Shown: positions 1 through 64,000 of the stretch, one piece after another | Position numbering within the stretch: position 1 is the first letter of the stretch | Layout: each line of letters opens with the position of its first letter | Source of the DNA: Mobula hypostoma | Lineage: Eukaryota | Assembly (NCBI RefSeq): GCF_963921235.1 | Contig: NC_086115.1 | Location: 31,806,001-31,870,000, forward strand | Direction: 5' to 3' | Length of the DNA stretch: 64,000 bases | The notes under the pieces: generated by a model | Seen by the model: only the letters and a program-made list of their open reading frames with translations | What the model was told of the DNA's origin: nothing | Database searches by the model: none | Made by a program: the position numbers and the translations under genes

Positions 1-1025
1 TTCCAACTGCAAACTTTGTAATGACACTTTCCCACTTAAGTGCACATGGCGAAATAATTATCACAAAAGTCCGTACCACAAAACCATTGCAATACGTTAG
101 AAATTCTAGCCAATATATTTGTGTACAACCAGCGATGTGGACTGTGAAATCTGTCCTTTTTTTAATAATTCTTGCATATCACACACAATTAAACACATTA
201 TCAAAATGAAGCACTTGTTTTTTTAAAAAGTCTAATGTCTTCATTCTGCATGAGAAAAGGAGCTTTCTGCACTGGGAAACAACTCATGTTCTCAGTATTG
301 TTTATTTAATTATTCATTCTTAATTGGCAAAAATGATTATTACAATTTGCCTTCTTTTGCTTATTGGTTTGTTGTCATTGTTTATCATATATTCTATTGT
401 ATTTCTTTATTTTCCTGTAAGTATCTGCAAGAAAATGAATCTCAAGATTGCATTTGGTGACATACAATATATCCTCTTTGATAATAAATTTATTTTGACT
501 TTGGCTTTGGACGTCCAGTTACTTCTTGTATCTCAGTTCTCAACTTGCTGATTTCCTAATCAATATCTAAAAATTGTTAAAAAAAAAAAGAGCAGCAATA
601 GCAAGATGAATCCATGACTCTGGCTGTCCTCTCTCAGCATCTTCTTATATCAGCCAAAGCAGTTTGTCACCCAGGATTTACTCAAGTCATTTTGCAAGAC
701 GGAAGGATTCACACATTATTATGTCAATAAAGTGGTCTGCTGCTAACTTCACAGCTGAATTATTCTTGAGGAGCAAGGCAGTTTTCAGTGTCAAAATTAT
801 GAACTCCCAATGAACCTGAAGTCAGAACATTGATACAAGATATAAACACCTTAGCCACAATACCAAATTTAACTGTAAGTTTCTTCCTGAATTCACCCGG
901 CACCAACACTCGAGGAGTGTGTTTAAATTATACATATTGGTGTCATCAAGATTAGAGGAAACAAATTGCTCCATTGTTTCGAACATGCTGCAAAGACAAA
1001 ATAAATATTGTGTATCTATTTTAAT

Positions 1026-1164
1026 TCCTATCCCCATTCCTGTTCCGATGGGGCCTTCTCTTTTACCACAATGAAGCCACTCTCAGGGTGGGAACAACAC
1101 CTCATATTCCATCAAGGTAGCCTCCAACCTGATGTTATGAATATTGATTTCTCCTTCCGGTAAT
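1026..1164 (+). mobile_element. Penelope-like element fragment (end of GIY-YIG endonuclease)
   Basis: Degenerate match to the ...EEQHLIFRLGSLQPDGMNIDFS* end seen in the copy at 6300-6392. Confidence 0.7.
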
Positions 1165-1437
1165 CTTTTTTTGTTCTTTTTTGGTGGCTGATGATCAAAA
1201 TGACCTCCATATATCATATTTCTATATGACAAAGGAGGAGGAAAGTTTGGCCCATCAAGTCTCACGGTCCCTGGAATATATTCCCCACTTTCCCATCAAC
1301 TTCTTCCTCTCCACCCCTTATTCTGCCAGTCACCCACAGACATGGGGCATCTTACAGTTGTCAGTCCACATCTCCTTAGGATGTGTGATGAAACCAGACA
1401 GTCACAGCAAGGACATGCAAACGACACACACACACAA

Positions 1438-2395
1438 TTCTTCTCTTCTTCGGTTGTCCATCGAAATCCGATGACGACGTCCACTCCTTTAACGATGAGA
1501 TCTTTGACGACTATACAGCCCTATCCAGGACCCACAAGCTCTATTGCAGGTGGGACATGTATATGTGGAAGTGGTGGCAACCATGGCTGCATTTCTCCTG
1601 GCTTTCGTCTGCTGTGTTCTGGTTGTTCTTTCCATCTCCAGAATACGAACTCTGTCCCTACACAGCTGTCGCCAAGTGGTACGGTCAGCAGCAACATCCT
1701 CCAGGTCCTCGGGTCTGATCTTGCACTTCCTTAAAGCATTTTTCATCTGATCCTTATAGCGCTTCTTTGGCCCTCCAGCTGAGCATCAACCATGATGTAG
1801 CTGGCCGTATAACACTCTGCAGGGTAGCCGACATGGGGGCATCCTTATCACGTGCCCCAGCCACTGCAGCTGACGCTGGGTGATCATGGCCTCAATACTT
1901 CTGTAGTTGGTCTTTACAAGTATTTCAGTGTGAGGCACCGCTCACACCAGGTAATTCCCAGGATGCGCTGGAGGCAGCTTATGTGGAAGCGCTCCAAGGA
2001 CTTGATGTGACGGCTGTAGGTTACCCAAGCTTCACGGTTATAAAGGAGGGTGGTGACACAGACCGCTTGGTATACGGCGACCTTTGTGGAGGGACGAAGG
2101 CTCCTGTTCTGAAAGAGTCTATGCCGAAGTCTCCCAAAGGCAGCTGATGCCTGTTTAATGGGCTCTGGATGTCGTTGTCAAGGCCGCTATCCTGAGAGAA
2201 TGCTCCCCAGATATTTGAAAGATGGCACTACTGACAGCTTTTCATCACCAACAGTGAAAGCAGGTAGAGTGGGTGGGACACTGGTACTCCATTGGCAAAC
2301 CACTTCTATCTTGGTGGCATTGACAGTCAGCCCCATCCTGCTGTATGCTCTCACTGCCAGAGCAAGGACAGTCTGAAGATCCTCCAGAGTATGGG

Positions 2396-2396
<1 letters not shown>
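1438..2396 (-). mobile_element. RTE-clade LINE, 5'-truncated (RT C-terminus plus terminal zinc finger)
   Basis: Minus-strand ORF pieces AHTLEDLQ..GLTVNATKIEV..FKYLGSILS and EDVAADRTTWRQLC..YTCPTCNRACGSWIGLYSRQRSHR; GAA-type tail near 1440; inserted in the (CA)n tract of an older SINE. Confidence 0.85.
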
Positions 2397-2430
<34 letters not shown>

Positions 2431-3395
2431 CCAGAAACCAGAGATCAGGAATTGAACCTGAATCACTGGAGCTATGAGGTTACAGTTCTACCTGCTGTGC
2501 CATTGAACCACCCAGGACTTGCTCCCGTGCTGTGTGCCTCTGTGATGAAATGGACATTGCCAGTTGTATTAAATACACCGTGGAATTGCAAAACTGTGCA
2601 ACCTCTGCCCTAGGATATCATTATTGCAGATCACTCCCTTGAAGAACTGTTAAAGCCCACATGCATTTCCCAGGTGCTGATCCTGGCCAGGTAAGCAAAA
2701 ATGCCACTGGCATGCTGACCCACGAGAAATTATTCCTCACCCCACCTGCTAATGGGTGGGGATGTACTAGGTGGGCCAACTGCGACTGCAGTCATACCCT
2801 TATGCCATCAGGCAGCAGTATGAAGGACCTGTGCACAACAGCAAACAGCTCACACAACTGAAAGGATCCTTTCTCTCTACTTGTGATCACACACAATTGG
2901 GCATGCTTGTATAGCACATTCAAGTATTAAGGCAAAAAGATTTATCAATCAGGGCTTTCCCAGCGGATCTATATCACAGGAGAGGGAATGAGTCACCTTC
3001 TCCATGGTTGCCTCAGTAATCCAATCAAGCACCGACATTAAGAGCCATCCAGGTGAACATGGGTCTTTAGCCAAGTTACATTTAACTTGTTTGATAAATC
3101 TGATCACAAATATTACTTGAATGTGCATATACGTGTGGTCATGTGCAATATCAGCATCTCCAAATGAGTGTAGTACATGCATGTTCAAGTATAATAATGT
3201 GGACACACAGAAAAGATGCATGCTTGGGTAAATGCTGTGCATCATTATGTCTGTGTACGCATATGTTTGTGTACATAATGTCCAGGCTTACCGTTAAATG
3301 TTTAACAAGCTCAAATTTCATTTGAAGTTCTAAAGCTCAGCTCAACTATTACTGTCTTGTATTATATCGGTGTGTTATTGTCACATGTACCATGA

Positions 3396-3845
3396 TACAA
3401 GGGGTGATTGATAAGTTCGTGGCCTAAGGTAGAAGGAGTCAATTTGAGAAAACCTAGCACATTTACTTTTCAACATAGTCCCCTTCTACATGTACACACT
3501 TAGTCCAGCGGTTGTTAAGCATACGGATCCCTTCTTTGTAGAAGTGGTCCACAGCAGGGGTGATTGATAAGTCCGTGGCCTAAAGCAGAAGGAGATGTTA
3601 TACAGCTTGCGTTACATGCACGTGCAGTTCAACTCTTTGAGTGGAAATGCAGAAAGTTTTAAGTTAATAACTCATCTCCTTCTACATTAGGACATGAACA
3701 TATCAATCAACCCTGCTGTGGACCACTTTCTGGAGGTGCGAGACACCGACTTCTACAAAGAAGGGATCCGCATGCTCCACGACCACCGGACTAAGTGTGT
3801 AAGTGTAGGAAAAATAAATGTGCTAGGTTTTCTAAAATTGACTCC
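3396..3845. mobile_element. Mariner-like non-autonomous DNA transposon remnant
   Basis: Starts with TA then caaggggtgattgataagttcgtggcct, and the motif recurs at ~3556; carries the transposase C-terminal relic DFYKEGIRML..TKCV. Confidence 0.6.
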
Positions 3846-3964
3846 AAAAGCTCATCTCGCATACTGTTCATACAGACCAAATCATTACACAGTCCATTTG
3901 GACAGAACAAAGTAAAACAATAAAAATGCTGAATGAAGTGCAACGGCTACAGAGAAAGTGTAAT

Positions 3965-4920
3965 GCAGGGTACCTGGTCGAGTACTGAAGACCTGTGCTG
4001 ATCAACTGGCTGGAGTTTTCACTGATGATTTAACCTCTTGCTTCAGAAGTCAAAGGTAACCACTTGCCTCAAAAAGGCTTCAATTAGACCGGTGCTTAAG
4101 GGGAACGTGGTAACCTGCCACAGTGACTGTCGTCAAGTTCAAGTTCAGTGTATTGTTATTCAACCGTACACATGTATACTGCCAAGTGAAACAACATTCC
4201 TCCGGACCAAGGTGCACGACACAGAACATATAACTCACACACACACAACACAAGTATTACCACAAACAGTAAGGTGCACATATGATACAAGTTTAAGAAG
4301 TAAATAGTGTAACACTACTGACACTTCCTACATGATCAGATCTGAGTGGTGGCAGGGAGTTCAGCAGCCTTACGGCTGGGGGAGAAGCTGCTTTCCATCC
4401 TAACAGTTTTTCCCCTAATGCTGCAGCACCTCCTGCCTGATGGTCGGAGGTCAAAGAGATTGTTGGACGGACAAGAGGGACCAATCACAACGCCAAGGGC
4501 CCTTCATATGCAGCACTACTGATAAATATCTCTAACAGGTGGAAGGAAGAATCCGATGATCCTCTCTGCAGTCACCGCAATCCTTTTAGGGACTTATGCC
4601 TTCAATCCCCGAACCAGATGGTAATACAGCTGGTCAGGGCACTCTCGATGGTGCTCCTGGAAAAACTGGTTAAATTGGGGGTGGGTGAGGGCGAGCCTCA
4701 CTCACCTCAATATCCTCAGGAAATGGAGACGCTGCTGCGCTTTCTGGACCGTAGAGGTGGTGTTGAGGGACCAGATGAGATTGTCCATTACATGCACTCC
4801 CAGAAACCTGGTGCTCCTAATTCTCTCCACGGAGCAGCCACGTTTGTGCAGTCAGGAGTAGTCAGCCTCCACCCTCCAAAAGTCAACAAACATCCCTTTG
4901 GTCTTGTCCACTTTGAGACT
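3965..4920. mobile_element. Rex1/Babar-like LINE fragments (+ strand ~3965-4135, - strand ~4320-4920)
   Basis: Degenerate RT-region motifs (LKTCADQLAGVF; CLKKASIRPVLK). Confidence 0.55.
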
Positions 4921-5359
4921 TCAAAACATTGATCTATTTGGCAATAAAGTGTGGAGAGTCCAGAATGCGTGTCTTAGTTTCATTTTAACTTTAAGTGAGG
5001 TGGGTGCATACTGTACATGGCATGATGGCATGATGACGAATGCCATTCACTTACTTTTACTTTTGAACTGTAATTAATTATTTAAATGAACAAGAATACT
5101 TCAAACAATATATTTAAAATATTACTTATATATTACTGAAATATTAAATACCCTACACTCCTCCCTGCTTAGATTGAAACTCCTACTCCTATATATAAAA
5201 TGCAGCTACTATATAGACATCCATAGCATAGCAAATTTTAAATTGTCCCCTTCAGGCTTAAAGATTAATCGTTGTGGAAGCTTTCTTACTTGTGAGATAA
5301 CGTCTTTCCTAACTTTTCTGACAAGTGAGACTTGTGGCTGTGAAACAATCTCAGGTTCT

Positions 5360-6782
5360 CGCATGCTGAGCTCGTCGACTTTATTAACTTTGCCTCCAAC
5401 TTTCACCCTGCCCTCAAGTTTACCTGGTCCATTTCTGACACCTCCCTCCCCTTTCTAGATCTTTCTGTCTCTGTCTCTGGAGACAGCTTATCCATTGATG
5501 TCTACTATAAGCTGACTGACTCTCACAGCTATCTGAACTATTCCTCTTCTCACCCCGTCTCTTGGAAAAATGCCATCCCCTTCTCGCAATTCCTCCATCT
5601 CCGCCACATCTGCTCTCAGGATGAGGCTTTTCATTCCAGGACGAGGGAGATGTCCTCCTTTTTTAAAGAAAGGGGCTTCCCTTCCTCCACTATCAACTCT
5701 GCTCTCAAACGCATCTCCCCCATTTCACGTACGTCTGCTCTCACTCCATCCTCCCACCACCCCACTAGGAATAGGGTTCCCCTGGTCCTCACCTACCACC
5801 CCACCAGCCTCCGGGTCCAACATATAATTCTCCGTAACTTCTGCCACCTCCAATGGGATCCCACCACTAAGCACATCTTTCCCTCCCCACTCTCTCTGCT
5901 TTCCGCAGGGATCGCTCCCTATGCGACTCCCTTGTCCATTTGTCCCCCCCATCCCTCCCCACTGATCTCCCTCCTGGCACTTATTCTTGTAAGCGGAACA
6001 AGTGATACACATGCCCTTACACTTCCTCCCTTACCACCATTCAGGGCCCCAAACAGTCCTTCCAGGTGAGGCAACACTTCATCTGTGAGTCGAGTGGGGT
6101 GATATACTGCGTCCGGTGCTCCCGATGTGGCCTTCTATATATTGGCGAGACCCGACGCAGACTGGGAGACCGCTTTGCTGAACACCTACGCTCTGTCTGC
6201 CAGAGAAAGCAGGATCTCCCAGTGGCCACACATTTTAATTCCACATCCCATTCCCATTCTGACATGTCTATCCACGGCCTCCTCTACTGTAAAAATGAAG
6301 CCAGACTCAGGTTGGAGGAACAACACCTTATATTCCGTCTGGGTAGCCTCCAACCTGATGGCATGAACATCGACTTCTCCAACTTCCGCTAATGCCCCAC
6401 CTCCCCCTCGTACCCCATCCGTTATTTATTTTTAGACACACATTCTTTCTCTCACTCTCCTTTTTCTCCCTCTGTCCCTCTGACTATACCCCTTGCCCAT
6501 CCTTTGGGTCCCCCCCCCTTGTCTTTCTCCCTGGACCTCCTGTCCCATGATCCTCTCATATGCCCTTTGCCAATCACCTGTCCAGCTCTTGGCTCCATCC
6601 CTCCTCCTCCTATCTTCTCCTATCATTTTGGATCTCCCCCTTCCCCTCCCACTTTCAAATCTCTTACTAACTCTTCCTTCAGTTAGTCCTGACGAAGGGT
6701 CTCGGCCTGAAATGTCGACTGTACCTCTTCCTAGGGATGTTGCCTGGCCTGCTGCGTTCACCAGCAACTTTGATGTGTGTTG
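5360..6782 (+). mobile_element. Penelope-like retroelement (RT C-terminus, GIY-YIG endonuclease, pseudo-LTR), 5'-truncated
   Basis: ORFs 5650-6069 and 6066-6392 with GVIYCVRCSRCGLLYIGETRRRLGDRFAEH; 10-bp TSD CTCAGGTTCT at 5350-5359 and 6783-6792. Confidence 0.93.
6685..6720 (+). ncRNA. Minimal type-I hammerhead ribozyme motif in a Penelope pseudo-LTR
   Basis: agtc-CTGACGA-agggtctcggcct-GAAA-tgtc^gact: catalytic core, stem I agtc/gact, GUC cleavage triplet. Confidence 0.7.
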
Positions 6783-8487
6783 CTCAGGTTCTGGAGTCTC
6801 CTCCATAGTGGTTGCAGGAATTGACACTGGGACTGCAGGAAATTGTTCTGACAGCTCTGGACACCTTTCCTCTGGATGTGTTGGCCAGTGCATGACAAGA
6901 TTCAATGGACGATGTGGATCACAATGTGCTGAGTACAGTGTCTGATGTCACCATTTCCTTTACCTTTTGGAAAGCCACCTTATATTACTCTGTCCATTGC
7001 CATTTCTCCCGATCTGTAGTAATGAGTTCAAGGGGTGGAACACAGTAGCCAGGCTTGGCAGAAATCTGTTACAGTAATTGACAAATCCTAAAAGGTCTAC
7101 AACTGTGACACATCCTTGGCTTTGGGGCATCCACCACTGCTCAAATTTTTCTCAGCGCACTTATGTAATCCTTGTGCATCGATGATGTGACCACAGTTAA
7201 TGATGCTTGGCTTAAAACTGTTAAGCCTCTGGTACGTGCTTTCAGGCTTCTGTATCTTCTGCACAATCGTGCAGGGGAGAAGAAAGAATGTCCCAGGTGG
7301 GTGGGGTCCTGAATTATTCTGCCTGCTTTATTAAAGTAGTGAAAAGTCTAAACAGACCTCAGAGAGGAGGCTGATTTGCATGACGGCCTGAGCTTTGTCA
7401 ACAACTCTGCAGTTTCATGCAGTCACCAGCAGAGAAGTTGCCATACTAATCACTAACTGCACACAATGGAAAGAAATTGCAGAGACTGAATGATTGAAGT
7501 GAGGGAATCATACAACTTGGAAGATTTACCACAAAAAGAATTTGTACTTCATCTGAATGAACCAACATACAAACTAATAATTGTGGCTAATATCAAAATG
7601 TTTCCAATACCAATTAAAATAAAAATCAACAAACATCAAATCAGACGTCACTTTATTTTGTTTCCAACAATTTTACGTAACAGTGACTTACTAAAGAGTG
7701 TGTTGATTTTTGAGAATGGTTAATATCATCGTCACAATGACTTCGACTTTCCTGTGGGCCATGTTTCTAATAATTTAAAATTAAATGTTATATTCATTTA
7801 AAAGTTCAAAAACACTCTTCTAAATTACTTTGAGTGAAATAATATTGACAATCAGCACAGATTGGAATGCCTCCAGCTCAATTTTCCATTTTCATTCAAA
7901 TGTCCAATTATTTTCTAAAACGTGTTCTATTTTAGCTTTGCTCAAGCGATTGCTCTCTTGACACTCAGCTGGAAATTTATGCAAAAAAATGATGGAATTT
8001 TGGGACTGATTCATTGTTTATATCAGCACAATCCTGAGCTGTATTATCAAAAGGTATATTTAATCACGTTATTTCAAAATGGAATAAAATGGGATCATGT
8101 CTCAGGCAATTGTTAGGAGTCTGGAAACAGATACAATAGCTGCAGAATGGATGTGTATAATTAAACTTTGCCCATGACTGCATGCAGGCAGCTTTTCAAA
8201 TTGAGCTACACGCCAATTATAGTGACTTCACAGGCCAGCCACCACTAACCATATTGAGTTGTGGTTGGATGCTTCAGCTGGGAGTAATACTGTATCCAGT
8301 TCATACGTACCAACCTATCGTCCAAGAAGCAAATATGACGTGATACAGCAAAAATTGGCCGTGTTAGTAATTCAAGGATATATTGGCAGTATGAGCCAAC
8401 ATACTGAATTTTCCTCTTTAGCCAATTTGCATTTAATCCTGATTGATAGATCTCTTCACACAAAATACTTGAATGTGCATATACATT

Positions 8488-9016
8488 CACTGGTCACCCT
8501 ATTAGGTACCTCCTGTATCTAATAAAGTGGCCACTGAACATACCTTGGTGGTCTTCTGCCTCTGTAGCCCATCCACTTCAAGGTTGGGCGTATTGTGTAT
8601 TCAGAGATGCTCTTCTGCACATCACTGTTGTAACGTGTGGTTGTTAAGAGTTACTGTCGCCTTCCTGTCAGCTTGAATCAGTCCGGTCATTCTCCTCTCA
8701 TCTTTCTCACCAACATGGCATTTTCACCTACAGAAATGCTGCTCACTGGATGTAGCACCATTCTCTGTCTCTAGAGCCTGCTGTGCATGAAAACCACAGG
8801 AGTTCTGCAGTTTCTGAGATACTCAAACCACCCTATCTGGCACCAACAATTATTCTACAGTCAAGTCACTTCTCCTTTCTGATATTTGGTCAGAATAACA
8901 ACTGCACTCCTTGACCTCGTCTGCATGTTTTATGCATCGAGTTGCTGCCACATGATTAGCTGATTAGATATTTACATTAACGAGGTGTGCCTGTATGTCT
9001 GCTAAAGTGGCCACCG

Positions 9017-9018
<2 letters not shown>
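8488..9018. mobile_element. Tc1-like non-autonomous element (MITE-type)
   Basis: Terminal inverted repeats of the cagtggccactttattagg type; same family as 31595-32706. Confidence 0.7.
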
Positions 9019-9054
<36 letters not shown>

Positions 9055-10785
9055 CGTGTGAAATATATGCACATCCAAATGCACCGGGTCACAAACTGAG
9101 AAAAAAGCTCCATTCTCGTGGTGGGACAGAGAGTACGTGTGGGCAAGGGTCCAGGACAGAGCTGATGCCAGCTCACAAGAGGGTGTGCCCTCCACTGGAT
9201 TCTACTGCAGAGGACTAGGATGAGGATTTCAATGGGTTACCTACCAAAGAAGCCTGAAAGATACCAGAAAATAGCCAGAGAGAATGAGTGAACTAACTTG
9301 GCCTAGGGTTTTGCACAGAGCTTGGGAGCCCATCTTATCCAGAATAGAGGCAGCAACTATCTTCAAAAGCAGCCTTGATCTGAGACCTGGTGTCTGTGCT
9401 GCAGATTTCAATGTAACAGATCACAACCCAACCCAGTATCCTGAGATGTCATATTAAAGTTTAGATTGCTCTCACCAAGGGTACATTGAAACAATTACAG
9501 CAGTGGAATGCGCAGTAAGAACCAGTTTGCAGTGTGTTACAGCATTCTTCCAAGTGGTTCTAACAGATCATTGGATTCCTGAGGCCGCCAAGTAGAGAAA
9601 GATAATAAAAACTGAAAGCACCAGGAAAAACTCAGCAGGTCAGATAGCATCTGTGAAGAGGGAAATTGAATGGGCTCAGTGACCTTTTCATCTGATGTAG
9701 CAGCATTCAAGAATTATTTCAGCCGATCAGTACTCCAGAATTCTACATAACAGCCAAATAAATTATGAGTGTGGGGGAAGGATTGGTAATCCAGAGAACT
9801 GAACTCTAATCCCACCACAGCAGCTCTGGAATTCACGTTCAATAATAACCCCTCAGTACACAGGTTTAAGATGAGAGGAGGAAGAATTCAATGTGAACCT
9901 GAGGGGTAATTTCTTCCTTCAGAGGGTGGTGCATACATGGAATGATCCCTCAGAAGAAGTGGTTGAGAGAGTTGCAGTAGCAACATCTAAAAGATATTGG
10001 ATAGTTACCCAGATAGGAAAAAAAATCAGAGTGATACTGTCCAAATGCAGATAAATGTGATTAACTGAGATAGGCATCTTGGTTAGAATGGATGAGTTGG
10101 GCTGAAAGGCCAGTTTCCATACTGTAGCACTCGATGACTCGTCGGATCCTAATACTTTCGCGATCTAAATGTTCTTCAGAAGTCAAAATTCACGCGTAAA
10201 ACTTATTGTTTACAATAAAGAGTTAATTGCCAGTTTTAAGTAGAGTGAGACCCGCTACGGAAACTAAGAATCTTCTGCAAAAAAAAAGAAGTAACTGTTA
10301 CCTAATTACTGGGAAATTCACTGAACTGTACAGAAATACAAGCAAGCACAGGAAAGTTAAACTACAAGAAAAACAACAATTCTACACATCAATCCAACTG
10401 ACTGTAGGAATGACTGAAGCTGCAGGGGAGGGGGAGGAGGGAGTGGTAGGGAGTTGTGAGGAGGAGGAGGGAGTGAACAGAACAGAGGGAATGGCTGTGC
10501 TAGGAGCAGAGACCAAGAGGAAATGGATAAAACCTGCTGCTACAGGCTTGTTCAGAGAAGCCAAGTTTTCTGGAGAAGGTGAAAACAAGGAAGGAGAGCA
10601 GAGTAAAAAAAAACGGCTAGAACTGCCAAATACTGAACTCAGAGCACAACAGTTGCGGGAAATCTTAAATATATGAGGAGAATTCTGAAAATAGCCCAGC
10701 AAAGAAAAACTGACATAAAATTCTGGATTTATGAACTTGCATCAGAACTTCTTAGACTCACCAGTAAGGCTGTTTATCAGAAATT

Positions 10786-10877
10786 ATTGAAAGTAATTGC
10801 TGGGTTTTGAGGGCAGTAACATGCACAGATTGAAAGTAATTGCTGGGTTTTGAGGGCAGTAACATGCACAGATTGAA
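10786..10877. repeat. 43-bp tandem duplication (2 copies plus a partial copy)
   Basis: attgaaagtaattgctgggttttgagggcagtaacatgcacag repeated exactly. Confidence 0.95.
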
Positions 10878-11044
10878 GATTAGATGATATTCCTTGACCT
10901 TAGACGTTGCACTTCACTGAAATGGTGCAGGAGGCAAAAGCCAGGTTGATCTGAATGGCAGTGGGATAGAGAATTAAAGTTACAGACAACTGGAAGCTCA
11001 GGGTAATACCTGAGAAATAAACAAAGTGATCTGCAAAGAAGTCA

Positions 11045-11916
11045 AGCAACACACATGAAAAATGCTGGTGAACACAGCAGGCCAGGCAGCATCCATAGAA
11101 AGAGGTACAGTCGACGTTTTGGGCTGAGACCCTTCGTCAGGACTAACTCAAAGAAGAGATAGTAAGAGATTTGAAAGTGGGAGGGGGAGGAGGAGATCGG
11201 AAATGATAGGAGAAGACAGGAGGGGGAGGGATGGAGCTAAGAGCAGGGAAGGTGATTGGCAAAAGGGCTGAACACCTGCACTCTGTCCGCCAGAGAAAGC
11301 AGGATCTCCGAGTGGCCACACATTTTAATTCCACGTCCCATTCCCATTCTGATATGTCTATCCACGGCCTCCTCTACTGTCAAGATGAAGCCACACCCAG
11401 GTTGGAGGAACAAAACCTTATATTCTGTCTGGGTAGCCTCCAACCTGATGGCATGAACATTGACTTCTCTAACTTCCGTTAATGCCCCACCTCCCCTTCG
11501 TACCCCATCCCTTATTTATTTTTTATTATTTTTTTCTCTCTCTTTTTTCTCGCTCTGTTCCTCTCACTATAACTCCTTGCCCATCGTCTGGGCTCCCCTC
11601 CCCCTTTCTTTCTCCCTAAACCTCCCGTCCCATGATCCTCTCCCTTCTCCAGCCTTGTATCCCTTTTGCCAATCAACTTTCCAGCTCTTAGCTCCATCCT
11701 TCCCCCTCCTGTCTTCTTCTATCATTTTGGATCTCCCCCTCCCCCTCCCACTTTCAAATCTCTTACTATCTCTCCTTTTAGTTAGTCCTGACGAAGGGTC
11801 TCAGCCCGAAACGTCGACTGTGCCTCTTCCTATAGATGTTGCCTGGCCTGCTGTGTTCACCAGCATTTTTTGTGCGTATTGCTTGAATTTCCAGCATCTG
11901 CAGATTTCCTCGTGTT
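11045..11916 (+). mobile_element. Penelope-like element with an inverted 5' pseudo-LTR
   Basis: 11045-11265 is the reverse complement of the 3' pseudo-LTR; GIY-YIG end AEHLHSVRQRKQDL..MNIDFSNFR; 13-bp TSD TGCAAAGAAGTCA at 11032-11044 and 11917-11929. Confidence 0.92.
11784..11819 (+). ncRNA. Minimal type-I hammerhead ribozyme motif (intact core)
   Basis: agtc-CTGACGA-agggtctcagccc-GAAA-cgtc^gact. Confidence 0.78.
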
Positions 11917-11989
11917 TGCAAAGAAGTCACCCAATCCATCTGAATTTTTAAATGAAGCAGAGGTCACATCATGAGGGAGAACACACAGC

Positions 11990-12510
11990 AATTCTCATTG
12001 AGTGGTCAACGGTGGAAAAGATGAGCAGCTTCAGTTTCAAGTTCCAGAGCATTAACATCTTAGAGTATCTACAGTATCATATGCCCAACACATTGACGCA
12101 ATAACGCGAAGGCATGCCAGTGCTTCATTAGGAGCTTGGGGAGATTTGATATGTCCCCAAAGACTCTATCGAACTTCTACAGATTTACCGTAGAGAGCAT
12201 TCTGACCGGTTACATCACTGTTTGGTATGGAGGCACCAATGCTTTAGACGGTCATAGATTCAGCCAGAGCCATCACACGCAAAAGCTTCCTCACCATTAA
12301 GGACATCTTTGAAAGACAGTGCATCAAGAAAGTGGCCTTCATTATTAAGAGACTTCACCTCATTACTACACTCTTCTCATTGCTACCATCAGGAAGGTTG
12401 CGCAGAAGCCTGTTAACCCACTCTGATGTTTCTGGAACAACTTCTTTCCCTCTGTCATCGGATTTCTGAATGGTCCATGAACCCATGAACGCCACCTTCC
12501 TCTTCCTCTT
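11990..12510 (+). mobile_element. Rex1/Babar-like LINE 3' fragment
   Basis: Degenerate NFYRFTVESILTGYITVWYG motif and typical 3' end. Confidence 0.65.
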
Positions 12511-12521
12511 TTGCACTTCCT

Positions 12522-12820
12522 TTTGGCATCCGTTAGTCTTGTGAGACCATGGATGTGCGCCTTGGAAGGTTTCCAGGGCGCAGGCCTGGGCAAGGTTGTA
12601 TGGAAGACTAGCAGTTGCCCATGCTGCAAGTCTCCCCCCTCCACACCACCGATGTGGTCCAAGGGAAAGGCACTAGGACCCATACAGCTTGGCACCGGTG
12701 TCATCGCAGAGCAATGTGTGGTTAAGTGCCTTGCTCAAGCACACAACACGCTGCCTCAGTCAAGGCTCGAACTAGCGACCTTCCGATCACTAGATGAACA
12801 CCTTAACCACTTGGCCACAC
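12522..12820 (-). mobile_element. tRNA-derived SINE
   Basis: Minus-strand head gtggccaagtggttaagg (A box) ... agttcgagcc (B box), followed by a LINE-like tail. Confidence 0.75.
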
Positions 12821-14714
12821 ACTATTGCACTATTTATGTGTTTATTATAACTTATCATAATTTATTACACCTGCACTGTACTGCTGCCAGAATGACCAAG
12901 ATCTATTTCCCTGTGTGTTGGACTCTTCTGAATTTAAAACTGCCATTGTCAGTAGTATCTAGTTTTAATATAGCACTGTAGAATTTATACTGCATGGTAC
13001 ACTGCATTTCTGCACATTCCAATGAGTTCTCTTAAAAAAGAGAATTATATTTCCCATAAATTAGATACAAATCCTCAGTGAGGTGATGCAATTATAGGCA
13101 GAGACTGCTAGACCTACAGCCTGACATAAAGCTGGCTTGAAATGTTTACTTTGAAACAAATGCAAAACATTACAACACAGTGGAGACTCCACACACTGAA
13201 GACAAATGGTAAATTTTGCATTTATGTCTCTTTTCAGATGCATTATATTTTTCAACACACTGCTTTAATGGAGTAAAACGATCTAAGTACTTCATGAGGG
13301 CTGAATCAAAGATAATTTTGTATTAAGCCAAATACAGAGGGAGTATGGCAAAAGGCTTGATTACTGAGGCAGACTTTAAGGACCTAGGAAAAGGTGGGAA
13401 GAGGATTTTGAGGAGGAAATTCCAAAGCCTGGGGCTTTCAGGTTCTGATATTTTAACATTTCACCAGCCTAGTACGTGTGGATGATAACCTCTCCTCATC
13501 ATTCTGATACTGAAAACATTCAAAGAATGAACTTGTGTAAACTGTGGAAGATATTTAAGGGATTTGATATTGTGGATTAAATGAAACCATTTCCTTTGGT
13601 AGCAGATTCCAGATCAGTTGACATGGCATTACAATTAGAGACAGACAGTTCACCTGTGATATTTGATGGCACTAATTCACATAGACTGCAGTTATCTAGA
13701 ACCTCAATGCCAAAAGATGGCCGAGAGTATATCACTTACAGCTTCAGAACTAGAACTTATATATAGCAAGAGTATTAGGTATATGAAGAAATGAATCCTG
13801 ATCAAGACCATAAATAAGGACCAACATATAATGTACCTTTACAGGTGTGTTTATGAGGAATTTACCATGGTGTGTTGATCAGGGTGTGATATGCCACAAA
13901 AAAAAATTCAGCTATTATAAAAATAAACTATCTAAAAAAAAAGATAGAGGTTAAAGTACAGTTATGCTATACCTAAATACAAGCATGTATTTACACAATG
14001 TAATCAGTGTTATAAAAAGTGGTTCAAACGTGTTTACAGTGCAGTGCGATGATGGGGATAATAGATAGAGGGGGTTGGGGGTTAACTAGAATGGTTGATC
14101 ATTTTAACTGCTTAGGGGAAGAAACTATTAACGTGCAGGAAGTCTGTCCCCCGTGCCTCTGTTTCAAGAGGTTCAGGAGAAGCAGAAATAATAAGTAGTC
14201 AAATAGCGATTTTTAAAATTCTGATATTACAAGTTGTTTGTTTATTGATTACTGACAGTGGAAAGAAGTAGACCCGTTGGTGATTGCCTGGTGGTTATTT
14301 TTACCACTGCTCTGCATTGGTCATTCAATATGGCAGGAGACAAAACCATGCCTTTTGTTTTGGCACCTTCTCTGATCATTGTTGTGACAGTTTATTATAT
14401 TTGAAAAAGTCTGCTGACAGAATAGCAAGAATTGTGAAAGCAGGAAATTAAAGGCACCAAGAAAGCAACAGAATGCCTTAAATCTTGAAATGACTCTGGA
14501 TCTCCTTTTTGATCAGTTAATTGAGTATTGATTTGAGGGGTACACAGAAGATACATGAGCTCAATAAGCAGCACTAAAGACAGGAAGTGGCAGAAGCAAT
14601 ATTTAGAGCCAACCACTGTGGACTCTTGAGTAAGAACCTTTTTGACAGAAAGAAAGGCCAGCACATATAATAAATTAAAACAAGAGTGCAAAAGGATAAT
14701 AACTAGCAGATTAC

Positions 14715-15270
14715 AAACACGACATTCTTCAGATACTGGAAATTCAGAGCAACACACACAAAATGCTGGAGGAACTCTGCAAGTCAGGCAGCGTCTATGG
14801 AAGTGAACAAGCAGTCAATGTTTCTCCAGGACTTGAAAGCAAGAGAGAAGATGCCAGAATAAAAAGGTGGGGAAGAGGGGAAGGAGGACTAGCTAGAAAG
14901 TGACAGGTGAAACTAGTGGGTGGGAAGGGTAAAGGGCTAGAGAAGAAGGAATCTGATAGGAGAGGAGAGTGGACCATTGGAGAAAGGCTACAAGGAAGGG
15001 CACCAAGGGGAGGTGACAGGCAGGTAAGGAGGAGTGGTAAGAGGCCAAAGTGGGGAATAGAAGCAGAGAGAAGGGGGAGGTAAAAAGAAACAAAGAGAAA
15101 AAAATTACCAAAGGAGAAATCAATGTTTGTGCAATCAGGTTGGAGACTACCTAAACAGAATATCAGGTGTTGCTCCTCCAGCCTGAGAGTGGCCTCACCA
15201 TAGCAAAAGGGGAAACCATGCACTGATGTGTCAGAGTGGGAATGGGGATAGTAGATAAAATAGTTACCCA
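14715..15270 (-). mobile_element. Penelope-like 3' fragment
   Basis: HSHSDTSVHG..LRLEEQHLIFCLGSLQPD plus pseudo-LTR tail. Confidence 0.85.
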
Positions 15271-15479
15271 GTCCCACACACCTAGGACTTTTCAGCATGT
15301 TTAGCTGGAAAATTATTTTTTTTTTCCAAAGTCAATCTACTTAGGAGCTATGATCAGGTGCCTGTGTGCTCAGAGGGCATTCCTAAAATGACTGTGATAA
15401 CCCTGTTTGGCCTCTGAGTTTCTGCACATGCCACTTGGGCTGAAAAATGCAGCACAGACTTTCCAACGGCTGTATTAAA

Positions 15480-17568
15480 AGACTTAGATTTTCTTTTTGT
15501 TTTGACATACTTGTCAGCAGTGCATCCAAATCCACACACATATCTCATCTCCACACATTTTGAGCACTTGAGCCAACATGGGCTGATTATTAACCCTGCT
15601 AAATGCCAGTTTGGGTTGTCAACCAGTAACTTTCTCAGCCATCGCATCTCCACAGAAGGTGCGAAACTCCTCCCATCGAAGGTAGCAGCTATGGATTTCC
15701 CACCGTCCCACAGTACTAAAAAACTATAGTAGTTTTTTGGCATGGTGGATTTCTATGACCACTTCAATCCATGAGCTGCTGAATTTATGCTTCCCCTGTA
15801 TAGTGGGCTTAAAGGCAATACCCCTAATCTTGTGCTTGACTGGTCAGTGGGATATGGCCAAGGCATTTGATGATACCAAACAAGCTCTTTCCAATGTGAC
15901 CGTACTGGTGCACGCACCTCTCGATGCATCTATAGCCACTACTACTGATGCTTCAGACTATGCTGTGGGTGTTTGCACGAATAGTTGGCCATAGGATGTG
16001 GCAGCCACTCACCTTCTTCAGCCACAATTACAGCATGTTAGACTGTGAGGTTCCTGGTCTCTATCGGCCTGTCCGCCATTTTCCTTTTCCTCTAGAGGGG
16101 CACCAATTTACAGCATTTGCTGACCACAAATCCCTCATGCATCCGATGACCAAAATATCAGACACTTGGTCTGCATGGCAGCAACGCCAACTGGCCTACA
16201 TGTCTGTTTTCACAACCGACATACAACATATCGAAGGGAAAAATAATGCTATGGCTGATTGCCTTTCACAGCCAGCTGTTGAGGCCATACACAAGAGACT
16301 GGCATGGCAGCCGACCAAGCGACTGACCTAGAGGTCCAGGCTTACAGAACAGCAGTCACAGGCCTGTGGTTGGCTGACATTAAGTTTGGGGAAGCTGGTG
16401 TTTCTCTCCTGTACAGTGTCTCAACCAATCGCCCTTGCCCCATTGTGCTTGCAAACTGGAGGCAGACTGCTCATGGCCTCTCACAGCTGCGTCGCAAGGC
16501 TTCACAGAAACCTGCTGCACTAAAGTTTGCGTGGCACAGCCTCAGAAAGTACGTGCAAGAGTGGCCTGCAGCTGGTGTGGAGTGCCAGTGGGCAAAAATT
16601 AACCATCACGTCCAGGCACCATTGACAGTTTTTGAGGTCCCTGAGTGACGGTTTGACCATATCAATGTGAACCTTGCCGGTCCTCCTCCTCCCTCCTGCG
16701 GTTTCATGCACCTCTTTACTGTACCATGGTGGGTCGTACCACCAGCTGGCCAGAAGTCATCTCTCTAGTATCGATAATGGCTGCAGACATCGCTCGGGCG
16801 TTCACCAGCACCTGGCACGCTTAGTTTGGCACCCCATCTTATATTTCTTCTGACCAGAGTCTCCAATTCACATCAAACCTCTGGGCTGCAATGGCTCAGA
16901 ACTTTGGTGCTAGGCTACATCACACCACAGCGTATCGTTGGCCAGCCTCTCAACAGTGATCCACCATCCTCAGTAAATTCAATTCCCTTGCACCCATTTC
17001 TACCTCCCATCAAGCACTCTTGGGTTCCTGAAGGTCTACATTCCACCTCATTTGCTTTCATCCATCACAATGCACACCAACATCCCCTTACGCCTCCCTA
17101 TGATGGAACGGGGAGAAAAAGACTTTTATCATCGGTAAGAGAGGTAAACCTGAATGGGTTTCGGTAGATCACCTTAAACCAGCCCACCAAGATTTGGGGG
17201 ATTCCGCTACTCTGACCCTGCTGCCACGACATGACCATGAGCATGTCAACACCTCTGGACAAGCCAGAGGCACCTGCTGTTCCTCCACCCGTGGAACACA
17301 GGACCTGAGTCAGGTGGTCCATCCGAGCTCTGGACAGACCCACAATGCCAGTTTTAGTGAATTGTTGGCTGGGGTGGCCCGCATAGGGTAATTTAATTGG
17401 TGAAAGCACACAGAATTCACAACCACCGACATTCAGTTGGGGCTGGTCTGGCGCGATGACGTAATTACGTAAAGTACTTTTACTGCACTTGGTGTTCAAT
17501 AAATGAATTGTTATGATTTTTCTTAAACATAAAACACCTCCACTGTTTTATTTGCTAAAACTTATACA
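15480..17568 (+). mobile_element. Degenerate Gypsy/Ty3 LTR retrotransposon (RT end, RNase H, integrase, probable 3' LTR ~17380-17568)
   Basis: Frameshifted motifs HGLIINPAKCQFG, TTDASDYAVG, FTAFADHKSL, IQHIEGKNNAMADCLS, and an integrase zinc-finger/core relic; LTR-like segment with AATAAA ending in TACA. Confidence 0.88.
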
Positions 17569-17950
17569 GACTCCTAGTGCAAAGAATGGAACACCTTCAT
17601 TGCCTTCCTACATAAAGCCAAAGTTTTTAAAAAATATCAAAAATCACTATTTGACTCGGCGTTCATAGGTGTAAATGGATAATGTAACTCAAGCACATGT
17701 AACTGACGCTATTTAAAAACAGTTCGCTCCATAGTATCTAATGCCCACACAAACACACATCACTGATGCTCGTTAGAAACTTTGGAAGTTCCTTCTCGCA
17801 GTTAAGAGGTATAGTGTCCCAAATAAATAAAAGGAAACTCGTCTATTTTCTCAATTAGTTTTTGTTCTTTAAGAGTTGTCCCAAATAAATAGCTGCCCTG
17901 ATTAACCTATGCACCCACAATTTCAAGAAAGTCTACTGGACTCTACTCAC

Positions 17951-18116
17951 CTGCACTTTCCTAACTTGTCTTCCTAAAGTAGATTGCCTCACTGCACAAA
18001 AATACACCCAAATCTTTCTTCCTGTTTCAGTAACCTGGATATTAATCCGATTCTTCTGGAGGCCTCTTCGTTTAATGCCAAATTCTTAGCCTCAGTCTCA
18101 CCAGCAACATCCAAGT
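17951..18116 (-). other. Candidate exon of an unidentified minus-strand transcript
   Basis: Acceptor tatattttatgtAG, consensus donor CAG|GTGAGT; unique sequence; frame LDVAGETEAKNLALNEEASRRIGLISRLLKQEERFGCIFVQ*. Confidence 0.35.
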
Positions 18117-18259
18117 CTACATAAAATATAAACTAGACCTATCAGTTTGGCACACTGTGAATAAATAAGTATGACAGAGATTAGTGCCTGTATCACCACC
18201 ACTTGTAATCAATTGAAACAAACTCTAAACTAATTGAAATTGTAAACATGTAGCATGTA

Positions 18260-19910
18260 AAGAGGACTCAAGGAAATCTAGCCAAGTAATATGAGTGAGC
18301 AAGAACATGGTTGTGGCAAGTTGAGAGGTGAGCCACTCTGGGTTGTGTTGTTGTCCAAAGGTCCAAGGTGTGATGTATATGTCATGGAAGGCCAGCATGC
18401 AGGTACAATACACAAATAAAAGGGCAACTTGTATATTAATCCTAATTATGAGCAAATCTGAACAAAGGAGTAAGAAATCCATTACAATTACAGAGGGGCC
18501 TTGGGTCAACTGTAATATATTGACCACAGCTCTGAGCCCCTTATTGTTGGATTGGGATGGAGAATTGTTATTTTTCTTGTAGTTTTACTTTCTTATGTCT
18601 GTTTGCATTTTTATATAACCACCTATGCACATATAATTGTTCAGTGAGTTTTCCAGTAATTGTGGTGCAGTTTTTCAGGAAATTTCTTGGTTTCAGTGGC
18701 AGGCATCACATTTCCTGAATCTGGCTATCTTATTGTTTAATTGTTGGCAACAGAGTTTTCTGTCACTAGAAGACCACATTACTCCTTCCTTTATTCTCTT
18801 TTGCCACACTTCTTTGTCCTCTCTATATTTGCTCTTGTCAGACAATAAAGCGATTGTAAGCAAGAAGTTAGATGCCTCATTCTTGACATCCAAACAACCT
18901 TTGGATCCCAAAAGCAACAGGATCCACCATTATATAACAAAGGATCCACGGGGAGTATAGGGTATATTTACTAGATCTGTTCCATATAATGGCACATTTT
19001 TCATATGAAAGATTGAGTAGACTGGCTCTTCTTTTCCTCTGGACTTCTGGAGTCCCACTAAAATATAGATCGTTTTGAAGGGGCTTGTCAGGCTCTAAGA
19101 AATGAAGATGATTCCCATGGTTCCCCTTACTGAGGAGTTTAAAATCAGGGGGCACATTTTAAGAATAAGGTACAAACACTGATGAGGCAAAACTTCTTCA
19201 TCCAGAGGAACACACACAAAATGCTGGAGGAACTCAGCAGGCCAGGCAGCATCTGTGGAAAAGAGTAGTCGCCATTTCGGGCCGAGACCCTTCACCAGGT
19301 CTGGAGAAAAAAGGTGAGAAGTCAGAGTAAGGAGATGTGGGCAGGGGTGGAAGGAATACAGGTAACAGGTGAAACCGGGAGAGAGGGAGGAGGGAAGTAA
19401 AGAGCTGGGAAGTCCATTGGTGAAAGAGATACTGTAAAGGGCTGGAGAAGGGGGAATCTGATAGGAGAAGACAGAAGGCCATGGAAGGAAGGGAAGGGGG
19501 AAGGAGCACCAGAGGGAGGTGATGGGCAGGTAAGGAGATAAGGTGAGAGAGGGAAATGGGAATGGGGAACAGTGAAGGGGGAGGTGGGAGCATTACCAGA
19601 AGTTCAAGAAATCGACGTTCATGCCATCAGGTTGGAGGCTACCCAGATGGAATATAAGGTGTTACTCCTCTAACCTGATTGGCACAGTAGAGTAGGATGA
19701 ACCTTTGGAATTCTCCATCTCAGAGGGCAGTGGAGTCTCACTCATTAAATTTATTCATCACGCATTCATAGATTTCAGGACATTAATGAAATCGTGGGAT
19801 ATGGTATAGTACGAAGAATGACACTGCTATAGATGATCAGCTATGATCTTAATGAATGGTGGAGCAGACTTGAGGGACCCAACGGCCTTCTCCTGCCCTT
19901 ATGTTCCTAA
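18260..19910 (+). mobile_element. Old CR1 LINE 3' region, interrupted by a probable RTE relic (~18520-18900, -) and a Penelope fragment (19208-19680, -)
   Basis: Degenerate KASMQVQ..KRA..EQRSK segment and CR1 3' UTR at ~19830-19910; Penelope pseudo-LTR gctggaggaactcagcaggccaggcagcatc. Confidence 0.65.
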
Positions 19911-21009
19911 GTTCACAATGTTCCTATCAATCTGACAACAAACCTTAGTATCAATCCTTATTTCCTGCTTATTAACCCATTTCACATCCATGCTGCTCCG
20001 TGTCTTCTAATGTTTCAAATATGAACTTCTGTAACAAGCCAATTTAATTCTTCCCTTATTCTATACCATTCTTTTGTATTGTGCTTCCACTGGAAATTCA
20101 TCAAAGTCCATTTCTTAAATAAACTATTTCATCATGTGCAAACTCCAGTATAGCAAGGATAGTTGAAGTCCTGTGTCATCTGATATTTGCTCCTACTGTA
20201 CTTTGAATCATTCTACTTTTTCATTATTAGATGTTAGCATTCAGCAGCCTGAGCTACACTGGTGAGGTAAGCCACTAGTTTGGTTCAGTGGAATGTGGTC
20301 TTACTATGTGCTCTTTTCTGCTCTGGTTATGCCCTCAGCCATACACTCAATCTATTGTCTATAACGTGAAATGCACATTTCAGTTACAATAATTGTCACA
20401 TATATAGCAGGTCAAAAAAAAAGGATTCCATTCTCTGCTAAGACCAGACCAACATGCAGCTTATGACTTAACCAAGGTGAAGGGACACCATTTTCAATAT
20501 GATCTGTTACGTGAATGACAACAGCTCCACAGTGCTGACATAAACAGACCAATGCTGTCTGGCTGAAAGAAACACTTATATTTATTCGTGACTTCAGGAT
20601 GAAGCACTTCAGAGAAAGGGCACTAATGAACTTACTGCTCATGATCAGCAATTACACAGCCATTGGACTCATCACTGATGGCTATTTGTCGGCATGATAG
20701 AGAAGGGCAGCAGCATCAAGATCATAGATTTAAAGCTTTGAATATAAAAGCATTTCAAGTACCACATAAAACTAGGTGTGTGTGCTACAAACACAGTTCT
20801 TCCACATTTAGGAGCTGCATTTTATAGCCAGTGGCATTCATAAAGTGTTCAATAAATCAGACATGCATTAAGCTCATCAGTATAAAGACCCATTTACGAA
20901 GCAGGTAGGAGCTCAAAGCCGGATTGACTCAAAGATGTTGATGCATAATAGAACAGAAACAGCTATTGACACAAAGCAGATTAAGAGCAGCTGTCAATAG
21001 AAAAGACCA

Positions 21010-21420
21010 ATTTACACTCATCAAGTATCCGTTTGTTCTGTGCTGTGTCATATGACGGAGGTGATCATGGTCTTTCCATAACCGTGACCGTTCTTGGCAA
21101 ATTTTTCCACACAAGAGGTTTGCCATCACCTTCTTCTGGACAATGCCTTTATAAGACGGGTGACTCCCAACCATTGTCAATACTCTTCAGAGGTTGTCTG
21201 CCTGACATCAGCGGATGCACAACCAGGACTAGTGATATGTACCAGCTGCTCATATGACCATCCACTCCACCTGCTTCTATGGCTTCACGTGACCCTGATC
21301 GGGTGGGGGGGGGGTTGCTAAGAAGGTGCTACACCTTGCCCAAGAGTGACCTGCAAGTAGCGGAGGAAAGAAATGCCTTACACTTCCTTTGGTAGAGATG
21401 TATCTCCATCCTGCTACCCA
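21010..21420 (-). mobile_element. Probable non-autonomous retroposon (SINE-like)
   Basis: Discrete GC-richer block that looks like an RTE-tailed non-autonomous element; family not identified. Confidence 0.35.
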
Positions 21421-21439
21421 AAGCTTTTATTGAAACAGA

Positions 21440-22248
21440 ATGTGAGGTTATCCACTTTGGTGGCAAGAACAGGAAAAGAGATTATTATCTGAATGGTAGC
21501 CGATCAGGAAAAGGGGAGGTGCAACGAGACCTGGGTGTCATTGTACACCAGTCATTGAAAGTGGGCATGCAGGTACAGCAGGCGGTGAAGAAGGCGAATG
21601 GTATGCTAGCATTCATAGCAAGAGGATTCGAGTACAGGAGCAGGGAGGTACTACTGCAGTTGTACAAGGCCTTGGTGAGACCACACCTGGAGTATTGTGT
21701 GCAGTTTTGGTCCTCTAATCTGAGGAAAGATATTCTTGCCATGGAGGGAGTACAAAGAAGGTTCACCAGATTGATTCCTGGGATGGGACGACTTTCATAT
21801 AATGAAAGACTGGATCGACTAGGCTTGTACTCTCTGGAATTTAGAAGATTGAGGGGGTGATCTGATTGAAACGTATAAAATTCTAAAGGGGTTGGACAGG
21901 CTAGATGCAGGAAGATTATTCCCAATGTTGGGGAAGTCCAGAGCAAGGGGTCACAGATTGAGGATAAAGGGGAAGCCTTTTAGGACTGAGATGAGGAAAA
22001 ACTTCACACAGAGAGTGGTGAATCTGTGGAATTCTCTGCCACAGGAAACAGTTGAGGCCAGTTCATTGGCTATAATTAAGAGGGAGTTAGATATGGCCCT
22101 TGTGGCTAAAGGGATCAGGGGGTATGGAGAGAAGGCAGGTACAGGGTTCTGATTTGGATGATCAGCCATGATCGTACTGAATGGCAGTGCAGCCTTGAAG
22201 GGCTGAATGGCCTACTCCTGCACCTATTTTCTATGTTTCAATGTTTCT
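21440..22248 (+). mobile_element. CR1 LINE 3' fragment (young)
   Basis: QRDLGVIVHQSLK..LVRPHLEYCVQFWS..FTQRVVNLWNSLP; (ctatgttt)n tail; closely similar to 38407-39215 in the opposite orientation. Confidence 0.95.
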
Positions 22249-22989
22249 AACGCTGAATGATTATAAAGTATATTAGCAGGACTGTGGAATAAAAGCTGGG
22301 TGACTGCTGTGGTGATGGTGCATTAGGGTTATACCCAAGAAGGGGTTATAAAATCTGGGCTAACTGTCAGCCACACTGAGGGAGAACAGCAATCAGCGCT
22401 GTGCTTATTTTCAAAGAAATCTACCCTACATTCTTCAAACTATTCAAGTTGATAACTTCTTTTTTCTATTACTTAGCTGATTGTTTTGCAAGCCCAAACT
22501 CTCCTAAGATGCCATCGTCTCACATTTTGCAGAAAAATGTCAGAGTTTCAATGCCATTAAATTTGGAGTATGTTTTTATAGACGCTTGAACTGTCTTTTT
22601 ATGACTGTTCTTCAATATTCAGTCAATGTGGAGAAAAAAGCTTAGGGCAGTTACCCAGCACTAATGCTGGGAATCTACACAAACAACCTTTGTCAGGATA
22701 GAAGAATGTATCAACCTGCAGATGCTTAAAATCTGAAACAAAAAGCAAAGAATTCCCGAAGATTATCACTGAGTCAGTCAGCAACTGTGGGCAAGGAAAC
22801 AAAATTTCTATTTTCAAGTCAGTGAAAAAGTCATTAATCTGAAACTTTAACGTTCTCCACAAATGCTGCCTGACCCACTAAGAATTCCAGCATCTTCATA
22901 TTCTTTTCCTTTTCTGGTTAGAACTAAAGCAGGAAAAGCATTTTCCAGAAGGAGCTGCAAGTGATCGTGTTAAGTTTGATTGAATTTAC

Positions 22990-23080
22990 CTTGTTTGGAT
23001 TGCTTCAGTTTATTGAATGTACCTGTTTTTAGACTTTGTTCCTTTTTAATCATTTTAAGGCACTTTGGTGTTATCCTCAT
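22990..23080 (-). other. Candidate 91-nt exon
   Basis: Acceptor ctgacttattgcAG, donor AAG|GTAAAT; open frame MRITPKCLKMIKKEQSLKTGTFNKLKQSKQ. Confidence 0.3.
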
Positions 23081-24411
23081 CTGCAATAAGTCAGTAGCAA
23101 GTATGAATGGATTGCTGCTTACTAGGAAATCTGGGCCATTAGGCTCACCAGCATGGATTAGACGCCAGTTCCCATAGGTACTCTCATCCCAGGAACCTGC
23201 ATATGTAATCAGGGCAAACACATACCCATTCTCCCAATCTACCCAAGTTCTTCTGCAGACTCCCTGTTCTCTCAACATTGCCTGCCCCCCCCCCTCCACC
23301 ACTCTTTGTATCATCTGCTAACCTGTCCACAAAGCCATCAATTCTGTCATCCAAAACACTGACATATAATGTGAGAAGAAGCAGTAACCACTGCTAAACG
23401 CCGTTAGTCACCAGCATCCAACCAGAAAAGGCTCCCTTTATTCTCACTCCTTACCTTCTGCCAGTCAGCCAATCTAGTCCATACTAGTATCTTTCTTGTA
23501 ATATCATGGGCTCTATCTGATTTACCATCCTCCTGTGCGGCACCCGGTCAAATGTCTTCTGAAAATCCAAATATGCAAGGAAAGCTTTTCACCTTCTTGG
23601 TTCCATGTGACAATAATACAATTCCAATTCCAATTTGTTGTGATTTGTGGAAGTGTGCTGTGGGTAAATCTCCTGGCTAAGTGCCCACACTACAACAGTG
23701 GCCAGACCTCAATGAACCTCACTGGCCGTGAAGTACATTGGTCTTGTCATGAGACTTTGACTTTCATTTCCTTATCAACAATAAAAGGCATAACTTTGGA
23801 GTACTGCACTCCCTCAGGATGGCTCTGGAAGTATTGCCTGGACTTTATAATCACGTTTCTGGCATAGACTTTGATATCAGAACCTTCGAGGCAAGAGTGC
23901 TATTACCTTGAATGTGAAAGAGGATCCACATTGTACATGTTATAGCCTTGAGCATGTCTACAAAATCATGGTCATTTCACTTCAAAGAAATATATTCTAA
24001 ATCAATTACCTTTGCACCATTGTTGTTTTGTATTAAGATTTGCAGAGAACCGTGCAAGATTGCTGAGTGATATGCAGCACAAGCAACTTATTTTGAACTA
24101 GAAACCTACAATTTTATAGTTAAATCACAATCTCTTCCAAACAATCTATATGGAAATTCGTCACCTCTCCACAATGCTGAGAGGTTAAAATTCAACAAAA
24201 TACTGAGAATTGATGAAGATATTCTTCTCAACACCACACATACCAGAAATTATTTTATTTCCAATTACTATACCTCAGAAAACTATAACTAATTAAGTTC
24301 ATGCAGCAATGTTGGAAGTCTTATTTCCTTCTTTTGATTTATCTTGTTTAATTAGTAATATAGTGTTTGACCTGGAGGGATACAGGTAATGACCATGATA
24401 ATCTTCTGTAG

Positions 24412-25735
24412 CCTGTCTCTGTCTCTGGAGACAGCTTATCCACTGATGTCTACTATAAGTCTACTGACTCTCACAGCTATCTGGACTATTCCTCTTCTCA
24501 CCCTGTCTCTTGCAAAAACTCCATCCCCTTCTCACAATTCTTCCGTCTCCGCCTCATCTGCTCTCAGGATGAGGCTTTTCATTCTAGGACGAGGGAGATG
24601 TCTTCCTTTTTTAAAGAAAGGGGCTTCCCTTCCTCCACTATCAACTCTGCTCTTAAACGTATCTCCCCCATTTCACGTACATCTGCTCTCACTCCATCCT
24701 CCCACCACCCCACTAGGAATAGGGTTCCCCTGGTCCTCACCTACCACCCCACCAGCCTCCAGGTCCAACATATTATTCTCCGTAACTTCCGCCACCTCCA
24801 ATGGGATCCCACCACTAAGCACATCTTTCCCTCCCCCCCCTCTGCATTCCGCAGGGATCGCTCCCTACACAACTCCCTTGTCCATTCATCCCCCCCATCC
24901 CTCCCCACTGATCTCCCTCCTGGCACTTATCCGTGTAAGCGGAACAAGTGCTACACATGCCCTTACACTTCCTCCCTTACCACCATTCAGGGCCCCAAAC
25001 AGTCCTTCCAGGTGAGGCAACACTTCACCTGTGAGTCGACTGGGGTGATATACTGCGTCCGGTGCTCCCGATGTGGCCTTTTATATATTGGTGAGACCTG
25101 ACGCAGACTGGGAGACCGCTTTGTTGAACATCTACGCTCTGTCCGCCAGAGAAAGCAGGATCTCCCAGTGGCCACACATTTTAATTCCACATCCCATTCC
25201 CATTCTGACATGTCTGTCCACGGCCTCCTCTACTGTGGAGATGAAGCCACACTCAGGTTGGAGGAACAACACCTTATATTCCGTCTGGGTAGCCTCCAAC
25301 CTGATGGCATGAACATCGACTTCTCTAACTTCCGCTAAGGCCCCACCTCCCCCTCGTACCCCATCTGTTACTCATTTTTATGCACACATTCTTTCTCTCA
25401 CTCTCCTTTTTCTCCCTCTGTCCCTCTGAATATACCTCTTGCCCATCCTCTGGGTCAACCCCCCCCCCTTGTCTTTCTTCCCGGACCTCCTGTCCCATGA
25501 TCCTCTCGTATCCCCTTTTGCCTATCACCTGTCCAGCTCTCGGCTCTATCCCTCCCCCTCCTGTCTTCTCCTATCATTTTGGATCTCCCCCTCCCCCTCT
25601 AACTTTCAAATCCCTTACTCACTCTTCCTTCAGTTAGTCCTGACGAAGGGTCTCATCCTGAAACGTCGACTGCACCTCTTCCTATAGATGCTGCTTGGCC
25701 TGCTGCGTTCACCAGCAACTTTGATGTATGTTGCT
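24412..25735 (+). mobile_element. Penelope-like retroelement, 5'-truncated
   Basis: ORF 24598-25101 with CKRNKCYTC..GVIYCVRCSRCGLLYIGET (premature stop); near-identical to 5360-6782. Confidence 0.93.
25636..25671 (+). ncRNA. Minimal type-I hammerhead ribozyme motif
   Basis: agtc-CTGACGA-agggtctcatcct-GAAA-cgtc^gact. Confidence 0.72.
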
Positions 25736-26037
25736 ACTATTTTAAAGTTTTGATAGTTATTCACGAAATACAAATTAAAAATGCCTCGGCAAATCATAGT
25801 ACCTCCTTTTAAAAAACTTTCCCAAATGCAGAATCTCTCACTAATTCTGAAAATCCCAACACACTTCATCATCAATAAAATAATTACCAAAGTGCAATCA
25901 GTGCCCCAAAACTATTTAATAAAGAGATATTTTAAATGCTGAGTTTCATTTTCTTCTTGGAAGCGCTAAACAATTTAATCGTCTCTTCTTACCTCTCCAA
26001 TCTCCTTTTCTCTCCCTCCTTCTATTTTGCTATCTCT

Positions 26038-26212
26038 AACAAGAGAAAATCTGCAGATGCTGGAAACCCAAGCAACGCACACAAAATGCTGGAGGAACTC
26101 AGCAGGCCAGGCAGCATCTTTGGAAACGTCTTGGGCCGAAACGGCGACTATACTTTTTTCCATAGATGCTGTGTGGCCTGCTGAGTTCCTCCAGTATTTT
26201 GTGTACTTTGCT
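26038..26212. mobile_element. Fold-back mini-element made of two inverted Penelope pseudo-LTR tails
   Basis: Arm 26071-26128 is the approximate reverse complement of 26157-26212. Confidence 0.8.
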
Positions 26213-26779
26213 ATCTGTTCCTGATTTGACTCAAATTCCCCAGTTAAAAATCACCTCCTTCTTTGTTGTTCCTTCCTGAATCATTAACATGCCTGCATTG
26301 AAATGATGGTTGCTTGCCTGATTGTTCAACAAGGTCTTAACTGTCCTCACCTCTGTGTGTTCCCTGACCAGAAACTATGGATGAACTGGGTAATCCACTC
26401 CCTACTGAGGTCCAAAACTGCAGTATTCAGAACAGGCACCCCAACCTTTACACGAATTTGAGATACGACATCTGTAAAGCTTTCAGTAAACGAGATAATA
26501 CCAGTCCAAAATCAAATCCCAGCGGTCAGTTTTGGCAATGCTTATATGCTACAACAGGACACAAGACAAAGTCAGGCCAGCACTGCCAATAAAAGCTTAA
26601 CATATTCTGTACAAATTTTGAACAGAAGGGGATTGGAATGCCACCACCCACCTTGAATACATCTAAACCCTCAGTCACCAGGAACTGAACCATTGAAAAG
26701 CATCTTTCCCAGATGGTGTCCCGAGCTGTGTCCTTAGATCCTATACAAATCCACTGGTGGGAATACTTGCAGACATTTT

Positions 26780-27900
26780 TCAGCTCTGACTGCTTCACTC
26801 TGAAGTTCCAATCTGCTTTAAGAAGACCATTATCATCCTGGTATGTAAGAAAACAAGGAAACATGCCTGAAGGACTACTGTCCGGTGGTCTGATACCCAC
26901 CATCACGAAGTGTTTTGAAAGGCTGGTCACGGCACACATTGACTACAGCAACTAGACAACTTCCCAATGTGCCTATCGCCAATGCAGGAGTATGGCGGCA
27001 ACATCTCCCTGGCCCTACACTAATCTCTAGAATATCTGTACAGTAAAGACATCTACTTTGGAATACTGTTTGGCAAACTGCAAACACTGCAACTTTTGAC
27101 ACCTTCTGTACTATAATTCCAAGCAAACTCATCTCCAAACTAGTAAACCTGGGACTCAACATCTCACTTTGCGACTGGAACATTGCCTCCCTGAACTGCA
27201 ATCAGTAAGGACAGTTTGCAACGCCTCCACCACAGCTCTTCTCAACGATGATGCCCCACTAGGCTGGATCTTCAATCACTTACTCTGCTTCCTATACACT
27301 GGCTAGATTCTGCTCTAATTCCATCTACAAGTTTACAGATGATATCAGCATTGTGGGCAGTACCTCAAATAACAATGAGTTGGAGTGCTGTAAAGAAACA
27401 GAAAGCCTAGTGACACGGTGCCAGACAACAGACTTGCCCTCAAGGTCAGGAAAACCAAACAGTTGGTCATTGACTTCAGGCAGAAGGGTTGTGTACATCA
27501 GTGGCTCCAAGGTCGAGAGAATTGAGAGGCTGGGACTTGCAGTGAGTTGTGTCCAGAACTAAGCACATCACGCAAACTAGCCTCCCTTCCACGGACTCCG
27601 TCTCTTCTTCCGCTGACTCAGTAACACAGCCAGCATAATCGAATACCCCAAAGACTCCACCCACCCTCGACATGTTCTCATCTTCCATCCCCACCCACCC
27701 CATCAGGCAGGGAATACAGAATCTTGAAAGCATGTATCTGCAGGCTCAAGGACAGCATTTATTCTGCTTCTACAAGACTAGTGAACAGTTCCTGAGTACA
27801 ATGAAATGGACTCTGGACCTCACAAACTACCTCATTGTGACCTTTCACCTATTGTCTGCTTACTCTATACTTCCTCTGTAACCTTAACACTTAATTCTGC
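26780..27900 (+). mobile_element. Rex1/Babar-like LINE, degenerate RT and 3' end
   Basis: ITKCFERLV..HI motif and a KFTDD-like RT motif near 27330; the tail resumes after 28480. Confidence 0.7.
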
Positions 27901-27904
27901 AGTT

Positions 27905-28472
27905 CACATAAAGGTTGCTGGTGAACGCAGCAGGCCAGGCAGCATCTATAGGAAAAGGTACAGTCGACGTTTCGGGCCGAGATCTTTCGTCAGGACTAAC
28001 TGAAAGAAGAACTAGTAAGAGATTTGAAAGTGGGAGGGGGAGGGGGAGATCCGAAATGATAGGAGAAGACAGGAGGGGGGGATGGAGCCAAGAGCTGAGA
28101 GAAGACAGGAGGGGGAGGGATGGAGCCAAGAGCTGGGAGAAGACAGGAGGGGGAGGGATGGAGCCAAGAGATGAGAGAAGACAGGAAGGGGAGGGATGGA
28201 GCCAAGAGATGACAGAAGACAGGAGGGGGAGGGATGGAGCCAAGAGCTGGGAGAAGACAGGAGGGGAAGGGATGGATCTCCCCCTCCCCCTCCCACTTTC
28301 AAATCTCTTACTAAATCTTCTTTCAGTTAGACCTGACGAAGGGTCTTGGCCCGAAAAATCGACTGTACCTCTTCCTAGAGATGCTGCCTGGCCTGCTGAG
28401 TTCACTAGCAACCTTTATGTCTGTTGCTTGAAATTCCAGCATCTGCAGATTTCCTTGTCTTTGTGTTTTTAT
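27905..28472. mobile_element. Non-coding Penelope derivative: inverted pseudo-LTR pair around a ~38-bp tandem array
   Basis: 27905-28060 is the reverse complement of 28270-28425; ~6 copies of gagaagacaggagggggagggatggagccaagagct at 28062-28275; TSD TTCTGCAGTT at 27895-27904 and 28473-28482. Confidence 0.88.
27962..27997 (-). ncRNA. Minimal type-I hammerhead ribozyme motif
   Basis: Reverse complement reads agtc-CTGACGA-aagatctcggccc-GAAA-cgtc^gact; stem II is weakened. Confidence 0.6.
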
Positions 28473-29710
28473 TTCTGCAGTTATTAGTTTACCTTGTACT
28501 AACACAATGAACTGTCGTAACAAATTGATCTGAAATAAAAGGTATGCATTTGAAATAAAATATATATGGGCCATTAAAAGAGAAAGATGAAGAAGATAAG
28601 CCCACTGAGAAGAACAAACTGATTCACTGGATTTTTATCTAGAGGTAGAGAACATAAAAATGATGAAGTAATGTCAAACTTCAAAATTAAAGTTGCACCA
28701 AAGATGAAGAATTATGTTCAGCTCTAAGCTTCTTGTTAAAGTGAATACATTAGAATACTGAATGTATTGGAATGAAAAGATGTCCAGTAATAGAATGTTA
28801 CGGATAACCTGATAGAATGATAAGTGAACATCATTAGCAACAGAGATAAATTGTTTCTACTCTTTGATGGGATGATAAAAGAGGCACGAACAGGAATAAC
28901 AAAAAATGAAATTAGAGTAAAATTCCTTACAGAATGCTGAATCCCCCCAGACAAACTTTTGTTGATGTCTTGAAAAAGCAGAAGACTAAACAGGGCGACA
29001 GTCTGCCAATAACATGGTACGTGTGGAGAGAAAAACACAAGACAGATTCAGTAAATTTATAAGGAATTATCAACTGTACTTGGTCTGATTAACCTTTTGA
29101 AATCAATTTCCAGATTTATAATATTGAATCAGACTGGTCAACATTTTGACTAGACAGCTTACATTTATACATAATTCTTCTTCATGAATATATTTAATTG
29201 AGCAGCTCAGTCAGTTTTGAAATGTCAGGTGTGGCTGATTTTATAAGTCTTCTCTCATGAAAATAGATGCAGCCTAATTCGATGTTCGAGACATGATGAA
29301 AAGTGTTCACACAGTAAGGTGGTACATCCCACTTAATAAATACACAAGGGTAAGTTTTAGACCACAAGGACCACAAACCCACTGCTGGAAGCTGTCATAT
29401 TGAGCAGAAATAAAGATAGTAAATGAATACAGATCAAAATTTACCCACCATCTGCTGAGACATGAAATGAATTTGGGAATCACAAGCTTATTATTAACCT
29501 AGTCCAGGATGATTATGCAAAACTGTATTAGTTCAGCACTAATCGACAATGCATGAGTGTTAAACCAGCTTTTTAAATCTCCTTAATAATCATTATCCCC
29601 AAACTCCAACCAATAAACATAAATTCCTGTGGTAATAGTGAGGATTAGGGTAGTGCATGAAATAACGACTTACAGAAGTAATTACTTATTTCATGTAATA
29701 ATGAAAGTAT

Positions 29711-30000
29711 GGGTTACCATAGTAGTGCAGCGGGTAGTCTGATATTATTACAGGACAGGGTATCAGACTCCAGAGTTCAACTCCAGCGTCATCCATAAGG
29801 AGTCAGTATATACTCCCCACGGAATGTGTGGGTTTTCCCACATGTTCCAATTTCCTCCCACAGTCCAAAGAAATATCTGTTAATAGGCTAACTGTAAAGT
29901 GTCCCATAATTAGGCTAGGGTTGCATTATGGGTTGCTGGATGGTGCGGCTTGAAGGGCCAGAAGGGCCTATTCCGCTCTGCTTCCCAATAAATACATAAA
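29711..30000 (+). mobile_element. Degenerate tRNA-derived SINE with a CR1-like tail
   Basis: A-box-like tagtgcagcggg, B-box-like gagttcaactcc, and ...gaagggcctatt 3' end. Confidence 0.6.
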
Positions 30001-30654
30001 TAATGAGGTGTTTTCCTCGGGTTTTACTTGCACCGGCTGAAATTCAGTCAGCTACCTAGCTAAGCAAGGGATACGATGCACCTACACTGTGCAGTGAAGC
30101 TCTAAGTCCAGTGCTCTTCTTCGCATCTCACAGGTGCTGGGGGCAGGGTAACCACACATTCACTGTCCCTGCAGCAGGTTTCCTCTGGCAATAGAGCAGT
30201 ACAGCACAGGAACAGGCCCTTCAACTCACAATCTTGCGCTGAACTAATGAAATTAGTAATCAAACGCCCAATTAAACTAATCCTTTTGTGCCAAAAGAAT
30301 GCCCATATCTTTCCATTTCCTGCTCAATCATGTGGCCATTTATGAGCCTGTTGAACACTTCTTTCATATTTACTTCTCCCACCACCCCAGGCACCCACTA
30401 TTCTGCTTAAAAAACTTGTCCCATACATCTCCTTTGAACTTACCCCTTCTCACCTTAAATGCAAGTCCTCTGATATTTGATAGTTTCACCCTAGGAAAAA
30501 TATACTGGTTGTCTACTCTATCTATGCCTTTTATAATCTTGTAAATCTCTATCAGATCTCCCCTCAGTCCCTGTTGCTCAGGGAAAGAAGTCAGTTGCAG
30601 GAGAAGATCCAGCCTCTAACGTCTGTACGTCATTGCAACACCTTTTCCATCAGT

Positions 30655-30855
30655 ACACACAAGAGATTCTGCAGATGCTGGAGATCCAGAGTAACAAAAA
30701 ACAAAATGCTAGGAGAACTCAGCAGATCAGGCAGCATCTATGGAGAGGAATGAACAGTCGATGTTTTGGGCTCACACTGTTGAAAGATCTCACCCTGAAA
30801 TATCGACTGTTTGTCCTTCTCCGTAGATGCTGCCTACTTGCTGAGTTCCTCTTCC
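30655..30855. mobile_element. Fold-back Penelope pseudo-LTR mini-element
   Basis: aactcagcagatcaggcagcatctatggagagg..acagtcgat is inverted relative to atcgactgt..ttctccgtagatgctgcctacttgctgagtt. Confidence 0.75.
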
Positions 30856-31594
30856 AATAGCGTGGCACTGGAACGTTAGATCTGGCATTCTGCTGTCACC
30901 TGTTTATGAGTTTGCATTTCTCCGCAATAGTCCAACCTTCTATTTTATTTCTTTGGTATCAAATAGGTGGAAAAGAACATTCCATCTCCCTGACATTTAA
31001 GTCCACTCACAAATGTTACAACTGATGATCTGATTGGCCCTTGATTCTTTTTCCACAACAACATTCCTGACAGAAGTGAATCCGGAGAACACCTGACAAT
31101 CTCCAGATTACGGTGAGCCAAATTAGTTGCGATTTTTTTGAAGTATTTTAATGTAAATGTACAATGAGTTATTTGAAACTTGTTTCAACTTTCAGATACC
31201 AGTTTCACCATAGCAATTTATAAAACAGCTGGATTGCAATGCCATCTGAAGGTTTTCATCGTAGACCGTACTGAGTAACATCTGGCTGAAATTGGTTAAT
31301 GCAATCCAAAAACTGTTAAATCTGACTGAACCATCAATTGCTAATCACCGTTCAATTATGTGGAACAGTCCTGCTGCTAATCACATTAAGGAGAGTTGCA
31401 GCAGCCCAGCACTGACTCAGGAACATTCTGCATATCACAGTGTTATCTTGCATATTCAAGCTACCTCTATTCCTTAGGGAAGGCAGACATTTTGACCCCA
31501 AATACCCATACTAGCCCCTGAAGCACTGCTCATTTGAAGGAATATCAGCCAAAATAGTTCTGTTGATTTGTTTTCTCAACCAATGAAATATAGT

Positions 31595-32706
31595 CAGTGG
31601 CCACTTTATTAGGTACACCTGCTTGTTAGTGCAAATCAGCCAATCATCTGGCAGCAACTCATTGCATAAAAGCATGCAGACATGGTCAAGAGGTTCAGTT
31701 AGGATTGTGTGAGGAATGTCAGCAAGAGGAGTCAGTAGAACATGTAGTTCTGAGTTGCAGGAAGTACGGGATACAGAGAGAGATGATGAGAATTAATCTA
31801 AGGGAACTGGGGATGCAGGAATTCACATTAAAAGGGTTGCTGGGCATGGGTGAGAGAGCACAGGTTAGGGTATTTTTAGCTTTCTTAAGGGGTACAGGGG
31901 TTTTTTATAGGATATGACGGATAAGCAGGAATAGGGTACTAGGATGGCCAAAGATGTGAGGATAAAGTGTAGGTTAGGGTATGTGTGTGTGTGTGTAATT
32001 GGGTGAAGGGATTTGGAATATAAGTCCATTGCACACTCCGGAGCAGAAGGTGGCGGTAATGCACCATTAAGCTGGGTGCCAACCGCCGTAAAACAAGACA
32101 AGGAAGAAGATGAAGAGGTTCAGTTGTTTTCAGAACAGAGAATATGTTCTAAGTGACATGGACCATGGAATAATTGTTGGTCCCAGACATAAGACCACAG
32201 ACCATAAGACAAAGGAGCAGAAGTAGGCCATTCGGCCCATCGAGTCTGCTCCGCCATTTTATCATGAGCTGATCCATTCTCCTATTTAGTCCCACTCCCC
32301 CGCCTTCTCACCATAACCTTTGATGCCCTGGCTACTCAGATACCTATCATGGTGGTTGTATATCTCAGAAACTGCTGATTTCCTGGGATTTTCACACACA
32401 ACAGACTCCAGATTTTACAGAGAATGGTACAAAAAAGAATAAAAAAACATCCAGTGAATGACAGTTCTGTGGGTGAAAACACCTTCTTAATTTGAGAGGT
32501 TAGAGGAGAACAGCCAGTCTGATTCAAGCGGACGGGAAGGCAATGGTAACTCAAATACCCACGCATTACAACTGTGGTGCGCAGAAAAACAACTCTGAAT
32601 ACACAACTTCTTGAATTTTGAAGTGGATAAGCTACAGCAACAGAAAACTACCAACATGCACTCAACAGCCATCAGGAAATACGTACTTAATAAAGTGGCC
32701 ACTAAG
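31595..32706. mobile_element. Tc1-like MITE containing two nested LINE fragments
   Basis: TIRs cagtggccactttatta / taataaagtggccact; hosts 31701-32112 and a CR1 tail at ~32190-32347. Confidence 0.8.
31701..32112 (+). mobile_element. I-group (Nimb-like) LINE 3' end
   Basis: CCHC knuckle CEECQQEESVEHVVLSC..FLRGTG; 3' UTR ggtggcggtaatgcacc..ccaaccgcc with (GAA)n tail; 13-bp TSD AAGAGGTTCAGTT at 31688-31700 and 32113-32125. Confidence 0.82.
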
Positions 32707-33959
32707 TGTACAAAATGCCCCCAAAATACTGAAGAAAAAAATAAAAAAAGTAAAAGGAAACCAAAAGAAAGACTTAAGCACATTTAAATACTCAAAAATA
32801 CTTCAGAGTTTTATTTTGAACTGTCGTCACTGTTGTTATGTAAGAACTATAGCCATCAAACTGCACGCTGCAAATTCCCACAGATACCCACATGACGATG
32901 TCCTGATAATCCATTTTAGTAATGCTAGCCGAGGATAATTTTTCTTTGAATTATTACTGTGGAAGTGTTTATGCCATCTGAAAGAGAAGTCATCCTTTAA
33001 CATTATATGTGAGAGGCATGAAATGTTTAATGACTCAATACTGGATGAGACAAACACGAGATTCTGCAGATGCTGCAAATCCAGAAACTTACAGAGTGGA
33101 ATAAACAGTTGACTTTTCGAGCCGACACCCTTCATCTTAACCTGAAACATCGACTGTTTATTCCTTTCCATAGGTGCTGCCTGACCTGCTGAGTTCCTCC
33201 AGCATTTTGTGTGTGTTACACTGGGTGACACTGTTGGGGTGCATTCTGGAGTTAGGGTTTACAGGAAATATTAATTTCATCAGCAACCAATCTTCAGATT
33301 TGAATGTGGATTGCAGATTGAATTTAAAATGTAGCTCAGGACAATTAGTCCTGAGATGGCTGCATATGCATGAATGTAGCCTAGAATCAGTGGCAATTAA
33401 CATTCTTTTGGGTGTCTGGTGTGTGGGTGCAAAGAAGTTGTTTGAAAACGATATGTAATTCAAAGGAAGCATTGTAGATACATCGTAACATCAGAATTGT
33501 CCTACTGTTACCTTTGATTTTTAGCATATAAACATGTCATGTGATATTGGGTCGGGCAGGCCTCCTCATACGAATATAATGCTTGTATAGTCATTTTGCC
33601 AGAAGAAAGGTTTCTATATCCAGTAGATTCAGCGACTTTTTTCATGTTACAACAACACAATACAGGACTGAGAGTCTAGGCTTTTGAGTCATGAAGTCAT
33701 GAGCATGGAAACACACCCTGCAGCCCACCAAGGCTGTGCGAACTACACCAATCCCATTTTATTTTATTCTCTCACATTCTCAGCAGCTCCCCCTGGATTC
33801 CACCACTTACTCCACACACACAAATACAATTTACAGTGGCAGCACACACAGAAAACTAGGATCCCCAAGTGGAAGAAGCCCATGTGCTCACAGAGAAATT
33901 GTGCAAACTCTACACAGAAGGCCTGGAACCCAGGCCACCAGAGTCGTATTTTTATGCAC

Positions 33960-34335
33960 TCATTCTTATATCAAACTTCTGGTAATTACTCCTCCTCCCC
34001 CTTCTTGTTTTCCATTTTCCATTCTAGTTACTCTCTCACCCTTCTCTTCTCCTCACCATCCCCTTTCTCCAACTCCTTCCCTTTCTTCCATGGTCCACCA
34101 TTCTCTCCCATGAGATTACTTCTTTTTCATCCTTCACCTCTTTCACCTATCACCTCGCAGCTTCCTACCAGTTTTACTGATCGCCTGCCAGTCTGTACCC
34201 CCCCCCCCACTCCTGTCCTTTTTATTCTGGCTTCTGCCCCCTTCCTTCACAGTCCTGATGAAGGGTCTCGGCCTGAAGCATCGGCAGTTTATTCCCCCTC
34301 CATAGATGCTGCCTGACTTGCTGAGTTCCTCCAAC
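33960..34335 (+). mobile_element. Penelope pseudo-LTR fragment with a degenerate hammerhead
   Basis: agtcctgatgaagggtctcggcctgaagcatc at 34251 followed by the conserved tail. Confidence 0.75.
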
Positions 34336-34660
34336 CCCTTACATTTCTAAAGAATGCTTACTGCATCACTAAGCATTGAAATTCAGATATTGTAGTCTGT
34401 GATTCATTGCTCCTCCGCAGGTGGTGCTATTTTACAACATTCTCCAGTGTAATCTTTGGATTAGTGATTATGAGCAATTTAAATTATTTTTGATGTTCAA
34501 AAAATTCTTAAGACATTACATTCACATGATATTACACAAACCACAATTCCTATTTAACAATCACTTAGTACTAAAAAATTAATTTTTAAGAGTGACATAA
34601 ACTCTCTTGGAAAATCATGTTGAAATTCTGCATTTTAAATTACTAAAACTATTTTCTGTA

Positions 34661-34796
34661 ACCGGGAGAGGGATGGGCTTCGCCAGGTTTCAGATGCCTA
34701 AGACACGCCGTACGATGAGCATACCCAAAAAAAAAGGTTGTCATGACGGCGCCCTGACGACTCCACCAAGAGTTAAGGGTGCACACACACACACAC
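34661..34796 (+). mobile_element. 136-bp short retroposon with an RTE-type 3' end
   Basis: TSD TTTCTGTA at 34653-34660 and 34797-34804; 3' ~42 bp shared with 57189-57230; (CA)n tail. Confidence 0.75.
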
Positions 34797-35817
34797 TTTC
34801 TGTATGATTTCATATTATTAATTAATATTGAATAATATTAATCTAATTAATGATTAGTATTGCTAACACAAAATATATCATAATAATTGTTCTGATATGG
34901 TTACATTGTTCACATAACTGTTTGAATTCCAATGGATATGTAGTTCCTATGTTTGACACCACTTCCAGCCATCGTGATAAAAACATCATAAATGGGAACA
35001 TGTTTCAGTGGTTTGTTGGCATCATGGTAGTGTAACGGTAGTTATCTGTAGGAGCTTGCAATGTAATAAAGCAAATACGTTTTACTACTAAGTAACAGTC
35101 CTGCCCTATGTAGGCACTGCCACAATTTGCAGAACACCACTTCATTTTACCCGCTTGGTGGACATCAAGACAGATAAAAGACACCAGAAGTGGCAGATAC
35201 TGGAGCCGTACGTTGGAAGAACTCAGCGGGTCAAGACCATCTGTGGGAGGAAGGGAAGTGTTGCTGGTTGCAGTGTGAACCCTGCAGCAGGACTTCCTGG
35301 TGCAGAATGTCCACCTGAGATATCAACAATTCCTTTCTTCCCCACAGGTGCTGCTCAACCCGCTGAGCTCTCTCAGCAGATTCCTCTGGGTGCCCCAGTT
35401 TCCTCCCAAAGACAATGAAAAATAAAGCAGAGGTTGACTGGTTCTGATTAGTAAGGGCGTCAAGGGTTATAGGAAAAAGGCAGGAGAATGAGGTTGAAAG
35501 GGAATATAAATCAGCTAAGGCTGAATGGCAGAGCAGACTTGATGGGCTGAGTGGCCAAATTCTGCTCCTCTGTCTTAGGGTCTTATAGTCTTGTTATTTG
35601 TTGCTCAAGAAGGGAAAGTAGATTTGAATATCCACTTGAAGATCTCAATGCAAGATCTAAGCCACTGCCAAGCTCAGGTCCAACTGATGCCCAGCTCCCA
35701 GGATACACTGGCAACTTGCCAGATGGGAATAGGGAAATTGGGATTGGCTGTTGGAGGGTGAGGTGTGGATAGCAGTTGGGTGCTCTATCTGTTGGTGAGT
35801 GATAGGAGATATGAGGC

Positions 35818-36457
35818 AATCAGGTAGATAGGGTAGTTAAGAAAGCTTATGGGGTGTTAGCTTTCATAAGTCGAGGGATAGAGTTTAAGAGTCGTGAGGT
35901 AATGATGCAGCTCTATAAAACTCTGGTTAGGCCACACTTGGAGTACTGTGTCCAGTTCTGGTCGCCTCACTATAGGAAGGATGTGGAAGCATTGGAAAAG
36001 GTACAGAGGAGACTTACCAGGATGCTGCCTGGTTTAGAGAGTATGCATTATGATCAGAGATTAAGGGAGCTAGGGCTTTACTCTTTGGAGAGAAGGAGGA
36101 TGAGAGCAGACATGATAGAGGTATACAAGATATTAAGAGGAATAGATAGAGTGGACAGCCAGCGCCTCTTCCCCAGGACACCACTGCTCAATACAAGAGG
36201 ACATGGCTTTAAGGTAAGGGGTGGGAGGTTCAAGGGGGATATTAGAGGAAGGTTTTTTACTCAGAGAGTGGTTGGTGTGTGGAATGCACTGCCTGAGTCA
36301 GTGGTGGAGGCAGATACGTTAGTGAAATTTAAGAGACTACTAGACAGGTATATGGAGGAATTTAAGGTGGGGGGGTTATACGGGAGGCAGGGTTTGAGGG
36401 TCAGCACAACATTGTGGGCCGAAGGGCCTGTACTGTGCTGTACTATTCTATGTTCTA
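35818..36457 (+). mobile_element. CR1 LINE 3' fragment (second subfamily)
   Basis: ORF 35854-36477 LYKTLVRPHLEYCVQFWSPHYRKD..FFTQRVVGVWNALP; ttctatgttcta tail. Confidence 0.93.
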
Positions 36458-37571
36458 TAACAGGAGGGAAAAGGTAGAAGACCATAAACAGGCCAGCACT
36501 TTGCTAAAAGCTATCTCAACCACAAAGTACATTCCAGGTCCATAAAAAACATTATTGTATATCCTGACTCTGTACCAGCTGGTCCTGTGGTGTTAATTGG
36601 ATAAACATGCTGATCTCACCAATTATCAAAGCTACAATGGGATCTAAATGAATCAAAGTATCCTTCAGCAGATCAAACACAGACTGGCTTCTGCAAGTCC
36701 CAACAGATACACTAGAAGACGCTACCAAAATCCATAAATGTTAATAAGTGGATGTGTCGTCATCTAACTCTGTTTCTGTTGGACAGAGACCGTGGAAACT
36801 TTTGCCAAATCCGTCCCCTATTATAATGTGCTTTATCTGGAATCTACCTCAGAATCTCAGACCTTGTTACTTTCAACGTTAATCATTACTGATAGTGCCA
36901 ACTAGTGGTGGTTTTGTGTTGTTGACTCTGTTCCAGAGGAAACAAGGCTTGGAAAATCTAAACTTTCCTCATATAGCACACAGCACAGAGACCATCAGAT
37001 TGGATGGTTTTCAAAGCAAACCCTAGAAGTAAACGTCAGAACTTTAGATATTAAGCTGTGTTTGATATTTTAATTGAGTCAGAGACTCCAATAGATGTAT
37101 CTGTTGACAAGGAACTCCAAAGAAAAATCAGTAGATAGTTAGTCAAGAAATTGTTAGTCCATGAATCAAGAATATTAACAATTTGTTAAGTATAATCATT
37201 TTTATAATGTTTCTAATAATTGCAGTTATGTATTCTCTTTCAGTCACTCCAGGGACAAAGAGGTTAAAAATAGGATTTTTTTTTATAGACTTTGACATAG
37301 TGAAAGCTGAGTCTACGATAATGATCTACGATTCTCCAGAAAGGCATGACATCATTGTTAATAGTGTCTTGTTCCAGCCATCGCTGATTCTTAATACCGC
37401 AGACTTTCGGTACTCTTGCTGGTTCTTTGTTACATCTACTGGTGTTTAGCCAATGTCACTGATGTTCTGACACTTTCAATGGCTCAATGCTGTTGCTGTT
37501 CTAATTTTACAATGCTGCACACAATACGAGAATTCTAAACAGATTAGTTCAGTTTAATTTAGCAACTGCTA

Positions 37572-38082
37572 AGAGAGTGTGAGAGAGAAGGGGGAACGGG
37601 TGAGAGAGAGGGAGGGAAGGAAGGGGTGAGAGGGGGAGGGAGGGAAGGACTGAGAGGGGGAGGGAGGGAAGGTGATGGGGAGGGAAGGGAGGAGTGAGAG
37701 GGAAGAAGAGAGAGAGGGGAAGAGAGAGGGGAAGAGAGAAGGGAAGAGAGAGAGGGGAAGAGAGAGAGGGGGAAGAGAGAGAGAGGGCAAGAGAGAGGGG
37801 GGCAAGAGAGAGGGGGGCAAGAGAGAGGGGAAGAGAGAGAGGGGAAGAGAGAAAGGGAGGGGAAGAGAGAAAGAGTGGGGAGGGAGAAAGAGAGGGGGAA
37901 GAGAGAGGGAAGGAAGAGAAAAAGCAGGGAGAGAGGGGAGGGATGGAGAGGGGAAAAGAGAGTTAGAGAAAGAGATAGGGAAAGAAAGAGAGGGGAAGAG
38001 GGGAGGAGAGAGAGGAGAAAGGGGGAAAGAAAGCTGGAGAGGAGAAGAGGGGGGAGAGGGGTTGAGGGTGAGGGAGAGGGAG
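37572..38082. repeat. ~510-bp polypurine (GA-rich) low-complexity tract
   Basis: Almost exclusively G/A on the + strand, with gggaagagagag-like units. Confidence 0.95.
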
Positions 38083-38406
38083 TTGCAGTACTACATTCTA
38101 TTCCATTACATGTTACTTACTTTTCCCAAATGCCATTCTTGTGCATAAACTGCCGCTGACACTGTTTTGTTTGTACTGTGTTGTCCTTCTATGATTGTGG
38201 GAATGTAGTGCTGGCACTGGAATGTGTGGTACCACATGCACGCTGCCCCCAGCACACTCTCGTGTGTTGGTTGTTAATATAAATGGTATATTTCATTGTA
38301 GGTTTCAATGTACACATGATAAATAAACTTGAATCTTAAAATTTAAAGTAAGTAGAGAGCATACACTGCAGTAACTGAAATACGTGGTTTCCCACTTTAA
38401 ATAAAT

Positions 38407-40570
38407 ATAGAAACATAGAAACATAGAAAATAGGTGCAGGAGTAGGCCATTCGGCCCTTCGAGCCTGCACCGCCATTTATTATGATCATGGCTGATCATC
38501 CAACTCAGAACCCCGCCCCAGCCTTCCCTCCACACCCCCTGACCCCTGTAGCCACAAGGGCCATATCTAACTCCCTCTTAAACATAGCCAATGAACTGGC
38601 CTCAACAGTTTGCTGTGGCAGAGAATTCCACAGATTCACCACTCTCTGTGTGAAGAAGTTTTTCCTAATCTCGGTCCTAAAAGGCTTCCCCTCTATCCTC
38701 AAACTGTGACCCCTCGTTCTGGACTTCCCCAACATCGGGAACAATCTTCCTGCATCTAGCCTGTCCAATCCCTTTAGGATCTTATACGTTTCAATCAGAT
38801 CCCCCCTCAATCTTCTAAATTCCAATGAGTACAAGCCCAGTTCATCCAGTCTTTCTTCATATGAAAGTCCTGCCATCCCAGGAATCAATCTGGTGAACCT
38901 TCTTTGTACTCCCTCTATGGCAAAGATGTCTTTCCTCAGATTAGGGGACCAAAACTGCACACAATACTCCAGGTGTGGTCTCACCAAAGCCTTGTACAAC
39001 TGCAGTAGTACCTCCCTGCTCCTGTACTCGAATCCTCTCGCTATAAATGCCAGCATACCATTCACCTTTTTCACCGCCTGCTGTACCTGCATGCCCACTT
39101 TCAATGACTGGTGTATAATGACACCCAGGTCTCGTTGCACCTCCCCTTTTCCTAATCGGCCACCATTCAGATAATAATCTGTTTTCCTATTTTTGCCACC
39201 AAAGTGGATAACTTCACATTTATCCACATTAAATTGCATCTGCCATGAGTTTGCCCACTCACCCAACCTATCCAAGTCACCCTGCATCCTCTTAGCATCC
39301 TCCTCACTGCTAACACTGCCACCCAGCTTCGTGTCATCCGCAAACTTGGAGATGCTGCATTTAATTCCCTCATCCAAGTCATTAATATATATTGTAAACA
39401 ACTGGGGTCCCAGCACTGAGCCTTGCGGTACCCCACTAGTCACTGCCTGCCATTCTGAAAAGGTCCCGTTTATTCCCACTCTTTGCTTCCTGTCTGCTAA
39501 CCAATTCTCCACCCACACCAATACCTTACCCCCAATACCGTGTGCTTTAAGTTTGCACACTAATCTCCTGTGTGGGACCTTCTCAAAAGCCTTTTGAAAA
39601 TCCAAATATACCACATCCACTGGTTCTCCCCTATCCACTCTACTAGTTACATCCTCAAAAAATTCTAAGAGATTCGTCAGACATGATTTTCCTTTCACAA
39701 ATCCATGCTGACTTTGTCGATCATTTCACCGCTTTCCAAATGTGCTGTTATCACATCCTTGATAACTGACTCCAGCAGTTTCCCCACCACCGACGTTAGG
39801 CTAACCGGTCTATAATTCCCCGGTTTCTCTCTCCCTCCTTTTTTAAAAAGTGGGGTTACATTAGCCACCCTCCAATCCTCAGGAACTAGTCCAGAATCTA
39901 ACGAGTTTTGAAAAATTATCACTAATGCATCCACTATTTCTTGGGCTACTTCCTTAAGCACTCTAGGATGCAGACCATCTGGCCCTGGGGATTTATCTGC
40001 CTTCAATCCCTTCAATTTACCTAACACCACTTCCCTACTAACATGTATTTCACTCAGTTCCTCCATCTCACTGGACCCTCTGTCCCTTACTATTTCTGGA
40101 AGATTATTTATGTCCTCCTTAGTGAAGACAGAACCAAAGTAATTATTCAATTGGTCTGCCATGTCCTTGCTCCCCATAATCAATTCACCTGTTTCTGTCT
40201 GCAGGGGACCTACATTTGTCTTTACCAGTCTTTTCCTTTTTACATATCTATAAAAGCTTTTACAGTCCGTTTTTATGTTCTCCGCCAGTTTTCTCTCATA
40301 ATCTTTTTTCCCCTTCCTAATTAAGCCCTTTGTCCTCCTCTGCTGAACTCTGAATTTCTCCCGGTCCTCAGGTGAGCAACTTTCACTGGCTAATTTGTAT
40401 GCTACTTCTTTGGAATTGATACTATCCCTAATTTCTCTTGTCAGCCACGGGTGCACTACCTTCCTTGATTTATTCTTTTGCCAAACTGGGATGAACAATT
40501 GTTGTAGTTCATCCATGCAACCTTTAAATGCTTGCCATTGCATATCCACCGTCAATCCTTTAAGTATCAT
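38407..40570 (-). mobile_element. Young 5'-truncated CR1 LINE; ORF2 (RT) with a single frameshift
   Basis: ORFs 39695-40591 and 38505-39698: KSPGPDG, NYRPVSLTS, YLDFQKAF, GVPQGSVLGP, KFADDTKL; (tttctatg)n tail. Confidence 0.97.
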
Positions 40571-40739
40571 GTGTTGGTCGACATCCAACAATTACTACCA
40601 ATTAGAATTAATTTATTTTCACAGTATATCTGGGATTCTGATTATATTTCATGTATTTCAACTGGAAACAAAAATCACCCAATAAGATCACTTAGATATT
40701 GATATAAATACTCACATCCACTTAATTCTCCACACTCAA

Positions 40740-41045
40740 CATGAAGTTTATGCTAACTCTCAATCCCACTTCCCTGCTAAACTGTAATTCATCCTCTCTC
40801 ACATGCCATTCCACCCTATCCTGGCTCTCCCATCACCCACACCCACAAAGGGTCTTTTGCAGCAGCCGTCTGTCTACCAATCAGTGCATTTTTGTGCCCT
40901 GAGATGAAACCAGTGCACCTTGGGGGAATCTCCACACACTCACACGGAGGATGCAAGCCAAGGCCGCACTGGTGTTCCAGCTGAACCTAGACTGTCGGAG
41001 CAGTGAGACGGCAGCTCTGCTAGCTGTGCCATTACGCCAACTGTT
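40740..41045 (-). mobile_element. Degenerate tRNA-derived SINE
   Basis: Minus-strand head ggcgtaatggcacagctagcagagctg..ggttcagc and a typical gtgtggagatt body. Confidence 0.55.
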
Positions 41046-41169
41046 GTGGACTTATTTAGTAGCAATATATAAAAAACATAAAGATATAAACTGGGACCTG
41101 ATGGGAGAATTGGGATTATTCCCTTTTCAGGAATCTTCAATGTTACTGACTCATAGAATACAGTACCTA

Positions 41170-41810
41170 ATCAGTAGGGCGACTAGGACTTGATGTTTCA
41201 ATCCCTATGGTAAGTCGGCACTCTTGATGTTGACAGTGGGCTTGGAGTGGTGACAAGGAGGGAGGATAGGTACGCCATCGAGTTCATCAGGTGGGTACCC
41301 TCCTTCTTTGACATTTCGTTAATAAGCCCACGACGTCTCCAGAGGGCTCAATGGTGCTACCTGGCATCCCAGATACACCCCCCTCAGTTCCACACCAGCC
41401 TGTCGTCATCTTGCAGCCCAGTTGTTGTCTTTCCTTTTAATCCAAATCTAATCGCTGCTTTCTTCTGCTGCATTTGACAAGGACTTGACTGCTTCTTGGA
41501 GGGAGTGACCCCTCACCCCTATCTTCCTCAATAGACTGGTCGTAGATGTAGCAACGAATCCACTGCATCCCACCTCTACAGGGGAAATCTTGGTCTTCCG
41601 GCCATTCTGGGCAGCTTCAGTTGCCAGTTCAGAGTACTTGGTCTATTTCCTCTCATAAGCTTCTTCGACACCATCTTCCCATGGTACTGTCAATTCCACA
41701 ACATATGCCAGCTTGGCTGTTGTGGACCACAAGACCATGTCTGGCTGGAGTGTTGTAACCGCAATGTCCGGGGGAAACACAAGCTTTTTTTTTCCAAGTC
41801 CACGTCCATT
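41170..41810 (-). mobile_element. Non-LTR retrotransposon 3' end with a restriction-like endonuclease (HERO/NeSL-like)
   Basis: TTLQPDMVLWSTTAKLAYVVELTVPWEDGVEEAYERK..KY (PD..E..K REL motif). Confidence 0.82.
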
Positions 41811-41938
41811 TTCCAATCCCAAGCAACCTGTAATAGTGGTCTCTTCCACTGCATGAGAAGGAATTTCTATTTGAATTAGCATCATTCTCCACTTTGGAAC
41901 ATTACAAAGCATTTCACAGCTGAAGTGGTGCCCTTACA

Positions 41939-43260
41939 TGTCACAATGGTGGGCATTGGGAGCAAGGGTGGACCCAAATGCAAGACACATCTTGTGAGGT
42001 TAATTAGATTTAGTTTATTGTTTGATACCAGGACAGCAAAGCAGAAAGAGAAATAGCGAACAGGACAAGGACTACAACTAGGCTGGGACCAAGGGTCTGG
42101 GCTTGGACTCAGAATCGGCTCCCAGAACTAGAAGAGACATGAAGAAGCTAGGGTATGGACTCCGAGCCAGGGACTGGGCAAGGACCCAGTACCTGGGTCT
42201 TGCCTCGGGCTCAGACCCTAGAACCAGGCATGAACATGACATGGACTAGGGAGAGGAGGAACATGGAAAACAGATCCTCTGTCTCGGGAGAGCAGGTACA
42301 TGGAGCCATCGACACATACACAGAACACAGAGTCGGGACCCCTCCTTGGGTACAGGACATAGGGCTGGGACTCACACACAGAACAGAGAGCCGGGACCCC
42401 TCCTTGGGTACAGGACATAGGGCCGGGACTCATGACCCTCGGCGGGGCAACGGCAAGACGGCCTGACTTACCCCACGGAGGCAAGGACAAGACAAACACC
42501 AAAGAACAACACAGTTCCTATCTAGCTCCAGCGATAGAACTAGACCAAGGTGCAGGCGAGGGCTACAGACGAGGGCTAGAGGTGAGAGGGGCAGAGAAGT
42601 GATTCAGACAGGGGGGTAGGACAGGAATCACAGACTGCTATGGCCAGGACTTAACTAGGTACTCGGATGCCACCAGGGCACGGACTTGACTTGATACTCG
42701 GATGCTGCCAGAGCCAGGACTTGACTTGGTACTCGGATGCCGCCGGAGCCAGGACTTGGACGTGGTACTTGGATGCCGCCGGAGCCAGGACTTGGACTTG
42801 GATGTGGTACTTGGATGTCGCCGGAGCCAGGATGTGGTACTTGGAACCTCCGGGTAGAGGTGAGCTCTAGACTCGGCCCAGGAACAGTAGATAGTGGCTC
42901 CTGATTCTCTCCGGCGGGTTAACTGATGGACCCACCTTGATGAGGAAACTTTGCAGGCTCGCTTTGGCGAGGTAACTGGACAGGGTTGCTCCAGTGAGGA
43001 GAGGCGAATTACCGGCACTCGCTTCGGCAGAGACCAGGCTTGCTTCGGCCAGATGACATCGGCACACCGTAGCTTTGACGACTTTGCAGACGCTCCCACA
43101 CTGAACGGCTGAAAGCCGGAGACTATAGACTACCGGTTCAGCCGAGAGCTAATTGCTTCTAACCACCAAAGCCGAGGGGCACGGGAAAACAGGGAATCAA
43201 TGGTCCGGATCGTAACATAAACAAAGTAAATTTAAAGGGACCCCGATCCGGACCATGACA
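41939..43260 (-). mobile_element. Solo LTR of the sushi-like family at 50791-54323
   Basis: TGTCA...TGACA ends; 5-bp TSD TTACA/TTACG with one CpG-type mismatch; reverse complement is colinear with both LTRs of 50791-54323. Confidence 0.92.
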
Positions 43261-44119
43261 TTACGTCCAATTGCTACTGTAAGTTAAAAAACAAAGCTGA
43301 GGACAGAATGCTCCCACAAAATGCTATGAATGGATCGTTTGTGTTAGGACTTGGTTACCAGAAAACCTCAGGAGCTCCTCTGCTGTTCCGAGAATAGTGG
43401 CTTTGAATATTTTAGCTTGAAATTGGATTCCAATGATTTTTGGTGTGTGAAAAGTGTATCGCATTTAACCCTACCAATTGTGAGATCTGCAAAAATAAAA
43501 AATCACAAAATTTCTGAAATTTACAAAAGAAATTATTAGCGCATACTAATGTACCCTGGTTGCAGTATCATATCTGTATTTTTCAGCGTTGCCACGTCAT
43601 TATACTGGTAGAACTGCAACTTGACTCACACTCACTATGGCAGCCAATATAAGACAGGGAAATATGGAGGAAAAGAGGGTAAGTGTTGATACTGTGTCTG
43701 AACACAGTGCTTCCTCTCTCAACCCCATTCTGCTCACACATTCACTTCCATCCCCTAAGTGGTCCCCAGCGACTGTGAGGCTGCATCAAGCAAAGGTCAC
43801 AGCAGAGATTTCTGCAGTGACCAGCCAGAAACTCAGGCAAAAATAAGCAATCTCCTTTGCCTGCACTGCAGAGATCAATAAAGTAGGTACAATCAGACAG
43901 CAGAGCATTAATGTTCCAGCAGAGACATTTTAATTCAAACATAAATTCACTTAGTGCATTTGTTCTTTCTTTCACTTTGACAAAAACAGAGTCATTAGAT
44001 GCACATTTCAAACAAACAATGAGTGTCACGCATATCGATAACAGCATCATGTGGATGAATGTCACTCAGGAACTTATATAACTGTCAACATGAATTGTAC
44101 TGAGAAGTTACATATTGAT

Positions 44120-44700
44120 AGAGGTGTACAAGATGATAGAGGCATAGATCGAGAGAATAGCCAGAGACATTTTTCCCCCCCACAGGGCAGAAATCCTTTT
44201 CTCCTATGGTCCACTCTCCTCTCCTATCAGATTCCTTCTTCTCCAGCCCTTGACCTTTCCCGCCCCTCTGGCTTCACCTGTCACCTTCTAGCTAGCCCCC
44301 TTCCCCTCCCCCTCACCTCTTTATTCTGGCGTTTTCCCCCTTCCTTCTCCGCCTTGAAGAAGGGTCTCAGCCCGAAACGTCGACTGTTTATTCATTTCCA
44401 CAGATGCTGGCTGACCTGCTGAGTTCCTCCAACATTTTGTATATGTTGCTTATAATCTTAAGGTGAATGGAGTAAAGTATAGGGGGAATATCAGAGGTAA
44501 AGTTTTTTTTACACAAAGAGCGATGGGTGCATAGATGTAGATACATTAAGGACATTTAAGAAACTCTTAGATAGGCAAACAGATAACAGAAAAATGGAAG
44601 TCTATGGGGGAGGGAAGGGACAGATTGACCCTAGAGTAGATTAAAAGTTCACACAACATCATGGGCTGAAGTGCCTGTATTATGCAATAGTGTTCTAAAT
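44120..44700 (+). mobile_element. CR1 3' fragment interrupted by a Penelope pseudo-LTR (~44195-44450)
   Basis: CR1 3' sequence on both sides of a tail carrying gaagggtctcagcccgaaacgtcgac. Confidence 0.7.
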
Positions 44701-45555
44701 TCTAAGTGCTCAACCCAATTTCCCGGTGTGAGGGATCTAAAAATGGGGCAAAAAAATTATTTTAACCAAATTTTATGCAGAAAAAGACCACAAAAGAATG
44801 CAATTTCTAAGCATCCTACTTGCAATTAGTGAACAGATATTACCCTGATTTGACAGCCCATCCACAAGAAGACTGTCAAAGCAGTGATCATTCAATGCTG
44901 CACAGACATGCCAGTCTGAAGATGTGCTGGAGTGGGGATTGAGCCCTCAATCTACCTATTCAGAGGGAAAAGTGTTATCAACTGTCTTGTTCTCAAATTA
45001 AAATCCTCTGGATGAAGAACTTTATGCATAAAGGGCAAGCCTTCCTATCAAGATACAGGCTTCTGGGTTTTTCTATAACAGAACTAACCTCCAGCTGATA
45101 GGCTGTCATTTTAATCTGGCATAATTTTGAAGCAAATCCAATTGGTTTAAGCAATTAAGCAAGCAGAAATGTTAGCACCTGACTGGGCAAAAATAATAAT
45201 GGGTTCTATTTATTTCCCTCCCAATCACAACAGCCGGCTGGTGTTGACACCTGGTAATAATCAGAAATTGCATTTTGACCTGACTGAATGCTGCATTCAT
45301 TAGCATTTTAACACACAAGCTCTGATATCAAAGAGAATCGGCTCCACAGAGCAATTCATAGCTTGTTACTCACTGACAGAGGGAATGCCTCTCCACTTTC
45401 TACTTATTGGGAAAAACATAATTTTCCAATTTAGACTCCATCCAGTTGAAGTTATACAATATCATGCGTGATAAATTCAAGAACAGCTCAGATACAGTCT
45501 CAGGATCATCCATAAGACTCTTGCGTCAGGAAATTCTATATTGAATTAGCTTAAA

Positions 45556-45683
45556 CTGTTCTGATGAAGGGTCTCAGTCCGAAACGTCAACTGTTTACTC
45601 TTTTCCATGGATGCTGCCTGGCCTACTGAGTAAATTTGTGCGTGTTAATTTGGATTTTCAGCATCTGCAGGTTTTCTCTTATC
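45556..45683 (+). mobile_element. 128-bp Penelope pseudo-LTR insert starting at a hammerhead motif (45558-45591)
   Basis: gtt-CTGATGA-agggtctcagtcc-GAAA-cgtc^aac; 9-bp TSD TAGCTTAAA at 45547-45555 and 45684-45692. Confidence 0.8.
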
Positions 45684-46222
45684 TAGCTTAAAATATAGTT
45701 AGCACACAGAAACATCCGCGCGTACTGTGTATATCTTGTTGGAAGCACATCAGATGTAGGATCTTAAAAGTGGAATGCTTATACTATTGGATAGAATAGT
45801 AATTATTGTAGTTAAGGTAAGAAATGTAATAGCTGTACCAGCATGCATTTAAAAATCACATAACAACCAAAGTAATTGAGAGGAGACTAGTCTTTTAAAT
45901 CAAGCTACAGTATACAATCCCCGAGCTGACAGATTTAATGCTGAGGATGTTAAGAAAAATCATGGAAGTTAGAATGTGTATGTATAATTCAATATGGCCT
46001 GATTCACCATAGAAGTCTAATAGCTTTGAATGGTGAGGCATTTAGTATCCCACTAAAACCCACATAGATTTTATTAAGCATAATTTTTTGCTGTGTAAGC
46101 CTGCATTAATAAGTCTATGATGGCTGACATTCAATAGTTACAAATCTTTTGTATTTGAGGATTACAAATCTTTTGGATTTGAGGATTAGGGTACCAAACC
46201 CCTTGAAGAGGAACATTAATAC

Positions 46223-46313
46223 CTCGTCCGGATGGTTATTCATGCATTCGCCCGTGTACTTGTCGTTCTTTTGTAAAGGCAGGCTGAACAAACACTTGGT
46301 GTGGTGAGACTTG
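46223..46313 (-). other. Candidate 91-nt exon
   Basis: Acceptor ttatttatttgtAG, donor GAG|GTATTA; only one open frame, KSHHTKCLFSLPLQKNDKYTGECMNNHPDE; CpG-richer than its flanks. Confidence 0.35.
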
Positions 46314-46854
46314 CTACAAATAAATAAGGTAATTTATTTTACAGCAAGGTAAAGCACAGAGAAGCAATCATGGTAATGCAAACTTGTAAAACATCCTCTT
46401 TGCTCAGCAATAATGAAAAATTAAAAACTAAATCATTTTTACTTAAATAAACACTTATTAATTTGTCGTCAGCGTTTCTAATTACTTTCTTTCCTGAATT
46501 TTTTGCTCATCACAAGAAATATACATGAAATACTTAATATTTTGTTTTGACAGAAGTTCTCATGGCTTTTCCAGTAACAATGATTGCCTCACAGAGCCCA
46601 ATAGCTGCAGTACCACCCTTTACATTCAAGTGTCTCCAAACTCAACAAACAACAATACAGAATTAGTTTAATAGAGTGGCATTTTTCTGTATTCTCAAGG
46701 ATGCTTTTGAAATAAAATCACACTGTTGGTAAACAGCTTTTTGATACATAGGCAAGTGATTAAAAATCCTATATGATCACATCATTCATAAAATCCAACT
46801 TCTAGTGTTGTCAGAAAGACCAGCTCCTTGAAATCAAACTAATGGTCTTGTCAG

Positions 46855-47365
46855 CTTCTTGATGTGGAAAGTCCAACTATCTGTCATCTGGGAACTGAAT
46901 GGTCATTCTCCCTCTCAGTTATCACTCCGATATATCACATATACTGTATATGGGGTGTGAGAGGTTGCAGCTTCTCTGAGTATCTGAAGCCGCTGCTCCT
47001 CACGTTTTGGCTGCTCTTCAGCCCCACGCTCCTGATCTTCGGTCACGTAGTGTGGAGGGAGGTGGGTCAGTCGGGAGATCTCCTGGTTGGTGTGTCCCTT
47101 GCCCGGCCAAGGAGCCCATTGATGGGTCTAGGCAACAGGCCAAGATGGTCCTACCTGAGCCAACTATCTGCCCCTCTTCCGGGATTATGTCTATGCTTAA
47201 GTGTCCCGGGAGAGGGGGCACTTCAAGGGCCCAAGTACGTTCTAGATCATGATAGCAATGTTACAATTTGAAACTGTAAACCGTGCGCATCATGTACAAT
47301 TGTAATATTGTATTCCTATGATATTGTAAATACTGAATAAGTCACCTTTGAAAAAGGAAAAAATA
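46855..47365 (+). mobile_element. Tx1/L1-like LINE 3' fragment
   Basis: Degenerate zinc knuckle and FSPTLLIFGH..DLLVG motif; A-rich tail. Confidence 0.6.
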
Positions 47366-48514
47366 AGGTCTCAAACCCATTATGAACAAGAAAACCTGCA
47401 GATGCAGAAAATCCAAATTAACACACACACAATGCTGGAGGAACTCAGCAGGCTAGGCAGCATCTATGGTAAAAAGAAAAGAGTCAACATTTTTGGCCAA
47501 CACCCTTCATCAGGACTCTAACCTTTTAGTTTAATTTCTAGAATAAATCTGAATTGCCCTAAATATTTTAAACTCCAAGTTATGAAAAAATCTAATCTTG
47601 TATTTTCTATAAGGTCCACAAAGGTGGATGCCATCTCACAGAGTAGTTTTATTTAATTGTTCACCCATCTCTTGTGTGATCTATATTTTACTACTAATTG
47701 TGGAACTCAGTTCCACTGATGGAGCATTTGGCAAGGAAAGTAAAGCTGCCAGGCACCCAGTTCAGTTCTGTTTATGGAACCTAACACTATCTATTTATCA
47801 ATCACTTCAGAAAGCTGAACCAGTTCTATCAGATTGTACGGCTACATCCCTCCAACAAATAAAGCTCTTATGTGATCTTAAGTCTGGGTATTACAGCCAA
47901 AAATATCTCCTTGTATGGTGGGGGGGCAAAATAATATTTTGTGAAAATATTGCATAGCCTTACTATTGCCTCCCTTTTAATAGACTGATATATTCAATAT
48001 GACTCCTGACCATATTTATCCCAGATACATTCTCTCATACATAACGCTTCACTTTAAAGCCAGTTATGAATGCTCACTCTTAAGTCATCCTGCCTGCAAG
48101 ATATCTGAAGCCCATAAAAATATGTGGGCTGCTTTTTTTTAAAATCAGAGAGAGGGGTTGGTTTGGGCGAGGAAGCCCCTTAAATTATTGTACGAGTGTG
48201 CTGCTCGGGGGGGGGGGCGGTGGAGGTGACACATGAATGGCAACATTCCTATTGATTTTAGGGAATGTAATAGAACATTGTTGAAACCATTGACTATGAA
48301 TATAGTCGCTACACAGTTTATTTTTGTAAATAACTGTTATTATATTAAAAAATGTACTCTACGTGATCATGAGCATAACCACAATAAATTGCAATGGAAG
48401 CCAGTTTGTAAGCAATCTTGTGCCAACTCCCAACTCTTTCTAACTGCAGCCTATTTTTACTCTTGTAAATTTCTCATTCTATCAGATAGCTGAAAATACA
48501 ATAAATGCAGTCAG

Positions 48515-48990
48515 ATCACAAACAAGAGAAAACCTGCAGATGCTGGAAAGCCAAGCAACATGCTGGAGGAACTCAGCAGGCCAGGCAGCATCTATGGAAA
48601 AGAGTAAACAGTCGACTTTTCCGCCGAGACCCTTCATCAGGGCTGGAGGGAGAAAAGATGAATAGTCAGAGCTAGAAGGTGGGGGGAAGGAAGGAAGAAA
48701 CAAGGTGAGCAGTGAAACTGGGGGGGAGGGGTGAAGTAAAGAGCTGGGAAGTTGAGAGGTGATCGAGATTTAGGGCTGGAGAAGGGGGAATCTGATAGGA
48801 GAGGACAAAAGGCCATGTAAGAGGGAGGTGATGTACAGGTAAGGACAAGGTGAGAGAGGTCATGGGAATGGGGAATGGTGAGGAGTGGAGGGGCATTACC
48901 GGAAGTTCGAGAAATCGATGTTCGTGCCATCAGGTTGGGAGCTACCCAGACAGAATACAAGGTGTTGTTCCTCAAACCTAAGCGTGGCTG
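48515..48990 (-). mobile_element. Penelope-like 3' fragment with a degenerate hammerhead (48610-48644)
   Basis: GIY-YIG end plus pseudo-LTR. Confidence 0.85.
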
Positions 48991-50921
48991 GCAAATGAAA
49001 GAAAACAAAGGGAAAATGGGCCATCAAACCTGGGATGTCCCACCTGTGACTGCATTCCGTCATGAAGCTAGTCTACTGGATCTACATGATGTTCATCTTT
49101 CTTTTGCTGATCTGTCATTTCACCCATTGTTGAGCCTCATTTTCATGCAGTTCTTCACAAGGTAATCAAAAGATTTTAGAAACACAAGTAAGTTATATCT
49201 TCTCACACTCAGTTAGCTGATGAACAAGTTATCTCAAATGAATTCTTGCAATGAATCATTATCCTAAGCTCCCAGTTGTCAGCAATTAAGACCATAAGAT
49301 ATAGGAACAGAAGTAGGCTATTTGGCCCATCAAGTCTTCTCTGCCATTCAGTCATGGGCTGATCCAATTCTTCCAGTCAACCCCACTCCCCTGCCTTCTC
49401 CCCATACCCTTTGATGCCCTGGCTAATCAAGAACATATCTATCTGCCTTAAATACACCCAATGACTTGGCATCCACAGCCGCTCGTGGCAACAAGTTTCA
49501 CAAATTTACCACCCTCTGACTAAAGTAATTTCTCCGCATCTCTGTTCTAAATGGACATCCTTCAACCCTGAAGTTGTTCCCTCTTGTCCTAAACTCCCCT
49601 GCCATGGGAAATAACTTTGCCATATCTAATCTGTTCAGGCCTTTTAACATTTGGAATGTTTCTATGAGATCCCCCCCTTCATTCTCCTGAACTCCAGGGA
49701 ATACAGCCCAAGATCTGTCAGACATTCCTCATACGGTAACTCTTTCATTCCAGGCATCATTTTCATGAATCTTCTCTGAACCCTTTCCAATGTCAGTATA
49801 CCTTTCTAAAATAAGGAGCCCAAAACTGCACACAATACTCCAAGTGTGGTTTCATGAGTGCCTTAGAGAGCCTCAAATCACATCCCGGCTCTTATATTCT
49901 ATACCTCCAGAAATGAAAGCCAACATTGCATTCGCCTTCTTCACCACTGACTCAATCTGGAGGTTAACATTTAGGATACCCTGCACAAGGATTCCCAAGT
50001 CCCTTTGCATCTCTGCATTTTGAATTCTCTCCCCATCTAAATAATAGTCTGCCCGTTTATTTCTTCCACGAAAGTGCATGACTATACACTTCCTAACATT
50101 GTACTTCATTTGCCACTTCTTTGCCCATTCCCCTAAACGATCTAAGTCTCTCTGCAGGCTCTCTGTTTCCTCAACACTACCCGCTCCTCCACCTATCTTT
50201 GTATCATCCGCAAACATAGCCACAAATCCACTAATCCCATAGTCCACATCATTGACATATATCGTAAAAAGCAGTGATCCCAACACCGACCCCTGTGGAA
50301 CTCCATTGGTAACCAGCAGCCAGCCAGAGTAAGATCCCTTTATTCCCACTCTCTGTTTTTTGCCAATCAGCCAATGCTCCACCTATGCTAGTAACTCCCC
50401 TGTAATTCCATGGGCTCTTATCTTGCTAAGCAGCCTCATGTGCTGCACCTTGCCAAAGGCCTTCTGAAAATCCAAGTACACCATATTTCCTGCATCTCCT
50501 TTGTCTACTCTGCTTGTAATTTCCTCAAAAAATTGCAGTAGGTTAGTCAGGCAGGATTTTCCTTTCAGGAAACCATGCTGGCTTTGGCCTATCTTGTCAC
50601 ATGCCTCCAGATACCCCATAACCTCATCCCTAATAATCAATTCCAACAACTTCCCAACCACTGATTTCAGGCTAGCAGGTCTTTATTTCCCTTTCTGCTG
50701 CCTCCCATCCTTCTTAAATAGTGGAGTAACATTTGCAATTTTCCAGTCATCCGGTACAATGACAGAATCTACTAATTCTTTAAAGATCATTGTCATGGTC
50801 CGGATTGGAGTCCCTTTAAATTTAGCTTGTTTATGTTATGATCCGGACCGTTGATTCCCTGTTTTCCCGTGTCCCTCGACTTTGGTGATTAGAGGCAATT
50901 AACACTCGGCTGAACCAGTAG

Positions 50922-50961
50922 TTTATAGTCTCCGGCTTTCAGCCGTTCGGTGCGGGAGCAT
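50922..50961 (+). promoter_or_regulatory. Putative LTR TATA box (50922-50927) and transcript start complementary to the PBS
   Basis: tttata followed ~25 nt later by gcgggagcat, which is 9/10 complementary to acgctcccgc at 52686-52695. Confidence 0.6.
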
Positions 50962-51022
50962 CTGCAAAGTCATCAAAAGCACGGTGTGCCGATGTCATCT
51001 GGCCGGAGCAAGCCTAGTCTCT

Positions 51023-51248
51023 GCCGAAGCGAGTGCCGGTAATTCGTCCTTCCTCACCGGAGCAACCCTGTCCAATTACCTCGCCGAAGCGAGTGCCGGT
51101 AATTCATCCTTCCTCACCGGAGCAACCCTGTCCAATTACCTCGCCGAAGCGAGTGCCGGTAATTCGTCCTTCCTCACCGGAGCAACCCTGTCCAATTACC
51201 TCGCCGAAGCGAGTGCCGGTAATTCGTCCTTCCTCACCGGAGCAACCC
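51023..51248. repeat. 60-bp tandem array (~3.8 copies) in the 5' LTR
   Basis: gccgaagcgagtgccggtaattcgtccttcctcaccggagcaaccctgtccaattacctc. Confidence 0.95.
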
Positions 51249-51624
51249 AAAGCGAGCCTGCGAAGTTTCCTCGTCACGGTGGGTCCGCCGCTGTCCACTG
51301 TTCCCGGGTCGAGTCGAGAGCTCGTCACTACCCAGAGACTCCAAGTCAAGTCCTGGCCCCGGTGGCATTCAAGCACCAAGTCAAGTCCTGTCCCTGGCAG
51401 CATTCTAGCACCAAGTCAAGTCCTGGCCCTGGCGGCTTCCCAGTTCTGAGTCAAATCCTGGCCCTGGCGGTCTGTGACTCCTGTCCTACCCCCTTGTCTG
51501 AATCCCTTCTCTGCCTCTCTCACCTCTAGCCCTCATCTGCAGCCCCCGCCTGCACTTCGGCCTAGTTCCATCACCGGAGGTAGATAGGTACTGTCTGGTG
51601 TTCATTTGTGTTGGTCTTGTCTTG

Positions 51625-52182
51625 TTTTGTACTCGCCTCCATGGGGTAAGTCAGGCCGTCTTGCCGTTGCCCTGCGGGGAGTCATGTCTTGTCTTGTCTT
51701 GTCTTCACCTCCGTGGAGTAAGTCAGGCCGTCTTGTCGTTGCTCCGTGGGGGGTCATGTCTTGTCGTGTCTTGTCCTCGCCTCTGTGGGGTAAGTCAGGC
51801 CATCTTGCCGTTGCTCCGCGGGGGGTCATGTCTTGTCTTGTCTGGTCCTCGCCTCCGTGGGGGTAAGTCTGGCCATCTTGCCATTGCCCCGCGGGGGGTC
51901 ATGTCTTGTCCTCGCCTCCGTGGGGTAGGTCAGGCCGTCTTGCCGTTGCCCCGCGGGGGGTCATGTTCTGTCTTGTCTTGTCCTCGCCTCCGTGGGGTAA
52001 GTCAGGCCATCTTGCCGTTGCTCCGCGGGGGGTCATGTCTTGTCGTGTCTTGTCCTCGCCTCCGTGGGGTAGGTCAGGCCGTCTTGCCGTTGCCCCGTGG
52101 GGGGTCATGTTCTGTCTTGTCTTGTCCTTGCCTCCGTGGAGTAAGTCAGGCCGTCTTGCCGTTGCCCCGCGGGGGGTCATGA
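51625..52182. repeat. ~65-bp tandem array (~8-9 copies) in the 5' LTR
   Basis: ctcgcctccgtggggtaagtcaggccgtcttgccgttgccccgcggggggtcatgtcttgtcttgt-like unit. Confidence 0.92.
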
Positions 52183-53261
52183 GTCCCAGCCCTATGTCCT
52201 GTGCCCAAGGAGTGGTCCCGGCTCTCTGTTCTGTGTGTGAGTCCCGGCCCTATGTCCTGTACCCAAGAAGGGGTCCCGACTTCTGTGTTCTGTGTATGTG
52301 TCCATGGTTCCATGTACCTGCTCCCGAGACCGAGGCTCTGTATTCCCATGTTCCTCCTCTCCCTACCCCATGTCATGTCTTTGCCTGGTCCTGGGGTCCG
52401 AGCCCGAGGCAAGACCCAGGTACAGGATCCTTGCCCAGTCTCTGGCTCGGAGTCCATACCCTAACCTCTTCATGTCTCCTCTAGTTCTGGGAGCCGATTC
52501 TGAGTCCAAGCCCAGACCCTTGGTCCCAGCCTAGTCGTAGTCCTGAGTCCTTGTCCAGTTTGCTATTTCCTGCTCCTGCCTTGCCCTCCTGGTATTGAAC
52601 AATAAACTAAATCGAAGTAACCTTACAATATGTGTTTTGCATTTGGGTCCACCTTTGCTCCCAATGCCCCTGCCATTGTGACAGAACGCTCCCGCCAAAC
52701 ATGGACCCAGCAGACACAAACTGTTTTTCCGAACACTTGTCAGCCTGAAAGTCAAGATGTTGTTCTGTTTTGCCCGCTGGCCAAATCCCACCTGGGTCAT
52801 CGATAATACAGGCAAATCTGTTGGTCGCCTGGAGGCTCCCATTGGGAGGAGGGTACTGTCATGGTCCGGATTGGGGTCCCTTTAAATTTAGCTTGTTTAT
52901 GTTCCAATCTGGACCCTTGATTCCCTGTTTTCCCGTGTCCCTCGACTTTGGTGATTAGAGGCAATTAACACTCGGCTGAACCAGTAGTTTATAGTCTCTG
53001 GCTTTCAGCCGTTCGGTGCGGGAGCATCTGCAAAGTCATCAAAGGCACAGTGTGCCGATGTCATCTGGCCGGAGCAAGCCTAGTCTCTGCCGAAGCGAGT
53101 GCCGGTAATTCGCCCTTCCTCACCGGAGCAACCCTCGCCGAAGCGAGCCTGCAAAGTTTCCTCGTCACGGTGGATCCCTCAGTTAACCCGCCGGAGAGAA
53201 TCAGGAGCCGCTGTCTACTGTTCCTGGGTCGAGTCGAGAGCTCGTCACTACCCAGAGCTCG

Positions 53262-53460
53262 AAGTCAAGTCCTGGCCCTGGCGGCATTCTAGCACCAAGT
53301 CAAGTCCTGGCCCTGGCGGCATTCAAGCACCAAGTCAAGTCCTGGCCCTGGCGGCATTCAAGCACCAAGTCAAGTCCTGGCCCTGGTGACATTCAAGCAC
53401 CAAGTCAAGTCCTTGCACTGGCGGCTTCCCAGTTCTGAGTCAAGTCCTGGCCCTGGCGGT
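53262..53460. repeat. ~31-36-bp tandem array in the 3' LTR
   Basis: caagtcaagtcctggccctggcggcattcaagcac repeated ~5-6 times. Confidence 0.9.
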
Positions 53461-56400
53461 CTGTGATTCCTGTCCTACCTCCCGTCTGAATTCCTTCTCT
53501 GCCCCTCTCGCCTCTAGCCCTCGTCTGCAGCCCCTGCCTGCACTTCGGTCTAGTTCCATCGCCAGAGCTAGATAGGTACTGTCTGGTGTTCATTCGTGTT
53601 GGTCTTGTCTTGTTTTGTACTCGCTTCCATGGGGTAAGTCAGGCCGTCTTGCCGTTGCCCTGCGGGGAGTCATGTCTTGTCTTGTCTTGTCTTGTCTTCA
53701 CCTCCGTGGAGTAAGTCAGTCCGTCTTGCCGTTGCTCCGTGGGGGGTCATGTCTTGTCGTGTCTTGTCCTCGCCTCCGTGGGGTAGGTCAGGCCGTCTTG
53801 CCGTTGCCCCGCGGAGGGTCATGAGTCCCGGCCCTATGTCCTGTACCCAAGGAGGGGTCCCGGCTCTCTGTTCTGTGTGTGAGTCCCGGCCCTATATCCT
53901 GTACCCAAGGAGGGGTCCCGACTCTGTGTTCTGTGTACGTGTCCATGGTTCCATGTACCTACTCCCCAAGACCGAGGCTCTGTTTTCCATGTTCCTCCTC
54001 TCCTTAGCCCATGTCATGTCCTTGCCTGGTCCTGGGGTCCGAGCCCGAGGCAAGATCCAGGTACTGGGTCCTTGCCCAGTCTCTGGCTCAGAGTCCATAC
54101 CCTAGCCTCTTCATGTCTCCTCTAGTTTTGGGAGCCGATTCTGAGCCCTAGCCCAGACCCTTGGTCCCAGCCTAGTCATAGCCCTGAGTCCTTGTCCAGG
54201 TCGATATTTCCTGCTCCTGCCTTGCTCTCCTGGTATCGAACAATAAACTAAATCGAAGTAACCTCACAAGATGTGTCTTGCATTTGGGTCCACCCGCGTC
54301 CAATTGCCCCCGTCATTGTGACAATCATTGTCAATGCAATCTCTCCAGCTACTTCCTTCGGAACCCAAGGTGCATTGCGTCAAGTCCAGGAGATTTATCC
54401 ACCTCGGACGATTAAGCTTCCTGAGCACCTTCTCAGTCGTAATTTTCACTGCACATACTTCACTTCCTTGACACTCCTGAATGTCCGGTATAGTGCAGGT
54501 GTCTGCAACTGTGAAGACTGATGCAAAATACACATTCAGTTCCTCTGCCATCTCTGCATCTCTCATTACAATATCTGCAGCATCATTTTCTATTGGCCCT
54601 ATATCTACCCTCAACTCTCTTTCACCCTTTATATACTTAAAAAAGCTTTTAGTATCTTCTTTGATATTAGTCGCCAGGTTCCTTTCATAAATCATCTTTT
54701 CCTTCCTAATGATCTTCATAGTTTTCTTCTGCAAATTTCTAAAAGCTTCCCAATCCTCCATCTTCTCACTAGCTTTGACTTCATTGTATGCCCTCTTTTT
54801 TGCTTTTACTTTGGCTCTGACTTCACTTGTCAGCCACAGTAGTGTCCTTCTTCCATTCGAAAATTTCTTCTTATTTGGAATATATCTGTCTTGCACTTCC
54901 CTCATTCTTCCCAGAAACTCCAGCCATTGCTACTCTACTGTCCTACCTGCTAGTGTCCCTTTCCAGTCAACATTGGCCAGTTCCCCTCTCATACCATTGT
55001 AATTTCCTTTATTCCACTGAAATACCGACACATTGGAATTTAGTTTCTCTTTCTCAAATTTCCAAGTGAACTCAATCATATTGTGACCTCTGTTCCCTAA
55101 GGGTTCCTTAACCTTAAGCTCTCTTATCACCTCCGGATCATTACACAACACCCAATCCAGCATAGCTGATCCCCTAGTGGGCTCAACAACAAGCTGTTCT
55201 AAAAAGCCATCCCTTAGACATTCTACAAATTCTCTCTCTTGAGGTCCAGTACTGGCCTGGTTTTCCCAATCCACTTTCATGTTAAAATCTCCAATGATTA
55301 TCATGACATTGACCTTCTGACACACCTTTTCTATCTCTTGCTGTAACATGTAATCCACATCCCAGCTGCTGTTTGGAGGCCTGCTTGGGCAGAGTCTCCC
55401 CAATATTTCATGAGTATATCCCTCCCCACTACTGGAAGTATCTACAGGAAGCACTGCCTCAAGAAGGCAACATCTTTTAACAGAGATCCCCACATTATGG
55501 CCATGTCATCTTCTTACAGCTCTCTTTGGGCAGGTTCAGGAACAGCTATTTCCCTTCCACAATTCAGTATTTGAACCAACCAGCAAAACCCTTTTCACTA
55601 CAGTTTAACGATACTATGATCACATTGATCACTTTTCAGTAAAATAGACTTTGATTTGTTTGTCATTGTAATTGTGTTCTTACTTATAAAGACTGTTAAA
55701 TTAACTTTTTCTTGTGAATGTTGCTTATACGATGCTATGTATCTATGATGCTGCTACAAGTATTGGTGCATACATGTACTTGTCTGTATGACAATGAACT
55801 GTTTATAAACCATAAACAGTTTGGAGCTGGGGAGGAAAGGAAGGTGGTAGCTCTTTGTGTGGAAGAGGAAGGCTGCACATTGAAGTGGAACTTGAGAAGT
55901 AAGACACTAAAGCCTGTCATTTTCATAATTCTACAATTGTCCATTCACAATCAATGGAATAGTTACAGCATAGAAGGAAACTTTCTCTGCCCAATGAAGC
56001 AGTGGAGGCTACCTCAGTAAATATACTTAAGACAAGGCTGGATAGATTTTTTGCATAGTAGGGGAATTAAGGGTTATGAGGAAAAAGCAGGTAAGTGGAG
56101 ATGAGTCCATGGCCAGATCAGCCTTGATGTAATTGAATGGTGGAGCAGGCTCAACGGGCCAAATGGTCTACTCCTGCTCCTATTTCTTGTGTTCTTATGT
56201 CCAGTCCATGCCACTTCTATGTAAGGGTAATCCCTCTGGTACTGAAAAATCTTTCCTTTTGTATACTTATTCCATTCATTTTGAAAGCTATAATTGAATA
56301 AGCTTTCATTATTAATGCTGATAGAGCAGTCCACAAACTGGCCGTTAACTGTGTAAAAATACTTTTCCTCTAGGTGTTTTTCTAATCATTTTTATTCTAT

Positions 56401-57139
56401 GTCCCTAGCTTTTGGCTCCTCTGTCAACAGGAATAGAACACATTTCTGTAACATGCTTGAAAATTCATCCCTTTGCCTACTTGGTAAGTTAGAATATAAA
56501 GGCATAGGATGATAGGTCCTCGATCGTTCCAGCTACACATATTTTTAATTGACCATTTAAATATAAAGGACTTATCAATATTATAATAGTTTATTTGATT
56601 ACTGCTGTAGAACCTTTGTTTTTTTAAGTAGGATTATTAAAGCTGAGATCACTTTTAATCACCAGAATTTTCCACTCATGTACCAATTTATGCTTGTGTC
56701 TTGATATTTGACACAGGATGTCTCACCGTACAGCACACTATGGGTGCTTTGCATATTTCCATGCAGACCTATATAAATTTACAACATGGTCAAACTAACA
56801 CTTTTTAAGATTGATCATAAGACATAGGAACAGAATTAGGCCATTCAGCCCAACAAATCCGCTCCACCATTCCATCATGGCTGATTTATTATCCCTCTCA
56901 ACCCCATTGTCCTGCCTTCCCCCTGTAACCTTTGACACCCTGCCTAATCAAGAACCTATCGAACTCCACTTTAAATATACTCAATGTCCTAGCCTCCACA
57001 ATGGATTCCAGATTCACTATCCTCAGTTTAAAGAAATCCCTTCTCATCCCTGTTCTAAGTAGGCATCCCTCTAGTCTGAGGCTCTTCCCTCTGCTCCACA
57101 AGACTCGCCCGTTATAGGAAACATCGTCCCTATATCCAC

Positions 57140-57245
57140 CCAGGCTCTGGCACACAACCGCGATAGATGGAACAGACTGGTGCAAAGCTTGTCATGACGG
57201 TGCCCTGACGACTCCACCAGGAGTTAAGGGCTCAAGGAAGGAAGG
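57140..57245 (+). mobile_element. Extreme 3' end of an RTE-like LINE inserted in a CR1 fragment (56815-57350, -)
   Basis: QALAHNRDRWNRLVQSLS*, (GGAA)n tail, TSD ATATCCAC at 57132-57139 and 57246-57253. Confidence 0.7.
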
Positions 57246-57779
57246 ATATCCACTCCTCCTAGTCCTTTCAATATCCAATAGGTTTCAGTGACCTCTTCCC
57301 CTCATACTTCTAAACTCCAGCAAGTACAGAGCCATCAAACACTTCTCATACTTGTTTTAAACAACTCATATTGTTAGCACGTTAAAATCACTAGCTTCAA
57401 GTGAAGAGGTTATTGTTAGTACACACCACTGTACAGATTTTAACCACTGTATTAAAGCCTTTTTTAAAGGCCTTGCACACTGATTGGTTGTACCCAGGCA
57501 ATTAAATAAATAAGGCAACAATCAGAAGTAACAATAGAAATTACTGGAAGCCCTCAACAGGTCAGGCAGCATATACAGATATGTATCTGCAGCTATTGCC
57601 TATTTTCTACTTTTTCCTAGTTCTGATGACAGATCATGACCTGAAATGTGCACTGCTCATTCTACAGATTCTGCCTGAACTATTCTCCAGGCATTTCCAG
57701 TTTCTAAGCATTTGCATTTTTTGCTTGCTTTTAGAACAATAAGTCATATATTCAAATTCTGGATCACTAATCTTGACAC

Positions 57780-59100
57780 CCTGACTACAGATCTAGCTCT
57801 CAGCAGACTACGAATTTCCTACTTTGTTCACAGCTTTTGGTTTGCGTATGTCCAGTATGTTCTCGAAGGCACACACTCATTCACACAGGTCTTGATGAAG
57901 TCAGTGACAACTGTGACATATTCAATCAGATTTTAATATTGTCCAGTTCAGAGACTCAGTGCAGTCCTGTAAGTGCTCCTCAAACTTTCTGGACCATATT
58001 TCTTGGTCATCATCACTGGTGCTGCTGTCTTTAGACTCTGCCTATACACCAAGAGTAGAAGTGCAGCCAGGTGATTGGACTTTCTCAAATGTAGATCTGG
58101 GTGTGGAACAGCATGGTAAGCATTCTTGACAATGATATAACAGCAATCAAATGTGTTGGCTCCTCTGTTTCGCTCGGTGATATGTTGTTAGTAGCTGTTC
58201 AGAGACTGCTTCAAGCTGGCCTACTGAAATCCACCAGAACGATAGGGAAGGCATCAGGCTGTGCTGCTTTATGACTGCTGTTGATGGTGCTCAGCTCCTC
58301 CAGAGCCTGTCTGACATTAGCCTGAGGTGAAAAGCAGCATCCATCATCAATGTCCTCACCACCCAGGCCATGCTCTTTTCTCGCTGCTGCCATCAGGTAG
58401 AAGGTACAAGTGCCTCAGGACTCGTACTACAAGGTTCAAGAGCAGTCACTACTCCTCAAACATCAGGCTCTTGAACAACAGGGGATAACTACACTCATTC
58501 TATTTCAACAGTTACTGTTCTCTAGATTTGCTAAGTATGCCCACAGGAAAAAGAATTTCAGGGTTGTATGTGGTGACATGTATGTACACTAATAATAAAT
58601 TTGACCTTGAACTTCAAATGTACACCACTATAAGGATGATGGTGGAAAACTCCCTCAGCAGATAAAATGAATGACACTTGATCGCTAGATGTTCCAGGAA
58701 GACTGAGACAGGACTGCCACGTCTGTGCACCATAATGAGTTATCATAAAGCATAGTCCACCTCCTCTACCTTTAAAAGACTCAGATGTCTTGTCATTGCA
58801 GAGAATGATGAAGCCATTGGGCTAGAGCACTACATCCAAAATACCAGGTGTGAGCCATATTTCTGTACAGCAAAATACACAGCAGTCCCTGATGTCCCTC
58901 TGGTAATGCAATCTTGTTCTGGGGTCTTCAGTTCTATTTTCCAGACAGGATACATTTGCTAACAGGATAGACAGGAGTAGGGATCTAAAACATCTGTGTT
59001 TCAATCGTAGCTGCAGATCAGTTTGGCTTCCACTTCTGTTTTCTTAAAGGGAAAGTGTACTCACGATCCACATCTGTTGCCCAGGATCCGCTGGTATCGC
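57780..59100 (-). mobile_element. Rex1/Babar-like LINE 5' region (endonuclease), degenerate
   Basis: SILLANVSCLENR..YQRDIRDCCVFCCTEIWL; TVVTDFIKTCV; an opposite-strand 3' tail is inserted at ~58330-58610. Confidence 0.75.
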
Positions 59101-59320
59101 TAGATTTGAGTATCGATAGATTTTAAAGTCATCTTAAAGTGATGTTACATTCTAAAGTGCCTGTCAGTGGATTTCAGATAAAGTGGTCCTAATCAGGAAT
59201 ATTTGACAATTCCCATCAGAATTGGACGCAGCATCGCCACATATCGGCATCATCTTCTGAAAAAGATAGCATTATTTGGAAAATTATTATGAGTAAGTTA
59301 ACATTGAAAAAGCTTCATGA

Positions 59321-59630
59321 GGACTGGCTGGTGGCGCAATGATATCGGCGACGGACCCGGGAGCGGAGGTTCCCGGGTTCAAATCTATTCCGGTCCGCTC
59401 CTGAGTACGCTTTCCATCTGTGCCAGGTTGAGTGTCGAGATCGCAACTCGACCCCGTAAAATAAAAAAAGGGAAAATACTGCAGAAATGCCTGTGTGAGA
59501 AGTGGCGTATCACACAGTCTCTCTCTCTCTCGCTCCGCGCCTTGTAAAAGCCATGAAAAAGACATCATCACGGACACACACACAGACACGCAGACGCACA
59601 TGCACGTATTCGCACGCACCAAAAAGAAAA
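59321..59630 (+). mobile_element. Young full-length tRNA-derived SINE
   Basis: A box tggcgcaatg, B box ggttcaaatct, CpG-rich body, A-rich tail; perfect 15-bp TSD GAAAAAGCTTCATGA at 59306-59320 and 59631-59645. Confidence 0.9.
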
Positions 59631-60211
59631 GAAAAAGCTTCATGAAGAAAGGACAACGAAGAATACATTGGAATCACCAGCTTTCGAGTTAACAAGGCAT
59701 TAAATGTTGATTTCAACAGTAATTGAGCTGAGGCGGGGCAGACCCTGTGCGCTGTTACGGAGGAGAAAATAGGCCTCTGTCTCTGTTGCAAGAGTTTATT
59801 CTAGGCTGATTGTGCCTCCTTGATTCAATATTCTTCTGATCTTCTCCAAAATGTGACTCATTTATCCAAAGTAATAACTGTTTAAAACCTATGATGGATA
59901 TTGTGCCTTCTCATCAATCCCATGTATTAGGTCAACATTTATACCATCTGCAGCACTGGTTCCCAACGGTAAAGGTTAGCCTACTGACCTTTGTTTTTGA
60001 AGGACTGACTTTACTCATTATTCAAAACAAATCTGCGCACCACATGCACTGCTACAACCTCATATGAGCTATTGAATATATTCAGCAGGGTTTTATACCA
60101 TTAATTATAGACACATATTACATCTGATCCTGTTGCTTTTTTGACATTGCTCTTAGTTAGCCTAATTTACCCTGAGCTCAAAATACAAGCTATTCAAACT
60201 TCACCCTTGTC

Positions 60212-61330
60212 AAGATTCAAGATTGTTTAATGTCATCTCCAGTATACAAGTGTAAAGGAGAAAGAAATTATTCTTACTCTGGATCCAATATAGCAAAAAA
60301 AATCACAATAAGATAAAGAACACAATAATAATAAAACAATAAATATAATATTCAAGATCCTTTATATACATAGATTGATTGTATGTCCATGAAGTGATGC
60401 TAAGTACAAGCATGTCAGTACATAAGGTGACTGACAGGAAATGATAAACTTGTAGTGGTTGGGGGTGTGGAAGGATGGGTTAGTGGGTGAAGGAGTCGTT
60501 GATCAGCCTTACTGTTTGGGATATATAACTGTTCTTGGGTCTGGTGGTCCTGGTATGGATGGTAATGACCCCCTCCCTCAGTCCATGCGCAGGACCCTTC
60601 CTGATGCCACTGGTCATTTTCCGGCACCTTTCTGTATATATGTCCTTGATGGTGGGTAGATGCGTTGGGCAGTTTTGACAACCCATTAAAGAGTCTTCCT
60701 GTCTGCCACAGGGCAGTTTCCATACATGCAGTGATGCGGCTTGTTAGGATGCTCTCTACTGCACATCAGTAGAATGGCACAAGTAGAGATGTGTATAGTC
60801 CAGCTCCCTTAGGCCTCCTCAGAAAGTAGAGCTTTCCTGACTGTGTAGGGTGCGTTCTGAGAGCATGACAGGTTGTGCGAGATGTGCACTCCCAGGAGTT
60901 TGAAACTGCTGACAGTTTCCGCTGCTGTGCCCTGATGTAAAGAGGAGCGCAAGTTCTCCTAAAATTGATAATCATCTCTTTTGTCCTGGGTTATTTGCCG
61001 GGAGCAGCCCTCGAGTTCTTTCACCTCCTCTCTGCAAACCACCTCATCATTGGTGATAACTGTCGTGACATCGATGAACTTGACAATGTGATCACTCGGG
61101 TGTTTGGGCATGCAGTCATGTCTGAGCAGAGTGAACAGCAGTGGGCTCAGCACACAGCCCAGAGGGGCACCCATGTTGAGGATAACAGGGAGGGAGGAGC
61201 GGTTGTACATCCTGACTATCTGTTGGTTAGGAAGTCCAGCACCCAATTGCGCAGTGATGTATTTAGACCATGAAGTAGGAGTTTGTTCACCAAGGTTTGT
61301 CAGACAATGGCATTGAATGCCAAAGTAAAA
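60212..61330 (-). mobile_element. Rex1/Babar-like LINE RT and 3' end
   Basis: LNMGAPLGCVLSPLLFTLLRHDC..HIVKFIDVTTV; (cttgaat)n-type tail. Confidence 0.85.
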
Positions 61331-61360
61331 TCCAAAGTTAAAGCAAATATAACCAATCTA

Positions 61361-62330
61361 CAGTGGCATGCAAAAGTTTGGCACCCCGGTCAAAATTTGT
61401 TACTGTGAATAGCTAAGCGAGTAAAATATGAACTGATTTCCAAAAGGCATAAAGTTAAAGATAACACATTTCTTTAATATTTTAAGCAAGAAAACTTTAT
61501 TTCCATCTTTTACAGTTTCAAAATAACAAAGAAGGAAAAGGGCCCGAAGCCAAAGCTTGGGCACCCTGCATGACAATACTTAGTAACACCCCCTTTGGCA
61601 AGTATCACAGCTTGTAAACACTTTTTGTAGCCAGCTAAGTCTTTCAATTCTTGTTTGAGGGATTTTCACCCATTCTTCCTTGCAAAAGGCTTCTAGTTCT
61701 GTGAGATTCTTGGGTGGTCTTGCATGCACTGCTCTTTTGAGGTCTATCCACAGATTTTTGATGATGTTTAGGTCGGGGGACTGTGAGGGCCATGGCAAAA
61801 CCTTCAGCTTGTGCCTCTTGAGGTAGTCCATTGTGGATTTTGAGGTGTGCTTAGTTTCATTATCCTATTGTAGAAGCCATCCTCTTTTCATCTTCAGCTT
61901 TTTTACAGACGGTGTGATGTTTGCTTCCAGAATTTGCTGGTATTTAATTGAACTCATTCTTCCCTCTACCAGTGAAATGTTCCCCGTGCCACTGGCTGAA
62001 ACACAAGCCCAAAGCATGATCAATCCACCCCCATGCTTAACAACTGGAGAGGAGTTCTTTTCATGAAATTCTGCACCTTTTTTCTCCAAACATACCTTTG
62101 CTCATTGTAGCCAAAAAGTTCTATTTTAATTTCATCAGTCCACAGGACTTGTTTCCAAAATGCATCAGGCTTGTTTAGATGTTCCTTTGAACCTTTTGAA
62201 TAGAACTTTTTGGCCGCAATGAGCAAAGGTATATTTGGAGGAAAAGGTGCAGAATTTCATGAGAAGAACTCCTCCTCTCCAACTGTTAAGCACGGGGGTG
62301 GATCGATCATACTTTGGACTTGTGTTGCAT
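61361..62330 (-). mobile_element. Tc1-family (IR/DR type) transposon remnant with an inverted duplication
   Basis: TA then cagtggcatgcaaaagtttgg TIR, inner direct repeat at ~61552-61566; DDE motifs VLWTDE, VKHGGG, WPSQSPDLNIIKNLW; 62199-62330 inverts 61997-62125. Confidence 0.9.
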
Positions 62331-62419
62331 ACAACTGTTTAAAATAATACCTATTCAGCTTTGTCGTCAAATTTGCTCTTGCTGCCAATGCAGCTTTTCC
62401 TCATTCTTTACATTTATGT

Positions 62420-62485
62420 AAAGAAAATGAAAACAAATGTATTCTTTACATTTATGTAAAGAATACATTCGTTTTCATTTTCTTT
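62420..62485. repeat. AT-rich palindrome with 31-bp arms and one mismatch
   Basis: aaagaaaatgaaaacaaatgtattctttaca-ttta-tgtaaagaatacattcgttttcattttcttt. Confidence 0.92.
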
Positions 62486-62501
62486 CAGTATAATTGTAAG
62501 C

Positions 62502-62940
62502 ATCCTTTATTTCAGATATTACAGTACATGTACCCAGCAAGTATCCTTTATTTCATATATTTCAGTACGTGTACCCAGCAAGTACTCTTATTTCATATAT
62601 TTCAGTACGTGTACCCAGCAAGTATCCTTGTTTCATATATTTCAGTACGTGTACCCAGCAAGTACTCTTATTTCATATATTTCAGTACGTGTACCCAGCA
62701 AGTATCCTTGTTTCATATATTTCAGTATGTGTACCCAGCAAGTACCCTTGTTTCATATATTTCAGTACGTGTACCCAGCAAGTATCCTTGTTCCATATAT
62801 TTCAGTAGGTGTACCCAGCAAGTACCCTTGTTTCATATATTTCAGTACGTGTACCCAGCAAGTATCCTTGTTCCATATATTTCAGTAGATGTACCCCGCA
62901 AGTATCCTTGTTCCATATATTTCAGTACGTGTACCCAGCA
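62502..62940. repeat. 40-bp minisatellite, ~10.5 copies
   Basis: gtacccagcaagtatccttgtttcatatatttcagtacgt repeated with few variants. Confidence 0.97.
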
Positions 62941-63436
62941 CTACAGCTCAGAGCATTTCCTCTTCACAGTACTTTAAGGACTCCTCTATTAAATGTGATG
63001 CTAGCATATTACAATCTTAAAATATCCTCCAACTGTGGTGGTCCAAGTCTAAAAGAGGTACTTCCTCATACTTGGGTAATTTGTCAGTTGAGTTCTAATC
63101 CAAAGTATAACCTCCGGCAGAGCTGGTCTTCTCAAAGTTAAGATTCACCACATGATTCACTTCATTAAAAAGAGTCAGATATTTCTGTTCTTGTGCCTGC
63201 CTGTAACTTATTCACTTTACAACTAGAAATTGAAATTCCCCATCAATATTCTCTCCCCTCCACCTACTGCCTTATTGATTTAAATGCACAGTTGCACATA
63301 GTCATTCTCTGCCCTTTAGGTTGGGGTCCACAAGAGTTGAAAGCAACCCTGTGGTACAGTAGCTCTAATTAAATCCTGTTGGAGCTCGACTCAATTTGTG
63401 CTTGCAAGATTATGTATTTACAACATCTTCTAACGT

Positions 63437-64000
63437 ACAGTGGATTTGGTTCATTGGAGCAGCCGCTTATTTGGGACAACTCTTAAAGAACAAAAATTAA
63501 TTGAGAAAGTAACCACGATACCCTTTATTTAACTGGGACAGAAGACTGTTGCCAAACAGTTTCTAACTAGCGCCAGACACATGCACTTCAGTGGCTGTTA
63601 GACGCTACATCCTATTTAGAATGAATTGTTTTTAAATAGCATCAGTTGTGTGTGTACGGGTTCAAAAATCTATGAATTTTGTTACTGATAATTGCTGACA
63701 AATAAGCAGTAAAACAATTCAGAACTGTTTTGCTCACTGCAGTTTCAAGCATTCAGGCTTGGAGATGCCAGAACCAGCTGGGAGTGAAAATAGAATAATT
63801 TCACTACTTCACCAAGTTAGGAACTGTGAAAAATTTCAAGGTGTTGACAATCATCTTGAATGTTACAATGAAAATGAAGACTTATAGAGAATGTAATTAT
63901 TGAAAGCATTATATGAAGGCAGTCCATTATCTGCACTAGGTGTCTACACTGACTTTGTTCATGTACAATCAATCAAAAGAACACTCCAGCATATACTGGA
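63437..64000. mobile_element. Probable pogo/Tigger-like non-autonomous element (related inverted fragment at ~17640-17910)
   Basis: TA-cagtgg start; gcttatttgggacaactcttaaagaacaaaa matches the reverse complement of 17860-17895. Confidence 0.5.

What the first reader, a model, noticed from the sequence alone, without database searches (positions are those of the whole stretch)
50791..54323. LTR element that is 95% LTR: two 1.5-1.9 kb LTRs around a 173-bp core
Seen: two TGTCA..TGACA LTRs, a perfect ATCAT TSD, a PPT, and an internal region holding only a PBS-like segment, the first codons of gag (MDPAD..stop) and a pol-end-like relic. Known: TRIMs have short LTRs and LARDs have long internal regions, so this architecture fits neither class. 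Inference: this is a non-autonomous sushi-clade parasite that kept only its cis signals and was mobilised in trans, or a single copy deleted after insertion.
Basis: partly seen in the sequence, partly recalled or inferred. Interest (0 to 1): 0.75.

Follow-up and report, generated by a model that had tools for sequence, protein, structure and literature searches.

The report
Gene-less LTR retrotransposon, almost all LTR
This is an old, dead, protein-less copy of a very abundant jumping-element family of ray genomes, with two long repeat ends around a 173-base middle; the same short middle occurs in many copies and in related species, so it is a known kind of genomic parasite.

Summary
Two direct LTRs lie at 50791-52683 (1893 bp) and 52857-54323 (1467 bp). 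Both start TGTCA and end TGACA. A perfect 5-bp duplication (ATCAT) flanks them, and a 173-bp interior (52684-52856) ends in a purine tract. LTRs make up 95.1% of the element. The 426-bp length difference comes mainly from three minisatellite arrays inside the LTRs.

The element sits inside a LINE on the minus strand. A solo LTR of the same family lies at 41939-43260. The element encodes no recognisable protein.

Public contigs of three related species show that the LTR is present in very many copies. The 173-bp core is also multi-copy, at roughly 3-11% of the depth of the LTR edges. Its majority letters differ from this copy. Contigs in another species span LTR end, core and LTR start. The short interior is therefore a family trait, not a deletion private to this locus.

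The LTRs are 93.7% identical, so this insertion is old.

Priming by Tf1/sushi-type self-pairing is plausible but not shown. No autonomous partner was found.

TRIM and LARD size limits are ends of a published continuum, so the architecture is not a new class. First-stage notes on other pieces of this genome describe similar elements.

The parts
50786..50790 (+). left target-site duplication ATCAT
   Evidence: identical to 54324-54328
50791..52683 (+). 5' LTR, 1893 bp, TGTCA..TGACA
50922..50928 (+). the only TATA-like motif of the LTR (TTTATAG); probable core promoter
   Evidence: same place in the 3' LTR (52988) and as TCTATAG in the solo LTR
50952..50959 (+). GCGGGAGC, complementary to 52688-52695; predicted start of R if the element self-primes
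   Evidence: 30 nt after the TATA-like motif; best RNA duplex of all LTR windows with the post-LTR 20-mer (-20.1 kcal/mol)
51023..51248 (+). 60-bp minisatellite, 3.8 copies (about 1 in the 3' LTR and in the solo LTR)
   Evidence: loose ends at 51093 and 53133 show other copies with fewer units
51341..51470 (+). 35-bp minisatellite, 3.7 copies (5.7 in the 3' LTR, 53262-53459)
51614..52181 (+). 72-bp minisatellite, 8 copies (3 in the 3' LTR, 53602-53823)
52601..52606 (+). AATAAA polyadenylation signal, 83 nt from the LTR end (also at 54242-54247)
52684..52856 (+). 173-bp interior (core)
   Evidence: multi-copy in public contigs
52684..52696 (+). primer-binding-site position; no TGG start and no tRNA complement; 8 nt pair with 50952-50959
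52701..52748 (+). 15-codon ORF MDPADTNCFSEHLSA then stop; possible remnant of a gag start (untested)
52844..52853 (+). polypurine tract GGGAGGAGGG, 3 nt before the 3' LTR
52857..54323 (+). 3' LTR, 1467 bp
54324..54328 (+). right target-site duplication ATCAT
41939..43260 (-). solo LTR of the same family (1322 bp, 83-90% identical), flanked by CGTAA and TGTAA
49873..55493 (-). host LINE copy split by the insertion (endonuclease ORF 54930-55493, RT ORF 49873-50382)
   Evidence: a paralogue at 39460-40321 is colinear across the insertion site; contigs join 50788 to 54335

Best explanation
This is one old, inactive copy of a high-copy, protein-less (non-autonomous) LTR retrotransposon family of ray genomes. 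Its interior is reduced to about 170-190 bp. That interior holds only the signals needed in cis: a primer site just after the 5' LTR, a short leader, and a polypurine tract just before the 3' LTR. Transcription would start about 160 nt into the 5' LTR, after the TATA-like box. It would end after the AATAAA about 80 nt before the end of the 3' LTR, so the RNA would be mostly a kilobase-long R region carrying three minisatellites. Gag, reverse transcriptase and integrase would come in trans from an autonomous Ty3/gypsy element, probably of the Tf1/sushi type. Minus-strand synthesis would probably be primed by the RNA's own 5' end pairing with the primer site rather than by a tRNA. Integrase inserted this copy into a LINE and made the 5-bp duplication ATCAT. 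Since then the LTRs have drifted apart by 6% and changed their minisatellite copy numbers. Shown here: the anatomy, the lack of coding capacity, the multi-copy and multi-species presence of the short interior, and the insertion into a LINE. Inferred: the transcript ends, self-priming, trans-mobilisation, and the clade of the helper.
For: Anatomy and the target-site duplication. No Pfam domain in any ORF or frame of the element, no Rfam family, no tRNA gene.

Contigs laid on the stretch number 34,053, 26,414 and 3,409 from runs of three organisms. Summed depth over the core bin 52696-52826 is 2445, 877 and 14.3. The LTR-edge bins beside it read 41,603-58,703, 21,052-31,468 and 126-172. At core positions 52731, 52735, 52757 and 52778, between 2 and 18 distinct contigs per run carry a letter different from this copy. 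A TGT insertion behind 52757 is seen in all three organisms. These contigs therefore come from other copies.

One 289-nt contig of organism C covers 52618-52886, which is LTR end, whole core and LTR start. A contig of organism A covers 52725-52880.

A solo LTR with its own flanking duplication lies in the same window. Insertion into a LINE is shown.

LTR layout fits the published sushi LTR model, with the promoter near the 5' end and AATAAA near the 3' end (PMC3601003). The primer site's best partner anywhere in the LTR lies 30 nt after the only TATA-like motif. About 74% of contig depth in organism A reads G at 50960, which would lengthen the pairing from 8 to 10 nt (table 3).
Against: No second full copy with a different target-site duplication was read, because contigs are shorter than the LTRs. 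Retrotransposition of the short form is therefore inferred from copy number, not seen.

Summed contig depth is not a copy number.

The 8-nt complementarity alone is not significant: 23% of shuffled 20-mers match the LTR as well.

No autonomous partner was found. No start or end of an RNA was mapped. The one run guessed to be RNA holds LTR pieces, but it may be DNA.
Confidence: 0.7

Rival explanations
1. A single autonomous element inserted here and later lost its interior through a deletion private to this locus.
For: Only one complete copy is in the window. The LTRs are 6% diverged, which leaves ample time for a deletion.
Against: The core and its junctions occur in many distinct contigs with other letters, in three organisms. 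Contigs in another organism span LTR-core-LTR.
Confidence: 0.08
2. The short form is multi-copy because of DNA-level duplication, not because the short RNA was reverse-transcribed. The routes would be tandem LTR-core-LTR arrays from unequal recombination, or segmental duplication.
For: Tandem arrays of LTR and interior are common for TRIM-type elements (PMC6934838). Unchecked first-stage notes on this genome mention three- and four-LTR arrays with interiors of about 160-180 bp. Reads could not show flanks of other copies.
Against: This copy is a simple two-LTR element with a perfect 5-bp duplication inside a LINE, which is the signature of one integration event. The solo LTR has its own duplication. 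The core variants are diverged and shared across species.
Confidence: 0.15
3. Assembly artefact: a longer interior was collapsed between two LTRs.
For: Long LTRs with minisatellites are hard to assemble. No long reads could be laid.
Against: Independent short-read contigs from other samples and species carry the same LTR end-core-LTR start joins. There is no N in the window.
Confidence: 0.03

Closest known systems
TRIM (terminal-repeat retrotransposons in miniature) and 'long-TRIM' non-autonomous LTR retrotransposons
   Same: Non-coding. The interior is reduced to a primer site and a polypurine tract. High copy number with many solo repeats, and dependence on a helper element. Sugar beet families with LTRs of 2.1 kb or more have relatively short interiors (PMC13570524).
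   Different: Classical TRIMs are under 1 kb, have 100-250-bp repeats and a tRNA-type primer site (PMC6934838). Here the LTRs are 1.5-1.9 kb, the element is 3.5 kb, the host is a cartilaginous fish, and there is no tRNA-type primer site.
LARD (large retrotransposon derivatives)
   Same: Non-autonomous and non-coding, with long LTRs.
   Different: LARDs are over 4 kb with a long non-coding interior (PMC13570524). Here the interior is 173 bp.
Tf1/sushi group of Ty3/gypsy elements (self-primed reverse transcription)
   Same: No tRNA-type primer site. The bases after the 5' LTR pair with a site about 30 nt after the LTR's TATA-like box. [quoted passage not shown] The LTR has its promoter near the 5' end and AATAAA near the 3' end, as in the sushi LTR model (PMC3601003).
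   Different: No gag or pol to place in a tree. Only 8 contiguous pairs in this copy. The transcript start is not mapped. The LTR is about three times the mean length (572 bp) of the LTRs used to build the sushi model, because of minisatellites.

Membership tests
LTR retrotransposon (structural definition) | Two direct long terminal repeats ending TG..CA | tested here: met
   50791-52683 and 52857-54323, TGTCA..TGACA, 93.7% identical outside the repeat arrays
LTR retrotransposon (structural definition) | 4-6-bp target-site duplication | tested here: met
   ATCAT on both sides
LTR retrotransposon (structural definition) | Polypurine tract next to the 3' LTR | tested here: met
   GGGAGGAGGG at 52844-52853
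LTR retrotransposon (structural definition) | tRNA-complementary primer-binding site next to the 5' LTR | tested here: not met
   The interior starts GAACGCTCCCGCC with no TGG start. ARAGORN finds no tRNA gene in the window to compare with. Comparison with common tRNA 3' ends was made from memory only.
Non-autonomous LTR retrotransposon (broad sense of PMC13570524) | No coding capacity for gag or pol | tested here: met
   No Pfam hit above cut-off in any ORF or core frame. The longest ORFs are translations of minisatellites.
Non-autonomous LTR retrotransposon (broad sense of PMC13570524) | The same defective structure in several copies | tested here: met
   The core is multi-copy with variant letters in three organisms, and contigs span LTR-core-LTR. 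Flanks of other copies were not seen.
Non-autonomous LTR retrotransposon (broad sense of PMC13570524) | An autonomous partner with related LTR or interior | tested here: inconclusive
   None in the window. The protein searches and metagenome scans found nothing usable. The source genome could not be searched.
TRIM (classical) | Total length under 1 kb and terminal repeats of 100-250 bp | tested here: not met
   3533 bp; LTRs of 1893 and 1467 bp; definition from PMC6934838
LARD | Over 4 kb with a long non-coding interior | tested here: not met
   3.5 kb with a 173-bp interior; definition from PMC13570524
Tf1/sushi self-priming group | The 5' end of the RNA is complementary to the primer site (11 nt in Tf1) | tested here: inconclusive
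   8 exact pairs (50952-50959 with 52688-52695). This is the best duplex of the whole LTR and lies 30 nt after the TATA-like box. Length alone is not significant (23% of shuffles), and the transcript start is unmapped.
Tf1/sushi self-priming group | Pol or RT phylogeny within the sushi/chromovirus clade | not testable with these tools
   The element has no pol.

The most novel reading that the evidence does not exclude
Rays may carry a successful vertebrate 'long-TRIM' lineage. Its RNA would be almost entirely a repeat-laden R region of 1.3 kb or more. It would replicate by Tf1-type self-priming with only about 170 nt of unique interior. That would define the minimal cis requirements of sushi-type retrotransposition in a vertebrate, and the cores would outnumber their autonomous helper by far.
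Probability: 0.3. Interest if true: 0.45.

Novelty: new member of a known kind. Interest (0 to 1): 0.27.

Why it matters
The finding has modest weight. It documents that cartilaginous-fish genomes hold non-autonomous LTR elements stripped to their cis signals, with long LTRs expanded by minisatellites. The family's solo LTRs and complete copies appear in thousands of short contigs per run.

Such families matter for repeat annotation, because size-based TRIM and LARD filters miss them. They also matter for dating insertions, and for asking which sequences a sushi-type helper needs in cis. The finding does not change the picture of how LTR elements work.

Tried and rejected
1. Exact look-up of ten ORFs of the element and its flank in the protein collection found none on record.

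2. A word-based protein search used the 103-aa minus-strand ORF that spans the core and the LTR end, hoping to fetch other copies. Two candidates came back and none was significant.

3. Two metagenome scans, one with a 20-nt core pattern and one with a 34-nt LTR-start pattern, gave 0 hits, as expected for vertebrate DNA.

4. An exhaustive HMMER search used the 37-aa open frame across the polypurine tract into the LTR (52807-52917), hoping to hit a Pol C-terminus that runs into the same LTR. The three hits (P0001-P0003) are translations of unrelated tandem repeats, not Pol. They were rejected.

5. Rfam and tRNA scans, run to test a small-RNA-derived LTR of the Cassandra or Helenus type, found nothing.

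6. A global MAFFT alignment of the LTRs gave a misleading 88% identity because the minisatellites misalign. It was replaced by block-wise alignment.

7. A literature search for ray and stingray repeat descriptions returned nothing relevant.

Majority letters are quoted only as observations from the read table.
Full report
**Observation**

The repeat finder, the raw sequence and a script agree on the anatomy.
- The 5' LTR is 50791-52683 (1893 bp).
- The interior is 52684-52856 (173 bp).
- The 3' LTR is 52857-54323 (1467 bp).
- Both LTRs begin TGTCATG and end TGTGACA.
- ATCAT stands immediately outside on both sides.
- LTRs make up 95.1% of the 3533 bp.

The 426-bp length difference is mostly explained by three minisatellites inside the LTRs:
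- a 60-bp unit, 3.8 copies against about 1;
- a 35-bp unit, 3.7 copies against 5.7;
- a 72-bp unit, 8 copies against 3.

A global alignment is misled by these arrays and gives 88%. Block-wise alignment of the three non-repeat segments gives 93.7% identity over 874 positions. K2P is 0.066, or 0.041 without CpG-type transitions. This is therefore an old insertion. Under an assumed neutral rate of 0.5-2 x 10^-9 per site per year it would be some 16-66 million years old. That figure is an inference only.

**Context**

The element lies inside a LINE on the minus strand.
- An ORF with an AP-type endonuclease domain lies above it (54930-55493).
- An ORF with a reverse-transcriptase domain lies below it (49873-50382).
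- A paralogous LINE copy at 38505-40591 is colinear with both flanks. Its spacing across the insertion site is 339 bp, against 318 bp here once the element is removed.
- Public contigs join 50788 to 54335 directly. These are LINE paralogues without the insert (tables 5 and 5c).

A third LTR of the family lies on the minus strand at 41939-43260. It is 1322 bp long and 83-90% identical. No purine tract precedes it and no interior follows it. It is flanked by CGTAA and TGTAA, a 5-bp duplication with one CpG-type change, so it is a solo LTR.

**Coding capacity**

There is none.
- The long ORFs are translations of the minisatellites.
- No ORF or frame of the core reaches a Pfam cut-off.
- No Rfam family matches.
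- ARAGORN finds no tRNA gene in the window.

**Is the short interior private to this locus?**

Contigs of four public runs were laid on 50600-54500 at 85% likeness. Three runs are DNA runs of three organisms. One is a run guessed to be RNA.

- The LTR is extremely abundant: 34,053, 26,414, 3,409 and 1,532 contigs were laid.
- The core bin (52696-52826) has summed depth 2445, 877, 14.3 and 6.2.
- The LTR-edge bins on either side read 41,603-58,703, 21,052-31,468, 126-172 and 219-241. The core is thus at roughly 3-11% of the LTR edges.
- At 52731, 52735, 52757 and 52778, most of the depth in each of the three DNA runs carries a letter different from this copy. Between 2 and 18 distinct contigs per run show this.
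- A TGT insertion behind 52757 is seen in all three organisms. These contigs therefore come from other copies.
- In organism C, two contigs extend at least 114-140 nt on both sides of the core positions. One 289-nt contig covers 52618-52886, which is LTR end, whole core and LTR start.
- In organism A, a contig covers 52725-52880.

The LTR-short core-LTR form is thus repeated within genomes and shared among related species. Most LTRs are solo or adjoin something else.

If the lowest contig depths are taken as roughly single-copy, the core would number in the order of 10^2 and the LTR 10^3-10^4 per genome. Summed contig depth is not a copy number, so this is a rough guess.

The contigs cannot show the outer flanks of other copies. 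Different target-site duplications, the direct proof of retrotransposition of the short form, remain unseen.

**How it probably works**

The LTR has a single TATA-like motif (TTTATAG, 50922) and a single AATAAA (52601), 83 nt from its end. This layout, with the promoter near the 5' end and the poly(A) signal near the 3' end, is what the published LTR model describes for the sushi clade (PMC3601003). It makes R most of the LTR.

The interior does not start with a tRNA-type TGG site. Instead, GCTCCCGC (52688-52695) is complementary to GCGGGAGC at 50952-50959, which lies 30 nt after the TATA-like box.
- This is the longest exact match of the post-LTR 20-mer in all three LTR copies.
- It is also the best RNA duplex of all 25-nt windows of the LTR: -20.1 kcal/mol, or -25.8 with wider context.
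- An 8-mer alone is not significant. In 23% of shuffles the 20-mer matches the LTR as well or better.
- The position is what counts. In addition, about 74% of contig depth in organism A reads G at 50960 (table 3), which would extend the pairing to 10 nt.

[quoted passage not shown] I therefore rate self-priming as plausible and unproven.

The purine tract GGGAGGAGGG, 3 nt before the 3' LTR, would prime the plus strand. Proteins must come from a helper, because the element encodes none.

**The core's origin**

The ATG at 52701 has a good context (CAAACATGG) and opens a 15-codon ORF. The frames near the 3' end read ...RWPNPTWV... and ...SPGGSHWEEGTVM... These resemble, from memory only, the ends of fish Tf2-like Pol proteins.

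An exhaustive search with the 37-aa frame that runs into the LTR returned only translations of unrelated tandem repeats. The 'gag start' and 'pol end' readings stay open.

**Comparison with known kinds**

By the classical limits the element is neither of the two textbook classes. A TRIM is under 1 kb with 100-250-bp repeats (PMC6934838). A LARD is over 4 kb with a long interior (PMC13570524).

The same 2026 survey of 115 non-autonomous families in sugar beet makes three relevant points:
- these names mark the ends of a continuum;
- no term exists for 1.5-4 kb;
- relatively short interiors are particularly evident in families with LTRs of 2.1 kb or more.

The element is therefore a new member of a known kind, in a less studied host, and more extreme than most: total length over summed LTR length is 1.05.

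First-stage notes of this scan on other pieces of the same genome describe similar elements:
- 'LTR-172 bp-LTR mini-retroelement' (s1-143387);
- 'Giant-LTR, TRIM-like' (s1-143140);
- three- and four-LTR arrays with interiors of about 160-180 bp (s1-143273, s1-144610);
- gene-less self-priming relics (s1-142544, s1-142555).

I could not read those loci. They are leads that agree with the read evidence, not support for it.

**Verdict**

The family reading is supported, and the private-deletion and artefact readings are disfavoured. The helper, the clade and the priming mode remain inferred. The copy itself is old and dead. Interest is low to moderate.

Noticed in passing
window 41939-43260 (-): Solo LTR of the same family, 1322 bp. 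It has one 72-bp unit and one 60-bp unit, and is flanked by CGTAA and TGTAA, a 5-bp duplication with one CpG-type change.
   Followed up: yes
window 38505-40591 (-) and 49873-55493 (-): Two decayed copies of one LINE family, about 70% identical, with endonuclease and RT ORFs. The second copy is the one split by the LTR element. Public contigs show this LINE is even more abundant than the LTR (edge bins).
   Followed up: partly
window 53170-53208: A segment of about 35 bp (..CAGTTAACCCGCCGGAGAGAATCAGGAGC..) is present in the 3' LTR and in the solo LTR but missing from the 5' LTR. The 5' LTR has both lost sequence and gained 60-bp and 72-bp units since insertion.
   Followed up: partly
window 50600-54500, run X10: A run guessed to be RNA holds many LTR pieces (1,532 contigs), but the core is at depth of only about 6. 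This could mean transcription of LTRs, or it could be DNA in the library. It was not resolved.
   Followed up: no
proteins P0001-P0003: The protein library holds 'proteins' that are plain translations of tandem DNA repeats. They can give E-values as low as 5e-18 to short queries from repeat-rich DNA, which is a trap for searches of this kind.
   Followed up: yes

What the first reader, a model, noticed from the sequence alone, without database searches (positions are those of the whole stretch)
52684..52696. tRNA-independent self-priming signature: the PBS pairs with the predicted transcript 5' end
Seen: the sequence after the 5' LTR (gaacgctcccgcc) does not begin with TGG, so it is not a tRNA-3'-CCA PBS. 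Its core acgctcccgc (52686-52695) is complementary to gcgggagcat at 50952-50961, ~25 nt downstream of tttata. The solo LTR has gtgggagcgt at this position, so the consensus gcgggagcgt pairs 10/10 and both mismatches are CpG decay. Known: fission yeast Tf1 primes reverse transcription with the first ~11 nt of its own RNA, and this was proposed for vertebrate Tf1/sushi elements. Inference: this family self-primes, and the pairing would close a loop of ~1.7 kb.
Basis: partly seen in the sequence, partly recalled or inferred. Interest (0 to 1): 0.8.

Follow-up and report, generated by a model that had tools for sequence, protein, structure and literature searches.

The report
Self-priming signature in mini LTR retroelement
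A gene-less retroelement made almost entirely of its two long terminal repeats has, exactly where a tRNA primer site should be, ten bases that pair with the predicted start of its own RNA; this is the known Tf1/sushi way of starting reverse transcription, plausible here but unproven.

Summary
Window 50791-54323 holds LTR (1893 nt), a 173-nt core and LTR (1467 nt), flanked by a 5-bp duplication, ATCAT. The core starts GA-ACGCTCCCGC with no TGG. That 10-mer is 9/10 complementary to GCGGGAGCAT at 50952-61. This site lies 25 nt after the only TATA in the LTR.

Taken alone, the match in this copy is weak: 16-22% of shuffled controls do as well. Two things raise it:
- Contigs of two related species read G, not A, at 50960 in about 73% of depth. 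The family's common letter therefore gives 10/10, which about 1% of controls reach.
- Only 3.4% of LTR positions lie at TATA+20-35.

The LTR layout matches published Sushi-clade LTRs: TATA near the 5' end, and AATAAA with a GU-rich tract near the 3' end. A U5-leader stem encloses the site.

Best reading (about 0.6): a fossil non-autonomous member of a self-priming, Tf1/sushi-like family, with an R region and loop of about 1.7 kb.

Not tested: the transcription start, the species' tRNA set, covariation among copies, and the autonomous partner. Both LTRs of this copy carry the mismatching A, so this copy was probably born mismatched.

First readers left 22 similar unchecked notes elsewhere in this genome. 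The mechanism is already known for this group, so interest is modest.

The parts
50786..50790 (+). Target-site duplication ATCAT, left copy
   Evidence: Same 5 nt at 54324-54328
50791..52683 (+). 5' LTR (1893 nt), TGTCATGG...TTGTGACA
   Evidence: Direct repeat with 52857-54323. Unique parts are 92-96% identical.
50922..50927 (+). TTTATA, the only TATA-containing motif in the LTR; putative promoter box
   Evidence: Motif count. Kept in LTR2; TCTATA in the solo LTR.
50952..50961 (+). Putative self-primer GCGGGAGCAT at the predicted RNA 5' end (U3/R border); 9/10 complementary to 52686-95
   Evidence: The family's common letter at 50960 is G, which gives 10/10.
51023..52303 (+). Minisatellites inside the putative R (units of 60, 35, 72 and 58 nt). 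They account for the length differences between LTR copies.
   Evidence: Tandem Repeats Finder (TRF). The 60-nt unit has 3.8 copies in LTR1 against about 1 in the other two copies. The 72-nt unit has 8.0 copies in LTR1, 3.0 in LTR2 and about 1 in the solo LTR.
52601..52639 (+). Polyadenylation module: the only AATAAA (52601-06), CA at 52626-27, GU-rich TGTGTTTTG (52631-39). Puts the R/U5 border near 52627.
   Evidence: Motif count; sequence read directly
52644..52651 (+). U5 arm (TGGGTCCA) of the U5-leader stem
   Evidence: Pairs with 52702-09 and appears in the minimum-energy fold, z -2.69. Conserved in all three LTRs.
52684..52696 (+). Primer-binding region: GA spacer, then ACGCTCCCGC (52686-95)
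   Evidence: No TGG. None of the 40 best-supported differences among family contigs falls here.
52702..52709 (+). Leader arm (TGGACCCA) of the U5-leader stem
52684..52856 (+). 173-nt non-coding core (PBS, leader, PPT)
   Evidence: About 8-10 contigs in each of two species cover it, at 40-60 times lower depth than the LTR.
52844..52853 (+). Polypurine tract GGGAGGAGGG, 3 nt before the 3' LTR
   Evidence: Sequence read directly
52857..54323 (+). 3' LTR (1467 nt). Carries the same GCGGGAGCAT at 53018-27.
54324..54328 (+). Target-site duplication ATCAT, right copy
41939..43260 (-). Solo LTR of the same family with TSD CGTAA/TGTAA. Its primer site reads GTGGGAGCGT, which would pair 10/10 with the PBS through one G.U pair.

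Best explanation
This is an old, non-autonomous LTR retroelement: two LTRs around a 173-nt core that keeps only the PBS, a leader stem arm and the PPT. Its family most likely started reverse transcription by Tf1/sushi-type self-priming.

Proposed mechanism (inferred, not shown):
1. Transcription starts about 30 nt after the single TATA, at or near 50952, and ends after the single AATAAA near 52627. This gives U3 of about 161 nt, R of about 1.68 kb and U5 of about 56 nt.
2. The first ten bases of the RNA (GCGGGAGCGU in most family copies) anneal to ACGCUCCCGC, which starts two bases after the LTR's terminal CA.
3. The partner element's RT/RNase H cuts behind the duplex, and the freed 3' end primes a minus-strand strong-stop DNA of about 1.7 kb.
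4. A U5-leader stem (52644-51 with 52702-09) holds the PBS in a loop.

Shown: the letters, their positions, the family's common G at 50960, the single TATA and AATAAA, the TSD and the PPT. Inferred: the start site, the cleavage, and the use of this duplex as primer.
For: - There is no TGG, and a 10-mer exactly 2 nt after the CA is complementary to an LTR site.
- That site begins 25 nt after the end of the only TATA in 1893 nt. Only 3.4% of LTR positions are so placed.
- Contigs of two species read G at 50960 in about 73% of depth, which makes the family-level match 10/10. About 1% of shuffled or decoy controls reach an exact match.
- The solo LTR's variant still pairs 10/10 through a G.U pair, with a duplex energy of -24.0 kcal/mol.
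- Among all 20-nt windows of LTR1, this site gives the best duplex with the PBS.
- The U5-PBS-leader segment folds with z -2.69 into a stem that leaves the PBS in a loop.
- The layout equals that described for Sushi-clade LTRs: an AT-rich box near the 5' end, AATAAA unusually near the 3' end, and a TGTYANR start (PMC3601003).
- It meets the criterion used to call self-priming in a survey of plant LTR elements (PMC6317226).
- Self-priming is described as a common feature of the Tf1/sushi group, including vertebrates (PMC10085805; PMC4600332).
- The TSD is 5 bp and the PPT is correctly placed.
- The host genome is CpG-depleted (observed/expected 0.33), and the nearest atlas clusters to its LINE RT are mostly Chordata.
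Against: - In this copy the match is 9/10, with an A.C mismatch next to the primer's 3' end. Such a match occurs by chance in 16-22% of controls.
- Both LTRs carry the A, so the copy probably had it at insertion (one search gives the rates). The model can explain this: new LTRs copy this site from the parent's 3' LTR, while the PBS comes from the parent's primer or PBS. That explanation is ad hoc.
- A second 9/10 complement lies at 51000-09, and its duplex is only 1.5 kcal/mol weaker.
- The cofolding gain of -7.9 kcal/mol ranks 7th of 118 LTR windows, and 12 of 200 shuffles reach it.
- The start site rests on one non-canonical TATA-like motif.
- Contigs of runs guessed to be RNA span 50952 without a break. 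That is uninformative either way.
- An R and loop of 1.7 kb is about three times the whole mean Sushi LTR (572 nt).
- There is no coding sequence, so the family's clade is unknown.
Confidence: 0.6

Rival explanations
1. The complementarity is chance. The family was primed by something else that pairs with 52684-52700, such as an internal or half tRNA fragment (as in copia-type elements) or another small RNA. In that case the LTR site at 50952 has no role.
For: - A 9/10 match arises in 16-22% of controls, and six such matches exist in LTR1.
- Folding energies are not distinctive.
- Half-tRNA priming without TGG is documented: 1/2 tRNA-Met and 1/2 tRNA-Ile (PMC6317226).
- No host tRNA set could be searched, and the window holds no tRNA.
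Against: - The match is exact with the family's common letters, which has a chance of about 1%.
- It sits at the TATA-predicted start, where 3.4% of positions qualify, and exactly 2 nt from the CA.
- An Rfam scan of 52600-52900 found no tRNA-like or small-RNA-like match at E up to 10. That scan has little power for 10-13 nt.
- Half-tRNA priming was reported only for Ty1/copia lineages in that survey.
Confidence: 0.27
2. It was a canonical tRNA 3'-end PBS that has decayed beyond recognition in this old copy.
For: The copy is old: its LTRs differ by 4-7% in unique parts, and CpG decay is evident.
Against: - No TGG lies within 0-5 nt of the LTR end.
- The nearest TGG (52706) is over 20 nt away. 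A primer annealing there would have made that spacer part of the LTR, yet it is absent from the 3' LTR end.
- Among the family contigs that cover the core, three majority differences from this copy were listed further in (52731, 52735, 52793) and none in 52684-97. This copy's PBS letters therefore appear to be the family's.
Confidence: 0.05
3. The mini structure is a one-off internal deletion of a full-length element after insertion, so its 'PBS' and pairing say nothing about a replicating mini element.
For: - The core is 40-60 times rarer than the LTR.
- In organism B its 5' half is about 4 times deeper than its 3' half. This suggests the two halves also exist apart, in longer elements.
Against: - Both halves of the core are multi-copy in two species: 8-10 contigs, with depth far above the roughly 8x of a unique contig.
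- This reading also does not conflict with self-priming. The PBS and LTR would simply be those of the parent.
Confidence: 0.08

Closest known systems
Tf1/sushi group of chromoviruses (Ty3/gypsy): Tf1, Tf2 and Tj1 of fission yeasts, and sushi-ichi and relatives of vertebrates
   Same: - No tRNA-type PBS.
- About 10-11 nt at the predicted RNA 5' end complementary to the site just after the 5' LTR's CA.
- A PBS-adjacent sequence pairing with an LTR sequence downstream of the primer, which is part of the 'pretzel'.
- A TATA-like box near the LTR's 5' end and AATAAA near its 3' end.
- A TGTYANR LTR start and a 5-bp TSD.
   Different: - No gag or pol, so clade membership is untestable.
- The LTR is 1.5-1.9 kb against a mean of 572 nt for the Sushi LTR training set, so the primer-PBS loop and the strong-stop DNA would be about 1.2-1.7 kb.
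- R is filled with minisatellites.
- The three-duplex structure is only partly recognisable.
- This copy has a mismatch in the duplex.
TRIM and LARD non-autonomous LTR retrotransposons
   Same: Two LTRs, PBS, PPT and TSD, no coding capacity, presumably mobilised in trans.
   Different: - TRIMs are under 1 kb with 100-250 bp repeats and a tRNA PBS (PMC6934838).
- LARDs, from my own knowledge, have a long non-coding interior.
- Here the LTRs are very long and the interior is 173 nt, so about 95% of the element is LTR.
Plant Tcn1 (Ty3/gypsy) and TAR (Ty1/copia) lineages predicted to self-prime
   Same: Called by the same sequence criterion: at least 10 bp of complementarity starting 0-5 bp after the 5' LTR (PMC6317226).
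   Different: They are plant elements and autonomous. As here, no experimental proof exists.

Membership tests
Tf1/sushi self-priming LTR retrotransposons | Pol (RT-RNase H-IN with chromodomain) placed in the Tf1/sushi clade | not testable with these tools
   The element has no coding sequence. No autonomous partner is in the window, and none could be fetched.
Tf1/sushi self-priming LTR retrotransposons | No tRNA 3'-end PBS (TGG) next to the 5' LTR | tested here: met
   GAACGCTCCCGCC follows the LTR's terminal CA. The nearest TGG is over 20 nt away.
Tf1/sushi self-priming LTR retrotransposons | At least 10 nt starting 0-5 nt after the 5' LTR complementary to a 5' LTR sequence | tested here: inconclusive
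   The match is 9/10 (8 contiguous) in this copy. It is 10/10 with the letter that about 73% of family contig depth carries at 50960. Chance is 16-22% for 9/10 and about 1% for 10/10.
Tf1/sushi self-priming LTR retrotransposons | The complementary LTR sequence is the very 5' end of the element's RNA | not testable with these tools
   Only the TATA spacing supports it: 25 nt after the end of the sole TATA. No raw RNA reads exist, and contigs cannot show starts.
Tf1/sushi self-priming LTR retrotransposons | Three-duplex 'pretzel': two further duplexes between PBS-adjacent sequences and LTR sequences downstream of the primer | tested here: inconclusive
   One duplex, U5 52644-51 with leader 52702-09, is present and lies in the minimum-energy fold, z -2.69. 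The other, 50994-51010 with 52665-82, is interrupted and is not better than controls.
Tf1/sushi self-priming LTR retrotransposons | RNase H cleavage of the RNA duplex to free the primer | not testable with these tools
   This is a biochemical property of the partner's RT.
Sushi-clade LTR architecture (Benachenhou et al. 2013) | Termini TGTYANR...CNTNACA, an AT-rich box near the 5' end, and AATAAA close to the 3' end | tested here: met
   - The start TGTCATG fits.
- The end TGTGACA fits 4 of the 5 specified letters.
- The sole TATA is 132 nt from the 5' end.
- The sole AATAAA is 82 nt from the 3' end.
- The non-chromoviral rGmr1 clade has near-identical termini, so this feature does not discriminate between the two.
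TRIM | Element under 1 kb, terminal repeats of 100-250 bp, tRNA PBS | tested here: not met
   The element is 3533 nt, its LTRs are 1467-1893 nt, and it has no tRNA-type PBS (definition).
tRNA-primed LTR elements / ERVs | PBS complementary to at least 12 nt of a tRNA 3' end | tested here: not met
   There is no TGG at offset 0-5. Internal tRNA fragments were not testable.

The most novel reading that the evidence does not exclude
A replicon that is about 95% LTR. On this reading, a coding-less element whose RNA is almost entirely a 1.2-1.7 kb minisatellite-filled R region self-primes across that whole distance. It would make a strong-stop DNA several times longer than any described, yet the LTR family reached very many copies in at least two species. 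That would show that Tf1-type self-priming does not need a compact 5' leader and that primer and PBS can be brought together over kilobases, or between co-packaged RNAs.
Probability: 0.35. Interest if true: 0.5.

Novelty: new member of a known kind. Interest (0 to 1): 0.3.

Why it matters
Self-priming has been shown experimentally only for fission-yeast Tf1. For vertebrate elements it rests on sequence signatures. This family is abundant in at least two related chordate species and pairs such a signature with an extreme geometry, 1.2-1.7 kb between primer and PBS. It would therefore be a convenient natural case for asking, from RNA 5'-end data and copy-to-copy covariation, whether the mechanism really operates in vertebrates and how far apart the partners can lie. 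As a single degraded copy it adds little by itself. The mechanism and its presence in the group are already in the literature.

Tried and rejected
1. Other copies for covariation:
   - A degenerate PBS-leader pattern in metagenome contigs gave one hit (L001). It has no similarity to the element and 58% GC, so it is a chance match.
   - Two LTR patterns in viral contigs found nothing.
   - I used accidental ORFs across the LTR end, PBS and core (52534-52842, minus strand) and inside the LTR (52149-52457, minus strand) as handles in the protein database. Neither found anything.
2. Mapping the RNA start: both run searches returned only assembled contigs, and the RNA labels are guesses. The laid contigs span 50952 and show no informative ends, so there is no verdict on the start.
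3. Thermodynamics as a discriminator: cofolding of 50952-51011 with 52625-52730 does form the primer-PBS duplex. The energy gain is ordinary, though: 7th of 118 windows, and 12 of 200 shuffles reach it.
4. The Rfam scan of the PBS region gave only two meaningless lncRNA hits with E above 1.
5. The window has no tRNA genes and no further fragments of the family.
6. A lead from memory only, not tested: 52700-52715 resembles the complement of the initiator-tRNA anticodon arm (about 11/12), and GCGGGAG occurs in some vertebrate tRNAs. The first lies 17 nt from the LTR end. A primer there would have put the spacer into the LTR, which the 3' LTR end contradicts. The second shares only 7 nt.
The family's state at 50960 is reported only as read counts.

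Full report
**What is there**

The finding lies inside a complete LTR retroelement at 50791-54323. It consists of a 5' LTR (50791-52683, 1893 nt), a 173-nt core (52684-52856) and a 3' LTR (52857-54323, 1467 nt). It is flanked by the 5-bp duplication ATCAT.

- The LTRs begin TGTCATGG and end TTGTGACA.
- The core ends in a polypurine tract, GGGAGGAGGG, 3 nt before the 3' LTR.
- No ORF of the core or LTR has a family match, and the element has no gag or pol.
- A solo LTR of the same family lies on the minus strand at 41939-43260, with the duplication CGTAA/TGTAA.
- In unique parts the two LTRs differ by about 4-7%. The length difference comes from minisatellites with units of 60, 35, 72 and 58 nt.
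- The element split a LINE ORF2. On the minus strand, the endonuclease part is at 54930-55493 and the RT part at 49873-50382.
- The window is CpG-depleted (observed/expected 0.33). The atlas clusters nearest to a LINE RT in the window are mostly Chordata.

**Check of the observation**

Every stated letter and coordinate is correct.

- After the LTR's terminal CA come GA and then ACGCTCCCGC (52686-95). No TGG is present.
- The reverse complement of that 10-mer is GCGGGAGCGT. LTR1 has GCGGGAGCAT at 50952-61, and LTR2 has the same letters at 53018-27. The solo LTR has GTGGGAGCGT.
- Both departures are at CpG.
- As RNA, the solo variant would still pair 10/10 through a G.U pair, with a duplex energy of -24.0 kcal/mol. 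The LTR1 and LTR2 variant gives an A.C mismatch next to the primer's 3' end.
- The loop between the partners is 1724 nt.

**Family-level evidence**

I laid contigs of four public runs, from two coded species, on 50700-52900.

- The LTR is highly repeated, with roughly 100 contigs at each site.
- At 50960 the contigs read G rather than this copy's A in 15878 of 21733 and 80095 of 111742 depth units in the two DNA runs. They do so in nearly all depth of the two runs guessed to be RNA.
- Depth falls 40-60 fold on entering the core. Even so, 8-10 contigs per species cover the core, so it is multi-copy.
- Three majority differences from this copy were listed deeper in the core (52731, 52735, 52793) and none in 52684-97. 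Only the 40 best-supported differences were shown, so this is weak evidence that the PBS is conserved.

**Is it more than chance?**

By itself, not in this copy.

- A 9/10 or better complement of a 10-mer starting 0-5 nt after the LTR occurs in 16% of dinucleotide shuffles of LTR1, 15.5% of decoy sites and 22% of shuffled PBS. An exact 10/10 occurs in about 1%.
- LTR1 contains six 9/10 complements to the first 30 nt of the core. One of them, at 51000-09, also falls inside the allowed offsets.

Position lifts the case above chance.

- LTR1 (57% G+C) has a single TATA-containing motif, TTTATA at 50922-27, and a single AATAAA at 52601-06.
- Only 3.4% of LTR positions lie 20-35 nt downstream of the start of any AT-only run of 6 nt or more.
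- The complement starts 25 nt after the end of TTTATA, where a TATA-directed start is expected.
- The PBS side starts exactly 2 nt after the CA, the usual spacing.
- Multiplying the two gives roughly 0.006 for this copy and 3e-4 for the family's common letters. These figures are indicative only. The criteria come from the Tf1 model, but they were applied after the fact.

**Anatomy of the LTR**

AATAAA (52601-06) is followed by CA at 52626-27 and the GU-rich TGTGTTTTG at 52631-39, which together form a complete polyadenylation module. The inferred layout is:

| Part | Coordinates | Length |
|---|---|---|
| U3 | 50791-50951 | about 161 nt |
| R | 50952 to about 52627 | about 1.68 kb |
| U5 | 52628-52683 | about 56 nt |

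This unusual layout, with the promoter box near the 5' end and the poly(A) signal near the 3' end, is what Benachenhou et al. describe for Sushi-clade LTRs. They also report a TGTYANR start, which is met here, and a CNTNACA end, of which 4 of 5 specified letters are met (PMC3601003).

Folded alone, 52625-52730 gives a stem between U5 (52644-51, TGGGTCCA) and the leader (52702-09, TGGACCCA). The stem leaves the PBS in a loop, with z -2.69, and 2 of 200 shuffles fold as well. Duplexes between PBS-adjacent and LTR sequences are part of the 'pretzel' required for Tf1 priming (PMC10085805).

A further duplex predicted by cofolding (50994-51010 with 52665-82) is interrupted. The overall cofolding gain of -7.9 kcal/mol is ordinary: it ranks 7th of 118 LTR windows, and 12 of 200 shuffles reach it. 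The proposed site is the best duplex partner of the PBS in the whole LTR, but only by 1.5 kcal/mol.

**Mechanism**

The best-supported reading is Tf1/sushi-type self-priming.

1. The first ten bases of the RNA anneal to the PBS.
2. The partner element's RT/RNase H cuts behind the duplex.
3. The freed 3' end primes minus-strand synthesis through U5 and R.

Every step of this mechanism is inference.

Both LTRs of this copy carry the mismatching A. Given private-change rates of about 12% per CpG-context column per LTR, two parallel decays are unlikely, so the A was probably there at insertion. The model allows this. The new LTRs copy the first bases of R from the parent's 3' LTR, while the PBS comes from the parent's primer or PBS. 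The explanation is ad hoc, and it means this copy was probably unfit to prime itself.

**Comparison with what is known**

- Self-priming was demonstrated for Tf1 and is regarded as common to the Tf1/sushi group, including vertebrate members (PMC4600332; PMC10085805).
- It is predicted for plant Tcn1 and TAR lineages by the same criterion used here (PMC6317226).
- Membership of this element in the Tf1/sushi clade cannot be tested without pol. It can only be said to look as if it works like one.
- It is neither a TRIM (too long, no tRNA PBS) nor a typical LARD.
- Its unusual points are a 173-nt interior between 1.5-1.9 kb LTRs and a primer-to-PBS distance of 1.2-1.7 kb, against a mean length of 572 nt for whole Sushi LTRs.

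**What could not be done**

- The transcription start could not be mapped, because no raw RNA reads exist.
- No further full copies could be fetched.
- No host tRNA set was available, so priming by an internal tRNA fragment is not excluded.

**Earlier notes of this scan**

First readers left 22 notes of self-priming signatures on other pieces of the same genome, and several notes of sushi-like chromoviruses. These are unchecked leads, and I did not count them as support.

**Verdict**

It is a new member of a known kind with an unusual geometry, and of modest interest.

Noticed in passing
window 49873-50790 and 54324-55493 (minus strand): The LTR element is nested in a LINE ORF2. The endonuclease domain (Exo_endo_phos_2) is at 54930-55493 and the RT (RVT_1) at 49873-50382. 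The conserved RT N-terminal motif (...VPDDWKIANVTPLFKK...) ends right at the insertion point.
   Followed up: partly
window 38505-40591 (minus strand): A second LINE-like RT: ORFs of 397 and 298 aa, RVT_1 at E 2e-22. The nearest atlas clusters are 'jockey-like' RTs, mostly from Chordata.
   Followed up: partly
window 51023-51248: A 60-nt minisatellite has 3.8 copies at 98% identity in the 5' LTR only (about 1 copy in the 3' LTR and the solo LTR). A 72-nt unit has 8, 3 and about 1 copies in the three LTRs. Arrays inside the LTR have therefore grown or shrunk after insertion, or during reverse transcription.
   Followed up: partly
window 52698-52845, depth table: In organism B the 5' half of the core is about 4 times deeper than the 3' half (10119 against 2429). 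In organism A the two halves are similar (1788 against 1203). This hints that the PBS-leader half is shared with other, perhaps longer, elements.
   Followed up: no
window 52655, loose end in run X19: One contig follows the LTR to 52655 and then continues CAGCGGCCCCCAAAACATGGAGAC.... This can be loosely aligned to this copy's CAGAACGCTCCCGCCAAACATGGACCC. It may be a subfamily with a different LTR end and PBS, which would be useful for a covariation test.
   Followed up: no
window 62465-63020: A tandem array of a 40-nt unit, with at least 10 in-register copies (repeat finder family D1).
   Followed up: no
window 50932-50946: A small hairpin, CGGCT-TTC-AGCCG, lies between the TATA-like box and the predicted start. 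It is conserved in all three LTR copies.
   Followed up: no
window 41400-41900 (minus strand): Directly downstream of the solo LTR the sequence looks coding-like (for example ...TVPWEDGVEEAYERK...). It may be a fragment of another mobile element. I did not analyse it.
   Followed up: no
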